Shown here piece after piece: positions 1 to 39,664 of a stretch of 39,664 bases of DNA. The notes below the pieces were generated by a model. That model did no database searches and was not told the origin of the DNA. It saw nothing but the letters and a program-made list of their open reading frames with translations. This stretch comes from Candidatus Collierbacteria bacterium. Its GTDB lineage: Bacteria > Patescibacteriota > Microgenomatia > UBA1400 > MFAQ01. Within the stretch, counting starts at the first letter, position 1; the number at the start of each line of letters is the position of its first letter. The stretch is from NCBI GenBank assembly GCA_903873735.1, contig CAIQPO010000094.1:1-39664 (forward strand), in the 5' to 3' direction. Both the position numbers and the translations under genes were made by a program.

Positions 1-1
1 A

Positions 2-1018
2 CTTGATTCTTACAGTGAAATTATTAAAAAGATGGGAGAGGTGGCGGTGGAAAGGAAGTATGACGGTACTAGAGTGCAGATACATTATTCCAGAAAAGAT
101 GGAGTACTTAGAACATTTACTAGAAATTTGGAAGAAACAAGCAATATGTTTCCAGAGCTAAAAAGCATTGGCAATTGGATAAAGGGAGACTCGGTAATTT
201 TGGATTGCGAGGCTGTGGGCATGGGGAGGGATGGTAGGATACTGCCTTTCCAAGTGACGATGACAAGAAAGAGAAAACATAATATTGCTGAAGCTTCAGA
301 GTCGGTGCCATTGAAGTTTTTTGTGTTTGATATTTTGGAGAAAAATGGCGAGGGTTTGTTGGAACTACCCTATTTTGAAAGAAGAAAGCTACTTGAGGAG
401 ACAGTAATTAATGGATTGTCGATGGAGGTAGATGAGTGCAAGAAAACCGTGGATCCTGTGGAAATTGAGAAGTGGCATGATCAGTTTTTGGGGGAGGGGT
501 ATGAGGGGGCGGTGATTAAAAAGTGGGATGGGGGATATTTACCTGGGAGACAGGGATGGAATTGGACAAAGATAAAAGAAGCAGAGGGAGAAACGGGGAA
601 GTTGTCGGACACATTAGACTTGGTGGTGATGGGTTATTACTACGGAAGGGGTAAGCGAGCAGGGTTTGGTATTGGGGCATTTTTGGTGGGAACCAAGAAG
701 GATGATAAGTGGGTGTCTCTGGCCAAGATTGGTACTGGATTGACTGATGAGGAGTTTGTGAGTTTGAGGAAAAGATTGGAGGAGTTGGTGGTGGTGAATA
801 AACCTAATGATTATTTAGTGGAAGGTGCTTTGGTGGCTGATGTTTGGGTACAACCTGAAATTGTGGTGGAGGTGGCAGCCGATGAAATTACTAAGAGCCA
901 GACTCATGCAGCGGGTATAGCACTAAGATTTCCGAGGTTGGTAAGGTTTAGAGATGATAAAAACATTAATGGAGTAACTACTTGGGAAGAAGTGCTTGGT
1001 ATTGGAAAACTGACTTGA
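2..1018 (+). CDS. ATP-dependent DNA ligase, 5'-partial (reading frame is open to the window edge)
   Basis: Adenylation motif I ERKYDGTRVQIH (KxDG). Further ligase motifs: ILDCEAV, FFVFDIL, EGAVIKK. C-terminal OB-fold motif LRFPRLVRFRDDK. No stop codon between position 2 and the listed ATG at 32. Confidence 0.9.
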   Translation, partial: LDSYSEIIKKMGEVAVERKYDGTRVQIHYSRKDGVLRTFTRNLEETSNMFPELKSIGNWIKGDSVILDCEAVGMGRDGRILPFQVTMTRKRKHNIAEASESVPLKFFVFDILEKNGEGLLELPYFERRKLLEETVINGLSMEVDECKKTVDPVEIEKWHDQFLGEGYEGAVIKKWDGGYLPGRQGWNWTKIKEAEGETGKLSDTLDLVVMGYYYGRGKRAGFGIGAFLVGTKKDDKWVSLAKIGTGLTDEEFVSLRKRLEELVVVNKPNDYLVEGALVADVWVQPEIVVEVAADEITKSQTHAAGIALRFPRLVRFRDDKNINGVTTWEEVLGIGKLT

Positions 1019-1036
1019 GTTAGTTAAAATTGAGGA

Positions 1037-1687
1037 ATGGATTTTCTTAAACAAGCGGTAGATTTGTTTTTACATGTTGATAAAAACTTGGCTGTGCTTA
1101 TCGCCCAGTACGGTGTAGCAACGTATGCAATATTATTTTTGGTGGTGTTTGCTGAAACGGGATTAGTGGTCACTCCGTTTCTGCCTGGTGATTCTTTGCT
1201 ATTTGCTGCTGGTGCTTTGGCGGCAATGGGTTCATTCAAGATTAGTTTGTTGTATGTATTGTTGCTCGTAGCGGCGTTTTTGGGAGATACAGTGAATTAC
1301 TGGATTGGACACAAGCTGGGTAGAAGTGTGTTTGAGAAAGATAGTAAGTTTTTTAAGAAGGAGTATTTGGAAGAAGCAGAAGCTTTCTACGCAAAACATG
1401 GAGGCAAGGCAATTGTTTTGGCAAGATTTGTACCAATTGTGAGAACTTTTGCTCCTTTTGTGGCTGGAGTTAGTGTGATGCATTATTCGACATTTCTCAT
1501 ATACAACTTGATTGGTGGCTTCTTGTGGGTGAGTTTGTTTTTGCTTTCTGGTTTTTGGTTTGGAAATATCCCTTTTGTAAAGGAAAATTTCCATTATGTG
1601 GTGGTGGTGATAGTGCTTATCAGTGTGGTACCAATTGTTTGGGAAGCCTGGAAAAAGAAGAAATTGCATTCCAAAAAAGAGGCTTAA
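1037..1687 (+). CDS. DedA/SNARE-associated family membrane protein
   Basis: VTPFLPGDSLLFAAGALAA and ARFVPIVRTFAPFVAG signatures, with multiple hydrophobic helices. Confidence 0.8.
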   Translation: MDFLKQAVDLFLHVDKNLAVLIAQYGVATYAILFLVVFAETGLVVTPFLPGDSLLFAAGALAAMGSFKISLLYVLLLVAAFLGDTVNYWIGHKLGRSVFEKDSKFFKKEYLEEAEAFYAKHGGKAIVLARFVPIVRTFAPFVAGVSVMHYSTFLIYNLIGGFLWVSLFLLSGFWFGNIPFVKENFHYVVVVIVLISVVPIVWEAWKKKKLHSKKEA

Positions 1688-1715
1688 ATAGTTTTATTTG
1701 TGGCATAATGATTTT

Positions 1716-2684
1716 ATGCTTGCCAACTTGGTGATTATTGCCGCATTGATTGTGTTGATGGTCGTTTTTACCGGATTGGCGATTTCACAGTTTGAAAAGA
1801 TTTCTCATGAATTGAGGATTAAGAAGTTGATGTTGGCTTCGGTGGTGGTGGGCTTACTCACCTCTCTTCCTGAAATATTGGTGGCAATAACTTCATCTGC
1901 ATCAGGGTCTCCACAGATATCTCTTGGTGACTTGATGGGAGCAAATATTGCCAATTTAAGTTGGGTAGTGGGTGGAGCTGCTATTGTGGGAAGGACGATT
2001 CCGGTGGTGGGTGAGTATATAAGAGAGGACCTGTGGGTAACTATGGTGTTGGTACTGGCTCCTTTTATATTGATGGCTGATGGCGATTTGTCTAGATTTG
2101 ATGGCTTCGTACTACTTTTGGGATATCTGCTTTATTTGGCTGACATGATTAAAAAGGGAAGATTTGATATTAAGCAATCCAAGATGGAGGGCAGGCTGTT
2201 GCATGTAAAGCACAAGCTGAAACTTAAGGAAAAGTTAACCCACATATTTGGTTTGTGTGTAGCCTTGGCTTTAGTAGCAGTGTTTTCTGCAGAGCTTGTT
2301 CGAAGGGCTGTGGCCGTTTCACTTACTTTGGGGGTGTCGGAGTTTTGGGTCGGGTTGATAGTGCTGGCAGTGGGTACGACTTTACCTGAATTGGTAGTGA
2401 GCTTGGAGGCAGCCATGAACAGAAAAGCTTCACTAGTGTTGGGAAATTTGTTTGGTAGTATGGTGGTCAACTCGACTTTAATAATGGCGCTGGTGGCGTT
2501 TATTCACCCGACAAAATTTGAAGAAACAGCACAAAAGGGCTTAGCAGGGTTGTTTTTGGTGCTAATCTTGGGATTATTTTGGCTGTTTACAGCGACGAAG
2601 AAGAGGTTGGATAGATGGGAGGGGGTGGTTCTGGTGGGAGTTTATCTGATGTTTTTGGGGTTACAGTTTTTAGTTCTGAGGTAA
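1716..2684 (+). CDS. Sodium/calcium exchanger (CaCA, YrbG-like) membrane protein
   Basis: Two alpha-repeat motifs (GDLMGANIANL and GNLFGSMVVNSTL) separated by a charged loop. The track start at 1698 is TTG, so ATG 1716 is preferred. Confidence 0.75.
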   Translation: MLANLVIIAALIVLMVVFTGLAISQFEKISHELRIKKLMLASVVVGLLTSLPEILVAITSSASGSPQISLGDLMGANIANLSWVVGGAAIVGRTIPVVGEYIREDLWVTMVLVLAPFILMADGDLSRFDGFVLLLGYLLYLADMIKKGRFDIKQSKMEGRLLHVKHKLKLKEKLTHIFGLCVALALVAVFSAELVRRAVAVSLTLGVSEFWVGLIVLAVGTTLPELVVSLEAAMNRKASLVLGNLFGSMVVNSTLIMALVAFIHPTKFEETAQKGLAGLFLVLILGLFWLFTATKKRLDRWEGVVLVGVYLMFLGLQFLVLR

Positions 2685-3569
2685 TTATTTTTCCTCCAGG
2701 CTCAACAGGGCAGAGATTTTATCCAAAATCTTTGGTTTTTTGAGGAGTTTGGCAAAAGTGGAGTCTACCTTACTAAACATTTTGGCGGTTTTTTCATCTC
2801 CATCAAAAAAAGCACCACCCATTGGGTATTCGCTGACTTGATCTACTTGCTGTTTGGTGATGTATTTGAGATTAAGGATGGCGTACTGTTGGGTGATTTT
2901 TAGCATACCTACTTTGCGGAATCGCCTAAGAGAGTAAACATATCGGGGGTCGTGGAATACAGTAAAGCTTAAACCCTTTTTGTATCCTTGGCGGACGAAT
3001 TCGGTATCTTCAGCAAAACCGACTTTGGGATTAAAACCACCAGTTTTTTCAAATTTGCTGGTCTTGCAACCTATCATGGCTCCAAAGGCTCCTGGTGTTT
3101 TTGTAAGGTATCCAGCTTCCACTAAAAGATTGAGATAAGTGGCAATGGCTTTGTCGGATCGTTTGTTTGTGTCGGCTTGGCACCAGACAGTAAAGAGATC
3201 GGCTGGAGTGACTCTAATGTGGTACTTGATGCCTTCCAGATAGTGGTTGGGGAGATTGTTGTCCGCGTCGTTGAATAGGATGTATTCACCCTTAGCCTTT
3301 CTAGCACCAAGATTTCTTTGGACTGATACATTGCGGACATCTGAAGTGACTATTGTAAGAGAGGGAAGCTTTGAGGTTAGAGCCTTAGCTTTTTCAACTG
3401 ATTTGTCGTCGGAGTGGCCATCGACTACGATAACTTCAAAGTCTTGTGAGGTTTGATTGGCGAGGTCGGCGAGGAGAGAGGGAAGGGCCTTTTCTTCATT
3501 GAGAACGGGGATGACAATAGAAAAGAATGGTTTTTTGGGCGCAGTCATGAGTAGATTATACATAAGCAT
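2685..3569 (-). CDS. Family 2 glycosyltransferase
   Basis: N-terminal FSIVIPVLNEE...EVIVVDGHSDDKS and a DAD-type motif (NDADN). The start may instead be the downstream ATG at 3548 (MTAPKKPFFSIVIP). Confidence 0.8.
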   Translation of the reverse strand: MLMYNLLMTAPKKPFFSIVIPVLNEEKALPSLLADLANQTSQDFEVIVVDGHSDDKSVEKAKALTSKLPSLTIVTSDVRNVSVQRNLGARKAKGEYILFNDADNNLPNHYLEGIKYHIRVTPADLFTVWCQADTNKRSDKAIATYLNLLVEAGYLTKTPGAFGAMIGCKTSKFEKTGGFNPKVGFAEDTEFVRQGYKKGLSFTVFHDPRYVYSLRRFRKVGMLKITQQYAILNLKYITKQQVDQVSEYPMGGAFFDGDEKTAKMFSKVDSTFAKLLKKPKILDKISALLSLEEK

Positions 3570-3593
3570 TTTTTTGCTAGAATCTCTTTAGAA

Positions 3594-4133
3594 ATGAAAC
3601 TAATAATTGGCTTGGGAAATATTGGTGAGGAATATGAAAAAAGTAGACACAACTCGGGGTTTATGTTTGTGGAGAGGATGAACAAGAGATTGGGTGGTGG
3701 AGATTTTTCACTGGATAAGAAGATGGAAATGTACTGGGTGAGGACTGGAGAGATAATTTTTGCCAAGCCGACGACTTATATGAATGAATCTGGTAGGGCA
3801 GTGAGACGGATGCTCGATTATTACAAGCTGAATATAGAAGATTTAGTGGTAGTTCATGATGATTTAGATATTCGACTAGGAGATTACAAGGTGAAGCTTG
3901 GCGTTGGTCCGAAAGTACATAATGGACTTAAGTCGGTAGAGAAAAGTTTGGGTAGTGAGATGTTTACCAGGGTGCGTTTGGGGGTGGATTCCAGGAATGA
4001 GAGTCAGAAAAAGATACCTGGATCTAACTACGTTTTATCTAAGATGCAAAAAGAGGAACTGAAAGTCTTGGAGGGAGAGATGGACCTGGCTATGGGTGAT
4101 TTAGCGGTAGCTTTGGGCTTGGAGTTCGAATAA
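3594..4133 (+). CDS. pth: Peptidyl-tRNA hydrolase
   Basis: MKLIIGLGNIGEEYEKSRHNSGF, TYMNESG and VVHDDLD are canonical Pth motifs. Confidence 0.93.
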   Translation: MKLIIGLGNIGEEYEKSRHNSGFMFVERMNKRLGGGDFSLDKKMEMYWVRTGEIIFAKPTTYMNESGRAVRRMLDYYKLNIEDLVVVHDDLDIRLGDYKVKLGVGPKVHNGLKSVEKSLGSEMFTRVRLGVDSRNESQKKIPGSNYVLSKMQKEELKVLEGEMDLAMGDLAVALGLEFE

Positions 4134-5915
4134 CTCTTTGTAGCGACCCTTATTTTTCATCAATTGGAAATGACTACCGTATTCGGCGACCTGTCCCTCC
4201 TCTAGCACTAGGATTTGGTCTGCTTTCCTCACCGTGCTGAAACGATGAGATACAAGAATAACAATTTTGGTGGTGGTGACTTTGAGTAGCTCGGAGAAAA
4301 TCTGTTCTTCTGTTTCAGGATCAACATTTGATGTTGGTTCGTCGAGGATGATAATTGGAGCGGGACGGAATAAGGCTCTGGCAAGGGCAACCCTTTGCCA
4401 TTGCCCCTTACTTGGCTCAATGCCTTTATCAAACTCCTTATCAAGTGGATTTTTGTATTTGAGTGGAAGCGAGTTGATGAAAGGATGAATCCCTGTAAGT
4501 TTGGCTGCATGGTGAATGTTTTTGGCAGAAGGTTTTTGGTTTATGTCGCCGAAATGTATGTTGTCTTTGGCTGAAAAAGGGTATTGGGCAAAGTCTTGAA
4601 AGAGAGCTGAAATTGAGTGGCGATATTGATTTAATTGATACTGATTTATGTTTATGCCATCAATTAAGATTTCCCCTCTTTGAGGTTGGTAGAAACGACA
4701 GATGAGTTTGATGATAGTAGATTTTCCAGCACCATTTTCTCCGACTATGGCTAGGTTGTTGGTGGGAGAGAGGGTGAAGGAGACACCTTTGAGAATCCAA
4801 TGATTAGAGGAGTTGTATTTGAACCAGACATCTTTGAATTCGATGCCATGTTTAATGTCGGTAGGGAGGTAATATTTTCCTGTTTGATCGTCTTCGGCAA
4901 GGGACATAAAGGTTTCATAGTCTTTGACGAAGAGATAGTTTTGGTAGACATCATTCAACTGGCGGATCAAACGGGATATGGCACCAATAAAACGACTGAC
5001 GGCAGAGCTGGTAATTTGGGCAGTACCGAGGGTGATGGTCTGATTGATGGCTAGATAGTAGAGGTAAAGGCGATTGGATGACTCAAATACTGAAATGGGT
5101 GCCGATACAGCCTGACGACGCCAAGCGTATTTCATGCGAATGTCATTGTCTTTGTTGAAAAACTTTTTTGACATTTTGGTGCGGCGCTTAAGAAGTACTT
5201 CTACATGGTTTAGGATTTTGTTTTCGTAAAGGTATCTGCCCTTGACGGCAAAGTCCTCAAGAGCTCCCCAGATTCTCCAGAGCGGTGCATGTTCGGTGCG
5301 GAAAGTGTGCTGGTCTCTGCTGAATTTAACACCAACTAAGATGTTTGGAATTGCGAGGATGATACTGGGTATTATTAAAAGAGGTTGAAAGGTGATAATG
5401 GGAATTGCAGCAGATATTATGGTAAAAACTGTGTCGGGAAAAGAGGAGATGGGAATGACAAGCTGCCAGACAGATCTGCCGGTGTTGTCTAGAACTTTTT
5501 GAAGTGTGTTTCTGGTTTCTGGAAGCTCGGCGATGTCGACAGGGAGAGAGTTTACTTTCCTTGATATAGAAACAGAAACCTTTTCTCCGACTAGGTTGGC
5601 CATGGTATAGCTCCAGGCAGAGTCTAAGTTTGAGGTGATTTGACTAACCTGGTCAATAATTAAACTGAGAATGGCAGCGAAGATCATGGTACGTATGCCA
5701 GTATCTATGTCGTGGGTAGTGATGGCAGTCATGACGGCATCGATGAGCATCTTACTAACCATAAGGGAGGGGTAAACTAAGGCACCGCTTAGGGCATTAA
5801 CGATGGTTAGTTTGACGAAGAGTATTTTGTTGGTTTTCCAAGCAAGTCCAACAGTAGTGAAGTAGGTGGTGGTAAACTGCTTTATCTGGGTTAGAAGGGT
5901 AGAAAATTTGACCAT
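4101..5915 (-). CDS. ABC exporter, fused permease and ATPase (MsbA/ABCB-like)
   Basis: N-terminal six-helix TMD. Walker A GENGAGKST, signature SKGQWQR, Walker B IIILDEPTS, H-loop SHR. Confidence 0.9.
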   Translation of the reverse strand: MVKFSTLLTQIKQFTTTYFTTVGLAWKTNKILFVKLTIVNALSGALVYPSLMVSKMLIDAVMTAITTHDIDTGIRTMIFAAILSLIIDQVSQITSNLDSAWSYTMANLVGEKVSVSISRKVNSLPVDIAELPETRNTLQKVLDNTGRSVWQLVIPISSFPDTVFTIISAAIPIITFQPLLIIPSIILAIPNILVGVKFSRDQHTFRTEHAPLWRIWGALEDFAVKGRYLYENKILNHVEVLLKRRTKMSKKFFNKDNDIRMKYAWRRQAVSAPISVFESSNRLYLYYLAINQTITLGTAQITSSAVSRFIGAISRLIRQLNDVYQNYLFVKDYETFMSLAEDDQTGKYYLPTDIKHGIEFKDVWFKYNSSNHWILKGVSFTLSPTNNLAIVGENGAGKSTIIKLICRFYQPQRGEILIDGININQYQLNQYRHSISALFQDFAQYPFSAKDNIHFGDINQKPSAKNIHHAAKLTGIHPFINSLPLKYKNPLDKEFDKGIEPSKGQWQRVALARALFRPAPIIILDEPTSNVDPETEEQIFSELLKVTTTKIVILVSHRFSTVRKADQILVLEEGQVAEYGSHFQLMKNKGRYKELFELQAQSYR

Positions 5916-5933
5916 AAGACAGAATAATTATAG

Positions 5934-6266
5934 ATGAGTATGGATAAAAAAGGCTTTGCAAATATTGTTTCAATCTTGGATAAGTACGACTTTGATGAGC
6001 CAAAACAAAGGCGTATTTCAAGAGAGTTTCAGGATTATGCCTATCGATTGGCGTTAGATTTGGATGATACTGCTCACACACCTATTTACATGAGGATGGT
6101 AAAAAACACTCCTCGTGAGTTGCTTGAGAGAGCGAGGAGCTTTGTAACAGACTCAAATGCCAGAAGTAAGGCGAAGCTGTTTATGTGGAAGGTAAAACAG
6201 TTGAAAGACGAGATGAAGAATGACACTGGGGAGAAGAAAAAAGTTCACCAGGAATCTATTTTTTAG
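5934..6266 (+). CDS. Hypothetical protein (110 aa, charged, helical)
   Basis: Intact ORF in the host-typical G-rich composition. No motif recognised. Confidence 0.5.
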   Translation: MSMDKKGFANIVSILDKYDFDEPKQRRISREFQDYAYRLALDLDDTAHTPIYMRMVKNTPRELLERARSFVTDSNARSKAKLFMWKVKQLKDEMKNDTGEKKKVHQESIF

Positions 6267-6280
6267 TATGATGAAGGTAG

Positions 6281-7528
6281 ATGCTTAAGAAATCAGTGTC
6301 TTGGTGGAGTGAAAATTCTTTTTGGACGAGAGTAGTGTTTACTTGTTTGATTTTGTTTTTTGTTTATTTGGGAGATGCTGTATTGTCGGACTGGGTGCCT
6401 GGATACATGCAGGAAAAGCTTGGGGGTTCAATGCTGATGGGACTCGTGATGTCGTTTAGTAGTTTGGTGGGATTTGGGGCTGATTTGGTATTTCCACAAT
6501 TACTAAAAGGAGCGTCATCAAAACGCTTGGTAATATTGGCAATTGGAACAAGCTTGGTATTTTCTGGGGTTCTCCTGTGGTCAATTGTGTGGCCAACTGT
6601 TTGGGTGTTTTTGATTGCTATGGCGGTGTGGGGTTTGTATTACGAATTTTTGGGATTCGGATCTTTTCAGTTTGTGTCGGAGAATGTACCTCCTCATGGA
6701 AGATCAGGAGTTTGGGCAATTTTTTCGGTATTCAAAAGTTTGGCATATTTTTTAGGCCCAATTTTGGGCAGTATGGTGGCCTTGAAGGTGAGCAACGAGG
6801 CAACGGTGTCTATGGCAGCGTTTTGGGTGATTTTAGGGTATGTGTTGTGGAAGTTTGCCAAAGCTAAGGGTAAGGTGGCTGCAAGTGAGGAGGCGAACGA
6901 AAAACTTAACTTGGTAGATGAGATAGAGCATTGGGTTGTGCTTTTTAAACATGTTTGGCCGATTTTGATTGTGAGTGTGACCATGGGTCTTATTGATGCA
7001 ACTTACTGGACAACCGGAACAGTGCTATCAGATAAACTGGCACTTCAAAATTGGTGGGGTGGAATGTTTTTGCCGCTTTACATGCTACCGCCGGTGTTTG
7101 TTGGATTCATAGTGGCTAGGTGGGGAATATATAAAGGAAAGAAGAAGATGGCAGAGAAGTTTATGCTTTTGGGAGGAATATTTCTGACCTTACTCGGAGT
7201 GAGTGATGCAACTTGGGTCTTGTTGTTGGCATCGTTTTTGACTGGCGCTTCTTTGTCGGTGGCTTGGCCTCTCACCGATGCGGTGTATTCTGATATTTTA
7301 GAAAGAATGGGAAGAGAGAGGAAACATTTGGTGGGATTGTCGAGTTCTACAATTTCGCTTGCTTACATTATTGGACCGATAATGGCAGGCTATATTGCTT
7401 CTTTGGTGGGTGAAAGGATGACTTTTGTGGTGATGGGTGGGGCCTGTGTGGTGATATCTTTGGTGCTTTTGGTAATAACGCCGAAAAAACTAAAACTACC
7501 TCAAAGGGAGATTAGAACTTGGAAGTAG
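6281..7528 (+). CDS. MFS-type transporter
   Basis: About 12 predicted hydrophobic helices split by a charged central loop (KAKGKVAASEEANEK), a typical MFS layout. Confidence 0.7.
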   Translation: MLKKSVSWWSENSFWTRVVFTCLILFFVYLGDAVLSDWVPGYMQEKLGGSMLMGLVMSFSSLVGFGADLVFPQLLKGASSKRLVILAIGTSLVFSGVLLWSIVWPTVWVFLIAMAVWGLYYEFLGFGSFQFVSENVPPHGRSGVWAIFSVFKSLAYFLGPILGSMVALKVSNEATVSMAAFWVILGYVLWKFAKAKGKVAASEEANEKLNLVDEIEHWVVLFKHVWPILIVSVTMGLIDATYWTTGTVLSDKLALQNWWGGMFLPLYMLPPVFVGFIVARWGIYKGKKKMAEKFMLLGGIFLTLLGVSDATWVLLLASFLTGASLSVAWPLTDAVYSDILERMGRERKHLVGLSSSTISLAYIIGPIMAGYIASLVGERMTFVVMGGACVVISLVLLVITPKKLKLPQREIRTWK

Positions 7529-7555
7529 AGAAAAAAATTAGTTTAGAATGGAGAT

Positions 7556-8107
7556 ATGAGAAATAAGATTATTTGGCATCAGGTGGTGCTGGTTGCGGTG
7601 ATGGTATTTTTAAGTGGATATAAATTTTTATTAGGGAGAATTGATTTAGATTTGGATACTTTGTGGTGGTGGTTGGGAAGTGTGGCTGGTTTTATATTTG
7701 TATTTTCTGACAGGATATTTTATGCATTGGTGACGAGGACTGATGAAAATATGTCGGTGGAATTAAGGGAAAATCTGAAGAAGGGTAAGGTGGGGATGGC
7801 GCTAAGTCAGCTAATTTCAGAGAGACATGAACAAAAGGAGCTCGTTATGAGAAGCGTGTTGTTTGTAATTTCTTGGTGGGTGCTGGCGCTATTTGCCTTT
7901 ACCAGCACAGCAAATATGTTTGCTAGGGGATTAATTTTAGGTATAGGGATTCACTTGGTGTTTGACCTGCTTGCTGATTACTGGTGGGATAGAGAAAGAT
8001 TGAATTTGTGGTTCTGGCAGATTAAGCGTGTGGTGCCAGAGTCAGAAAAACAAGTGTTTGTGGTGGTGTCTTTGGTGGTATTTTTGTTTATGGCTTTGTT
8101 CTTTTAG
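7556..8107 (+). CDS. Hypothetical membrane protein
   Basis: Four to five hydrophobic helices. No recognisable motif. Confidence 0.5.
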   Translation: MRNKIIWHQVVLVAVMVFLSGYKFLLGRIDLDLDTLWWWLGSVAGFIFVFSDRIFYALVTRTDENMSVELRENLKKGKVGMALSQLISERHEQKELVMRSVLFVISWWVLALFAFTSTANMFARGLILGIGIHLVFDLLADYWWDRERLNLWFWQIKRVVPESEKQVFVVVSLVVFLFMALFF

Positions 8108-8132
8108 TAGTTGACAGTAGAGAATATTTTGT

Positions 8133-8149
8133 ATACCATGAGGGGGTAT
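8133..8149. promoter_or_regulatory. Candidate CsoR-family operator, ATACC-ATGAGGG-GGTAT pseudo-palindrome with a G-tract
   Basis: ATACC (8133-8137) and GGTAT (8145-8149) are inverted. They are nested inside an outer inverted repeat, TTGACA (8111-8116) and TGTCAA (8150-8155). The element overlaps the predicted -10 position (TACCAT, 8134-8139), 17 nt after TTGACA. Confidence 0.45.
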
Positions 8150-8167
8150 TGTCAATTAATAATTTTA

Positions 8168-8395
8168 ATGACTAAAGAAGATAGAAAAAAGATACAGATC
8201 ATGCTAAAGCGCATTCAGGGACAGGTGGGTGGAATAGAACGCATGGTGTCGGAGGAAAAAGGGTGTGAGGCAGTAGTAACACAGATAACTGCAGCCATGA
8301 GTTCGCTCAGAAGTGTGGCTAGAACTTTACTGACGGATGCGGTTGATTCTTGTGATAGGGCGGAGTACGCTAAATTACTGAAAAGATTTTTATAA
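8168..8395 (+). CDS. CsoR/RcnR/CstR-family (DUF156) transcriptional repressor, two-Cys type
   Basis: LKRIQGQVGGIERMV...GCEAVVTQITAAMSSLRSVARTLL...DSC matches the family helix pattern. The track start at 8111 is TTG, so ATG 8168 (MTKEDRKK) is preferred. Confidence 0.8.
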   Translation: MTKEDRKKIQIMLKRIQGQVGGIERMVSEEKGCEAVVTQITAAMSSLRSVARTLLTDAVDSCDRAEYAKLLKRFL

Positions 8396-8414
8396 ATTAA
8401 TTAACAAAAAATAT

Positions 8415-8738
8415 ATGGCTTTAATACATTTTACTGATCAAAATTTTGACGAACTGGTGCTTGAGAATGAGAAACCAGTGTTAGTAGATTTTTTTGCTGA
8501 TTGGTGTGGACCATGCAGAGCAGTGGCCCCAATTATTGAAGAGCTAGCTAACCAATATGAAGGAAAAGCTTTGGTGGGAAAGGTGGATGTGGATGCAAAT
8601 TCACAAGTGGCAGGAAGATATGGCGTGATGAGTATTCCGACTGTAATTTTATTTAATAAGGGGGTGGAAGTTGGTAGACAGATTGGATATGTGGGCAAAG
8701 ATGCCTATGTGGAGATGATCAAAAAATTGGTTAAATAA
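8415..8738 (+). CDS. trxA: Thioredoxin
   Basis: WCGPC active site, 107 aa, IPT cis-Pro loop. Confidence 0.95.
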   Translation: MALIHFTDQNFDELVLENEKPVLVDFFADWCGPCRAVAPIIEELANQYEGKALVGKVDVDANSQVAGRYGVMSIPTVILFNKGVEVGRQIGYVGKDAYVEMIKKLVK

Positions 8739-8741
8739 ACT

Positions 8742-9716
8742 ATGGAGAAAAACCCGAGGGATGTAGTAATTATTGGTGGGGGTCCTAGTGGATACACGGC
8801 AGCAATATATTTGGCTAGAGCCGAGCATAAACCCTTGGTACTAGCTGGCGAAAAGAAGGGCGGTCAGCTGATGTATACCACTGAGGTGGAGAACTTCCCA
8901 GGGTTTGAGGAAGGAATAATGGGTCCGGACTTGATGCTTAAAATGGAGGAACAGGCAAAAAAATTTGGAGCCGAGATCAGAGGGGTAAACGTGACAAAGG
9001 TAGAGCTGTTGGGTGAAATAAAGAAAGTGTATGTAGGAGACGAGGTGATTGAGGCGAAATCTGTGATTATCTCAACAGGAGCTTGGTCGAGAATGCTAGG
9101 AGTGGGCGAGGAGATGCTGCTTGGAAGAGGAGTTAGTACTTGCGCAGTGTGTGACGCTGCTTTTTTTAGGAACAAGAAAACTGTGGTGGTGGGTGGAGGA
9201 GATGCAGCAATGGAGGATGCTTTGGCACTGTCTAAGTTTGCCTCGGAAGTACTTATTGTCCACAGAGGAGATAGCTTTAAGGCAAGCAAGATTATGCAAC
9301 AGAGAGTATTTGCGACTGCAAATATAAAGGTGCTTTGGAATAGTGAAGTGGTTGGTGTGGCAGGTGAGCAGAAATTGGAAGGGGTAATGATTAAGAGTGC
9401 TGAAGATGAAGCTGAGGTGAAGTGTGATGGTTTGTTTTTGGCAATCGGGCATCTACCTCAGACAAGCTTGTTTGATGGACAGTTGGCTTTAAATGAAAAA
9501 GGATTTTTGCTGACGACGATGACAGGAATAATGGCGGATAAGTGGAAGGTGACAGAGGCTGATTACTGGCTGGATGGATATCCAACTATGACATCTGTAG
9601 AAGGAGTGTTTGGTTGTGGGGATGTAGTGGATTACAGATATCGTCAAGCGATTACTGCTGCAGGGATGGGATGTCAGGCGTCTTTGGATGTGGAGAAGTA
9701 TTTGGCTAAGGGTTAA
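8742..9716 (+). CDS. trxB: Thioredoxin-disulfide reductase
   Basis: FAD motif VVIIGGGPSG, redox-active CAVCD, NADPH motif VVGGGDAAMEDA, C-terminal GDV...QAITAAG. Confidence 0.92.
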   Translation: MEKNPRDVVIIGGGPSGYTAAIYLARAEHKPLVLAGEKKGGQLMYTTEVENFPGFEEGIMGPDLMLKMEEQAKKFGAEIRGVNVTKVELLGEIKKVYVGDEVIEAKSVIISTGAWSRMLGVGEEMLLGRGVSTCAVCDAAFFRNKKTVVVGGGDAAMEDALALSKFASEVLIVHRGDSFKASKIMQQRVFATANIKVLWNSEVVGVAGEQKLEGVMIKSAEDEAEVKCDGLFLAIGHLPQTSLFDGQLALNEKGFLLTTMTGIMADKWKVTEADYWLDGYPTMTSVEGVFGCGDVVDYRYRQAITAAGMGCQASLDVEKYLAKG

Positions 9717-9756
9717 GTAAGGGAAGAGAGCTTGGTAGATAATATAGAATTTAAAT

Positions 9757-10545
9757 ATGAAAGTAATTAGTTGGAATGTGGCTGGATTTAGAAGGGCAAA
9801 GACACTTGCTACTTTTGACTATTCTGAAATTGATTATGATTATTTTAGTAATAAGATAGCGAGCTTCAATCCCGATGTAATTTGTTTGCAAGAGGTGCTG
9901 ATAGGTGAGATTGATCAAATGGAGGTGATGGCAAAGAAGTTGGGTTACGAGTATTGGAAAAGTGTAAAGATGAGCCCAGACCATACAGGTAAGGATGATT
10001 GGATTGGTTTAGGAATTATTTCAAAAGAGGTAATAGATGACACTCAGATTGAAGTGTTGCCATATCCAACTTTTAAACTAGTTTTCCCTGATGGCAGGGA
10101 AGCTCAAAAGTTTGATAAGTTGATATTGAAGGCAAAAATTGGTGATGTAGCGGTAGCGACTACTCAGCTGCAACCACTGCATTATTGGGGTTATAACTAT
10201 TACGAAACCCCAGGGTATGAATACGGACGTGAGATCTCTAAACTGATAGCGGGCTTAATAAATAATGAAACAGTATTAACTGGTGATTTTCAATTTAGTA
10301 GAACCTCATTGGTTTTTAAGGAGTTGTATGGGGATATACAGCTGAAAGATTCCTTACCAGAAGTGTTTACTAGAAAGAGAGAAAATGGAAAACACACCAT
10401 ATCTGACCATATATTTATACCCAGTGCAGGCGTGGTAGTGGATTCGAGAGTTGAAGAGACGATGACGGATCATTTCTTATGTTTCGTTGATTTCTCACAG
10501 AATGTATCTAGATTGGAAGAGATGAAAAAATTGGTAAAGGGTTGA
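9757..10545 (+). CDS. Endonuclease/exonuclease/phosphatase (EEP) family protein
   Basis: N-terminal SWNVAG, LQEV, and C-terminal SDH/TDH motifs typical of the ExoIII/DNase I fold. Confidence 0.7.
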   Translation: MKVISWNVAGFRRAKTLATFDYSEIDYDYFSNKIASFNPDVICLQEVLIGEIDQMEVMAKKLGYEYWKSVKMSPDHTGKDDWIGLGIISKEVIDDTQIEVLPYPTFKLVFPDGREAQKFDKLILKAKIGDVAVATTQLQPLHYWGYNYYETPGYEYGREISKLIAGLINNETVLTGDFQFSRTSLVFKELYGDIQLKDSLPEVFTRKRENGKHTISDHIFIPSAGVVVDSRVEETMTDHFLCFVDFSQNVSRLEEMKKLVKG

Positions 10546-10668
10546 GGGTAAGAATGGTCAACGTAAAGGGTCTGTCAGTTGGTCGCGACTGTATTTTTTG
10601 GCGCAATATCTAGAGCGTTGTTTTTTCAGATAATTTTTCGAGTGCTTGAGACTGGTAAAATAAAAGAA

Positions 10669-12339
10669 ATGGGTAAGCTTAGACAATTGATAACGCAAGC
10701 GATTTGCTCTTCAGCGGGAGTAGAGAATTTTACAGTGGAAAGAACTCAGGATTCAAGCAAGGGGGATTTGGCCACTAATGTGGCGATGGTGGGATATAAG
10801 AGCGCCGGTTTCTCATCTCCACGAGAGATGGCAGAGAGAGTGGTGGAAAGCTTGAGAGATAATTCTGAATTAGAGACAGTAATTAGTAAGATTGAAATTG
10901 CAGGACCTGGCTTTATAAACTTTTATTTGAAACAGGAATATGTTAAGAAAGTGTTGAGTGATGAATCTGCTGGGTGTGAGTTGATGAAAGGGAAACGAGT
11001 GTTGGTGGAGTATAGTTCGCCGAATATCGCAAAAAGGTTTTCGGTGGGTCACTTGAGATCAACAATTATTGGTAATTCCCTGGAAAGAATATTTAAAGCA
11101 ACGGGGGCTAGAGTGACGAATGATAATCACTTAGGTGATTGGGGAACACAGTTTGGAATGATAATCGCCGTAGTGGAGGAAAAAGACCTGGATGTGGAGA
11201 AGATGTCGGTGGCTGACTTGGAGAATGAATATGTGGAGTTTAACAAGAGGATGACTGAAACCCCCGGTCTTAGGGAGAAAGCAAAAGAAGCGTTTTGGAG
11301 ATTGGAAAAGGGAGACGCATCGGCTAGAAAGATTTGGGAGCAGTCTGTGGCGGTGTCAATGAGCGAGTTTGACAAGATTTACAAGAGATTGGGGGTGGAG
11401 TTTGAACATTCTTTGGGTGAAAGTGCTTATGAGACAGACATGCCTGCAATAATTAAAGAAGCAAAGAAAAATAAAGTTGCGGTAGAAGGAGAGAATGGCG
11501 CTTGGGTGGTGAAGTTTGAGAAAGATGGAAAGGAATATATGCCTCCGGCGATGTTAGTAAAATCTGATGGGACGACAACCTACTTTACGAGAGACTTAGC
11601 TACTATCAGAAGGAGACTGGATGAAGATGAGTTGAGGGCAGATTTGTATATATATGAGGTAGGTGGTGAGCAGAGATTACACCTTAGACAAGTGTTTGAA
11701 ACTGTAGAAAAATTGGGGTGGGCAAAAAAGGAAAGGTTTGTGCATGTAGCACATGGTCTCTTAACCTTGCCAGAGGGCAAGATGAGTACTAGAAAAGGGA
11801 ACACGATTAAATTGGAGGATTTGCTATGGAAATCAAAAGATGAAGCCAGGCGTGTGGCAGGGGTGGAGATTGCTGATGAAGAAATAGAGAAGTTGTCGCT
11901 TGCTAGTGTGAAGTACAACGAACTAAAACGCTCTCCGGGATTGGATTATGTGTTTGTGTGGGATGAGGCTTTGTCGATGGAGGGAAATAGTGCGCCATAT
12001 ATTAACTATGCTTATGTAAGAGCAAAGAAGATTGTAGCGGAGAAAAATATTGATGGTAAGAAACTAAGAGATTTTGAAGGAGAAGAAATTGGTCTTTCAA
12101 AAATGCTTATAGAGTTTGTGGAGGGAGATGTGGTTGAGCGAGCCGCAAAGACATATGCCCCGCAAGTGATTTGTAACTATTTATTTGAGCTGTCGAAGAA
12201 GTTTAATGCGTTTTATGATCACAATCGTGTACTGGGGGATGATCGAGAAAAGGAAAGGTTGTTTTTGGTGGCGAAGCTCGCAGAGGTGATAAAGCAAGGG
12301 GCTCTCTTGCTGGGGATTGATCTAGTAGAGAAGATGTAG
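10669..12339 (+). CDS. argS: Arginine--tRNA ligase
   Basis: SSPNIAKRFSVGHLRS (HIGH-type region), MSTRKG (KMSKS-type), C-terminal DALR anticodon-binding region. The track start at 10579 is TTG with a hydrophobic non-homologous extension, so ATG 10669 is preferred. Confidence 0.92.
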   Translation: MGKLRQLITQAICSSAGVENFTVERTQDSSKGDLATNVAMVGYKSAGFSSPREMAERVVESLRDNSELETVISKIEIAGPGFINFYLKQEYVKKVLSDESAGCELMKGKRVLVEYSSPNIAKRFSVGHLRSTIIGNSLERIFKATGARVTNDNHLGDWGTQFGMIIAVVEEKDLDVEKMSVADLENEYVEFNKRMTETPGLREKAKEAFWRLEKGDASARKIWEQSVAVSMSEFDKIYKRLGVEFEHSLGESAYETDMPAIIKEAKKNKVAVEGENGAWVVKFEKDGKEYMPPAMLVKSDGTTTYFTRDLATIRRRLDEDELRADLYIYEVGGEQRLHLRQVFETVEKLGWAKKERFVHVAHGLLTLPEGKMSTRKGNTIKLEDLLWKSKDEARRVAGVEIADEEIEKLSLASVKYNELKRSPGLDYVFVWDEALSMEGNSAPYINYAYVRAKKIVAEKNIDGKKLRDFEGEEIGLSKMLIEFVEGDVVERAAKTYAPQVICNYLFELSKKFNAFYDHNRVLGDDREKERLFLVAKLAEVIKQGALLLGIDLVEKM

Positions 12340-13827
12340 ATGGTAAAATCAGTCATGGCCGGAAGACTAGATCAAATTTTAACTGAAAGAGAAGAAAAAA
12401 TTACCAAACTCAAATCTTTGGGGATTGAACTGTATCCTGCACAGTCTAAAAAAGAGTTTTCTAATAAGGAAGTGGTGGATGGGTTTGAACAGTTTTCAGG
12501 GAAAAAGGTGAGCTTGGCTGGAAGAATTATGGCTTGGAGAGACTTAGGCAAGCTGGTTTTTGTTTCGATAAAAGATGAGAGTGGAAAAATTCAGCTATTT
12601 TTTAGAGGAGATTTGGTTAAATCTTTTAGTAAGGAAGAGCAGAGATTGGGCTTTGAAGAGCTTAAACTCTTGGACATTGGTGATGTGATTCAGGCTTGGG
12701 GAGAGGTGGCGAAGACCAAGACTGGTGAGGTGTCGATTATGGTGGAAGAGGTGAAGCTGCTGACAAAATCAAGAAAACCCCTACCAGATCAATGGTCTGG
12801 GATGAGTGACCCTGATGAGAAGTTTAGAAAAAGATATTTGGATTTATTGATGGAGCCGGAAAAAGTAGAAAGATTTAAGCGAAAAGCTAAGTTTTGGAGC
12901 GAGACGAGAAAGTTTTTGATGGATAGAGGTTTTGTGGAGGTGGAGACTCCCATATTGGAGTCGGTTACCGGTGGAGCTGATGCTAAACCTTTTGTGACTC
13001 ACATGAATTCAATCGATCAAGATTTTTATTTGAGAATTTCAACAGAGTTGTTTCAGAAGAGACTGATCGGAGCTGGTTTTGAGAAGGTGTTTACTTTGGG
13101 TCCAAACTTTAGAAATGAAGGCATGGATGATGAACACTTGCCCGAGTACTATCAATGCGAGTGGTATTGGGCTTTTGCAGATTATCGCAACAACATGGAT
13201 TTAGTTCGTGATTTATACAGGCACTTGGCAAAATCTGTTTATGGGAAAACTAATTTTATTAGCCATGAGATGGAGTATGACTTGGCAAAAGATTGGGATG
13301 AGATTGATTACAAAAAATCAATTTTGGAAAAACTGGGGGTGGATATTGATCAGGCAACAGATGAGGAGATGCTTGAGGTGGTAAAGAAAAATGGGGTGAG
13401 GCTTACGGGTGAGATAAATAGACAGAGGCTGATTGATAACTGCTGGAAGATTGTACGAAAGTCAATTGCTGGTCCAGCGTATTTGGTGAATGTGCCAAAA
13501 TTTATGTCGCCTTTGGCAAAATCAAAATCTAGTGAGCCAGAAATTACCGAGAGATTTCAGCCAATAATTGCTGGATCAGAGCTGGGTAATGGTTATTCTG
13601 AGCTTAACGACCCCATTGACCAAAGAGAAAGATTTGAGGAGCAGCAAGCTGCGAGAGAAGCTGGGGATGAAGAAGCACAAATGATGGATTTGGAGTTTGT
13701 AGAAATGCTTGAGTACGGCATGCCTCCAACTTCAGGGTATGGGTTTTCAGAAAGACTGTTCTGGTTTTTTGAAGATATTTCAGCTAGAGAGGGTACACTT
13801 TTCCCACCTCTAAGAATTAAAAAATAA
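12340..13827 (+). CDS. lysS: Lysine--tRNA ligase, class II
   Basis: N-terminal OB anticodon-binding domain. Class II motifs FVEVETPIL, FRNEG and GYGFSERL. Confidence 0.93.
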   Translation: MVKSVMAGRLDQILTEREEKITKLKSLGIELYPAQSKKEFSNKEVVDGFEQFSGKKVSLAGRIMAWRDLGKLVFVSIKDESGKIQLFFRGDLVKSFSKEEQRLGFEELKLLDIGDVIQAWGEVAKTKTGEVSIMVEEVKLLTKSRKPLPDQWSGMSDPDEKFRKRYLDLLMEPEKVERFKRKAKFWSETRKFLMDRGFVEVETPILESVTGGADAKPFVTHMNSIDQDFYLRISTELFQKRLIGAGFEKVFTLGPNFRNEGMDDEHLPEYYQCEWYWAFADYRNNMDLVRDLYRHLAKSVYGKTNFISHEMEYDLAKDWDEIDYKKSILEKLGVDIDQATDEEMLEVVKKNGVRLTGEINRQRLIDNCWKIVRKSIAGPAYLVNVPKFMSPLAKSKSSEPEITERFQPIIAGSELGNGYSELNDPIDQRERFEEQQAAREAGDEEAQMMDLEFVEMLEYGMPPTSGYGFSERLFWFFEDISAREGTLFPPLRIKK

Positions 13828-13834
13828 TTTCTTT

Positions 13835-14410
13835 ATGAATGATAGTGATTTAATTGCGTCTAGGGAGTATAAGCAGATAGAGATTCCTGGGGTGGTAGTG
13901 GTGAGGTCGAGAAAATATTTTGGCGTGGAAGGTGGATGGCTTAGGGAGCAGTCGGATTTTTCTGAACTGACAAGTAATTTGGGCTACAGATTTGATGCTA
14001 GAGTGATGTATACGATTTGGTCTCCACCAGGAGTGATAAGAGGGGGGCATTTGGAGGGAAGATCAAAGACTGCGACGATAATTACCGGTGCTGCTTTTAT
14101 GGCACTGGTAGATATGAGACCTGGAGAGCAACAAGGAAAGGCGGTTGGGGTATATCTGGGGAATCATGATCGAGCTTGGGGAGACACAATGTTTATACCC
14201 GAAGGAGTGCTTAATGCATTTGTTCCTCTAAATAATGAGTGTCTTTACACAGGAGTGGGAGATAGGCCATTTAATAGATTTGATTCTCTTAGGGCTTTGG
14301 ATTTGTTTGATCCTGAATTAGGGTTAGAGTGGCCGGCTGGGACAAAACCTCAAGACAGTCACGAAGAGAAAGAAATACTTTCATTAAGAGAGTTTATTGA
14401 AAAACTTTAG
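13835..14410 (+). CDS. Divergent RmlC-like cupin (dTDP-4-dehydrorhamnose 3,5-epimerase family)
   Basis: IPGVVVV, GGWLRE, SPPGVIRGGH, SKTATIITGAAFMALVDMR, FIPEGVLNAF and DPELGLEWP follow the order of the RmlC motifs. Confidence 0.65.
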   Translation: MNDSDLIASREYKQIEIPGVVVVRSRKYFGVEGGWLREQSDFSELTSNLGYRFDARVMYTIWSPPGVIRGGHLEGRSKTATIITGAAFMALVDMRPGEQQGKAVGVYLGNHDRAWGDTMFIPEGVLNAFVPLNNECLYTGVGDRPFNRFDSLRALDLFDPELGLEWPAGTKPQDSHEEKEILSLREFIEKL

Positions 14411-14413
14411 TCT

Positions 14414-15427
14414 ATGAAGAATACTAATGAACAGGTTTTTTACGAAGTGGCAGAGATGCCTGAATCAAATAGATACTGGCTTAGAAGACAGTTTTGGGAT
14501 GCAGCTAGTGGGAAACAGAGATCGGTTACGGTGTCATTGGAGCTGCTTTTTCAGGGGGACTGGAGTTTGAGAATTGAAGAGAGGCGATCTTCGGTTTATT
14601 GGCAACTCTTAACTCTAAACATTGATGGAGAGGAGAGAGTGGTCTTTGAGAGATTTGTGAGAGGAAAGCGGGGAGTAAAAAATGACTATATTAGTTTGGG
14701 TTATTTACCGAGATGGGTAACCAAAGAGCTTGATTTGGTACTTGAAGAGATGAGAAGAAGAAAGATGGATGTTGGTGGAAGGAGGTTTTTAAAAGATGTA
14801 TTGCACAGGATAAAGAGGGATAGAAAAGAAATTAAGTCTAAGCTGACTGCAGTAGTGGAGAAGACGGGAATTGGGGGTCTTTTCAAAATTGTGTCACAAA
14901 CTCGTGGTGACGAGAGGGGTAGCTTTAGGGAGGTGGTGAGGTTTCCTGAGGTAGAACTCTTAACAGGCTATGATTTTATCGGTAAGCAGGTAAACCACTC
15001 ACACTCGATTTATGGAACTTTAAGAGGTTTGCATGTGGAGCCTTGGGCAAAGCTGGTGACGGTGATATCAGGACTAGCTGCTTGCGTGTTTTTGGATTGC
15101 AGACCAAACTCTAAAACATTTGGGAAGACTCAAACCATTTATTTGGGTTTTGGCAAAACACCTGATGGGGAAGAAGTTAAGGGCGGAGCAATATTCGTGG
15201 AACAGGGTATAGCTAATTCATTTATTGTGCTGTCGGATAAGCTTGATTATTCTTACGTGGTCGATGACTTATGGACTCCTGGGACAGCGACCTATGCGGT
15301 GAATCCAATGGATCCAAAGCTTGAAATTCCTTGGACTAGCTGGGTGGCTGAAGAAAAAATAATCAGATCAGATAGAGATATTGCGTCTCCTGGTTTCGAT
15401 GAGTTTGTGAAGTCGCTAAGTAAATAG
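14414..15427 (+). CDS. RmlC-like sugar-nucleotide epimerase cupin with an N-terminal extension of about 150 aa and unknown function
   Basis: The C-terminal 190 aa contain GDERGSFREV, QVNHSHSIYGTLRGLHVEPWAKLV, FLDCRPNSKTFGK, VEQGIANSF and DYSYVVDDLW. Confidence 0.75.
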   Translation: MKNTNEQVFYEVAEMPESNRYWLRRQFWDAASGKQRSVTVSLELLFQGDWSLRIEERRSSVYWQLLTLNIDGEERVVFERFVRGKRGVKNDYISLGYLPRWVTKELDLVLEEMRRRKMDVGGRRFLKDVLHRIKRDRKEIKSKLTAVVEKTGIGGLFKIVSQTRGDERGSFREVVRFPEVELLTGYDFIGKQVNHSHSIYGTLRGLHVEPWAKLVTVISGLAACVFLDCRPNSKTFGKTQTIYLGFGKTPDGEEVKGGAIFVEQGIANSFIVLSDKLDYSYVVDDLWTPGTATYAVNPMDPKLEIPWTSWVAEEKIIRSDRDIASPGFDEFVKSLSK

Positions 15428-15444
15428 GGGTGTATAATTGGGTT

Positions 15445-15579
15445 AGGTTAATTGCTTTGTTTGATGTGGCTACCAACCACTAGAAGCAGGCGGTCAATGC
15501 CAGATTTGACGAATTAAGAAGGCTACCAGCAAGCAGGATGGAACCACCCGAATGGGTTCCTGCAGAGAGGTAGTTTTTT
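15445..15579 (+). ncRNA. Candidate small RNA or long 3' terminator element of unknown class
   Basis: A perfect TATAAT (15433-15438) lies upstream. There are two direct repeat modules, GGCTACCA...AAGCAGG (15468-15490 and 15521-15537). A long interrupted hairpin pairs CTACC 15523-27 with GGTAG 15569-73, GCA 15533-35 with TGC 15561-63, and GGAACC 15540-45 with GGTTCC 15555-60. It is followed directly by T6 (15574-15579). Confidence 0.4.
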
Positions 15580-15602
15580 GATTATTGATAAGTTCATTAA
15601 CT

Positions 15603-15747
15603 AGGCCTTTAGACAACATCATTTTTAACAATCGGAATACTTTTCCAGCGAAAAAGTTTCCTGATTCGCAGCTTACTGGTCGCAAGAGCGACGCCGTGCC
15701 AGTAAGCTTTACGAAACCTTGTTAAAAACGATATTGTCTTATGCCTG
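15603..15747. ncRNA. Candidate structured RNA domain (three-way junction); strand unresolved
   Basis: A 19-bp closing helix pairs 15611-15629 with 15721-15739 (17 Watson-Crick pairs) and is extended by AGGC/GCCT. It encloses a 10-bp hairpin at 15634-15661 and a 10-bp hairpin at 15670-15708 that has a nested CGC-AAGA-GCG stem. Confidence 0.45.
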
Positions 15748-15783
15748 GAGACTAATAATTAAAATTTATTGAGAATAAATAAT

Positions 15784-17550
15784 ATGGAAGATAACAAACT
15801 GTATAAGATTAGACACAGTGCGGAGCACGTGCTGACTCAAGCAATGGAGAGACTTTGGCCTGGGAAGATTGTGAAGGCAATGGGGCCAGCGATTGATGAT
15901 GGCTTTTATTTTGACTTTGATACTAATGATGGTCTGAAGATTTCGGAGAGTGATTTTCATGCGATTGAGAAGGAGATGGACAAGATTGTTAGGCAGAATT
16001 TGCCCATTACTCGACAGGAGCTCTCTGAAGAAGAGGCAAAAAAATTGTTTGAGGATAATCCGTATAAGCTTGAATGGATTGAAAAAGCAGTAGCTGAAAA
16101 AGAAGTGATTTCTGTGTATTGGACAGGTGAGCCTGGAAAGGAAGGCTCGTTTGTAGATTTGTGTGCAGGACCACATATTGAAAAGACAAGCGAGATTAAA
16201 GCTTTTAAGCTATTGTCACTTGCTGGTGCTTACTGGCATGGTGATGAAAAGAATAAGATGCTTACAAGGCTATATGGCACAGCTTATGGAAGCAAGGAAG
16301 AACTTGATCAACACATTTGGAGAATGGAGGAGGCTAAAAAGCGAGATCATAGAAAACTAGGAAGAGAGCTGGACCTCTTTACCTTTTCTGATTTAGTGGG
16401 CAGTGGCTTTCCTTTGTATACACCAAAAGGGGCAATGATTAGGAGATTGCTCAACCAGTTTGTGGAGGAAATGCAGACAGCAGAGGGATATCAGCAAGTA
16501 TGGACACCACAAGTGGCGAAGGGTGAACTGTTTAAAGCTTCTGGTCATTACGATAAATATGTAGGGGATATGTTTAGAGTGGTGAGTAATTACTCTGACG
16601 ATGAGTTTTTCCTAAAACCCATGAACTGCCCACAGCATACACAGATTTATGCTTCATCAGGGAGAAGTTATCGTGACTTACCTATAAGGATGACGGACTT
16701 TGCCATGCTTTATCGCGATGAGAAACCTGGAGAGCTTAATGGTTTGGCAAGAGTAAGATCTTTTTCTCAAGACGACTGCCATATTTTCTGCAGGGAAGAT
16801 CAGGTAGATAAAGAAATTGATACAGCTTTGCAGATGACGAAAAAAATTATGGATACTTTTGGATTGAAGTATCGATATAGATTATCCACTAGAGACAGAG
16901 AGCATCCAGAAAAATATTTAGGTAATCCAGAAACTTGGGATAGGGTAGAAATGTGGGCAGTGGAGATTATGAAGAGAAACAATATCCCTTATTACGATGG
17001 TCCTGGAGAGGCAGCTTTTTATGCTCCAAAGATGGACCTGATGGCTACCGACGCTTTGGGCAGAGAGTGGCAATTATCTACTGTACAGATTGATTATGTA
17101 CAACCAGAAAGATTTGGATTGAAGTACACAGATTCCGATGGAAGCGAAAAGACTCCAGTAATGATTCACAGAGCAATCTTGGGTTCGGCAGAGAGATTTA
17201 TGATGGTAATGCTAGAACACTTCGGAGGAGCGTTGCCATTGTGGTTGTCACCGGTACAAGTGAGAGTGCTGCCAATTTCTGATAAAACAATGGATGCTTC
17301 AAGAGAGCTAGTGAAGAGGCTTGCTGGAGCGGGGATTAGAGTGGAAATTGCAGATCAAGCCGACTCCTTAGGCAAGAAGATTAGGAATGCTGAAGCAGAG
17401 AAGATACCCTACATGGTGATAATGGGAGAGAAGGAGGTTGAGGCAAAAATGGTGGCGATTAGACAACGAGGGCAGAAGGACTTAGGCCAGGTGACTGAGG
17501 CTGATTTTGTATCAAGGATACTGACCGAAGTGGCTGAAAAGAAAATTTAG
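15784..17550 (+). CDS. thrS: Threonine--tRNA ligase lacking the N-terminal TGS domain
   Basis: It begins directly at the editing-domain IRHSAEHVL (HxxxH) motif. Class II core motifs are present (FRVVSNYSDDEFFLKPMNCP, FSQDDCHIF, MIHRAILGSAERF), followed by a C-terminal anticodon-binding domain. The track start at 15769 is TTG, so ATG 15784 is preferred. Confidence 0.92.
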   Translation: MEDNKLYKIRHSAEHVLTQAMERLWPGKIVKAMGPAIDDGFYFDFDTNDGLKISESDFHAIEKEMDKIVRQNLPITRQELSEEEAKKLFEDNPYKLEWIEKAVAEKEVISVYWTGEPGKEGSFVDLCAGPHIEKTSEIKAFKLLSLAGAYWHGDEKNKMLTRLYGTAYGSKEELDQHIWRMEEAKKRDHRKLGRELDLFTFSDLVGSGFPLYTPKGAMIRRLLNQFVEEMQTAEGYQQVWTPQVAKGELFKASGHYDKYVGDMFRVVSNYSDDEFFLKPMNCPQHTQIYASSGRSYRDLPIRMTDFAMLYRDEKPGELNGLARVRSFSQDDCHIFCREDQVDKEIDTALQMTKKIMDTFGLKYRYRLSTRDREHPEKYLGNPETWDRVEMWAVEIMKRNNIPYYDGPGEAAFYAPKMDLMATDALGREWQLSTVQIDYVQPERFGLKYTDSDGSEKTPVMIHRAILGSAERFMMVMLEHFGGALPLWLSPVQVRVLPISDKTMDASRELVKRLAGAGIRVEIADQADSLGKKIRNAEAEKIPYMVIMGEKEVEAKMVAIRQRGQKDLGQVTEADFVSRILTEVAEKKI

Positions 17551-17647
17551 GTGTAAGATATGAACACTATGTTGAGCCTTTGCCATCATTACTATTTTCA
17601 TTTACCATAAGGGGGGGAGGCGTTTTTGGATATTGAATTAGAAAAAA

Positions 17648-17671
17648 CCTCTCCCGCCGGAGAGGTTTTTT
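17648..17671 (+). terminator. Intrinsic terminator after thrS
   Basis: CCTCTCC-CGCC-GGAGAGG followed by T6, and preceded by A6 (possibly bidirectional). Confidence 0.8.
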
Positions 17672-17697
17672 GTTAGCAATTTTTATATATAAAACTT

Positions 17698-19017
17698 ATG
17701 AATAAAACAAAACCAAGAATATTATCAGGATTTATGGAGCTTTTACCAGCAGAGCAAATTGAGTTTAATAAAATGCTCATGGTAATAAGGAATACTTTTG
17801 AGGAGTTTGGATTTACACCTCAAGAAACGCCGCTTTTGGAGCCGGCGGAAATATTGTTGTCGAAATCTGGAGGAGAAACAGAAAAACAAATATATGCTTT
17901 TGAGAAGGGAGATGAAAAACTGGCTTTGAGGTTTGATTTGACTGTGCCTTTAGCTCGATTTGTAGCGATGAACTATGCTGAATTAACATTTCCTTTTAGA
18001 AGGTACCAAATTGGAAAAGTGTACAGAGGTGAGAGGGCACAAAGGGGAAGATTTAGGGAGTTTTATCAGTGTGACATTGATGTGGTAGGTGATGGCGGGT
18101 TGTCTCTTACGGCTGATGCAGAAATTCCAAGCGTGATTGCAAACTTGTTTAGGAGGCTTAACTTGGGTGGATTTACCATCAGAATTAATAATAGGAAAAT
18201 TCTGTCTGGATTGGTGGAGTCATTGAGCTTAAAAGATAAGAGATCAGAGGTATTAAGAGCGATAGATAAGCTGGAGAAAATAGGAAGAGACGGCGTGTTT
18301 GAGGAGCTCAAAAGCTTTGGGATCGAAGCTTTGGCGGCAGAGAAGATTTTAGAATTTGTTGAGATTGAGGGAACTAATGATGAGAAAATGACGAAGCTGG
18401 AAAACTTAGGAATTGATAATGAAGAGTTTAGACGCGGAGTAGCCGACTTGTGGGAGGTGATTCGTAAAGCCTACCTTTTTGGAGTAAGGGAGGGAGAGCT
18501 AGTAGTGGATCTGACTATTGCCAGAGGATTGGATTACTACACCGGCACTGTGTACGAGACTAAAATGGATGACGTGCGAATTCAGGGGAGTGTGTGCAGT
18601 GGTGGAAGGTATGACAACTTGGCAGAAACTTTTTGTGAAAGGAGATTACCTGGAGTGGGAATTTCTTTGGGTTTGACAAGATTGTTTTCTCAGTTACTTG
18701 ATGCGGGAATTGTGAAAGGTGGTACTAAGACTCCTGCAGATGTCTTAGTAATACCTATGGGAGAAGAACAAACAGATTATGCTCTTGGCGTAGCAGCTGA
18801 AATGCGTGGTGCTGGGATAAGGGTTGAGGTGTATACAGAAGAGGTAAAACTGGGTAAGAAATTTGTATATGCTGATAGATTAGGTGTAAAGTGGGCGGTA
18901 GTGCTAGGAGGAGATGAGGAAAGTGCGAACTTGGTGACACTTAAAAATATGTCTTCTGGTGAGCAGGAAAAAGATACTTTGGCAGCTATTGTTAATAAAT
19001 TAAAGGAAGTAGTATGA
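17698..19017 (+). CDS. hisS: Histidine--tRNA ligase
   Basis: Class II motifs (LRFDLTVPLARF, RRYQIGKVYRGERAQRGRFREFYQCD, GGRYD, GISLGLTRL) and a C-terminal anticodon-binding domain. Confidence 0.93.
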   Translation: MNKTKPRILSGFMELLPAEQIEFNKMLMVIRNTFEEFGFTPQETPLLEPAEILLSKSGGETEKQIYAFEKGDEKLALRFDLTVPLARFVAMNYAELTFPFRRYQIGKVYRGERAQRGRFREFYQCDIDVVGDGGLSLTADAEIPSVIANLFRRLNLGGFTIRINNRKILSGLVESLSLKDKRSEVLRAIDKLEKIGRDGVFEELKSFGIEALAAEKILEFVEIEGTNDEKMTKLENLGIDNEEFRRGVADLWEVIRKAYLFGVREGELVVDLTIARGLDYYTGTVYETKMDDVRIQGSVCSGGRYDNLAETFCERRLPGVGISLGLTRLFSQLLDAGIVKGGTKTPADVLVIPMGEEQTDYALGVAAEMRGAGIRVEVYTEEVKLGKKFVYADRLGVKWAVVLGGDEESANLVTLKNMSSGEQEKDTLAAIVNKLKEVV

Positions 19018-20099
19018 ATAAAAAAGAATTTGAAAAAGCTTTAGGTAGGTTAGTTGAGCTTAGAACACTACCTGGAGATTTAGAAGCAAATAAATTAGCT
19101 CTGGATTTGGTGGAGAAAGAGCTTGACGGGCGGCTTGTTGTGGATAGGTTTCAGAATGGTAAAGCTGAAGTATTGATTGCTTCGGTGAATGCTGGGGTCA
19201 GTCCTGAATATTGCTATATGGTGCACATGGATGTGGTGGCAGGCAGGGAGGATCAGTTTGAGATGGTGGTGGATGGAGATAAACTAGTGGGAAGAGGCGC
19301 TTGTGATATGAAGTTTTCTGTGCCGATTGGAGTAGCCTTGATAAATGAGGCTGCAGATAAGGGAGTGGACTTTGCTTTGGTAATTACGACAGATGAGGAG
19401 GTGGGCGGAATTGAAGGAGCTAAGTATCTAAAAGAGGAAAGAAGGTATGCCCCCAAGGCTTTAATTGTGCCAGATGGTGGAGAAAATTTGAACTTTGTGG
19501 ATAAGGCTAAAGGTGTGTGCCAAGTAAGGGTGGAAGCTAAAGGACGACCAGCTCACGCATCAAGACCATGGCTTGGAGAAAATGCCCTGGATAAGCTGTC
19601 GCTTCTGGCGGCAAGGTTGCTTAAAGATTACGGGGAAAATAATAGAGTTGAGGGGTGGAATACCACTATGAATATTGGGACTGTAAATGGTGGGGTGTCG
19701 ACCAACCAAGTTTGCCCGGCTGCAGAGATGAAGCTTGATTTCAGATATCCCGAAACAGATTCGATAGAAAACATTCTGGAGACTGTTAAGAGATATGCAA
19801 AGGAGATTGGTGGGGATATTGAGGTAAGTCTGATGAGTACAGGACTGCCTACTTTCACTGATGTAAATGATAAACGAGTGCAAATATACTTGAAAATAAT
19901 GGAAGAGCAGTTTGGAAGAAAGATTGAGATAAAGCCAACATACGGTGCATCTGACGCAAGGCACTTTGCGGATTTGGGATGTCCTGTAATTATGCACAAA
20001 CCATTGGGTGGTGAGATTCACTCGGATTACGAGTGGGTAAGCAGTGAGTCATGCATGACTTTTTACCAGGGTATGAGAAAATTTTTAGGATTACAATAA
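19014..20099 (+). CDS. M20-family metallohydrolase (ArgE/DapE/ACY1/CPG2-like deacylase)
   Basis: HMDVV metal ligand, GRGACDMK, TTDEEVGG, and a dimerisation-domain insert. Overlaps hisS by ATGA. Confidence 0.8.
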   Translation: MNKKEFEKALGRLVELRTLPGDLEANKLALDLVEKELDGRLVVDRFQNGKAEVLIASVNAGVSPEYCYMVHMDVVAGREDQFEMVVDGDKLVGRGACDMKFSVPIGVALINEAADKGVDFALVITTDEEVGGIEGAKYLKEERRYAPKALIVPDGGENLNFVDKAKGVCQVRVEAKGRPAHASRPWLGENALDKLSLLAARLLKDYGENNRVEGWNTTMNIGTVNGGVSTNQVCPAAEMKLDFRYPETDSIENILETVKRYAKEIGGDIEVSLMSTGLPTFTDVNDKRVQIYLKIMEEQFGRKIEIKPTYGASDARHFADLGCPVIMHKPLGGEIHSDYEWVSSESCMTFYQGMRKFLGLQ

Positions 20100-20102
20100 G
20101 CT

Positions 20103-21305
20103 ATGAATAAAGAAGAATTAATTGAAAGTTTTTTAACTAGGGGGGTAGAAAATATTATCCCTGGTAGAGCTGAGCTAGAGAAGTTGTTGAATTCTAGCAA
20201 AGTGCTCAACGTGTATCTGGGAATTGATCCAACTGCCACAAGGATTCACTTGGGTCATGCCTTTCCTTTAAGGAAGTTGCAGATACTGGCAGATTTAGGT
20301 CATAAGGTGACATTTCTTATTGGTGACTTTACTGCCAAGGTGGGCGATACATCTGATAAAGAGACTGAGAGACCGGTACTAACAGATGAACAGATTGAAG
20401 AAAATTTTCAGACGTACAAAAGGCAGGCGGAAAAACTTTTGGATTTTTCTAAGGTAGAGCTTCATCATAATAGTGAATGGCTAGCCAAGCTTTCTTTTGG
20501 AGAAGTGCTAAAACTGACACAGAATTTTTCATTAAACGACTTTATTAGTAGAGAGCTAATAAAGAAAAGATTGACAGAGGGAAAGAGGGTGAGTTTACCT
20601 GAGACTTTGTACCCGATAATGCAAGGATACGATAGTTTGGTTATGGATACAGACATACAGCTAGGAGGTACCGATCAAACCTTTAACATGCAAGCAGGAA
20701 GAACTCTGATTGCCAATCTTAAGGGCAAAGAATCATTTGTGGTGGCTAATGGATTTTTACCAGGAACTGACGGTAGGAAGATGAGTAAAACTTGGGGGAA
20801 CGCGGTGTGGCTTGAAGATTCACCGGAAGAGATATATGGCAAGATAATGTCAATATCTGACGAGGTGATAGAAACTTATTACCTGATGGGAACTAATGCT
20901 CCAAAAGAAGTAATTGATGATGCTAAGAGGAGACTTTCTAGTGGGGAGAATCCGATGAATCTAAAGAAGGAGCTGGCATCACTAATTGTGACTGAACTAT
21001 GTGGAGAAGGGGCAGTACTTCAGGCGAGTGAACATTTCAGAAAAACTGTGGTGGAAAAAACGGCGGGAGAGGATACAAAAATTGTAACAGTGTCTCAACA
21101 GAACATGACAGAACAGGGAGTGATGGCTTTGGTGGTAGAGAATGGTTTGGTGAGTAGCAACTCGGAGTATAAGAGGTTACTTGAAGAGGGAGCTGTTTAC
21201 TTAAATGAAGTCCGACTCGAGAAGGGAAAAGAAATCAATTTTCAATCTGGAGAGAATGTTCTTCGTCTAGGTAAGCGTAAATATTTAAAGCTAGTCTTGT
21301 CTTAA
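20103..21305 (+). CDS. tyrS: Tyrosine--tRNA ligase
   Basis: HIGH motif (RIHLGH), KMSKT, GTDQ, and a C-terminal S4-like domain. Confidence 0.93.
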   Translation: MNKEELIESFLTRGVENIIPGRAELEKLLNSSKVLNVYLGIDPTATRIHLGHAFPLRKLQILADLGHKVTFLIGDFTAKVGDTSDKETERPVLTDEQIEENFQTYKRQAEKLLDFSKVELHHNSEWLAKLSFGEVLKLTQNFSLNDFISRELIKKRLTEGKRVSLPETLYPIMQGYDSLVMDTDIQLGGTDQTFNMQAGRTLIANLKGKESFVVANGFLPGTDGRKMSKTWGNAVWLEDSPEEIYGKIMSISDEVIETYYLMGTNAPKEVIDDAKRRLSSGENPMNLKKELASLIVTELCGEGAVLQASEHFRKTVVEKTAGEDTKIVTVSQQNMTEQGVMALVVENGLVSSNSEYKRLLEEGAVYLNEVRLEKGKEINFQSGENVLRLGKRKYLKLVLS

Positions 21306-21652
21306 TGGTAGAGTTTGAGGATTTGGTGAAAGAAATATCTGCTGACAAGGAGTGCGTACGCTGGAAGCAGCCTGGTTGGTGTAGGATGTGGAGCGACAAA
21401 GCTCTGGATTTGTTTGATGGAATGGGTTTGATTGAGGGTGAGAGTGCGATGCCAATGGAGTGTGAGCCGTCTCCTGGATACTTTCATACATTTGTGATGT
21501 TTGAGTCCGGTGGACAGAAATGGGTGCTCAATGGAGTAGCCTGTGTGGGTTTTGAAGAATATTTTGGAGATTTGGAACAAGCACCAGAACCTGCTAGAAA
21601 AGCATGGGTCGATTCTTGGATAGTGGAAGCAAGAAACTCTTTAGTTAATTGA
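21305..21652 (+). CDS. Hypothetical protein (115 aa)
   Basis: Its start overlaps the tyrS stop by 1 nt (TAATG). Host-typical composition. No motif recognised. Confidence 0.5.
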   Translation: MVEFEDLVKEISADKECVRWKQPGWCRMWSDKALDLFDGMGLIEGESAMPMECEPSPGYFHTFVMFESGGQKWVLNGVACVGFEEYFGDLEQAPEPARKAWVDSWIVEARNSLVN

Positions 21653-21811
21653 ATTGATATATTTTGTTATATTGACACTTAATATCTCTGGTGGTAGCTT
21701 GACTTTAGCTATGATTTGGAAGGTTGAATATTTGAGACTGTTTTTTGCCCAAAATTTTGTGTGGAAGTTTTTCCTGTTTATGTTTATGTTTTTCCCCAAG
21801 AATCTTAAACA

Positions 21812-21836
21812 GGGTGCTATGGGGCGCCTTTTTTTT
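21812..21836 (+). terminator. Short hairpin plus T8, 35 nt upstream of the decarboxylase operon (terminator or attenuator)
   Basis: GGUGC (21813-17) pairs with GCGCC (21824-28), including one G-U pair, with loop UAUGGG. T8 follows at 21829-21836. Confidence 0.45.
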
Positions 21837-21870
21837 CGAACGAATATTGTTATCAATTTATTGAAAAATT

Positions 21871-23355
21871 ATGAGTAAAGAAAGATTTAAGAGGCTGGAG
21901 CTAGCTAAGGAGTTTGCCCGTGATAGCGAGCATTCGGTAGAGGAAATTGATAAGGTGCTAGCTGCTTATTTTGATCCAGATAATCCAGAGGTGGGTCTGG
22001 AAAAATTTATGCATAACTTGGAGGAGATGGCAGTGAGTGGTAGGGAGCTTACAGAGAATGATTTAGCAGTGATTCAAGCACTAAATACAGTACTGGCTGA
22101 TGTGAAGGATGCGAGACTGTTTAATGAAACCTATTTGGGCCACATGTTAACAGAAGCATCAATTCCTGGAATGCTGGGATATATCATGGGTATTAGAACT
22201 GGGTCGAATACTGTGGCAAGAGAGGTGTCAATATTTGAGTCTGAACTAGAACCTGAAGCGATTAAGGGACTGTTGGACATGGTGGGGTTTGACAGAAATA
22301 GAGGAGATGGAACTTTCACATCAGGCGGGAGCATGGCAATGCAAACTGCTCTAATGGCTGCTAGGAGAAAGATGGCTGCTGCGGGTGTAGAACCAACCAG
22401 AGACCATCCACTTTTGGTACTCGGAACACCATATACTCACTATTCTGTAGCGAAGATGTGTGACATTATTGGAGGTCCAAGTGGATTAGTGCAGAAGCGA
22501 GACGTTGGAGTAAATCAATTCAAAATGGATGCCGACTCTTTGGAGGTGAGTTTGCTTGAGGCAAGAAGAAACCATGATACAGTGATGGCTATCGTGGCTA
22601 TCGGAGGAGAAACAGAAACTGGAATTGTGGATCCAATAAGAGAGATTGTGGACTTGGGGGAGAAATATGGAGTGCCAGTAATTGTTGATGGGGCGTATGG
22701 AGCTCCATACAACCTGTCGAGGAATGGAAAATTATTTGAAGGGATGGGCAGAGCTTTTGCTGTAACCATAGACCCACACAAGGCTCTTAATACTCCATAC
22801 TCAAATGGAGCAACTCTATTTAGAGAAAAGGAAGACATGTATCTTGGTTATGGTGACAGATCAACGTATTTAGGTAGAGGTGCTAACTTGGGGCAAAAAA
22901 GAATTGAAGGTTCGATGGGACCTGGGCCGATTCTGTCTACTGTAGCAGTGATGAGAGCTCTGGGAAGTGAGGGTTTGACCACGCTTTATGACTTAACTCT
23001 GGATAGAACAGAGCATATGTTTGAGCGAGTGATGGACTCAGAAGTTTTGCAAAATCTTTACTATCCGGAACTAAACCTGCTTTGTTTTACCATTAAGCCT
23101 GAAGTGGTGGAGAAGTTGGGAGTTGGGACGGTGGATGATTTGCAAAACTTAATTGATGAAACTAGGAAAGACCTCGATGGAGGCATTAAAGGTAGAGGAG
23201 GATATTTCTTTTCGGCGACAGCATTACCACTACCAGACGGTAAAGCACTGCCTGTGTTTAGAGCTTGTTTGATGAATCCTCGAACAACAAATGCAATTGT
23301 GGATGCATCAATTGGAGGCTTAGAAAAAATTATTAAAAAAAGAATTAAAAAATGA
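21871..23355 (+). CDS. Group II PLP-dependent decarboxylase (MfnA/GadB/tyrosine-aspartate decarboxylase-like)
   Basis: TSGGSMAMQTALMAAR, GGETETGIVDPI, VDGAYGA, and DPHK with the PLP-binding lysine. Confidence 0.8.
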   Translation: MSKERFKRLELAKEFARDSEHSVEEIDKVLAAYFDPDNPEVGLEKFMHNLEEMAVSGRELTENDLAVIQALNTVLADVKDARLFNETYLGHMLTEASIPGMLGYIMGIRTGSNTVAREVSIFESELEPEAIKGLLDMVGFDRNRGDGTFTSGGSMAMQTALMAARRKMAAAGVEPTRDHPLLVLGTPYTHYSVAKMCDIIGGPSGLVQKRDVGVNQFKMDADSLEVSLLEARRNHDTVMAIVAIGGETETGIVDPIREIVDLGEKYGVPVIVDGAYGAPYNLSRNGKLFEGMGRAFAVTIDPHKALNTPYSNGATLFREKEDMYLGYGDRSTYLGRGANLGQKRIEGSMGPGPILSTVAVMRALGSEGLTTLYDLTLDRTEHMFERVMDSEVLQNLYYPELNLLCFTIKPEVVEKLGVGTVDDLQNLIDETRKDLDGGIKGRGGYFFSATALPLPDGKALPVFRACLMNPRTTNAIVDASIGGLEKIIKKRIKK

Positions 23356-24491
23356 AGAGGAACTCAGAAAATTTAATACATTATGGATTTATCAGGGGAA
23401 AAGATTATGCCTCTGATGTGACAAGACCTGAAGGAATTGAAGAGATAGATTGTGGTTTGGGACACTCACCTTTTGGTTTTCCTGAAGTAGCCAGAGAGGC
23501 ACTGAAAAACATCGATCCAAGACTTTTAAATGAGTACCCTGCTGATCCCTACTCTGACGCATTAGCGGCGAATGTGAGAAGAAGATTTGGATTGGAAAAG
23601 AAAGCTGGGGTGTTTTTTGATGGGGCTGGTAGTTATGGATTACTGGCTACTATCCTTAGTAATCTAGTAGCAAACGAGGGAGTGAGGAGGGGGTCGAGGG
23701 TAATTGGTGTTGGTCCGCAGTTTACAAATATTGCGATGCTTGCCCACAGGGCAGAAGTGCCTTATCAACCCCTAACCCCAGATCTGAACTTACCTTATGA
23801 GGAAAAGTTGGATTTGTTAGTGGCCAATCGAGAAAAAGATAGACAGGCAGCAATAGTATATGTAGATAATCCAAACAATCCGACTGGAGCGGCAGTGGGG
23901 ATTGATAAAATTGTGGATTTGGCTGAAGCTACAGCAAACGGTGACCTATTGATTGTGGATGAAGCATATGGAGACGCTGTGCCTGATTCTTGGTCTGCAT
24001 TTAATATTTTGGAAAGTTATCCTCATATTATTGTGGTGAGATCGCTTTCCAAGACAATTGGGCTAGCATCACCAAGACTGGGGTATGTGGGAATGTCGGA
24101 ACCAGTGGCTGATGTGTATCGGGAGATGCGGTTGGTATTTACGGTGGATGCACTTACTTACCTCATTGCGCATAAAGTGATGGAACCGGAAGTGTTGGCA
24201 GAATTTTTGCCTAGAGTTAGACAGATGACCATGGAGAAAAAGCTGGAGTTTTTGGATATTTTGGCGAAGAATGGGGTGAATGTTTTTGAAAGTATGGATA
24301 CAGTGAGCATATTACTAGCTGAAGGTGGTGATAACTTTTATGAGAAGTTGTTTGCCTTGGGTATAAACACAGAAGATGGAGCAACATTTGAGCCAACTCA
24401 CCCAGAGATGAACAATAGTATGGTGAGGTTTAGAATTCCTGCCGACTCTAGAAAAATTCAAGAGGTAGGCAAAAGATTAAAAAATATTTAG
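23352..24491 (+). CDS. Class I/II PLP aminotransferase, HisC/CobD-like
   Basis: DNPNNPTG, VDEAYGD, and SLSKTIGLASPRLGY (SxSK with the PLP lysine). Overlaps the upstream gene by ATGA. Confidence 0.8.
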   Translation: MKRNSENLIHYGFIRGKDYASDVTRPEGIEEIDCGLGHSPFGFPEVAREALKNIDPRLLNEYPADPYSDALAANVRRRFGLEKKAGVFFDGAGSYGLLATILSNLVANEGVRRGSRVIGVGPQFTNIAMLAHRAEVPYQPLTPDLNLPYEEKLDLLVANREKDRQAAIVYVDNPNNPTGAAVGIDKIVDLAEATANGDLLIVDEAYGDAVPDSWSAFNILESYPHIIVVRSLSKTIGLASPRLGYVGMSEPVADVYREMRLVFTVDALTYLIAHKVMEPEVLAEFLPRVRQMTMEKKLEFLDILAKNGVNVFESMDTVSILLAEGGDNFYEKLFALGINTEDGATFEPTHPEMNNSMVRFRIPADSRKIQEVGKRLKNI

Positions 24492-24498
24492 GTAATTT

Positions 24499-25425
24499 AT
24501 GGCAAAGGAATACGATAGAAGAACAGAAAGTTTAAGAAGAGCTTCGGTTGAGGCAGAATTTTTGCCACTACCAGACGGGAGAAGTTGGCAGAAGGAAGTT
24601 GAGGGAGATGTAAAAGAGTTTAGAATGCTTGATTGGAGGAATATTGCTGAATTAGATGAGGTGGTGGAACTGCAAGATAAGGTATGGAAAATGGGAGATA
24701 GGAATTTGGTGCCAGAAAATATCTTGGCAATAATTGAGGAGGTGGGAGGAGAGGTGGTCACCGCCAAATCATCCAGGGGTGAACTTGAGGGTTTTACCTT
24801 GTGTTTACCAACAAATGACCCTGAAAGGCAGTTTTTGCACATGGTGGGTGTCCAGGAGGGTAGTAGCTCAAGGGGTTTGGGGAGGGAATTGATGGTGATA
24901 ACTGGGGTGGTGGCAAAGGAGAAGGGGGTAAAGCGGGTTGATTGGACTTACGACCCGATAATGGGTGGTAATGCCCGTCTTTATTTATCTAAGCTGGGTG
25001 CGGTGCCTTATAAGTACACCATTAATAAATATGGCATTGTGGAAAATAAGGGTGCGGGAACAGAATCGCGTTATAAAAATGTGGAGACAGACAGATTTAC
25101 GGTGCGATGGGAGATTGGTGACGAGAGATTGTGGAGAGCGGTGCTCGCAAACAAAGCTTACAATATGGTGATTGATAATGAGCTTGAGTGGGACGGAAGC
25201 GGGGAGACCCCCGATTTATTTAGAGTAAGCTTGCCTTATGATTTTACTCACCTTTCAACAGATGAAATGATGGACTGGAGGAGACATCTCAGAGGAATCT
25301 GTTTGGCTACCATGGACTATGACAATATTGATGACCGTAGGGTGGTTGAGGGGCAGTTTGAGGTGGTTGGTTTTGGAGTTGATACTGTTGGTGGCGTAAA
25401 TTGCTATAATTTTAAGCGTAAATGA
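24499..25425 (+). CDS. Uncharacterised protein, probable GNAT-fold acyltransferase
   Basis: The core HMVGVQEGSSSRGLGRELMVITGVVAKEKGVKRVDWTYDPIMGGNARLYLSKLGA resembles the GNAT acyl-CoA-binding beta4-alpha3 region. The assignment is by pattern only. Confidence 0.45.
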   Translation: MAKEYDRRTESLRRASVEAEFLPLPDGRSWQKEVEGDVKEFRMLDWRNIAELDEVVELQDKVWKMGDRNLVPENILAIIEEVGGEVVTAKSSRGELEGFTLCLPTNDPERQFLHMVGVQEGSSSRGLGRELMVITGVVAKEKGVKRVDWTYDPIMGGNARLYLSKLGAVPYKYTINKYGIVENKGAGTESRYKNVETDRFTVRWEIGDERLWRAVLANKAYNMVIDNELEWDGSGETPDLFRVSLPYDFTHLSTDEMMDWRRHLRGICLATMDYDNIDDRRVVEGQFEVVGFGVDTVGGVNCYNFKRK

Positions 25426-26528
25426 AAATTAAATCCGCCAAGATTTATCACATAGTGCTACCGATGAAGTTTGCTTTTGTGACTGGTTTTGGGGAGATAA
25501 AGGAAAGAGATGCGGTGCTCGTACGGCTTGAGACCAGTGATGGGGTTGTCTGTTGGGGAGAGAGTGCAGCCTTGGCGGCACCGCTTTATCTGGAGGAGAC
25601 GGTCCAGACTTGTATTCACATACTTAAAGATTTTTTATTGCCGAGGCTAAAGGAAAGAGATATTTCTCCGGAAGAATTTGCCCAAGAGATTGGTTTTATT
25701 AGAGGTAATAACTTAGCAAAACATGGAGTAGAGACTGCACTTTGGTCGATTAAATCAGAGATGGAGGGAAAATCTGTATCTCATCTGCTTGGAGGGGTGA
25801 GAGAGGGGGTACCGGTGGGTGAGAGTGTGGGGATGACTGAGACTGTGGAGCAACTGCTTGCTATTGTGCAAAAAAGGCTGGATGAGGGATATCAGAGGAT
25901 TAAGCTGAAGATCAAGCCAGGACATGACTTTGATTATGTGAAGTCGGTAAGGGATGCATTCCCTAAGATACAAATCATGGTGGATGGCAACTCGTCGTAT
26001 AAGCTGTCGCAGATTGATGATTTGAAGAGATTGGACGAGCTGGATTTGCTTATGATGGAACAGCCACTTGGGTATGACGATATTGTGGATCACGCTAAAC
26101 TTCAAAAAGAAATTAGAACACCAATCTGTTTGGATGAAAGTATCATCCACGCTGAAGATGCTAGAAAGGCCATTGAACTAGGCGCTTGTAAGGTAATCAA
26201 CGTTAAACCCGGGAGAGTGGGAGGGTTGGTGGAGTCAAAAAAGATTAATGAGCTGGCGAAGAAACATGGGATTAGACTGTGGTGTGGAGGCATGCTGGAG
26301 ACAGGAATTGGAAAGGCTTACAACCTGGCAGTGGCCTCCTTGTCGGAGTTTTCGTTGCCTGCCGACATTGTGCCTACAACTACCTTTTTTAATGAAGATG
26401 TGACTGTGCCAGATTTGGTGGTAAGCAACAAGGGAGAGATTGAGGTTCCTAAGACTGCAGGATTAGGATTTGAGGTACGCGAGGATAAGGTACAGAAGTA
26501 TTTGAGGGGTGAATGGACAGTGTTTTAA
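25422..26528 (+). CDS. Enolase-superfamily MLE-subgroup enzyme, o-succinylbenzoate synthase / N-acylamino-acid racemase family
   Basis: All catalytic positions are visible: KxK (RIKLKIKPG), metal ligands D (MVDGNSSY), E (MMEQPL) and D (CLDESI), and the second-face Lys (INVKPGRVGG). Confidence 0.85.
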   Translation: MKIKSAKIYHIVLPMKFAFVTGFGEIKERDAVLVRLETSDGVVCWGESAALAAPLYLEETVQTCIHILKDFLLPRLKERDISPEEFAQEIGFIRGNNLAKHGVETALWSIKSEMEGKSVSHLLGGVREGVPVGESVGMTETVEQLLAIVQKRLDEGYQRIKLKIKPGHDFDYVKSVRDAFPKIQIMVDGNSSYKLSQIDDLKRLDELDLLMMEQPLGYDDIVDHAKLQKEIRTPICLDESIIHAEDARKAIELGACKVINVKPGRVGGLVESKKINELAKKHGIRLWCGGMLETGIGKAYNLAVASLSEFSLPADIVPTTTFFNEDVTVPDLVVSNKGEIEVPKTAGLGFEVREDKVQKYLRGEWTVF

Positions 26529-26640
26529 GGTTGTGATATATTGTCTGTAATGGTGAACGTTTTATCTTTTAGCTTCTTTTTTAGCTTCCCTAACCGGGGA
26601 GGCTCTAGGCTGTAGCTAAAAGTAAACACAAGCCAGAGGA

Positions 26641-26662
26641 CCTCCCTAGGGGAGGTTTTTTT
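26641..26662 (+). terminator. Intrinsic terminator after the four-gene cassette
   Basis: CCTCCC-TAG-GGGAGG followed by T7. Confidence 0.8.
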
Positions 26663-26674
26663 GTTATCAATTTT

Positions 26675-26917
26675 ATGAAAAAAATGGAAAAAAGAACGCA
26701 AGAAGCAGTAGGGGTATTAGAAAAAATTGGTTGGGAGATGATGGTAGTAGATGATGGGGGGGTGAGAATGGCGGAAGAAGGTGAGGTGGGGGTTGTGGCT
26801 CAACTGGCTGGAGCTGGTAGAGATTTAGGAGCTTCGTGGCAAGAAATTGAGGTAGCCCTGGAGAAGATAGGGATAAAACTAAGAGAGGTAAAAAAAGAGG
26901 AAGGATCTGTGATCTGA
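26675..26917 (+). CDS. Hypothetical small acidic protein (80 aa)
   Basis: ORF with host-typical composition, between a terminator and the RSH gene. No motif recognised. Confidence 0.4.
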   Translation: MKKMEKRTQEAVGVLEKIGWEMMVVDDGGVRMAEEGEVGVVAQLAGAGRDLGASWQEIEVALEKIGIKLREVKKEEGSVI

Positions 26918-26959
26918 CTTGAAGACTGTGCCACCTAGGGGATAGAATTAGGCCAATCG

Positions 26960-28777
26960 ATGGCAGCGGTAAAAGAAATTAGGCCTAGAATTGATTTTGA
27001 ATCAAACCCAGTGGTTTTTGCGGAAGCAAGTAATGATAGGGTGGAGTCGGCACTATTTGTGGCAGCTCAAATACATGAAGGAGACAGAAGAAAGATTAGT
27101 AAGGAGCCGTATCTACATCACTGCGTTGCGGTGGCGAGTATTTTAGAAAGCTGGGGGGCTGATGAAGATTTAGTGGTAGCGGGATTGCTTCATGATACCG
27201 TGGAAGATCATCCTGATTTAATAGATTTTGAGGATGTGGAGAGGCTCTTTGGGAAGCGTGTAGCAGCACTCGTCTGGGGAGTAACAAAATTTAAGTCGAG
27301 AGAGGGAAAAGAAAGTGATTTTGAAACCTTAAGAAAAGTAACCAAAGAAAGCTTGATTGATTATGGGGTGGCAATTATTAAGCTGGCTGATAGGCTTCAC
27401 AACATGATGACTTTGGAGGGAATGCCAGAGCTGAAGAGAATAGCTAAGGCAAAGGAGACGTTGGCTGTTTATACACCACTGGCGGAGTCGTTTGGTTTGT
27501 GGCAGATAAAAAATGCCTTAGCTGATTTGTCGTTTATGAATTTGGAGGAGAAAAGATACTGGAGATATAGAAGGGTGATTGATGAGGACCCGAGATTGGG
27601 ACGGGAGTTTATTGAAAATATGGAGATGGGACTTGCAAGAATTCTGCGGGATGGAGGGGTAACAGCTGTGGTGGAGCATCAGGTTGGTGGATATTGGGAG
27701 ATGGTGGATAAACAGAGGAGAGCTGGGATGTCGGGTGAAGTGCGTCCTGGGAGTTTTTATCAGATAGCTGACTTAGTGAGTTTTAGAGTGATTGTTGATG
27801 GTGATGATTTGGCTACGTGTTATCGGGCAATGGGAGTGGTGCGACAGGCTCTTTCTGGCCAACTGGACGTGTATCAGCATGATGATTATCTGATTTCTCC
27901 CAGCGTGAATGGGTATAGTGCAATACATGATACATACAGACTTAGAGAGGGTTGGGTGGAGGTGGCGTTTACTACCAGGAAAAAGGAAAATTTTAATAAC
28001 TGGGGGGTGATGGCGTTGCCCAAAGAAGAGATTGCACGTCAGCCGGAACTATACTTAAGAAAACTAGTGTTTACGCCTAAAGAGGAATTGATTTTCATGG
28101 ATCCACAGGCTAAGGGAATAGATGTGGCCTACAAGTTGAATCCGCTTTTAGGGCTAAGGGCAAGGACGATGAGGATTGACGGTGAGGAATGTGGTTTGGA
28201 GGTGGTGGTGCCTAATTCAGCGGTGGTGGAAATACTAACGGATCAGAGAAGAAGAGTGCCTAATAGAGAGTGGCTGAGGAGCTGCAATGAGGAAACAAGG
28301 GAGGCAATTGAAAGACAGATAGCGTGGTCTGAGAGAATGACAGAAATTGATACCGGAAAGGAGCGTTTGAGAGAAATAGTATTAAAAGGAAGGGGTTTGT
28401 TGGAGCTTACGGATTTAGGTGAGGAAGTAGTGGATAAATTACTTATGGATTTGGGTTGTTGGGGGGGTGTGGATGATTTGTATTTTAAAGTGGCTTATGG
28501 AATGGACTTGGGAATGGTGGAGAAAAAACTTGATATGTTGGGGGTAGTTAGGGGGAAGTTTGTATCGGTGGAGATTAGGGGTGAGAATCAGGTGGGAGTG
28601 TCAGTGGAGATTGCGTCAGTGGTAACAGATTTGGGAGGGGATGTGAGAAATAAAAATGAGAGAGTGGACTATGAAGAAAGATTTGTGGTGAGGATGCTTC
28701 TGAGGCTGTCTGGAGATAAAAAAGGCGAACTGGAAAAAAGATTGAGAGAAAAGTATAGTCAGGTGGTGGTAGTGTAA
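26960..28777 (+). CDS. RelA/SpoT homolog (long RSH) with intact HD hydrolase, degenerate synthetase, TGS and C-terminal regulatory domains
   Basis: HD domain: RKISKEPYLHH, LLHDTVED, KLADRLHNMMTL. Synthetase-like region: ADLVSFRVIV, DDYLISPSVNGYSAIHDT, VEVAFTT. TGS domain: VFTPKEELIFMDPQAKGIDVAYKLN...RIDGEE...VVEILT. Confidence 0.85.
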   Translation: MAAVKEIRPRIDFESNPVVFAEASNDRVESALFVAAQIHEGDRRKISKEPYLHHCVAVASILESWGADEDLVVAGLLHDTVEDHPDLIDFEDVERLFGKRVAALVWGVTKFKSREGKESDFETLRKVTKESLIDYGVAIIKLADRLHNMMTLEGMPELKRIAKAKETLAVYTPLAESFGLWQIKNALADLSFMNLEEKRYWRYRRVIDEDPRLGREFIENMEMGLARILRDGGVTAVVEHQVGGYWEMVDKQRRAGMSGEVRPGSFYQIADLVSFRVIVDGDDLATCYRAMGVVRQALSGQLDVYQHDDYLISPSVNGYSAIHDTYRLREGWVEVAFTTRKKENFNNWGVMALPKEEIARQPELYLRKLVFTPKEELIFMDPQAKGIDVAYKLNPLLGLRARTMRIDGEECGLEVVVPNSAVVEILTDQRRRVPNREWLRSCNEETREAIERQIAWSERMTEIDTGKERLREIVLKGRGLLELTDLGEEVVDKLLMDLGCWGGVDDLYFKVAYGMDLGMVEKKLDMLGVVRGKFVSVEIRGENQVGVSVEIASVVTDLGGDVRNKNERVDYEERFVVRMLLRLSGDKKGELEKRLREKYSQVVVV

Positions 28778-28836
28778 AGAATTATTAGTAAAATTAAACT
28801 ATAGATACTTTAATCAAGACACTGGGAGAGGAAAGG

Positions 28837-29838
28837 GTGAAGGCAGATGTGCCACTCGGTTTGCACACTACTTTGGGAATTGGAGGGAAGGCAGATTTGT
28901 TTTATGAAGCAAGAGATAGTTTGGAGCTCGTTAAGGCGGTGAGACTTTCTAAGAGTTTGGGAATTCCTGTAACAATAATTGGCGGTGGAAGTAATATATT
29001 GGTCGGTGATAAAGGTGTCAGGGGACTGGTGGTAAAGAATGTTGGTGGAGTAATTAAAATTGGGAAGGACAAAGAGCCAATCGGAGCACTTCCTGAAGAG
29101 GTGGGAGCGAGATGGCAGGCTGACTCAACAGTGGGAAGTTTTAAATATGATTTTGCTGATTTGGATTATGATGAGTGGGACGAGAAACGAGTGGAGGTGG
29201 TAGTTGATTCGGGTGTGCCACTATCGGTACTGATGATGAGTATGGCTGACGCGGGAGTTACTGGATTGCAATGGTATTCAAGGATTCCGGGGACAGTGGG
29301 CGGGGCAATTTTTAATAATATTCACGGAGGGACTCATACGATAGGTGAGGTGGTAGAAGGTGTGAAGCTCATTGACAGAAATGGGGAAATTCGAGAAATA
29401 TCAAGTGAGGCTTTGGGTATGGGTTATGATGTGTCTCGATTCCACAATTCCGGTGAGATCATTTTAGAGGTAAAGTTTAACCTGTTTAGGGGTGATGTAG
29501 ATAAAAGTAGATGGGTGATTGGAGAGTGGGCTAAAAGAAAATCAATTCAGCCTGGTAGATCTGCTGGATGTGTATTCAAAAATATTGCCGATGCCGATAA
29601 GGAGAGACTGGGTCTGCCGACTGGTTCGGTGGGTTATTTGGTTGAACATGTTTTGAAGTTGAGTGGATTTCGGGTGGGGGACGCTGCCGTGTCTGATGCC
29701 CATAAAAACTTTATAGTAAATGTGGGATCAGCGACTGCCTCTGACTTTGTGGGGGTAAGGAATGAGATTGTGATGAGGGCGAAGGAAAAGTGCGGTATTG
29801 ACTTAGAGTCAGAGATTATTTTGATGGGAGAGTTTTAG
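28837..29838 (+). CDS. murB: UDP-N-acetylenolpyruvoylglucosamine reductase
   Basis: HTTLGIGGKADLF, IGGGSNILV, GTVGGAIFNNIHGG, and SAGCVFKN motifs. GTG start. Confidence 0.9.
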   Translation: MKADVPLGLHTTLGIGGKADLFYEARDSLELVKAVRLSKSLGIPVTIIGGGSNILVGDKGVRGLVVKNVGGVIKIGKDKEPIGALPEEVGARWQADSTVGSFKYDFADLDYDEWDEKRVEVVVDSGVPLSVLMMSMADAGVTGLQWYSRIPGTVGGAIFNNIHGGTHTIGEVVEGVKLIDRNGEIREISSEALGMGYDVSRFHNSGEIILEVKFNLFRGDVDKSRWVIGEWAKRKSIQPGRSAGCVFKNIADADKERLGLPTGSVGYLVEHVLKLSGFRVGDAAVSDAHKNFIVNVGSATASDFVGVRNEIVMRAKEKCGIDLESEIILMGEF

Positions 29839-30938
29839 ATAATTTCTCTTTCAACCCTCTCTGAAATTGAAGTGAAAATTTCGTATGGGGTGGTGCCAAG
29901 TATTTGACTGATTGAGTAAATTGAGCTGGGGCTGGTAGTATCATCGCTGATAAGACAGACAGGTTGGTAGAGTTTTGGAACTGGAGATGTTTGGGATATA
30001 TCAAGGGAAATCTGATCCATTGAAACTCGTCCAATTACCGGGCAAAGATGTTTTCCAATAAGAGCGTGTGGCCAAGGATTTGGTCCTCGGCGTAAACCAT
30101 CAGCATACCCTCCAGCAATGGTGGCACACAACAAATCTTTCTTGGCTTTATATGTGAGGTTGTAGCCAATACTTTCCCCTGACTTGAGGGTGTGGATTCT
30201 GGAAATTTCGGTGGTAAGAGACATGGTTGGCATAAGCCCGAAGTCGATGCCATCTTCTTGGAAAGGATTGATACCGTGAAGAGCTAATCCTGGGCGAACC
30301 ATGTCCAGATGTGTCTCCGGGTGTTTGAGAATAGCAGCTGAATTTGCTGCATGAAGGACTACATGTGGGTAGATGGATTTAACTTGTTGGGTAAGTTTTG
30401 AAAAGAGATCAAATTGGATGTGGGTGTAATTTGAGTTGATCATGTCCGCGTCGGCAAAGTGGGTAAATATTCCAACTAGATTTATATGACCTTGTTTTGG
30501 AAGAAGAGATAATATTTCTTGAAATTCTTGAGCGGTGGCGCCGGTTCGGTGCATGCCAGTATCAACCTTAATGTGAATATTGGCCTTGGTTTGGATTTTT
30601 GAGGCGATGTTGTTTAGAGAGAGAAGGTCTTTTGGATTGGTGATGGTGAGAGAAATATTTTCCTTAATGGCTTGAGGAAAAAGGTGGGGGTTTATTGGGC
30701 TTAAGATGAGAATTTCAGGAGAAGCTGAAATTTGGCGAAGATTAAGAGCCTCGTTTAGTCTGGCGACACCAAAATGACTAATACCTTCTTTGAGGTAGAA
30801 ATCACAGAGGTGGCGGGCTCCATGTCCGTAGGCGTTGGCCTTGAGGATAGCCATAATGCGTGTGTTTGGCTTTAGATGTTTGCGAACGATATTTAAGTTG
30901 TGGTGGAGGCGGGATGATGAAATAGTAGCCTTGATCAT
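29835..30938 (-). CDS. alr: Alanine racemase
   Basis: AILKANAYGHG (PLP lysine), IHIKVDTGMHRTG, GYADG, and RVSMDQ. Its stop codon overlaps the murB stop (TTAG). Confidence 0.92.
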   Translation of the reverse strand: MIKATISSSRLHHNLNIVRKHLKPNTRIMAILKANAYGHGARHLCDFYLKEGISHFGVARLNEALNLRQISASPEILILSPINPHLFPQAIKENISLTITNPKDLLSLNNIASKIQTKANIHIKVDTGMHRTGATAQEFQEILSLLPKQGHINLVGIFTHFADADMINSNYTHIQFDLFSKLTQQVKSIYPHVVLHAANSAAILKHPETHLDMVRPGLALHGINPFQEDGIDFGLMPTMSLTTEISRIHTLKSGESIGYNLTYKAKKDLLCATIAGGYADGLRRGPNPWPHALIGKHLCPVIGRVSMDQISLDISQTSPVPKLYQPVCLISDDTTSPSSIYSISQILGTTPYEIFTSISERVEREII

Positions 30939-30983
30939 AAGGAGTAAAAATATTGATAACGGGCTAGGTTATAATTATAAGAT

Positions 30984-32444
30984 ATGGTGTTGACAAAAGT
31001 ACTTTTTGGTTTTGGTTTTGAGGTGGATAGTGAGCTTGAGATTACTGGAATCCAGGCTGACTCAAGAAAGATAAAGAGGGGAAATATCTTTGTGGCGTAT
31101 AAGGGAGTGGAGGTAGATGGACATGATTTCATTGATCAAGCAATTGAAAAGGGAGCGGTGGCGATAGTGGGAGAGGCTGCAGGATTGAGGTTTTCGGTAC
31201 CTTATTTTCGAGTTGATAATGGTAGGTTAGCATGGGCTAGGATGATTTCAAATTGGTATGGTAATCCGGAGAAGCTGATGAAGTTTATTGGTGTGACGGG
31301 TACTGATGGAAAGACTACCACCTGTAATTTGATTTACCATTTTTTGAAGGCAGATGGCAAGAAGGTGGGTATGGTGTCAACGGTGTTTGCCTTGGTAGAT
31401 GGAGAAATGATGGAAACTGGGCTACATACTAGTTCACCTGACCCTGATGATTTGTGGAAGATATTAGCGATTATGGCAAGTAAGCGATGTGAGTATGTGG
31501 TGCTTGAGACAACTTCACATGGTTTGGATCAAGACAGATTTGGAAATATTGAGTTTGAGGTGGGAGTGCTGACGAATTTGGCGAGTGATCATTTGGAGTA
31601 TCACAAGACAATAGATGAGTATGCTAAAGCCAAGGCAAAACTAATGAATAAGTCACGGATATCAGTAATTAATAAGCAAGTAGAGAAACTAAGCTTATTT
31701 GTAAGGTCGGCTTTGGATAGAGTAGTGTATTACGATCGAAAAAGTGAGGTAAGAAAGGAAAAATACATTGATACTGGAGAGAAAGTAGTACAGAGTTTTG
31801 AAGTGATGATTTACGGAGATTGGTATGAGCTGAAGTCAGATCTACTGGGTGACTATAATCAAGAAAATATCCTGGCAGCAATGAGAACAGCATTGAGTTT
31901 GGGGGTAGATATCAGAGTAATTAGAGAATCATTGGTGGTGCTTCCACAGCTACCTGGCAGGTTTGAGATGATAAAGAACAAAAGAGGTATGAAAGTAGTA
32001 GTGGATTTTGCGCATACAGAACAGGGAATGAGGGGAGTGTTGACAATGATAAGAGAAAAATTGATGCAGGAAGGTGAACAGATGGTGGTGTGTTTTGGAT
32101 GTAATGGAGAGAGGGATAGAAGTAAGAGAGCGCCGATGGGGAGAGTGGCTTGTGGCTTGGCTGACAGAGTGGTGGTGACTTCAGAAGATCCAAGAAATGA
32201 ACCGGTAGAACAGATTTTTAAGGATATTTATAAAGGCTGTTTGATGGGTGGGGGTGAACTGGGAAAGAATGTATACAGAGAAGATGATAGAAAAAAAGCA
32301 CTCCAGATTAGTATCAGGAAATTGGCAAAGAAGGGAGATTGGGTAGTGTTTTTGGGTAAGGGACATGAAAAAAGCATGAATATCGGAGGGGTGGAGAAAC
32401 CTTGGGACGAAAAGGGAGAAGTGGAGAAGATATTAAATAGATAA
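30984..32444 (+). CDS. murE: UDP-N-acetylmuramoyl-L-alanyl-D-glutamate--2,6-diaminopimelate ligase (probably DAP-type)
   Basis: GVTGTDGKTTT P-loop, a Mur ligase central domain, and TSEDPRNE in place of the DNPR motif with Arg retained. Confidence 0.88.
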   Translation: MVLTKVLFGFGFEVDSELEITGIQADSRKIKRGNIFVAYKGVEVDGHDFIDQAIEKGAVAIVGEAAGLRFSVPYFRVDNGRLAWARMISNWYGNPEKLMKFIGVTGTDGKTTTCNLIYHFLKADGKKVGMVSTVFALVDGEMMETGLHTSSPDPDDLWKILAIMASKRCEYVVLETTSHGLDQDRFGNIEFEVGVLTNLASDHLEYHKTIDEYAKAKAKLMNKSRISVINKQVEKLSLFVRSALDRVVYYDRKSEVRKEKYIDTGEKVVQSFEVMIYGDWYELKSDLLGDYNQENILAAMRTALSLGVDIRVIRESLVVLPQLPGRFEMIKNKRGMKVVVDFAHTEQGMRGVLTMIREKLMQEGEQMVVCFGCNGERDRSKRAPMGRVACGLADRVVVTSEDPRNEPVEQIFKDIYKGCLMGGGELGKNVYREDDRKKALQISIRKLAKKGDWVVFLGKGHEKSMNIGGVEKPWDEKGEVEKILNR

Positions 32445-32463
32445 GGGGAGTAAAATCAGAGTC

Positions 32464-33795
32464 ATGCAAGAAGTAATTAGAGTAACTGGAGGAGTAAAAC
32501 TTAGAGGTGAGGTAAGGCCAATACCAAATAAGAATTCGATTGTGGCAGCTTTGCCTGCGGCTTTGCTTTCAGAAATGCCGGTAGTTTTTAAAGAAACACC
32601 GAACACGAGTGACGTGGCAAAGATTTTGGAGCTGATGCGTTTAATGGGGGCTGAAGTAGAGGCTGATGGTAAGGGCGAAGTGAAGGTTTGCTGTAAGAAT
32701 CTTAATACTTATAAAGTGGATGAAAAGATTGGTGGTCAGTTTAGGGGATCGCTAATGTTTGTTGGTCCACTTCTTGCCCGTTTTGGTAAGGCAGAAGTGC
32801 CGATGCCTGGAGGGTGCGAACTGGGAATGAGGTCGATTGAAGCTCACGTGGATGTGTTTGAGAAGGTGGGGGTAAAGGTGGAGAGGGTAGGAGCAATGGT
32901 GAGGTTTACTGCTCCAAGGAAACTTGAAAAAAGGTATAAAGTGTGGCAGATTGAAGCCTCGGTGACCGCGACTGAAAATTTTGCAATATATGCTGCTGGA
33001 GTAGAGGCTGAGTTTGAACTAATAGATGCTGCTTCGGAGCCTCATGTGACAGATGTGCTGAACTTATTGTCGGACATGGGTGCAAAGATTTCAGGTGTTG
33101 GTTCTAACCATCTGATTATTGGCGGAGTGAAGAAGCACAAACAGGCAATATTTACTCCAAGACCTGATTTTATTGATATTTGTGGATTGATTGTGGCAGC
33201 GGCAGTAACTGATGGAAAGATAAAAATTTTGGGGGCAAATATTCCTGATATTGTGGATGGACTTATCAATTGGTATGAGATGTTTAATGTGAAGATTGAT
33301 AGGATAGGAAAAGACCTGGTGGTATCGGTAGGTAAGGGTGGTCTGGAAGTGGATGTGCGAAAGCAAGGATTCCCTTTGGCTGGAGCAAATTTACCCAAGC
33401 TTTACCCTAGACCATGGCCAGGGTTTCCGGTGGATGCAATACCCCCAATGGCGGTGCTTGCCAGCAAATCTAGAGGAAGATTGCTACTCATGAACTGGAT
33501 GTATGAGAGTGGTTTGGATTTCGTGAGGGAGATGAACCAGATGGGAGCGGATATTTTGATGATGGACCCGGCGAAAATTATCATTAATGGACCGGTGAAG
33601 TTTAAGGGTGGAAACGTGACTACGCCAAGTGTAATTCAAGCGTGTAAGGCAATTTTCTTGGCAGCCTTAGCGGATAAGGCGGTAACAACAATTGCTGGCG
33701 TAGAAATACTGAAGAGAAGATATCCAAGTGTGATTGAAACATATACAAAACTTGGCGCAAAGATTGAAGAGGTGATATCATCTGGGAAATTATGA
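32464..33795 (+). CDS. murA: UDP-N-acetylglucosamine 1-carboxyvinyltransferase
   Basis: PNKNSIVAALPAA, catalytic Cys loop PGGCELGMRSI, and the inside-out alpha/beta barrel repeat pattern. Confidence 0.92.
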   Translation: MQEVIRVTGGVKLRGEVRPIPNKNSIVAALPAALLSEMPVVFKETPNTSDVAKILELMRLMGAEVEADGKGEVKVCCKNLNTYKVDEKIGGQFRGSLMFVGPLLARFGKAEVPMPGGCELGMRSIEAHVDVFEKVGVKVERVGAMVRFTAPRKLEKRYKVWQIEASVTATENFAIYAAGVEAEFELIDAASEPHVTDVLNLLSDMGAKISGVGSNHLIIGGVKKHKQAIFTPRPDFIDICGLIVAAAVTDGKIKILGANIPDIVDGLINWYEMFNVKIDRIGKDLVVSVGKGGLEVDVRKQGFPLAGANLPKLYPRPWPGFPVDAIPPMAVLASKSRGRLLLMNWMYESGLDFVREMNQMGADILMMDPAKIIINGPVKFKGGNVTTPSVIQACKAIFLAALADKAVTTIAGVEILKRRYPSVIETYTKLGAKIEEVISSGKL

Positions 33796-34124
33796 TTGAA
33801 GCCCCAAATTGGTGTAGAGGATGCGAAACAAATTGTTGTGATCATTTTGTGTTGTCTAATTGGCCTAAGTGGAAGATTGATGAGCTGAAGGAAAAATATC
33901 CATTTTTGTCGGTATATGAACAGTGGGTGGGTGAGAACGAGAGGGGTGATGAAGAAACGGCTTGGGTGATGGAGTGCGCAAGACTTATGGAAGATGGTGC
34001 TTGTAGGGATTATCCTGATGATAGGCCATATTTTTGTGATTGGGCGGGAGTAAGATATCCTCCAGTGACCGGCTGTAAACTGTTTGAAAAGAAGGTGAAA
34101 AATAATCCTGACAGATGTGAGTAG
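33792..34124 (+). CDS. Cys-rich YkgJ/UPF0153-like putative zinc- or iron-chelating protein
   Basis: N-terminal CRGCETNCC (CxxCxxxCC) plus three further Cys. Start overlaps the murA stop by ATGA. Confidence 0.6.
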   Translation: MIEAPNWCRGCETNCCDHFVLSNWPKWKIDELKEKYPFLSVYEQWVGENERGDEETAWVMECARLMEDGACRDYPDDRPYFCDWAGVRYPPVTGCKLFEKKVKNNPDRCE

Positions 34125-34139
34125 CTAGGGTAGGGTAAA

Positions 34140-35306
34140 ATGGTGAGTATGAAAGAGACTGTAGCAGTGCTTTACGGAGGAGTTAGTCCAGAGCATGAGG
34201 TGGCGATAATCTCGGCGGTTCAAGCAATGAATGCGCTTAAAGGTGAGGGATATACAGTGGTGCCTGTGTATATTAGTAAAGAAGGAGAATGGTATTTGGG
34301 AGATGATAAATTTTTGAACCCTACTTTTTATCAAGATTTGAATAAGGTGAAGAAGGCAGGGAAGATGGTACTCTTACCAGCAAATCGTAATTTGAATCTT
34401 CTTATCAGTAGTTGGTTGGGATTTGGGCCTTATGAGAAGAATATTGATGTGTTTTTTCCAATTTTTCATGGAGCGAATGGAGAGGATGGAACGATACAGG
34501 GATTATTGGAGATGGCCAACCTGCCTTATGTGGGAGGTGGAGTGCTCGAGGGGTCTTCAGGAATGGATAAGTTTGTGACAAAGAGAATTGCAGAGAGTTT
34601 GGGGGTGAGAGTGGCTGGTGATAGATTGGTGGTTAAGGGAATGTGGAGTAAAGAGAAGCTGGCGCTACTTAAAAGAGATTTGAAATACCCGGTGTTTGTA
34701 AAACCAGCAACTCTGGGGTCGAGTATTGGGATTTCCAGGGTAGAGAGATCAGGTGATTTAGATAATGCTCTGGAAGTGGCTTTTTGCTATGACGAAAGAG
34801 TGTTGGTGGAAGATGCGGTGGACATGGAGACGGAAGTAAACATATCAGTGCTGGGTAATGGACCGTATGAGGTGAGCGTAACTGAACAGCCAGTGGCTAG
34901 TAGTAAGGTACTATCTTTTGAGGATAAATATATTTCTTCGGCAGGGAAGCAGCAGGGGATGGCGAGCGCTAAGCGAGTGATACCGGCAAATATTTCTAGT
35001 AAGCAGCTAAAAACAATTGAAGACTGGGCTAGGCAGATATTTTGGGCAATGGGTGGAAGAGGCTTGGCAAGAGTAGACTTTATGATTGATAAGAAGGGTG
35101 AGATTTATTTTAATGAGATAAATACAATCCCTGGGTCACTGGCCTTTTATTTATGGGAGCGAAGTGGTTATCCATTTCCCAAGCTGGTAAGCAAGTTGGT
35201 GGAATTGGCGCTCGAGTCTTGGAAGCGGAAACAGCAAAGAGTGACGGTGTTTGAAAGTAATATTTTGTCTGGACTGGGTAGATTGGGAGTAAAGGGAAAA
35301 GCTTAG
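34140..35306 (+). CDS. ddl: D-alanine--D-alanine ligase
   Basis: N-terminal VAVLYGGVSPEHEVAIISA, HGANGEDGTIQGLLE, an ATP-grasp core (PVFVKPATLGSSIGI), and FNEINTIPG. Confidence 0.92.
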   Translation: MVSMKETVAVLYGGVSPEHEVAIISAVQAMNALKGEGYTVVPVYISKEGEWYLGDDKFLNPTFYQDLNKVKKAGKMVLLPANRNLNLLISSWLGFGPYEKNIDVFFPIFHGANGEDGTIQGLLEMANLPYVGGGVLEGSSGMDKFVTKRIAESLGVRVAGDRLVVKGMWSKEKLALLKRDLKYPVFVKPATLGSSIGISRVERSGDLDNALEVAFCYDERVLVEDAVDMETEVNISVLGNGPYEVSVTEQPVASSKVLSFEDKYISSAGKQQGMASAKRVIPANISSKQLKTIEDWARQIFWAMGGRGLARVDFMIDKKGEIYFNEINTIPGSLAFYLWERSGYPFPKLVSKLVELALESWKRKQQRVTVFESNILSGLGRLGVKGKA

Positions 35307-35307
35307 T

Positions 35308-35336
35308 TTGACAGAGGAAGTCTATTGTCCTATAAT
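35308..35336 (+). promoter_or_regulatory. Consensus sigma70-type promoter, TTGACA-17 nt-TATAAT
   Basis: TTGACA at 35308-35313, an exactly 17-nt spacer, and TATAAT at 35331-35336. Confidence 0.75.
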
Positions 35337-35369
35337 ACTGACAAGATCTTTAATATGGAGGAGGATGCT

Positions 35370-35861
35370 ATGGCCGTTCGAGATATTCTCACAGTGATGG
35401 CTGACCAGATTCGGTGGCTGCGTGATCCTGATGAGCAGAAAGCCTATATGGCGGGAATGCTTACCGGTGTGCGGGTAGCCAAGGTGTTGGTGCTGCAGCG
35501 CATTGCCGGCAAGTTTGGTCCTAGTCTTTATGGTTTTGCCAGCAGGACTTACATGGGACCGTTGCGTCAGGGTGGTATGAGTGTCGTGGAGTTTATTCAG
35601 GGCGCAAATATCGGCACGGATGGTGTGGTGTCGCTCACGGAGGAGATGTTTTCTTGCCCGGAGATGATGCAAGACCGGCGCCTGTCACAGATATTTCAGA
35701 GGGGGTTTGAAAATGGAGTCGATGTGATTTACATTGACGGCTGCAAACACTTTCTGGAAGGATACGCTTATCCATCAAGACAAGAGGCTGAAGAGAAAGT
35801 CAAGGAATGGATGAGTGATATGGAAGTGGTTGTGACTGCGAAGATGGCTTCACTTCAATGA
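35370..35861 (+). CDS. Hypothetical protein (163 aa), compositionally foreign
   Basis: GGAGGAGGA (35357-35365) lies 4 nt before ATG 35370. An alternative start is ATG 35355, and the track start at 35325 is TTG. Sampled lines are 55-60% GC. Arg codons are mostly CGN. No recognisable motif. Confidence 0.65.
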   Translation: MAVRDILTVMADQIRWLRDPDEQKAYMAGMLTGVRVAKVLVLQRIAGKFGPSLYGFASRTYMGPLRQGGMSVVEFIQGANIGTDGVVSLTEEMFSCPEMMQDRRLSQIFQRGFENGVDVIYIDGCKHFLEGYAYPSRQEAEEKVKEWMSDMEVVVTAKMASLQ

Positions 35862-35869
35862 ATTCGTTT

Positions 35870-35892
35870 GCCGCCCTAGAGGCGGCTTTTTT
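35870..35892 (+). terminator. Intrinsic terminator of the GC-rich cassette
   Basis: GCCGCC-CTAGA-GGCGGC followed by T6. Confidence 0.8.
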
Positions 35893-35897
35893 GTGCG

Positions 35898-37283
35898 TTA
35901 AAAAGTATCAGGAAGATCGTTTTCTAAGAGAATCCAGTCGTATGACTCTGCAAGCTCATGAATAATTGGCCAGAGGTTGGTGTTGTTTGGGATATGGGTG
36001 GAATTTTTTCCGCCGAGCCCTATTTGTAGATTTTTGGTGCGCTCGGATTCGCCTACCAAAATTATTTTTTCGAAAATTTTACTAGCTTTTTCCCCTATTT
36101 CTTGATGAACTGTAGCAGTTTTGTCTCCTAGCTCAATGATGCCTGGGGTGATAAGTGCCTTTTTGCCAGGGATGTCAGATAGATCGTCTAAAATGCGATG
36201 AAAACCAGTTTCGTTTGAACTAAATGAGTTATCGATGAGGGTGCAGTTTCCAATTTTTTTTAACTCAAGTCGATGTGGGGCTGGGGTAATGGAGGAGACT
36301 GCCTTTTTGATAGTGGTGATGGGGAGCTTTAGCATGAGGCTCATGGAGATTGCCGCTGTTAGATTTTCAAGGTTTGAAGTGCCGAAAAGTGGTGAGGTAA
36401 AAGAGTAGTGATTATTTTTGTAGGAAATTGTGAAAGTTGTTCCTGAAGGTTTGAGAGTGTAATGGGAGACACGGAAGTCTGCTTTTGGGTCGTGGAGCGA
36501 GTAGGTTTTGATGTTCTTGTATTTGGCTTGCGAGAAGGTGTTTTTTATGTAGGGATTGTCGAGATTGACGAGGCAGTTTTCTTTGTTGGGGTTTGAATCG
36601 ATGATTTCGAACTTGGCTAGGGTAGTGTTTTCTAAGGTTTTGAAACGCTCGAGATGTTGGGTACCTATGGCAGTAAGAATAGAGAATTGAGGTGGAGTCA
36701 TGAAGCATAGTTCTTTTATCTCTCCCCTTTTGTATGCTCCCATTTCAGAGATAAAGAAGTGGTGTTTGGAGAGGAGCTCAAGCTTTACTACTTTGGCAAT
36801 TCCAAAGATAGTGTTGTAACTTTGAGGAGTTTTTAGGGTGAGAGTGTAACTCGCGAGAATTTGGTAGAGATAGTCTTTGACACTAGTTTTGCCAAAAGAT
36901 CCGGTAATTCCGATGGTTTTTAGGTGGGGATGAGAGAGGAGTGTTTGTCTGGTGGTATTAATTGTGTGACGGCGATTGATGGCTTCGTATGGCCAGAGAA
37001 GAAAAAGGGAAGCTATAAGAAAAGGAGGGGGGAGCAATAGAAGAAGAAACCCTGGGATTAAGGTATTGAAGAAGTTGGGTAACAAGATTATCGATTGAAT
37101 TAAGGCAAGGGTGAGTGAGAGAAAGATGATTTTTTTGACTTTGGAAGTGTAGACTAAAGGTTTTTTGTGACTAATCTGATATTTGAAGGGGTGAGTCACC
37201 CACCAGGAAAGGAACCTTCCTGGCTCGTAACCTTCTTGTTGGAGAATGGTGAGGTGGGTGATAAGGAGGGAAAAAATATTCAT
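35898..37283 (-). CDS. murF: UDP-N-acetylmuramoyl-tripeptide--D-alanyl-D-alanine ligase with an N-terminal membrane-like extension
   Basis: GITGSFGKTSVK P-loop, a Mur ligase central domain (TAIGTQHLE) and C-terminal domain (PHRLE). The first 100 aa or so are hydrophobic. Confidence 0.85.
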   Translation of the reverse strand: MNIFSLLITHLTILQQEGYEPGRFLSWWVTHPFKYQISHKKPLVYTSKVKKIIFLSLTLALIQSIILLPNFFNTLIPGFLLLLLPPPFLIASLFLLWPYEAINRRHTINTTRQTLLSHPHLKTIGITGSFGKTSVKDYLYQILASYTLTLKTPQSYNTIFGIAKVVKLELLSKHHFFISEMGAYKRGEIKELCFMTPPQFSILTAIGTQHLERFKTLENTTLAKFEIIDSNPNKENCLVNLDNPYIKNTFSQAKYKNIKTYSLHDPKADFRVSHYTLKPSGTTFTISYKNNHYSFTSPLFGTSNLENLTAAISMSLMLKLPITTIKKAVSSITPAPHRLELKKIGNCTLIDNSFSSNETGFHRILDDLSDIPGKKALITPGIIELGDKTATVHQEIGEKASKIFEKIILVGESERTKNLQIGLGGKNSTHIPNNTNLWPIIHELAESYDWILLENDLPDTF

Positions 37284-38023
37284 TTGATAGCCTGGGTGAT
37301 GATTTTGGCCAAGTCTTGAATGTGGGTAAGATGGGGGTTGTGACCAGCGCCATACATAACAGTAAGAGTGGAGTTGGGGATTTTTTCGGCGAGCAGGTTA
37401 CCGTGATATGGAATGGCTTTATCTTCACTACCCCAGATGATGGTGGTAGTTTGGGTGATTTTGTGTAGCTTTTGACTATAGTCTTCGGTAATGATTTTGG
37501 AGAGTATCTTTTTTTGGATAGGACTTGAGGCAGCGTAGTCTTTGGAGGAGATGTATGAGACTAGCTTTTGGTAGATGGCTTTGGGGAGAAGGTGGTTTAG
37601 TGGCTTTAGCCCTTTTAGAATCTTGGATTTTAGAGAGAGCTTGGGGGATCTAATGAGGGCAGGTGACACAAATATTAATTGGGAGATAATCTTGGGGTGA
37701 GTAATAGCAATCTCGGCTGCAATTTGACCTCCAAAGGAGTGTCCGAGGATGATAAGAGGAGTTTTTGTGTTTGATTTTTTGATGAAATCAAGGACAAAGT
37801 TGGCGTAGTCTGTGACTCCTGGAGTGTGAAGGGTGGGAAGAGCTGGTGTATTGCCAAATGAGGGAAGGTCGAGGGCAATAACAGTGGCGTTTTCTATTTG
37901 GTTTATGACTGGCTGCCAGAGCTGTGAATTGTGTCCCCAACCGTGAAGTAGGAGAAGAGTTTTGTTTGAGGTGGTGTCTTTTTTGAGGAAATGGGTGAGG
38001 AGTCCTGATACAACAAGTTGCAT
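37280..38023 (-). CDS. Alpha/beta-fold hydrolase (BioH/MenH-like esterase family)
   Basis: LLHGWGHNSQLW oxyanion region, GHSFGG nucleophile elbow, and C-terminal GAGHNPHL. Its stop overlaps the murF start by ATGA. Confidence 0.75.
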   Translation of the reverse strand: MQLVVSGLLTHFLKKDTTSNKTLLLLHGWGHNSQLWQPVINQIENATVIALDLPSFGNTPALPTLHTPGVTDYANFVLDFIKKSNTKTPLIILGHSFGGQIAAEIAITHPKIISQLIFVSPALIRSPKLSLKSKILKGLKPLNHLLPKAIYQKLVSYISSKDYAASSPIQKKILSKIITEDYSQKLHKITQTTTIIWGSEDKAIPYHGNLLAEKIPNSTLTVMYGAGHNPHLTHIQDLAKIITQAIK

Positions 38024-38070
38024 GGTTTATTTTAACAGGGGGGATATTTTAAGCCTATTTGTGGTGTAAA

Positions 38071-39664
38071 ATCACGATATATGGCGGGATATGATTTTAA
38101 GAAAGTTGAGGATAAATGGATAAACAGATACGATGATTTCGAGCCTTACAAAGGTAAGACTTTTTCGGAGAGAGAAAAGTTTTATATGCTAACCGAGTTC
38201 CCTTATCCTTCGGGATCTGGTCTACATGTGGGTCACGCCTTTTCAATGACTGGTGCTGATGTGTATGCAAGATTTATGAGAATGAAGGGAAAGAATGTGA
38301 TGTTTCCGATGGGTTGGGATGCTTTTGGCTTGCCGACTGAAAACTATGCAATAAAAACAGGAAAGAAACCTCAAGAAGCAACCAGAGAAAATACTGAGAA
38401 CTTCAAGAAACAAATGAAGGCTTTGGGATTTTCTTTCGACTGGGATAGAGAAATAAACACTACCCTACCTGATTATTATCACTGGACACAGTGGATATTT
38501 ATTAAGCTGTTTGAGAAGGGATTGGCGGAAAAGCAGGAGATGCCAATTAATTGGTGCCCTAGCTGTAAGATTGGCCTGGCAAATGAAGAAGTAGTGGATG
38601 GTAAGTGTGAGAGATGTGGGACTGTGGCTGGAGAGAAGAAACTATCTCAATGGGTTGTAAAGATAACCAAGTACGCCGATAGATTGATTGAGGGTTTGAA
38701 AAGTACTGATTTTATAGAGAAAGTAAAAGCGGCTCAGATAAATTGGATTGATAAAAAAGTGGGAGCAAAAATTAGATTTGAGGTGGTAGGTGGCGGGCAG
38801 ATTGAGGTATTCACCACTAGACCTGACACTTTGGGTGGAGCGACTTTTTTAGTGATTTCTCCAGAACATAATTTGGTGGAAGAGCTAATGGATAGAGGTG
38901 AGGTGTCTGACTATGTGAGACAAGCTGAAAAAAAGAGTGATATTGAAAGAGCAAGGGCGGATAGAGAAAAGACAGGAGTGTTTTCCGGCAAGATGGCGAT
39001 AAATCCATTGACTGGTAGAGAGATACCGGTGTGGATTGCTGATTATGTACTTTCTGGATATGGTACTGGGGCGATAATGGCTGTGCCGAATATTGATGAG
39101 CGGGATGGAGAGATGGCAAAGAAGTATGGATTGAGTGTGGATTGGGAGTTTAAACCTGATGACAGTGCGATTGATTTAGTTGTGGAAAAGGGAATTGGGG
39201 AAAGAGCAGAGACATACCATTTAAGAGACTGGATTTTTAGTAGACAACATTATTGGGGTGAGCCTATTCCGATGGTGAATTGTGCGAAGTGTGGTTGGGT
39301 GAGTGTACCTGAAGAGCAGTTACCGGTGATGCTGCCGGAGGTGGAAAAATATCAGCCGACAGATACCGGTGAGTCACCTCTTGCTAATCTTACTGACTGG
39401 GTGAAAACAGTGTGTCCGAAGTGTGGCGGCTTGGCAAGTAGGGAGACAGATACGATGCCAAATTGGGCGGGATCTGACTGGTATTTTTTAAGATATTGTG
39501 ATCCGAAAAATGAAAGGGCGTTTGCGGGATTTGATGAGATGAAGTATTGGATGCCGGTTGATGTGTATGTGGGTGGAGATGAGCATAACACCCTGCACTT
39601 GCTCTACAGCAGATTCATCTATCAGTTTTTGTTTGATTTGGGAGTAGTGCCTAGTGATTGCCCA
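38071..39664 (+). CDS. leuS: Leucine--tRNA ligase, 3'-partial (runs off the window; absent from the supplied ORF track)
   Basis: My own translation from ATG 38071 gives MAGYDFKKVEDKWINRY...FYMLTEFPYPSGSGLHVGHAFSMTGADVYARFMRMKGKNVMFPMGWDAFGLPTENYA. This includes the HIGH-type motif and a CP1 zinc knuckle (CPSCK...CERCG). There is no in-frame stop to position 39664. Confidence 0.9.

Follow-up and report, generated by a model that had tools for sequence, protein, structure and literature searches.

A candidate compact T-box-type attenuation leader and an independent, lineage-specific repeat insertion upstream of thrS in a Patescibacteria contig

The window analyzed here is a 39,664-nucleotide stretch of a Candidatus Collierbacteria bacterium contig. 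The gap between its RmlC-like genes and the threonyl-tRNA synthetase gene thrS is non-coding and built of base-paired structure, with two unrelated elements inside, referred to as module 1 and module 2 (Table 1). As the first-pass annotation had described it, the gap is balanced in G and C (GC skew of 0.05 in 15450–15749, vs. 0.25–0.45 in the flanks) and structured (whole-gap fold z = −4.4 on the + strand and z = −6.0 on the − strand), and all of the sequence features that it had listed (TATAAT, direct repeats, hairpin, T6, and the module 2 helices) lie where it had placed them. Its claim that this is the longest non-coding gap in the window is doubtful: 38024–38816 (793 nt) contains only ORFs of 56–57 aa, none with a Pfam match. 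The elements had been left unclassified, and an Rfam search of the whole window at the gathering threshold likewise gave no match; at an E-value threshold, 15300–15900 gave a single chance match (SSRC41, E 6.7). ARAGORN found neither a tRNA nor a tmRNA in the window, and a consensus promoter/terminator scan picked up neither module 1 signal, because the promoter has no −35 element that we could see and the terminator “loop” is itself a nested hairpin. Most genes of the window lack a Shine-Dalgarno sequence.

Table 1. Coordinates of features identified between the RmlC-like genes and the end of thrS (positions in the window).
Feature	Position	Strand	Details
Promoter −10 element TG-TATAAT	15431–15438	+	TATAAT at 15433–15438 with TG before it, read from sequence
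Ultrashort Stem I	15452–15489	+	38 nt; both helices covary
Stem I lower helix	15453–15457/15484–15488	+
Stem I upper helix	15466–15469/15477–15480	+
Stem I terminal loop CUACCAA	15470–15476	+	7 nt; putative specifier ACC at 15472–15474, then A
Stem III and flanks	15488–15518	+	Helix 15493–15497/15506–15510; 5′ flank AGGCG, 3′ flank GAAUUAAG
Extended discriminator/terminator hairpin (predicted)	15523–15573	+	A1 and A2 100% paired with compensatory changes
Outer helix P0, CUACC/GGUAG	15523–15527/15569–15573	+	Covaries across lineages
Purine-rich internal loop AGCAA/AGAGA	between P0 and A1	+
Helix A1, GCAGGA/UCCUGC	15533–15538/15558–15563	+
Candidate T-box bulge UGGAACC	15539–15545	+	Between A1 and A2
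Helix A2, ACCC-GAAU-GGGU	15546–15557	+
U6 tract	15574–15579	+	Abuts P0; intrinsic-terminator signature
Module 2, dispersed structured repeat copy	15601–15748	+	Covariance model R1: 88.4 bits, E 2e-19
Module 2 outer stem	15601–15606/15743–15748
Module 2 closing helix	15611–15631/15719–15739		Arms 21 nt, 90% complementary
Module 2 enclosed hairpins	15630–15644/15652–15666 and 15670–15679/15699–15708
Module 2 three-way-junction core	15623–15728
Possible full insertion	15576–15772		A/T-rich outer arms 15576–15586/15754–15764
thrS, threonyl-tRNA synthetase	15784–17550	+	Pfam tRNA_SAD, tRNA-synt_2b, HGTP_anticodon; ATG at 15784 agrees with the start in relatives

Module 1 (15431–15579, + strand) is a conserved thrS leader with its own promoter, and −10 elements of the TGnTAnnnT type occur at an equal distance upstream of the leader in relatives. 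The two helices of its Stem I are separated by an internal loop in which GA is conserved on both strands (..UGAU.. / ..GGA..), making it K-turn-like by sequence. Stem III follows directly after Stem I: its helix carries compensatory changes in four of five pairs, the AAUUAAG on its 3′ side is nearly invariant among leaders, its 5′ flank is RRRxG-like in most leaders (not all), and its 3′ flank contains AA. Downstream lies the long interrupted hairpin ending in T6 that had been noted at first reading, here resolved into an outer helix (P0) enclosing A1, a bulge, and A2; A2 is closed by an A-U or G-C pair in place of the canonical G·U sensor pair.

The leader was identified in 27 Patescibacteria (Collierbacteria-like) loci, directly upstream of thrS and on the thrS strand. 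Folded alone, module 1 has only a modest z-score (z = −2.2, with 3/200 shuffles as good), and its support comes from covariation in relatives: in the alignment 92% of cells are paired, compensatory changes occur in 18 of 33 pairs, and none of 500 shuffles was as good. P0 is built from different strands across lineages (GGAGCU/AGCUCU, GACCAC/GUGGUC, GAGACC/GGUCU, and GUCAC/GUGGC). The bulge UGGAACC is invariant in the alignment, with the variants UGGGACC (L072), UGGAAUC (L033), and UGGAACA (L010) among the leaders. Every one of the 27 leaders has ACC (ACU in L072) followed by A or G in its Stem I loop while the neighboring bases vary, and this is the sole loop triplet that remains synonymous over the 27 leaders. 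A tract of T6–T7 follows P0 in 25 of the 27 (the exceptions are L033 and L100). The stretch from U-tract to ATG can hold inserts of 60–230 nt; together with the mostly absent Shine-Dalgarno sequences, this is in keeping with control at the level of transcription, not translation.

Module 2 is a three-way junction, as had been folded by eye, and has a far lower z-score than module 1 when folded alone (z = −6.6, with 0/200 shuffles as good). It belongs to a dispersed repeat with 30 copies (covariance-model matches) in 23 metagenome loci, two in each of seven loci; the 39.7-kb window contains only one copy, which is homologous to elements in L001, L004, L027, L039, and L053. Across the family 94% is paired and 31 of 40 pairs are compensatory. 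The long form of the repeat is bounded by the terminal inverted repeats GAAATTATTT ... AAATAATTTC. A 7-nt direct repeat, TTATTGA, occurs in the window at 15582–15588 and 15766–15772 and may either duplicate the target site or belong to the arms; excision of 15589–15772 would leave a 20-nt spacer, similar to the 17–25 nt between U-tract and ATG in relatives without an insert. No target-site duplication was consistent in the seven pairs of copies compared, and no transposase was found among 20 flanking proteins scanned.

The repeat lies upstream of thrS in the window and in L001, L004, L027, L100, and L141, and in L039 it precedes thrS without a T-box-type leader. It is absent between the leader and thrS in L201, L204–L206, L005, L002, L003, L006, L045, and L032. 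The genes neighboring its copies are unrelated (DprA, TrmD, Rho, NDK, MreB, CopA, ThrRS, and TyrRS), and copies occur in either orientation. On these sequence comparisons, module 2 is best described as a lineage-specific insertion of a dispersed palindromic three-way-junction repeat into the thrS 5′ UTR; it is probably selfish or neutral here, and at most would modulate mRNA structure. The view that both modules form one RNA unit does not hold, as module 2 is missing in the nearest relatives of the window locus.

The strong conservation of junction and loop nucleotides, together with the orientation bias of the copies (most are intergenic and point in the same direction as the neighboring genes), could reflect a function at the RNA level. 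Module 2 might accordingly be a functional RNA, either a cis-acting 5′-UTR element, such as a signal for processing, stability, or translation or a motif that binds a ligand or protein, or an independently transcribed small RNA, possibly from the minus strand, and the extent of covariation across genomes and the slightly better folding of the minus strand in most copies would both agree with this. In the loci first examined, moreover, all six copies belonged to the 5′ UTRs of aminoacyl-tRNA synthetase genes; a synthetase-specific regulator, considered from those six copies, was refuted by the metagenome contexts, in which the neighboring genes have no function in common. Copies are antisense to their operon in L159 (two copies), L136, and L119 or lie at convergent gene ends (L083 and L123), and the repeat carries no conserved promoter or terminator. 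Minus-strand transcription had first been proposed from the only two mismatches of the closing helix (C·A and A·C on the + strand, wobble pairs on the − strand). In the family as a whole, changes are nearly all from Watson–Crick to Watson–Crick pairs and wobbles are almost absent (26 G-U vs. 11 A-C pairs, with 18 of the 26 G-U pairs from one column), and no asymmetry marks a transcribed strand. We therefore consider a functional RNA unlikely, and prefer insertion of a dispersed repeat as the explanation for module 2.

The inserted repeat is comparable to MITE-like elements, and it has parallels in the ERIC/IRU, REP/BIME, and Correia elements, which are imperfect palindromes of 100–200 nt, intergenic and often transcribed, and which occur in either orientation, are variably present at orthologous sites, and show compensatory changes in their arms. 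Module 2 resembles these elements in palindromy, orientation, presence/absence, and compensated arms, but it differs in having no sequence similarity to them, a conserved three-way-junction core, an occurrence in Patescibacteria, and no identified target duplication or transposase. The repeat has no match in Rfam at the gathering threshold, and a literature search on MITEs in Patescibacteria returned nothing relevant; the family is undescribed so far, and constitutes an uncatalogued, strongly covarying structured family scattered in small Patescibacteria genomes. Two other identities were considered for module 2 and rejected: a hammerhead ribozyme (the motif is CUGAUUC, not CUGANGA, and GAAA lies away from the closing helix, as judged by eye and with no Rfam match), and an integron attC site, the core motifs of which do not fit.

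T-boxes are the textbook RNAs that sense which tRNA they bind and whether it is charged. The first-pass annotation could find no T-box core in the gap; however, module 1 contains a UGGAACC bulge between covarying A1 and A2 helices, a purine-flanked Stem III, and, in the Stem I loop, a codon for Thr, and judged by sequence and covariation it is a structural variant of the T-box riboswitch class. The bulge fits the rule for T-boxes, namely a 7-nt bulge of UGGN plus ACC (PMC7583486). For the variable position of UGGN, the only tRNA-Thr among the sequences examined, from a distant Patescibacteria genome (L069), has a U73 that could pair with the A of UGGA, and its UCCA end is complementary to UGGA. 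Because the specifier and bulge, and also the flanks of Stem III, vary little or not at all while the helices change compensatorily, the tRNA contacts of module 1 appear to be still under selection; the pattern would otherwise not be expected.

The Rfam T-box model (RF00230) gave no match at E ≤ 10 in 15300–15900 and none at the thrS leader in 31 related loci. It does match the leader of thrS in L059 (44 bits, E 1.8e-6) and in L049, and a model of the compact family matches the same L059 and L049 sites as well as a canonical T-box in L015; these shared sites provide a bridge of similarity from module 1 to the known T-box family. In related canonical leaders, such as those of L049, L059, and L043, a competing terminator is present. 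A search of viral contigs gave one pattern match only, a GC-rich chance occurrence, and a literature search on T-boxes in Patescibacteria or the Candidate Phyla Radiation returned nothing relevant.

The reading we favor, with a probability of approximately 0.7, is that the gap comprises a thrS T-box-type attenuation leader (15431–15579) and an independent, lineage-specific repeat insertion (from ~15589/15601 to 15748/15765). We infer that the anticodon of tRNA-Thr would pair with ACC in the terminal loop of the ultrashort Stem I, and that the 3′ UCCA of uncharged tRNA-Thr would pair with UGGA of the bulge, assisted by Stem III and its purine flanks. By default the leader would fold into the terminator, with P0 enclosing the sensing hairpin and abutting the U-tract; binding of uncharged tRNA would mean that P0 is not closed in time, allowing read-through, and thrS would be controlled by transcription attenuation. 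One possible route is that Stem III with its purines can dock on the bulge only while the 5′ strand of P0 is unpaired. This switching step is our conjecture, because no strand complementary to A1 or A2 lies downstream of them and module 1 has no fold mutually exclusive with the terminator; taken literally, tRNA binding would stabilize the terminator hairpin. A bolder version, in which module 1 is a compact T-box with an undescribed nested-discriminator mode of switching and, separately, the module 2 family is possibly a new class of functional RNA, is put forward tentatively, as rather less probable than its converse.

The same lack of an alternative fold would be expected if module 1 were a T-box descendant without a tRNA-dependent terminator switch, acting instead as a constitutive attenuator, an mRNA-stabilizing structure, or an element in the control of translation or decay. 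Other read-outs in the family are suggested by L033, in which the same core lacks a U-tract and a Shine-Dalgarno sequence is able to pair with leader sequences; in addition, A2 is degenerate in L010, and some relatives (L208/L209) are without the leader altogether. We nevertheless regard a switchless descendant as improbable in view of the near-invariant putative tRNA contacts among compensating helices across divergent lineages, and of the U-tract retained in all but two of the leaders. We regard two further readings of module 1 as very improbable: an operator to which ThrRS binds through tRNA mimicry, and the plain terminator of the RmlC-like operon, although its position directly upstream of thrS and its hairpin and U-tract downstream of the RmlC-like genes might suggest them. 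The loop presents the codon ACC and not the Thr anticodon (NGU), and so complements tRNA-Thr instead of mimicking it. The same leader also stands behind other upstream genes in relatives, such as LysRS (L204) and a DUF5660 gene (L211); it carries a conserved −10 element of its own, and it is conserved in sequence far beyond the need of a plain terminator.

The E. coli thrS operator mimics the anticodon arm of the tRNA and binds ThrRS in autoregulation. Both it and module 1 are structured thrS leaders, but module 1 displays a codon and a putative CCA-binding bulge, i.e., a tRNA-binding design, whereas the operator binds the enzyme. With the canonical transcriptional T-box (RF00230; e.g., Bacillus tyrS and glyQS), module 1 shares its location in a synthetase leader, a gene-matched specifier with a purine after it, the UGGN-ACC bulge of 7 nt between A1 and A2, a purine-flanked Stem III, and a U-tract terminator before the gene. 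In contrast to the canonical form, it is without the long Stem I with an S-turn specifier loop and distal double T-loop platform, and without Stem II and the IIA/B pseudoknot; its discriminator is nested in the terminator hairpin (P0 and U6), whereas in canonical T-boxes a downstream strand competes with A1/A2; and its A2 closing pair differs from the canonical G·U, RF00230 being silent on module 1. In the literature, the distal Stem I platform is considered necessary in transcriptional T-boxes, and Stem II in T-boxes whose Stem I is short (PMC7583486). Actinobacterial ileS T-boxes with an ultrashort Stem I carry the specifier in the terminal loop and have no elbow-binding platform (bioRxiv 10.1101/2023.02.28.530422), and module 1 is alike in all three respects. 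However, that class has been described only for ileS, is translational via Shine-Dalgarno sequestering, and requires Stem II together with the pseudoknot (PMC7583486), whereas module 1 precedes thrS in Patescibacteria, is without Stem II, and ends in a U-tract, and the genes of the window mostly lack a Shine-Dalgarno sequence.

Module 1 would retain no more of a T-box than its specifier loop, Stem III, and discriminator, with the terminator built round the discriminator. If this is correct, the ~125-nt thrS leader would be the smallest natural T-box architecture and would act transcriptionally although its Stem I is ultrashort and it has neither an elbow-binding platform nor Stem II; read-through by tRNA-dependent blocking of P0 would be a switching principle undescribed for T-boxes. 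Such a leader would test several generalizations about T-boxes (a long Stem I, the need for Stem II, and the confinement of terminal-loop specifiers to actinobacterial ileS) and could serve as a minimal scaffold in structural and synthetic studies. T-box regulation across a large uncultured radiation would then go unnoticed by annotation with Rfam and by TBDB, which is based on the same model.

Other foldings and readings of module 1 were also considered. A helix pairing GGAACC with GGTTCC, proposed in the first-pass annotation, can form in the window sequence but is not the conserved fold: it shows no compensatory change, and is broken in 6 of 19 sequences exactly at the covarying A2. ACC in P0 as a second specifier and GGUAG as an anticodon mimic were likewise set aside, P0 being of unrelated sequence in L204, L201, L207, L211, and L072. 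A leader peptide starting from the AUG within the bulge was rejected on the basis of the RNA-like covariation and the wrong distance from the Shine-Dalgarno-like AAGAGG. The two direct repeats, GGCTACCA-N8-AAGCAGG (15468–15490) and GGCTACCA-GC-AAGCAGG (15521–15537), had been taken to offer alternative 5′ arms for the hairpin. RNAalifold did pair the Stem I loop with the 3′ strand, but such a switch is not conserved: in relatives the P0 strand is GGAGCU, GACCAC, GAGACC, or GUCAC while the specifier loop stays ACC.

The source genome belongs to the Patescibacteria (CPR), near Collierbacteria; its ThrRS is most similar to those of Collierbacteria and Microgenomates MAGs (72–80% identity). The gap preceding thrS sits within a plus-strand gene run (ArgRS, a class II LysRS/AsnRS-like synthetase, two RmlC-like genes, the gap, ThrRS, HisRS, an M20 peptidase, and TyrRS) and contains two structured elements, the thrS leader (module 1) and a folded three-way-junction element (module 2). 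All the features listed in the first-pass annotation are present: a −10 box, two direct repeats, an interrupted hairpin followed by T6, a 21-nt inverted repeat around two hairpins, and a loss of GC skew. The gap is also non-coding, as had been stated; its rank as the longest such gap in the window is doubtful, since a 793-nt stretch has only tiny ORFs (56–57 aa) without a Pfam match, and no Rfam match. Across the whole window there was no Rfam match at gathering thresholds, within the gap there was one chance match only at E ≤ 10, and a tRNA/tmRNA search of the window found none.

Coordinates of features in the window and in comparison loci from relatives and metagenome contigs (L-numbers)
Feature	Sequence	Position	Strand	Fold z-score
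Whole gap	window	15428-15768	+	-4.4
Whole gap	window	15428-15768	-	-6.0
Module 1	window	15431-15579	+	-2.2
Module 2	window	~15601-15748		-6.6
ThrRS (thrS), ATG	window	15784	+	
Longer gap with tiny ORFs	window	38024-38816		
Compact leader, no U-tract	L033	3512-3665		
Canonical T-box	L015	4009-4254		
Over-long ThrRS gene call	L201	3001-4977		
thrS without leader	L208/L209	1479-1501		
Type A insert	L023	2898-3032		
Type A insert	L008	3828-3918		
Type A insert	L031	3806-3950		
Type A insert	L022	57-219		
Type A insert	L017	1-100		
Third structured element	L026	3855-3981		
Short hairpin before thrS	L007	3913-3945		
Short hairpin before thrS	L015	~170-225		
Short hairpin before thrS	L210	~1465-1500		

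The architecture of module 1 was derived from an alignment of 19 leaders, afterwards widened to 27. From the 5′ end it comprises a conserved −10 element; a short Stem I (lower helix, GA-containing internal loop, and upper helix of 4–5 bp) with the 7-nt terminal loop (C/U)UACCAA; a purine-rich string; a covarying hairpin, read as Stem III; a nearly invariant AAUUAAG; an outer helix, P0; a purine-rich internal loop; helix A1; the invariant 7-nt bulge UGGAACC; helix A2; the return strands of A1 and P0; and U6–7. In the consensus fold, 92% of cells are paired, and compensatory changes occur in 18 of the 33 pairs; none of the shuffled or slid controls comes close. Pairing of A1 and A2 is 100% in the leader alignment, with A1 changing from GCAGGA/UCCUGC to GCAAGA/UCUUGC, GUAGGA/UCCUAC, or GUUGGA/UCCAAC, and A2 from ACCC/GGGU to GUCC/GGAC or GCCC/GGGC. 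P0 is a real helix because its pairing covaries between lineages (CUACC/GGUAG in the window, GGAGCU/AGCUCU in L204, GACCAC/GUGGUC in L001, GAGACC/GGUCU in L211, GUCAC/GUGGC in L072, and CUAUC/GGUAG in L207). This variation removes the basis for the alternative-arm switch proposed earlier, in which one repeat copy would replace the other in the hairpin; the similarity between specifier and P0 strand (the “direct repeat”) is limited to one sub-lineage. The GGAACC/GGUUCC helix of the first-pass annotation is possible in 13 of the 19 sequences, has zero compensatory changes, and is broken exactly where A2 covaries.

We identify module 1 as a putative T-box-class leader whose minimal architecture is new and escapes current models. 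In the T-box discriminator, helices A1 and A2 flank a 7-nt bulge in which UGGN base-pairs to the NCCA end of the tRNA and ACC stabilises the fold, and Stem III carries a 5′-RRRxG ... AA-3′ purine string (PMC7583486). Module 1 is like the canonical discriminator in its bulge, A1/A2 helices, and Stem III with purines, whereas the first-pass annotation had found no T-box core. The loop triplet ACC (ACU in L072), followed by a purine, is the sole triplet to stay synonymous as flanking loop bases change, and ACC/ACU codes for Thr, the substrate of the downstream ThrRS. The tRNA-Thr of one distant Patescibacteria genome has U73, hence a UCCA end complementary to UGGA. The Rfam T-box model RF00230 matches two thrS leaders below its threshold, one in L059 (44 bits, E 1.8e-6) and one in L049 (30 bits); the compact-family model matches both at the same sites, which provides a similarity bridge from the compact family to the curated model. 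The compact-family model also matches a canonical T-box elsewhere in L015 (100.6 bits to RF00230), which shows that Collierbacteria use standard as well as compact T-boxes; this element has an ordinary competing terminator and precedes a gene whose product is ≥570 aa long (MEKIRHREQISS...).

In L028, L043, L049, L050, L059, L060, and L065, all from other Patescibacteria, the thrS leader lies ~100–200 nt 5′ of thrS and possesses a normal competing terminator; in several, Stem I is short and presents an ACC specifier in its terminal loop. None of these leaders reaches the Rfam T-box gathering score of 93 (best 44 bits), and T-box regulation is therefore under-annotated across the Patescibacteria radiation. 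The public ThrRS gene call of L201 (protein P0002, 658 aa) starts ~70 codons too far 5′, across the T-box leader, an annotation artefact arising because the leader went unrecognised. In L208/L209 (ThrRS 73–74% identity), thrS begins 21 nt past a LysRS-like gene without a leader; some parts of the clade have therefore lost the T-box or never acquired it.

Module 1 differs from described T-boxes in its ultrashort Stem I, whose terminal loop holds the specifier; such an arrangement has been reported only in the translational ileS T-boxes of Actinobacteria (bioRxiv 10.1101/2023.02.28.530422). It also has neither the Stem II or pseudoknot held in reviews to be essential once Stem I is truncated, nor the distal platform regarded as required in transcriptional T-boxes (PMC7583486). 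Instead, P0 surrounds the discriminator and directly adjoins the U-tract, and no downstream strand able to re-pair with the 3′ halves of A1/A2 was found in compact leaders. The usual antiterminator-versus-terminator competition would be inapplicable because the sensing hairpin belongs to the terminator hairpin.

The presence of its own promoter, a U-tract in 25 of 27 leaders, and the tolerance of big inserts past the U-tract point to termination attenuation as the probable mode of action of module 1; these large downstream inserts, and genes mostly without a Shine-Dalgarno sequence, point away from translational control. We infer that uncharged tRNA-Thr would bind the leader and that Stem III and its purines would dock on the tRNA-bound bulge; we conjecture that binding plus docking would be incompatible with P0 closing in time, with the P0 5′ strand as the tether joining Stem III and A1. 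One compact family member (L033), with an 8-bp P0 and a duplicated UUUGGUA segment, lacks the U-tract; its Shine-Dalgarno sequence (AAGGGGGG) is strong and can base-pair to the leader 5′ end. It may be a translational version, and these traits suggest that the compact family has other read-outs. In the window, a Shine-Dalgarno sequence is absent from most genes (e.g., upstream of 3594, 6281, 7556, 9757, and 30984), and several have a TAGAAT, TATAAT, or TAGTAT box ~5–12 nt 5′ of the ATG, a pattern suggestive of leaderless or very-short-leader mRNAs.

Module 2 is an insertion unrelated to module 1. In a BLAST comparison of the gap with thrS loci of GTDB genomes (80 in all), 17 loci retained module 1 (72–88% identity, same strand as thrS) and none matched module 2. 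Many relatives have only 15–41 nt between the U-tract and the thrS ATG; others have different structured inserts of 60–230 nt in this position. In the nearest relatives (L201, L204–L206; ThrRS 79–80% identity), the leader is followed by a 17–21 nt spacer and the ATG, and module 2 is absent at thrS; removal of the window insert would bring the spacer back to 20 nt.

By structure-aware comparison, inserts in L001, L004, L027, L039, and L053 proved homologous to window module 2 (plus strand), with common loops and junctions (CCWGCG, UUGCAG, CCRKGC, and UUUGCGCAAU) and compensatory changes, e.g., from UUGC/GCAA to UUCG/CGAA in the window. A pattern scan of metagenome contigs, then a covariance model (window copy, 88 bits), yielded 30 further copies, several contigs having two. 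In the alignment, 94% of cells are paired and 31 of 40 pairs have compensatory changes. Full-length copies are ~180 nt with ends GAAATTATTT...AAATAATTTC, and the outer stem varies in sequence between copies while keeping its self-complementarity. Neither a consistent target duplication among copies nor a transposase in the proteins scanned around them was found; the 7-nt direct repeat TTATTGA on both sides of the window insert may belong to the A/T-rich arms rather than derive from insertion.

The neighbours of module 2 copies are unrelated (DprA, TrmD, Rho, NDK, MreB, LysM, an ATP-grasp protein, a CopA/DsbD operon, ThrRS, and TyrRS), and copies occur before, between, or after genes, in most cases in the orientation of the neighbouring genes and in several antisense to them. 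Pair changes are nearly all Watson-Crick to Watson-Crick, and, one column apart, G-U is not in excess over A-C. These observations argue for a dispersed repeat and against a strand-specific RNA gene, and the antisense copies and G-U counts leave the minus-strand reading of the first-pass annotation, as a small RNA, unsupported. Module 2 is most probably a copy of an uncatalogued, dispersed structured repeat family, and its pattern would fit selection for both-strand complementarity or an orientation-independent role. In L108, L096, and L118, a common promoter-like motif, ACTC(A/G)ATAATCAC-N6-8-TAGTATAG, lies ~25–70 nt 5′ of module 2-type elements. The genes downstream differ, with DprA at two of these loci and an uncharacterised 592-aa protein at the third; the motif may act as a regulon signal, or it may be a piece of a longer module 2 form.

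The U-tract-to-ATG site of thrS seems to be an insertion hot spot for structured elements. In another sub-lineage it holds a second, unrelated insert family (type A), a long irregular hairpin (AAAATCGTTTGGTTCGAAGCCCGCC...ACGATTTT). A third element, in L026, has an architecture like that of module 2 and no match to the module 2 covariance model. In lineages with ThrRS beginning MSKKLD, short hairpins followed by the common motif (C/G)(C/G)AATGAC(G/A)A lie just 5′ of the thrS start.

Follow-up and report, generated by a model that had tools for sequence, protein, structure and literature searches.

The operon described here is one copy of a conserved CPR/Patescibacteria module in which a group II PLP decarboxylase, a HisC-like aminotransferase, a GNAT-like protein, an NSAR/OSBS-subfamily enolase enzyme and, as a fifth activity, an M20 deacylase are brought together. 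We refer to the whole 39.6-kb stretch of DNA analyzed as the window. We may hypothesize, with about an even chance of being right, that an amino acid is inverted at its alpha-carbon by way of a transient N-acyl handle, in a route coupled to the two PLP enzymes. No description of the acyl-handle trio together with a decarboxylase and an aminotransferase was found in the literature. The features discussed below are the following:

19014..20099, + strand: M20 (ArgE/DapE-like) metallohydrolase, paralog type M20b (PF01546, PF07687)
21653..21870, + strand: A+T-rich intergenic leader, 218 nt (sequence read)
21871..23355, + strand: group II (fold-type I) PLP-dependent amino-acid decarboxylase, 494 aa (PF00282, motifs)
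23352..24491, + strand: HisC/CobD-like class I/II PLP aminotransferase, 379 aa (PF00155, motifs)
24499..25425, + strand: GNAT-fold acyltransferase-like protein, 308 aa (predicted structure)
25422..26528, + strand: NSAR/OSBS-subfamily enolase-superfamily enzyme, 368 aa (TIGR01928, PDB matches, residues)
26640..26662, + strand: intrinsic terminator of the operon (ACCTCCC-TAG-GGGAGGT then T7)
26675..26917, + strand: small ORF, 80 aa, ending in Ile (kept in related loci)

The four + strand genes follow one another from decarboxylase to enolase-superfamily enzyme. Decarboxylase and aminotransferase genes share an ATGA overlap (23352-23355, read from the sequence); the aminotransferase stop codon TAG (24489-24491) is followed, after 7 nt, by the ATG of the 308-aa gene at 24499; and the stop of this GNAT-like gene overlaps the start of the NSAR gene in a second ATGA (25422-25425). 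ORF coordinates, overlaps and gap are exactly as given in an earlier note on this DNA, and the single four-gene operon proposed there is backed by these tight junctions and by a strong downstream terminator. The latter combines a 7-bp G+C-rich stem, a 3-nt loop and a T7 run, and its fold (-17.9 kcal/mol, z = -3.2) was equaled by none of 200 shuffles. Both this terminator and the A+T-rich leader that the note had placed upstream are borne out. Within the leader, a weaker hairpin followed by T8 (21811-21838; -10.7 kcal/mol, z = -1.4) probably ends the upstream hisS-M20b-tyrS-orf115 unit. No Rfam family matched in the window. The module neighborhood is conserved and aaRS-rich (thrS, hisS, tyrS, serS, pheST). 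The window also holds peptidoglycan-precursor genes beside the module (MurB, Alr, MurA, Ddl and two Mur ligases), an adjacency that is not conserved in other module loci.

Searches against Pfam and NCBIfam matched three of the four proteins, no model being matched by the 308-aa protein. The decarboxylase matches PF00282 (88 bits); its best NCBIfam models are PanP (125 bits, cut-off 606), DABA decarboxylase (105, cut-off 900) and MfnA (89, cut-off 299), and its PDB relatives DABA decarboxylase, GAD65/67 and CSAD lie at roughly equal distance. The aminotransferase matches PF00155 (95 bits), TIGR01141 hisC (125 bits, cut-off 277) and CobD (110, cut-off 291), with HisC 3euc as best PDB match (1.6e-18). 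As both enzymes fall below every equivalog cut-off, their substrate cannot be named. Catalytic signatures are nevertheless intact, as the note had stated: SGGS, THYS, VDGAYG and DPHK are found in the decarboxylase, NPNNPTG, DEAY and SLSK in the aminotransferase, and K161-x-K163, D188, E213, D238 and the second lysine, K262, in the enolase-superfamily member. The latter also carries R265, the equivalent of Amycolatopsis R266, and all seven residues are kept in 11 of 11 module homologs. Besides PF13378 (157 bits) and PF02746 (44 bits), it matches TIGR01928 at 348 bits, above the cut-off of 200.65, and its best PDB matches are Thermus NAAAR 2zc8 (1.6e-94), Listeria 1wuf (9.6e-93) and Amycolatopsis NSAR 1sja (2.2e-83). 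TIGR01928 and these structures make the suggested OSBS/NSAR-subfamily placement firm; from its sequence, the 368-aa enzyme is presumed to be an N-acyl-amino-acid racemase.

That the 308-aa protein is GNAT-like, as the note had it, is supported by structure prediction. Its PDB sequence match, 1mk4 (YqjY), is weak. The protein has a GNAT domain at its N-terminus and some 100 aa of additional sequence at its C-terminus; with its AlphaFold model (pLDDT 79, pTM 0.80), the best 50 Foldseek PDB matches are all GNAT acetyltransferases. Sources name the family 'predicted GNAT superfamily acetyltransferase'. An exhaustive HMMER search retrieved 1111 representatives at E<=1e-10 and only 12 at E<=1e-30. 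The protein is presumably an amino-acid N-acyltransferase.

Gene neighborhoods confirm that the decarboxylase, aminotransferase, GNAT and NSAR genes are co-localized in other genomes. The five activities are clustered in all 11 other informative loci on CPR-type contigs, two of which carry CPR organism labels (Amesbacteria and Saccharimonadales). Four gene orders beyond that of the window are observed: decarboxylase, aminotransferase, GNAT, NSAR, M20 (L007, L013); GNAT, NSAR, aminotransferase, M20, decarboxylase (L001/L002, L004, L005, L014); aminotransferase, GNAT, NSAR, decarboxylase with M20 upstream on the opposite strand (L021); and a GCS2-like ligase followed by an enolase, with decarboxylase, aminotransferase and M20 (L018, L019). 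Parts of the module are inverted in L018 and L021, and flanking genes differ between loci. Orthologs of the decarboxylase are present in 12 of 12 related loci (37-73% identity), and non-orthologous replacement has affected three functions: the aminotransferase, the M20 enzyme and the GNAT-racemase pair. Aminotransferases of the window's type share 46-62% identity with those of L006, L007, L013, L018 and L021, or 49-62% when the window's own sequence is compared, and only 24-29% with those of clade B, the same range as between the two module clades generally. Three M20 types occur. The GCS2-like ATP-dependent ligase and an NSAR-type enzyme different from the usual one replace GNAT and NSAR as a unit: identity between the two GCS2-partnered enolases is 62%, against only 37-50% with GNAT-partnered ones, whereas decarboxylase, aminotransferase and M20 of these loci share 66-76% identity with those of same-clade GNAT-type loci. 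The GCS2 assignment comes from partial Pfam matches of 31 and 37 bits, and the ligases matched no NCBIfam model or PDB sequence. That five activities are conserved through rearrangement and non-orthologous replacement suggests that a pathway is under selection and that the genes are not neighbors by chance.

What we infer about this pathway concerns its chemical steps, acyl donor, D-to-L direction, substrate and the roles of the PLP enzymes. The substrates put forward in the note, D-Ala or D-Glu from peptidoglycan, are conjectural, as is the D-to-L direction. A free amino acid would be N-acylated by the GNAT-fold protein from an acyl-CoA; the NSAR/OSBS-subfamily enzyme, with its two-lysine, Mg2+-dependent 1,1-proton-transfer site, would racemize the N-acyl amino acid; and an M20 amidohydrolase would deacylate a single enantiomer, in all likelihood the L form, which would make the conversion irreversible. 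The HisC-like aminotransferase and group II decarboxylase would then use the free amino acid, yielding a 2-oxo acid and an amine, or alternatively they may supply it. This scheme has no specific need for both an aminotransferase and a decarboxylase beside the trio. It does predict the observed co-variation of the racemase with the amide-forming enzyme. Since a TCA cycle is generally missing from CPR bacteria (PMC7143001), succinyl-CoA, the Geobacillus donor, may be unavailable.

The earlier note had located an M20 hydrolase at 19014-20099, in the hisS-tyrS operon. An M20 gene does lie there, between hisS and tyrS, with DapE/ArgE-type NCBIfam matches below cut-offs; it is, though, a distinct paralog and not simply the module's desuccinylase displaced by 2 kb. 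This M20b shows 55-62% identity with its hisS/tyrS-linked counterparts in L006, L005 and L019, and only 43-48% with in-module M20s, which share 57-74% identity among themselves; both kinds coexist in L005 and L019. A tblastn search found no second M20 in the window, so the proposed deacylation step can here be assigned only to M20b, which could stand in for the missing in-module enzyme.

In 12 of 12 loci, and irrespective of gene order, the last module gene is followed by a small ORF. Its homologs or positional equivalents, 48-140 aa long, are found in L001, L004, L005, L006, L007, L013, L014, L018, L019, L020 and L021, and 11 of 11 distinct sequences end in Ile. No Pfam family is matched; the single-sequence AlphaFold model (pLDDT 73) has a disordered C-terminal tail and returned no Foldseek match. 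The ORF is a candidate sixth component of the module. Its presence behind a lone decarboxylase in L020 suggests a link to that enzyme, for example a regulatory one. The acyl-handle scheme does not account for it.

The combination of an acyltransferase, a class I aminotransferase, an M20 enzyme and a decarboxylase mirrors DapD/DapC/DapE/LysA, as well as ArgA/ArgD/ArgE with a decarboxylase. The module may thus make or salvage a diamino or dicarboxylic amino acid in N-acyl-protected form, following DAP/lysine or ornithine logic: GNAT or GCS2 would acylate the alpha-amine, aminotransferase and decarboxylase would work on the distal end, NSAR would set the configuration of the protected center and M20 would free the product, for example converting scavenged meso-DAP to L-lysine without LysA. 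All five enzymes then find a place in one linear pathway, both M20 types find their best NCBIfam matches in DapE and ArgE/DapE, and the window's module does sit beside the peptidoglycan genes. We nonetheless consider this scenario rather unlikely: DapE, DapC and ArgE matches are all far under cut-offs, no locus contains dapA, dapB, asd or an arg-type kinase or reductase gene, the peptidoglycan adjacency is not kept elsewhere, and the stereochemistry is speculative; moreover, relatives of the organism lack amino-acid biosynthesis (PMC7143001). The nearby alr, ddl and mur genes could also point to a reversed flow, in which an L-amino acid is acylated, racemized and deacylated D-specifically to provide a D-amino acid, such as one destined for the cell wall. 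NSAR is intrinsically reversible; to our knowledge, however, characterized M20 N-acyl-amino-acid hydrolases are L-specific and known D-acylases come from another superfamily, which speaks against a D product. The L-specific fold types of the decarboxylase and aminotransferase better fit a position after an L product, and again the neighborhood is not conserved. We therefore hold this direction improbable, even though Listeria 1wuf, the enzyme's second-best PDB match, comes from an NSAR/OSBS gene in a cell-wall-gene operon where its role is unexplained (PMC12006748).

Conservation of the Ile-ending ORF in every locus raises another, equally improbable scenario, in which the small protein is a carrier or scaffold whose C-terminal carboxylate acts as the 'acyl' group, as in LysW/AmCP or pearlin systems; a ligase would load the amino acid, NSAR-type and PLP enzymes would modify the tethered residue and M20 would release the product. 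A precedent is LysK, the M20 enzyme that frees lysine from LysW; GCS2-family proteins, which ligate carboxylates to amines at the expense of ATP, could charge the C-terminus of a protein, and the disordered tail is compatible with such a role. Yet a GNAT enzyme cannot activate a carboxylate, and GNAT-type loci retain the ORF, as does the lone decarboxylase of L020; the protein has no zinc ribbon, LysW-type C-terminal Glu or structural match, and PLP enzymes require a free alpha-amine. It is highly improbable that the genes lie together merely because a compact genome is densely packed and its synteny inherited, without serving a common pathway. CPR genomes are dense and the aaRS-rich surroundings are conserved, but the five activities stay together through at least four gene orders, strand inversions and non-orthologous replacements while flanks differ. 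A genuine o-succinylbenzoate synthase (MenC) for menaquinone, with unrelated neighbors, has a negligible probability. The enzyme passes the cut-off of TIGR01928, the model to which NCBI gives this name, and many NSAR/OSBS enzymes catalyze both reactions (PMC12006748). No other men gene is present in the fully annotated window or in 12 related loci, the racemase gene co-varies with an amide-forming enzyme, and related Microgenomates lack respiration (PMC7143001). The menaquinone role, which the note had already thought unlikely, is thus rejected.

Compared with known systems, the module shares five kinds of activity with the succinylase or acetylase branch of DAP/lysine synthesis (DapD or DapH, DapC, DapE, DapF, LysA): N-acyltransferase, class I aminotransferase, M20 deacylase, epimerase and decarboxylase. 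Its acyltransferase, however, is GNAT rather than a left-handed beta-helix, its epimerase belongs to the enolase superfamily rather than DapF, its decarboxylase is of fold-type I rather than III, all equivalog cut-offs are missed and no upstream dap genes are seen. With LysW/AmCP (LysX ligase, LysJ aminotransferase, LysK M20) it shares a small protein, a ligase, an aminotransferase, an M20 enzyme and a removable amide handle blocking the amine. It differs by a small protein without zinc ribbon ending in Ile instead of Glu, a GCS2-like or GNAT enzyme instead of an ATP-grasp ligase, and a racemase and decarboxylase with no kinase or reductase.

The best reading, to which we give about an even chance, is an N-acyl-handle stereo-inversion of the Geobacillus D-to-L type with two PLP enzymes added. 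The parallel drawn in the note with the Geobacillus GNAT/NSAR/M20 pathway appears apt, as far as that 2006 work is related in later papers (10.1101/2022.03.03.481873; PMC12006748). As in the trio so described, the genes of a GNAT-superfamily protein and an NSAR/OSBS enzyme are translationally coupled, the enzyme keeps its full catalytic set with the R266 equivalent, there is no men context, and related genomes have an M20 hydrolase in the same cluster. Unlike that trio, the CPR module always adds a group II decarboxylase, a HisC-like aminotransferase and the Ile-ending ORF; its CPR/Patescibacteria host makes succinyl-CoA supply doubtful, some CPR genomes carry a GCS2-like ligase and NSAR-type enzyme in place of GNAT and NSAR, and the window has no in-module M20. 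Outside CPR, the 308-aa family adjoins an NSAR-type gene in six of seven loci, four of which have a divergently transcribed M20, matching the published Geobacillus-type trio. In the high-G+C bacteria L008 (Limnochordales), L009, L015 and L016, NSAR, GNAT and a Cys/Met-metabolism PLP enzyme follow one another beside a divergent M20. The PLP partner there is of PF01053 (cystathionine/methionine gamma-lyase type), not a decarboxylase and aminotransferase; the clusters nevertheless have a GNAT-like protein of the 308-aa family (28-37% identity), an NSAR with about 40% identity and an M20, and their PLP enzyme could consume the L-amino acid formed.

The four plus-strand ORFs lie exactly where the earlier note had placed them:

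21871-23355, plus strand, group II PLP decarboxylase (deC)
23352-24491, plus strand, HisC-like aminotransferase (AT)
24499-25425, plus strand, GNAT-like protein of 308 aa
25422-26528, plus strand, NSAR/OSBS enolase-superfamily enzyme

Their junctions are also as described, with ATGA overlaps at 23352-23355 and 25422-25425 and, between the aminotransferase and GNAT-like genes, a TAG codon (24489-24491) followed by 7 nt and an ATG at 24499. The strong terminator proposed downstream is found at 26640-26662 (ACCTCCC-TAG-GGGAGGT, then T7; -17.9 kcal/mol, z = -3.2 relative to shuffled sequences). On the 5' side, a 218-nt A+T-rich gap separates the cassette from a unit comprising hisS, an M20 hydrolase, tyrS and orf115, in which M20 overlaps the hisS stop codon with its start, tyrS begins 4 nt past the end of M20, and orf115 shares one base with the tyrS stop. 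A weaker hairpin followed by T8 (21811-21838) most simply ends this preceding transcription unit. We found no Rfam match above a family's gathering score anywhere in the window. A T-box, a riboswitch or another RNA element was rejected for the 218-nt leader, the interval 21550-21950 giving just chance-level Rfam matches. It follows that the cassette forms a four-gene operon of its own.

The best promoter-like site of the region (26514-26542: TGGACA, 17 nt, TATATT, with an extended TG) spans the NSAR stop codon and lies 5' of both the terminator and a small ORF; the hairpin at 26640-26662 could therefore also belong to the 5' leader of that ORF. The product of orf115 (21305-21652, 115 aa) has no Pfam match; a weak homolog (27% identity, E = 3e-5) occurs near the module of another locus, L019 (10519-10812).

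All catalytic motifs listed in the earlier note are present: DPHK in the decarboxylase, NPNNPTG, DEAY and SLSK in the aminotransferase, and KxK, D/E/D and the second Lys in the enolase-superfamily enzyme. The latter (368 aa) scores 348.4 bits against TIGR01928 (cut-off 200.65), compared with 286-328 bits for its module homologs, and among solved structures it is closest to Thermus NAAAR 2zc8 (1.6e-94), Listeria 1wuf and Amycolatopsis NSAR 1sja. Residues K161, K163, D188, E213, D238 and K262 align with Amycolatopsis K161/K163, D189, E214, D239 and K263 and are invariant in 11 homologs. So is R265, which aligns with R266 of 1sja, a second-shell Arg described as specific to the NSAR/OSBS subfamily (10.1101/2022.03.03.481873). 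Its sequence thus places the enzyme in the NSAR/OSBS subfamily (MLE subgroup), as a predicted N-acyl amino-acid racemase. A menaquinone (MenC) role, already thought improbable, is effectively excluded: we annotated the window in full and found no men genes there or in 12 related loci.

Geobacillus kaustophilus converts D- to L-amino acids irreversibly by the combined action of an NSAR, a GNAT succinyltransferase and an M20 L-desuccinylase, and similar operons have been reported from Lysinibacillus and Roseiflexus (10.1101/2022.03.03.481873; PMC12006748). As in operons of this type, the gene for the 308-aa protein adjoins the NSAR gene, with an ATGA overlap. The protein itself has no match in Pfam or NCBIfam, and a phmmer search of the PDB returned only 1mk4 (E = 0.034). 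As sequence searches failed to identify it, structure prediction was needed. An AlphaFold model based on six homologs (pLDDT 79, pTM 0.80) shows a C-terminal extension of about 100 residues, and its 50 best Foldseek matches in the PDB are all GNAT acetyltransferases, covering the N-terminal 170-200 residues. Homologs give weak PF00583 matches, and the wider family is named 'predicted GNAT superfamily acetyltransferase' in its sources. For the acyl-CoA-binding loop, Q/R-x-x-G-x-G/A, the window protein has S-S-R-G-L-G, the family consensus Q-S-R-G-x-G and the clade B loci defined below Q-S-N-N-I-G. Judging from modeled fold and loop, the protein belongs to the GNAT superfamily, in agreement with the original 'GNAT-like' description. 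An exhaustive HMMER search gave 1111 representative clusters at E <= 1e-10 and just 12 at E <= 1e-30, which indicates that its close subfamily is rare.

The two PLP enzymes could be assigned to families only. The decarboxylase (494 aa) has the group II PLP domain PF00282, with its PLP-lysine in the DPHK motif, and reaches no equivalog cut-off for a type with a named substrate such as PanP, DABA decarboxylase, MfnA or GAD (PanP, 124.8 bits for a cut-off of 606; DABA decarboxylase, 104.9 for 900; MfnA, 89.4 for 299). It is about equally distant from the solved structures of DABA decarboxylase, GAD, CSAD and others. The aminotransferase (379 aa) is a HisC/CobD-like class I/II enzyme with a PLP-Lys motif, and it too falls below every NCBIfam equivalog cut-off (hisC, 125.5 bits versus 276.55; CobD, 110.4 versus 290.55). 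We thus dropped all substrate names for these enzymes, PanP, DABA decarboxylase, GAD and MfnA for the one and HisC and CobD for the other being about equally distant.

Searches probed with the decarboxylase and the 308-aa protein yielded 12 more distinct loci, on metagenomic and MAG contigs of low G+C. Of these, three have a CPR organism label: L007 (Candidatus Amesbacteria), L020 (Microgenomates group) and L014, by way of a decarboxylase identical to NCBI HUC94543.1, labeled Candidatus Saccharimonadales. L020 has the decarboxylase only; at a distance of 2.4-4.6 kb, the opposite strand carries an M20 and a different GNAT. In the remaining 11 loci the same activities occur in other gene orders:

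deC>AT>GNAT>NSAR>M20: L007, L013
AT>GNAT>NSAR>small ORF>hisS>M20b: L006 (contig ends before any decarboxylase gene; the sole M20 is M20b, the hisS/tyrS-linked paralog)
GNAT>NSAR>AT>M20>deC: L001/L002, L004, L005, L014
M20 (minus strand) / AT>GNAT-like>NSAR>deC: L021
variant with a GCS2-like protein: L018, L019

Flanking genes vary between loci. The co-localization expected in other genomes if the cassette is a functional unit is thus observed, module activities being clustered in 11 other loci. Chance adjacency was rejected and is effectively excluded.

Two clades can be told apart by pairwise identity, A with the window, L006, L007, L013 and L018, and B with L001, L004, L005, L014 and L019:

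Identity between clades A and B
GNAT-like protein: about 50%
NSAR: about 40%
decarboxylase: about 40%
in-module M20: 57-62%
aminotransferase: 24-29%

The value for the aminotransferase implies that the two clades carry different HisC-like subfamilies.

In L018 and L019, a 484-aa protein occupies the GNAT-like slot. It partially matches Pfam GCS2, glutamate-cysteine ligase family 2, whose members are carboxylate-amine ligases (30.7 and 36.7 bits, cut-off 21), with no NCBIfam or PDB sequence match, and its gene overlaps the NSAR-type gene by 14 nt in both loci. The pair takes the place of GNAT and NSAR in two module backgrounds that otherwise differ:

L018, 5224-7798, minus strand, GCS2-like and enolase-superfamily genes
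L019, 2953-5530, GCS2-like and enolase-superfamily genes

The enolases of these pairs retain all catalytic residues and score 326-328 bits against TIGR01928. They are 62% identical to each other and 37-50% identical to the GNAT-partnered NSARs, whereas the decarboxylase, aminotransferase and M20 of L018 are 66-74% identical to those of the GNAT-type locus L013, and those of L019 67-76% identical to those of L001, L004 and L014, also of GNAT type. The amide-forming enzyme and the racemase have thus been swapped together, with the deC/AT/M20 background staying constant. Such a joint exchange is expected if the racemase recognizes the acyl group installed by its partner. The co-exchange of ligase and racemase therefore provides strong comparative evidence for a putative acylate-racemize-deacylate core.

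The fifth activity, an M20 deacylase, is part of the operon in L001, L004, L005, L007, L013, L014, L018, L019 and L021. In the window, no M20 L-desuccinylase of the Geobacillus kind lies in the operon and the only M20 found is that of the hisS-tyrS unit. The earlier note had pointed to this upstream gene, which does exist at 19014-20099; its product is, however, 55-62% identical to the hisS- or tyrS-linked M20b of L006, L005 and L019, and 43-48% identical to the in-module M20s, themselves 57-74% identical to one another. As L005 and L019 carry both types, M20b is a paralog in its own right that occupies a conserved position of its own, and these identities led us to reject a displaced module gene. 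In the lineage of the window, the deacylase step would be carried out either by M20b or by an enzyme encoded outside the window. The M20 of L021 and L020 belongs to a third type, with 31-37% identity to the rest. Linkage of M20b to aminoacyl-tRNA synthetase genes is also seen in L006 (hisS>M20b) and L019 (M20b>tyrS).

In every locus a small ORF lies directly 3' of the last module gene and in the same orientation. It encodes 48-81 aa, or 140 aa in L021, and also follows the lone decarboxylase of L020:

Small ORFs 3' of the module or of the lone decarboxylase
window, 26675-26917
L001, 14261-14437
L004, 8139-8348
L005, 10113-10322
L006, 3474-3719
L007, 5923-6087
L013, 11244-11408
L014, 14314-14517
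L018, 11899-12060
L019, 9710-9892
L020, 9706-9852
L021, 9704-10126

All eleven distinct small ORFs end in isoleucine, many with a DPxxxNxI tail. Clade A members contain a W..Y..aLEKiGi.L motif, present twice in the 80-aa forms, which from their sequence look like tandem duplications of this unit. We found no Pfam match and no Foldseek match at E <= 0.001; the C-terminal tail is disordered in an AlphaFold model from a single sequence (pLDDT 73). A carrier-type zinc ribbon of the LysW/AmCP kind with a C-terminal Glu was rejected, since the nine shorter ORFs (48-69 aa) contain no cysteine, the C-terminal residue is Ile in all and there is no Pfam or structural match. A role as carrier or scaffold, or as partner of the decarboxylase, is possible. 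In clade B, the small ORF is immediately followed by a minus-strand ORF of about 190 aa (33-47% identity, no Pfam match), which is absent from the window:

L001, 14434-15009, minus strand, ~190-aa ORF
L004, 8341-8913, minus strand, ~190-aa ORF
L005, 10319-10882, minus strand, ~190-aa ORF
L014, 14514-15092, minus strand, ~190-aa ORF
L019, 9889-10446, minus strand, ~190-aa ORF

A tblastn search of the window with this ORF and with the small ORFs of other loci returned no homologs.

Upstream genes in the window include argRS, a class II Asp/Lys/Asn-type aminoacyl-tRNA synthetase gene, thrS, hisS, M20b and tyrS, that is, five synthetase genes (ArgRS, class II Asp/Lys/Asn-type, ThrRS, HisRS, TyrRS) within 11 kb (10579-21305), a run interrupted by two tandem dTDP-sugar-isomerase-like (cupin) ORFs (13835-14410 and 14414-15427). 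Synthetase genes flank the module in most related loci too. Downstream, 26960-37283 holds relA/spoT and then a peptidoglycan-precursor cluster of murB, alr, a Mur ligase, murA, ddl and a second Mur ligase, with alr and the second Mur ligase on the minus strand; this adjacency is not kept in other loci. Nearly all long genes of the window are on the plus strand, where G greatly exceeds C, with a GC skew of 0.24-0.56 in every 1-kb bin. This asymmetry matches the G/C disparity published as a peculiarity of the Microgenomates order UBA1400, whose members are without respiration and amino-acid biosynthesis (PMC7143001).

Enzyme families, operon structure, catalytic residues and the pattern across loci are demonstrated here, whereas the chemistry, with its direction, acyl donor and substrate, is inferred. 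On the likeliest reading, a transient N-acyl handle would be attached by the GNAT and an acyl-CoA in the window, and by an ATP-dependent ligase elsewhere. This handle would let the NSAR-type enzyme invert the alpha-carbon, the M20 hydrolase would then draw the equilibrium through stereoselective deacylation, and the aminotransferase and decarboxylase would process or supply the free amino acid. We give this reading roughly even chances. Operation in reverse, from L to D, appears very unlikely. The same enzymes might instead serve a protected-intermediate route of the DAP/lysine or ornithine type, which we consider unlikely; the cut-offs of DapE/ArgE-type models (381 and 217.6 bits) are not reached by the window M20 (145.8 and 128.2 bits) or by the in-module M20 of L001 (148.7 and 139 bits).

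The small ORF inspires two further variants. A carrier-protein version of the route is very improbable. We also hold it unlikely that CPR bacteria have a six-component pathway in which the small Ile-ending protein acts as carrier or obligatory partner in the stereo-inversion and PLP-dependent processing of amino acids, with interchangeable loading by an acyl-CoA-dependent GNAT or an ATP-dependent GCS2-like ligase. If true, this would be a means, not recognized before, by which organisms lacking amino-acid biosynthesis could produce or salvage an essential amino acid or an amine.

The stereo-inverting acyl-handle reading bears on a lineage, the CPR/Patescibacteria, that makes up a large share of bacterial diversity, with genomes of about 1 Mb and no amino-acid biosynthesis. 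That five or six genes are kept through rearrangement and replacement suggests a probably important function. The module provides an entry point to the handling of D-amino acids in scavenging or episymbiotic organisms, or to the derivation of amines and keto acids; to the N-acyl specificity of NSAR/OSBS enzymes, through natural GNAT- and ligase-partnered pairs; and to whether a small protein takes part. Biocatalysis by dynamic kinetic resolution is another field for which its enzymes may be of interest.

The core belongs to a type of pathway already known. In the literature searched, we found no description of the module in CPR/Patescibacteria, of the obligatory association of the PLP-enzyme pair and small ORF in CPR, or of a GCS2-like ligase replacing the acyl-CoA-dependent step with a co-varying racemase, although the module may be described elsewhere. 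Of seven informative loci outside CPR, six have a member of the GNAT-like family beside an NSAR-type gene, and in four of these six (L008, from Limnochordales, L009, L015 and L016) there is a divergently transcribed M20. A Cys/Met-metabolism PLP enzyme lies downstream in at least L008 and L009, so that a trio accompanied by a PLP enzyme that might use its product recurs. In two other non-CPR loci (L012, 1-9723; L011, 6054-8902), an NmrA/epimerase-like gene precedes the GNAT-like and NSAR pair; in L012 the pair also stands after a complete shikimate operon and before a cyclase, which may explain the 'chorismate synthase' label that JGI gives to some members of the family. The module would extend the single physiological role so far characterized for NSAR, D-to-L conversion, to a new lineage, adding obligatory PLP partners and an alternative, ATP-dependent attachment of the acyl handle. 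Compared with the known pathway, the CPR module always comes with both a decarboxylase and an aminotransferase, has an optional GCS2 swap and carries the small ORF.

Follow-up and report, generated by a model that had tools for sequence, protein, structure and literature searches.

The stretch of DNA that we analyzed (39,664 bp; hereafter, the window) is from a Collierbacteria-related CPR bacterium of the order UBA1400. According to Pfam, it is housekeeping chromosome on both sides of the locus of interest. It encodes DNA ligase, Pth, thioredoxin, thioredoxin reductase, and tRNA synthetases (Arg-, Lys/Asp-type, Thr-, and His-), as well as RelA/SpoT, MurB, Alr, MurE, MurA, Ddl, MurF, and an alpha/beta hydrolase. 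Between the convergent ddl and murF genes lies a compact cassette with a single gene:

34140..35306, + strand: ddl (D-Ala-D-Ala ligase), the left flank; Pfam Dala_Dala_lig_N and Dala_Dala_lig_C; stop codon TAG at 35304-35306
35307..35897, + strand: putative inserted block of 591 nt, 49.4% GC; fills the exact interval from the ddl stop to the murF stop
35308..35336, + strand: sigma-70-type promoter, TTGACA-17 nt-TATAAT (12/12); begins one base past the ddl stop
35357..35365, + strand: Shine-Dalgarno sequence GGAGGAGGA, 4 nt 5' of the ATG at 35370
35370..35861, + strand: CDS for a 163-aa protein, predicted to be soluble and all-helical, from a very small uncharacterized family
35870..35892, + strand: intrinsic terminator; stem GCCGCC/GGCGGC (35870-35886), closed by a 5-nt loop and followed by T6; 5 nt separate it from the murF stop
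35898..37283, - strand: murF-type Mur ligase, the right flank; Pfam Mur_ligase_M and Mur_ligase_C; its stop reads TTA on the + strand (35898-35900)

The host can be recognized in two ways. First, the best matches of ddl are to MAGs of Collierbacteria (64-70% identity). Second, one strand is rich in G regardless of gene direction: the + strand of the window has 11639 G and 5225 C (29.3% vs 13.2%; GC skew +0.38), and G exceeds C in all 500-nt bins, whichever way the genes point, while A and T are about equal. Genes on the - strand of the window are C-rich, with third-position skews of -0.54 to -0.66; the + strand genes other than the cassette have third-position GC skews of +0.44 to +0.74. The relatives share this skew (0.29 in L172 and 0.38 in L175; the L numbers are our labels for loci). 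The same G/C strand disparity is described in PMC7143001 for members of the order UBA1400, namely Ca. Chazhemtobacterium aquaticus Ch65, Collierbacteria, and Beckwithbacteria. The skew of Ch65 is 0.33, and the value for our window is at least as extreme. The extreme G-over-C bias of the window is thus already known for the lineage. We also considered a bisulfite-type or other conversion artefact as the source of the skew, and we rejected it because A and T are about equal and because the skew of the lineage is published (PMC7143001).

The skew also bears on how these genomes are annotated. The ENA gene calls for window positions 35898-37283 (L001/L002) omit murF, which lies on the C-rich strand, and place spurious + strand ORFs of 35, 57, and 44 aa there instead. 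Similarly, the hydrolase gene of L176 is displaced by ORF calls of 52 and 43 aa. The extreme skew seems to degrade the automatic annotation of minority-strand genes in this lineage. Two other features of the window may be mentioned here. At 13835-15427 (+ strand), two neighboring genes both match the dTDP-4-dehydrorhamnose 3,5-epimerase (cupin) domain, and the second of these (337 aa) has an extra ~150 aa at its N terminus that lack a Pfam match. Upstream of the RelA/SpoT-like gene is an ORF-free gap of 432 nt (26529-26959) that matches no Rfam family; it contains promoter-like sequences at 26514-26542 (10/12, with an extended TG) and 26919-26948 (9/12).

The initial annotation of this DNA, which was made from the sequence alone, described a self-contained and compositionally foreign single-gene unit, with a perfect promoter, a ribosome binding site of a kind that almost no other gene in the window has, and a strong terminator. 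All three expression signals are as described. The promoter is the only TTGACA-17-TATAAT site in the 39,664-bp window with up to one mismatch (by pattern search), it is the only 12/12 site that a promoter scan found within 25-39.6 kb, and no exact match arose in 100 dinucleotide-preserving shuffles. We compared 35 genes for pairing with the anti-Shine-Dalgarno sequence at the 3' end of the 16S rRNA. The duplex with GGAGGAGGA (-12.1 kcal/mol) is the strongest of the 35, the median is -2.5 kcal/mol, and just one other gene reaches -8 kcal/mol or below. The 8-mer GGAGGAGG is not rare on the G-rich strand (2 found vs 3.5 expected), so it is the position before the ATG that counts, and not the octamer itself. 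The terminator folds at -12.3 kcal/mol with six G-C pairs, and it outranks every other terminator-like site in 25-39.6 kb. Downstream of ddl there is no terminator, and transcripts that continue past this gene may raise the expression of the cassette.

We place the start of the protein at the ATG at 35370, and not at the upstream TTG (35325), which is inside the promoter, because the alignment of the homologs (described below) begins at an N-terminal MA(L/V)xD. Within the ORF, GC content by codon position follows GC1>GC3>GC2, as expected of coding sequence. We also asked if this GC-rich promoter-terminator unit could be a non-coding RNA; this was ruled out by the lack of any match to Rfam covariance models in the window, by the protein homologs, and by the codon-position pattern.

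The initial annotation had raised the concern that the join might be chimeric. The exact 163-aa protein is encoded on five contigs. In the ENA assemblies ERZ18644181 and ERZ27313374, the Cys-rich ORF upstream of ddl, ddl, the cassette, and murF are arranged as in the window, and over ~3.3 kb both differ from it by one mismatch, at 36170, which is outside the cassette. Because independent assemblies, from different pipelines and different samples, give the same join, the join is not an assembly artefact, and chimerism can be set aside. More broadly, we consider it extremely improbable that the cassette results from chimeric assembly or contamination, or that a non-coding element was misread as an ORF. 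The abrupt shift in composition at both borders of the cassette would fit an artefact, and so would the unusable AlphaFold2 model that we obtained from the single sequence (pLDDT just 36.7). But besides the agreement between assemblies, full-length protein homologs exist, Rfam had no match, and tblastn found no plasmid or vector match to the cassette. Also, the C-termini encoded by the two flanking genes are normal: Ddl is intact (...GVKGKA*), with the same final residues as in relatives, and the convergent MurF is intact (...ENDLPDTF*) and has the same end as in relatives.

We then compared the ddl/murF junction across related genomes. The wider synteny that the relatives share is RelA/SpoT, murB, murA, and ddl, followed by the convergent murF and alpha/beta hydrolase genes. 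In L172-174 (70% ddl identity), L175/176 (68%), and L177/178 (67%), the stop codons of ddl and murF overlap or lie directly next to each other. The more distant L085-L088, L102, and L140 (47-56%) have the same arrangement, with gaps of 0-20 nt. At the junction, L172 reads gcTTAGaaagtatc; the window reads gcTTAG, then the 591 nt, and then TTAaaaagtatc. Given this arrangement in the closest relatives, the comparison indicates that the 591-bp block (35307-35897) is a lineage-specific insertion into the overlapping stop codons of ddl and murF. The claim that the cassette interrupts a coherent ddl/murF neighborhood thus holds up: the junction is conserved, and none of the relatives that we examined has the cassette at the syntenic position.

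The borders of the block are plain. We searched for transposon-like borders and rejected that candidate: no direct or inverted repeats of at least 9 nt flank the cassette, and the sole repeat is the trinucleotide TTA at both borders (35303-35305 and 35898-35900). This TTA might represent a tiny target-site duplication, or a microhomology used in recombination, although both stop codons need TTA anyway. There are no tRNA genes and no mobility genes (integrase) at the cassette.

In other relatives, the same slot is occupied by other genes. L003 (Collierbacteria RIFOXYD1_FULL_40_9) and L089 have a homolog of VanX-type D-Ala-D-Ala dipeptidases there (PDB 1r44, E = 2.7e-11; in L003, it is at 11164-11826 on the - strand), and L083 and L084 have murB there (7203-8180 on the + strand of L083). 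Because either of these genes can occupy the slot, the convergent ddl/murF junction is a recurrent site of lineage-specific gene insertion. The cassette shares that site with the dipeptidase and with murB, but those are recognizable peptidoglycan enzymes, and the cassette protein is unrelated to either of them or to any known family.

Other parts of the peptidoglycan cluster vary as well. The slot between murA and ddl holds, in the window, an ORF at 33792-34124 (+ strand) that had been labeled ykgJ. We do not retain this label, as the ORF encodes a Cys-rich protein of 110 aa without a Pfam match (E<=0.01) or a PDB sequence match. This slot is empty in L172, and in L175 it holds a Peptidase_C39_2 protein. 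The window also has alr (- strand) and murE between murB and murA (29835-32444). L172, the closest relative locus, has murA immediately after murB; in L175, murA comes immediately after RelA/SpoT, and murB is absent from the gene calls. In the lineage of the window, the peptidoglycan cluster has been rearranged or expanded.

The 163-aa product had been described as acidic; it is, but only mildly so (pI 5.25, with 21 D/E vs 18 K/R). It has no transmembrane segment (the maximum KD19 is 1.19) and no signal-like N-terminus. It had also been said to match no family. This is correct for the curated libraries: neither the cassette protein nor any of the 8 family members that we eventually identified has a match in Pfam, NCBIfam, PHROGs, or PADLOC (including the defence models of PADLOC-DB 2.0, at E<=1), and PDB sequence and profile searches with the family found no match. 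A word-indexed search of 5.8 billion proteins returned only the protein itself; with the family alignment as the query, it returned the protein itself and three known homologs. But exhaustive comparison with phmmer (HMMER) to 1.84 billion representatives, clustered at 50% identity, identified seven remote homologs of 158-368 aa. These are alignable over the full length, with identities of 25-40% and E values from 4.6e-30 to 1.7e-4. The family thus comprises about 8 clusters among the 1.84 billion representatives.

In the 8-sequence alignment, the invariant residues are A25, G29, G33, A57, F75, P97, G124, and W147. All of these are structural, and they include an AxxxGxxxG helix-packing motif. 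There is no invariant polar or catalytic-type residue, which is why we think that the cassette protein is probably not an enzyme. AlphaFold2, given only the 8-sequence alignment, yielded a confident all-alpha model (pLDDT 93.1, pTM 0.89) with three long helices (20-45, 103-129, and 137-162) and several short ones; the confidence came only with this alignment. Foldseek found no meaningful neighbor of the model in the PDB or in BFVD (best E = 1.4, TM <0.4). So the structure prediction and Foldseek comparison that the initial annotation had suggested gave a helical fold without a neighbor in either database. We conclude that the cassette encodes a real, selected gene product of a very rare family, cytosolic and predicted to be all-helical. 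The family is uncharacterized, and, going by the model, the fold is possibly new.

The neighborhoods of the homologs are all different. (We refer to family members by P numbers.) P0007 adjoins MazG and a full-length, cellular-type DnaG primase. P0008 adjoins a DUF1801 protein and a GH43 enzyme. The gene for P0010 (L165) overlaps the end of a DUF2130 gene, to which it is translationally coupled, and lies upstream of a HAD hydrolase gene; the DUF2130 family is also found in the Collierbacteria locus L003. P0003, which is the closest homolog, is upstream of ORFs of 393 aa and 93 aa without a known family, and P0004 is downstream of several small ORFs without Pfam matches. P0006 (L171, 752-1858) is fused to a Cys-rich C-terminal domain of ~220 aa with a CxxCxxCxxC...CxHH cluster; this extension has no relationship to the gene that follows P0003. 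All-against-all BLASTP identified no neighbor family that is common to the homolog loci, and none of the neighbors had a PDB match. We therefore abandoned guilt by association: there is no common neighbor, and the only functions from Pfam or PHROGs are MazG, DnaG, HAD, DUF2130, DUF1801, and GH43. Several of the homologs also appear to be stand-alone units, with strong Shine-Dalgarno sites and flanking hairpins. The gene for P0003 looks leaderless, as a TTGCAA-17-TATACT promoter (L166, 145-184) ends 8 nt before the ATG.

Because the cassette sits inside a cluster of mur, ddl, and alr genes, it might encode a cell-wall accessory factor that was recruited to D-Ala-D-Ala metabolism. The presence of a D-Ala-D-Ala dipeptidase homolog in the same slot in L003 and L089, or of murB in L083 and L084, agrees with this idea. 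We think it very unlikely nevertheless: none of the seven homologs is near peptidoglycan genes, the protein has no signal peptide, transmembrane segment, or conserved residues of a catalytic type, and a convergent junction is simply permissive for insertion.

The initial annotation called the cassette "moron-like." Phage morons, as known from lambdoid phages, are extra single genes that have their own promoter and terminator and that lie between conserved phage genes. The cassette resembles them in being one gene with its own strong promoter and intrinsic terminator, with a composition unlike that of its neighbors, between two unrelated genes that are adjacent in relatives. Accordingly, the cassette might be the last surviving piece of DNA that was delivered by a phage of CPR bacteria, or it might be a phage gene for anti-defence or superinfection exclusion. 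The run of small ORFs lacking Pfam matches on the contig of P0004 might also be taken to hint at a phage. But morons lie in phages or prophages, and the cassette is in a bacterial housekeeping chromosome. Furthermore, we found no phage relative and no phage context for any family member. PHROGs had no match. No hit at E<=1 came from a tblastn search of 50,697 phage records, scans of IMG/VR with P0001, P0003, P0004, P0005, and P0008 found no relative on a viral contig, and the Foldseek search of BFVD was empty. There is no phage hallmark among the neighbors of the homologs; even the DnaG beside P0007 is a full-length primase of the cellular type. A phage moron or a prophage remnant is thus an unlikely explanation, if somewhat less so than recruitment to the cell wall. 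With housekeeping surroundings, and without relatives in the phage, plasmid, or viral-contig collections, "moron-like" is apt only as an analogy.

The composition of the cassette sets it apart from the rest of the window. The GC content of the ORF is 50.6%, and the 34 other genes range from 37.5 to 45.9% (z = 4.0). Its GC3 is 0.543, as compared to 0.32-0.48. In a sliding 492-nt profile of the entire window, the global maximum of GC is on the cassette ORF. The synonymous-codon log-odds of the ORF, relative to the pooled + strand genes, have z = -4.9. Thus, no gene in the window is more extreme in composition than the cassette ORF, and both its composition and its codon usage are outside the gene-to-gene spread of the host. 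The two 60-nt lines (35401-35520) that had been singled out as GC-rich are indeed 55% and 60% GC, and only 2.9% of the lines of the window reach 55%. The claim about arginine codons is half right. CGN does account for 8 of the 11 arginine codons of the cassette, but the preference of the neighbors for AGA/AGG is limited to + strand genes. Because the entire window is strand-skewed (GC skew +0.38), - strand genes are CGN-rich for arginine (7/10 in murF and 10/14 in alr).

Four-fold degenerate sites bear on when the gene arrived. In the + strand genes of the host, these sites are A.32, C.08, G.30, and T.29. In the cassette, they are A.16, C.22, G.33, and T.29. In most of the homologs, C is.27-.37 and G is.11-.32. 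Given C of.22, G of.33, and a third-position GC skew of +0.37, the cassette is far from the four-fold equilibrium of the host yet already enriched in G. Because its third-position skew is already so high, either the cassette is not very recent or the donor was similarly skewed. As for the donor, the homolog genes, P0010 excepted, are 47-58% GC (6 of the 7 loci with DNA), much like the cassette, and their surroundings have a similar GC content, so a donor of ~47-50% GC is plausible; with the closest homolog just 40% identical, the donor cannot be named.

Had the gene been ancestral to the clade and repeatedly lost from relatives, then its deviant composition would have to reflect its amino-acid content or its expression level. 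P0010 lends this scenario some appeal: its gene is in a strongly G-skewed genome, matches its host fully in composition (four-fold C 8%), and is coupled to a gene from the DUF2130 family, which also occurs in Collierbacteria (L003). The skew of the cassette is partly host-like as well. However, in over 10 relatives, at several depths, the stops of ddl and murF overlap or abut without any remnant. Four-fold sites, which are independent of amino acids, are off the equilibrium of the host (C 22% vs 8% and A 16% vs 32%), and the homologs are not syntenic. We judge an ancestral gene to be improbable, a little more so than a phage origin.

Instead, acquisition by the lineage of the window seems to postdate the split from the relatives with 70% ddl identity. 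These are the nearest relatives available for dating, so the time of the insertion is poorly bounded, and "recently acquired," as the initial annotation put it, is accurate only loosely. The gene did arrive after that split, but its skew (+0.37) is already well towards that of the host, and the cassette is fixed in all of the sampled contigs (5 of 5 contigs with the exact ddl carry the insert).

Together, these observations make it highly likely that the 591-bp block is an insertion of foreign DNA that carries an autonomous and complete monocistronic gene unit. Its own expression signals, along with its outlying GC content and codon usage, bear out the earlier description of a self-contained foreign unit. 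We infer that the gene came by horizontal transfer, via illegitimate or microhomology-mediated recombination. In the scenario that we propose, a foreign 591-bp segment would have entered the overlapping stops of the convergent ddl and murF genes. Transcription would start ~7 nt past the -10 box, near 35343, and would give a leader of ~26 nt whose near-perfect Shine-Dalgarno sequence should lead to high translation of the 163-aa protein. The hairpin and T6 would end the RNA 5 nt before murF and would thereby insulate murF from antisense transcription. The protein itself may act stoichiometrically by binding a partner, as do orphan immunity proteins, antitoxins, anti-defence proteins, or inhibitors.

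This last step is tentative. We favor, though with low confidence, a protein that binds and inhibits a partner in stoichiometric amounts (as an antitoxin, an orphan immunity protein, or an anti-defence factor would) over an enzyme, because no polar residue is invariant, the expression is predicted to be high, the distribution is sporadic, and there is no fixed partner gene. As a functional analogy only, the cassette protein is like orphan immunity proteins and antitoxin-type inhibitors in being small, cytosolic, helical, and mildly acidic (as predicted), in lacking conserved catalytic residues, in being sporadic, and in its predicted high expression. It is unlike them in having no adjacent or conserved partner and no match to a Pfam immunity family or to PADLOC, so we do not claim membership. 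The roles that the initial annotation offered (an immunity, anti-defence, or host-interaction factor) are likewise no more than possibilities, and the protein fits no defence-system model. (When we looked for a conserved adjacent partner, as in toxin-antitoxin or toxin-immunity pairs, we found none, and the cassette is monocistronic.)

Among known kinds of loci, the cassette is closest to a genomic islet with an ORFan accessory gene. Like these, it is lineage-specific at a conserved junction, has deviant GC content and codon usage, and is sporadically distributed. Unlike them, it has unusually clean and complete signals, and it inserted exactly at overlapping stop codons. Also, two of the three marks of an islet are present (absence from the syntenic site in relatives and deviant composition), but the cassette has no mobility gene, no tRNA, and no repeat beyond the TTA. 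As a phenomenon, ORFan islets in bacterial chromosomes are ordinary, and this case is genuine and neatly bounded.

Without a function, the cassette gene stays one more orphan accessory gene. It is nevertheless a clean case, with well-defined borders, of a reduced CPR genome gaining a gene horizontally, by an insertion that split two overlapping stop codons. The half-converted third positions, under the published bias of the host, make an unusual internal clock for amelioration. And a tiny family with a confident helical model but no neighbor in the PDB or BFVD is a reasonable target for structural genomics. More speculatively, and with still less confidence than we have in an inhibitor role for the cassette protein, the gene might be the founding member of a new fold and family that moves as a single-gene unit among CPR and other uncultured bacteria, and whose members are stoichiometric inhibitors. 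If so, then such a family would provide immunity against the toxins of competitors or of the host, or would supply anti-defence or anti-toxin factors, and either activity would be relevant to an episymbiotic lifestyle.
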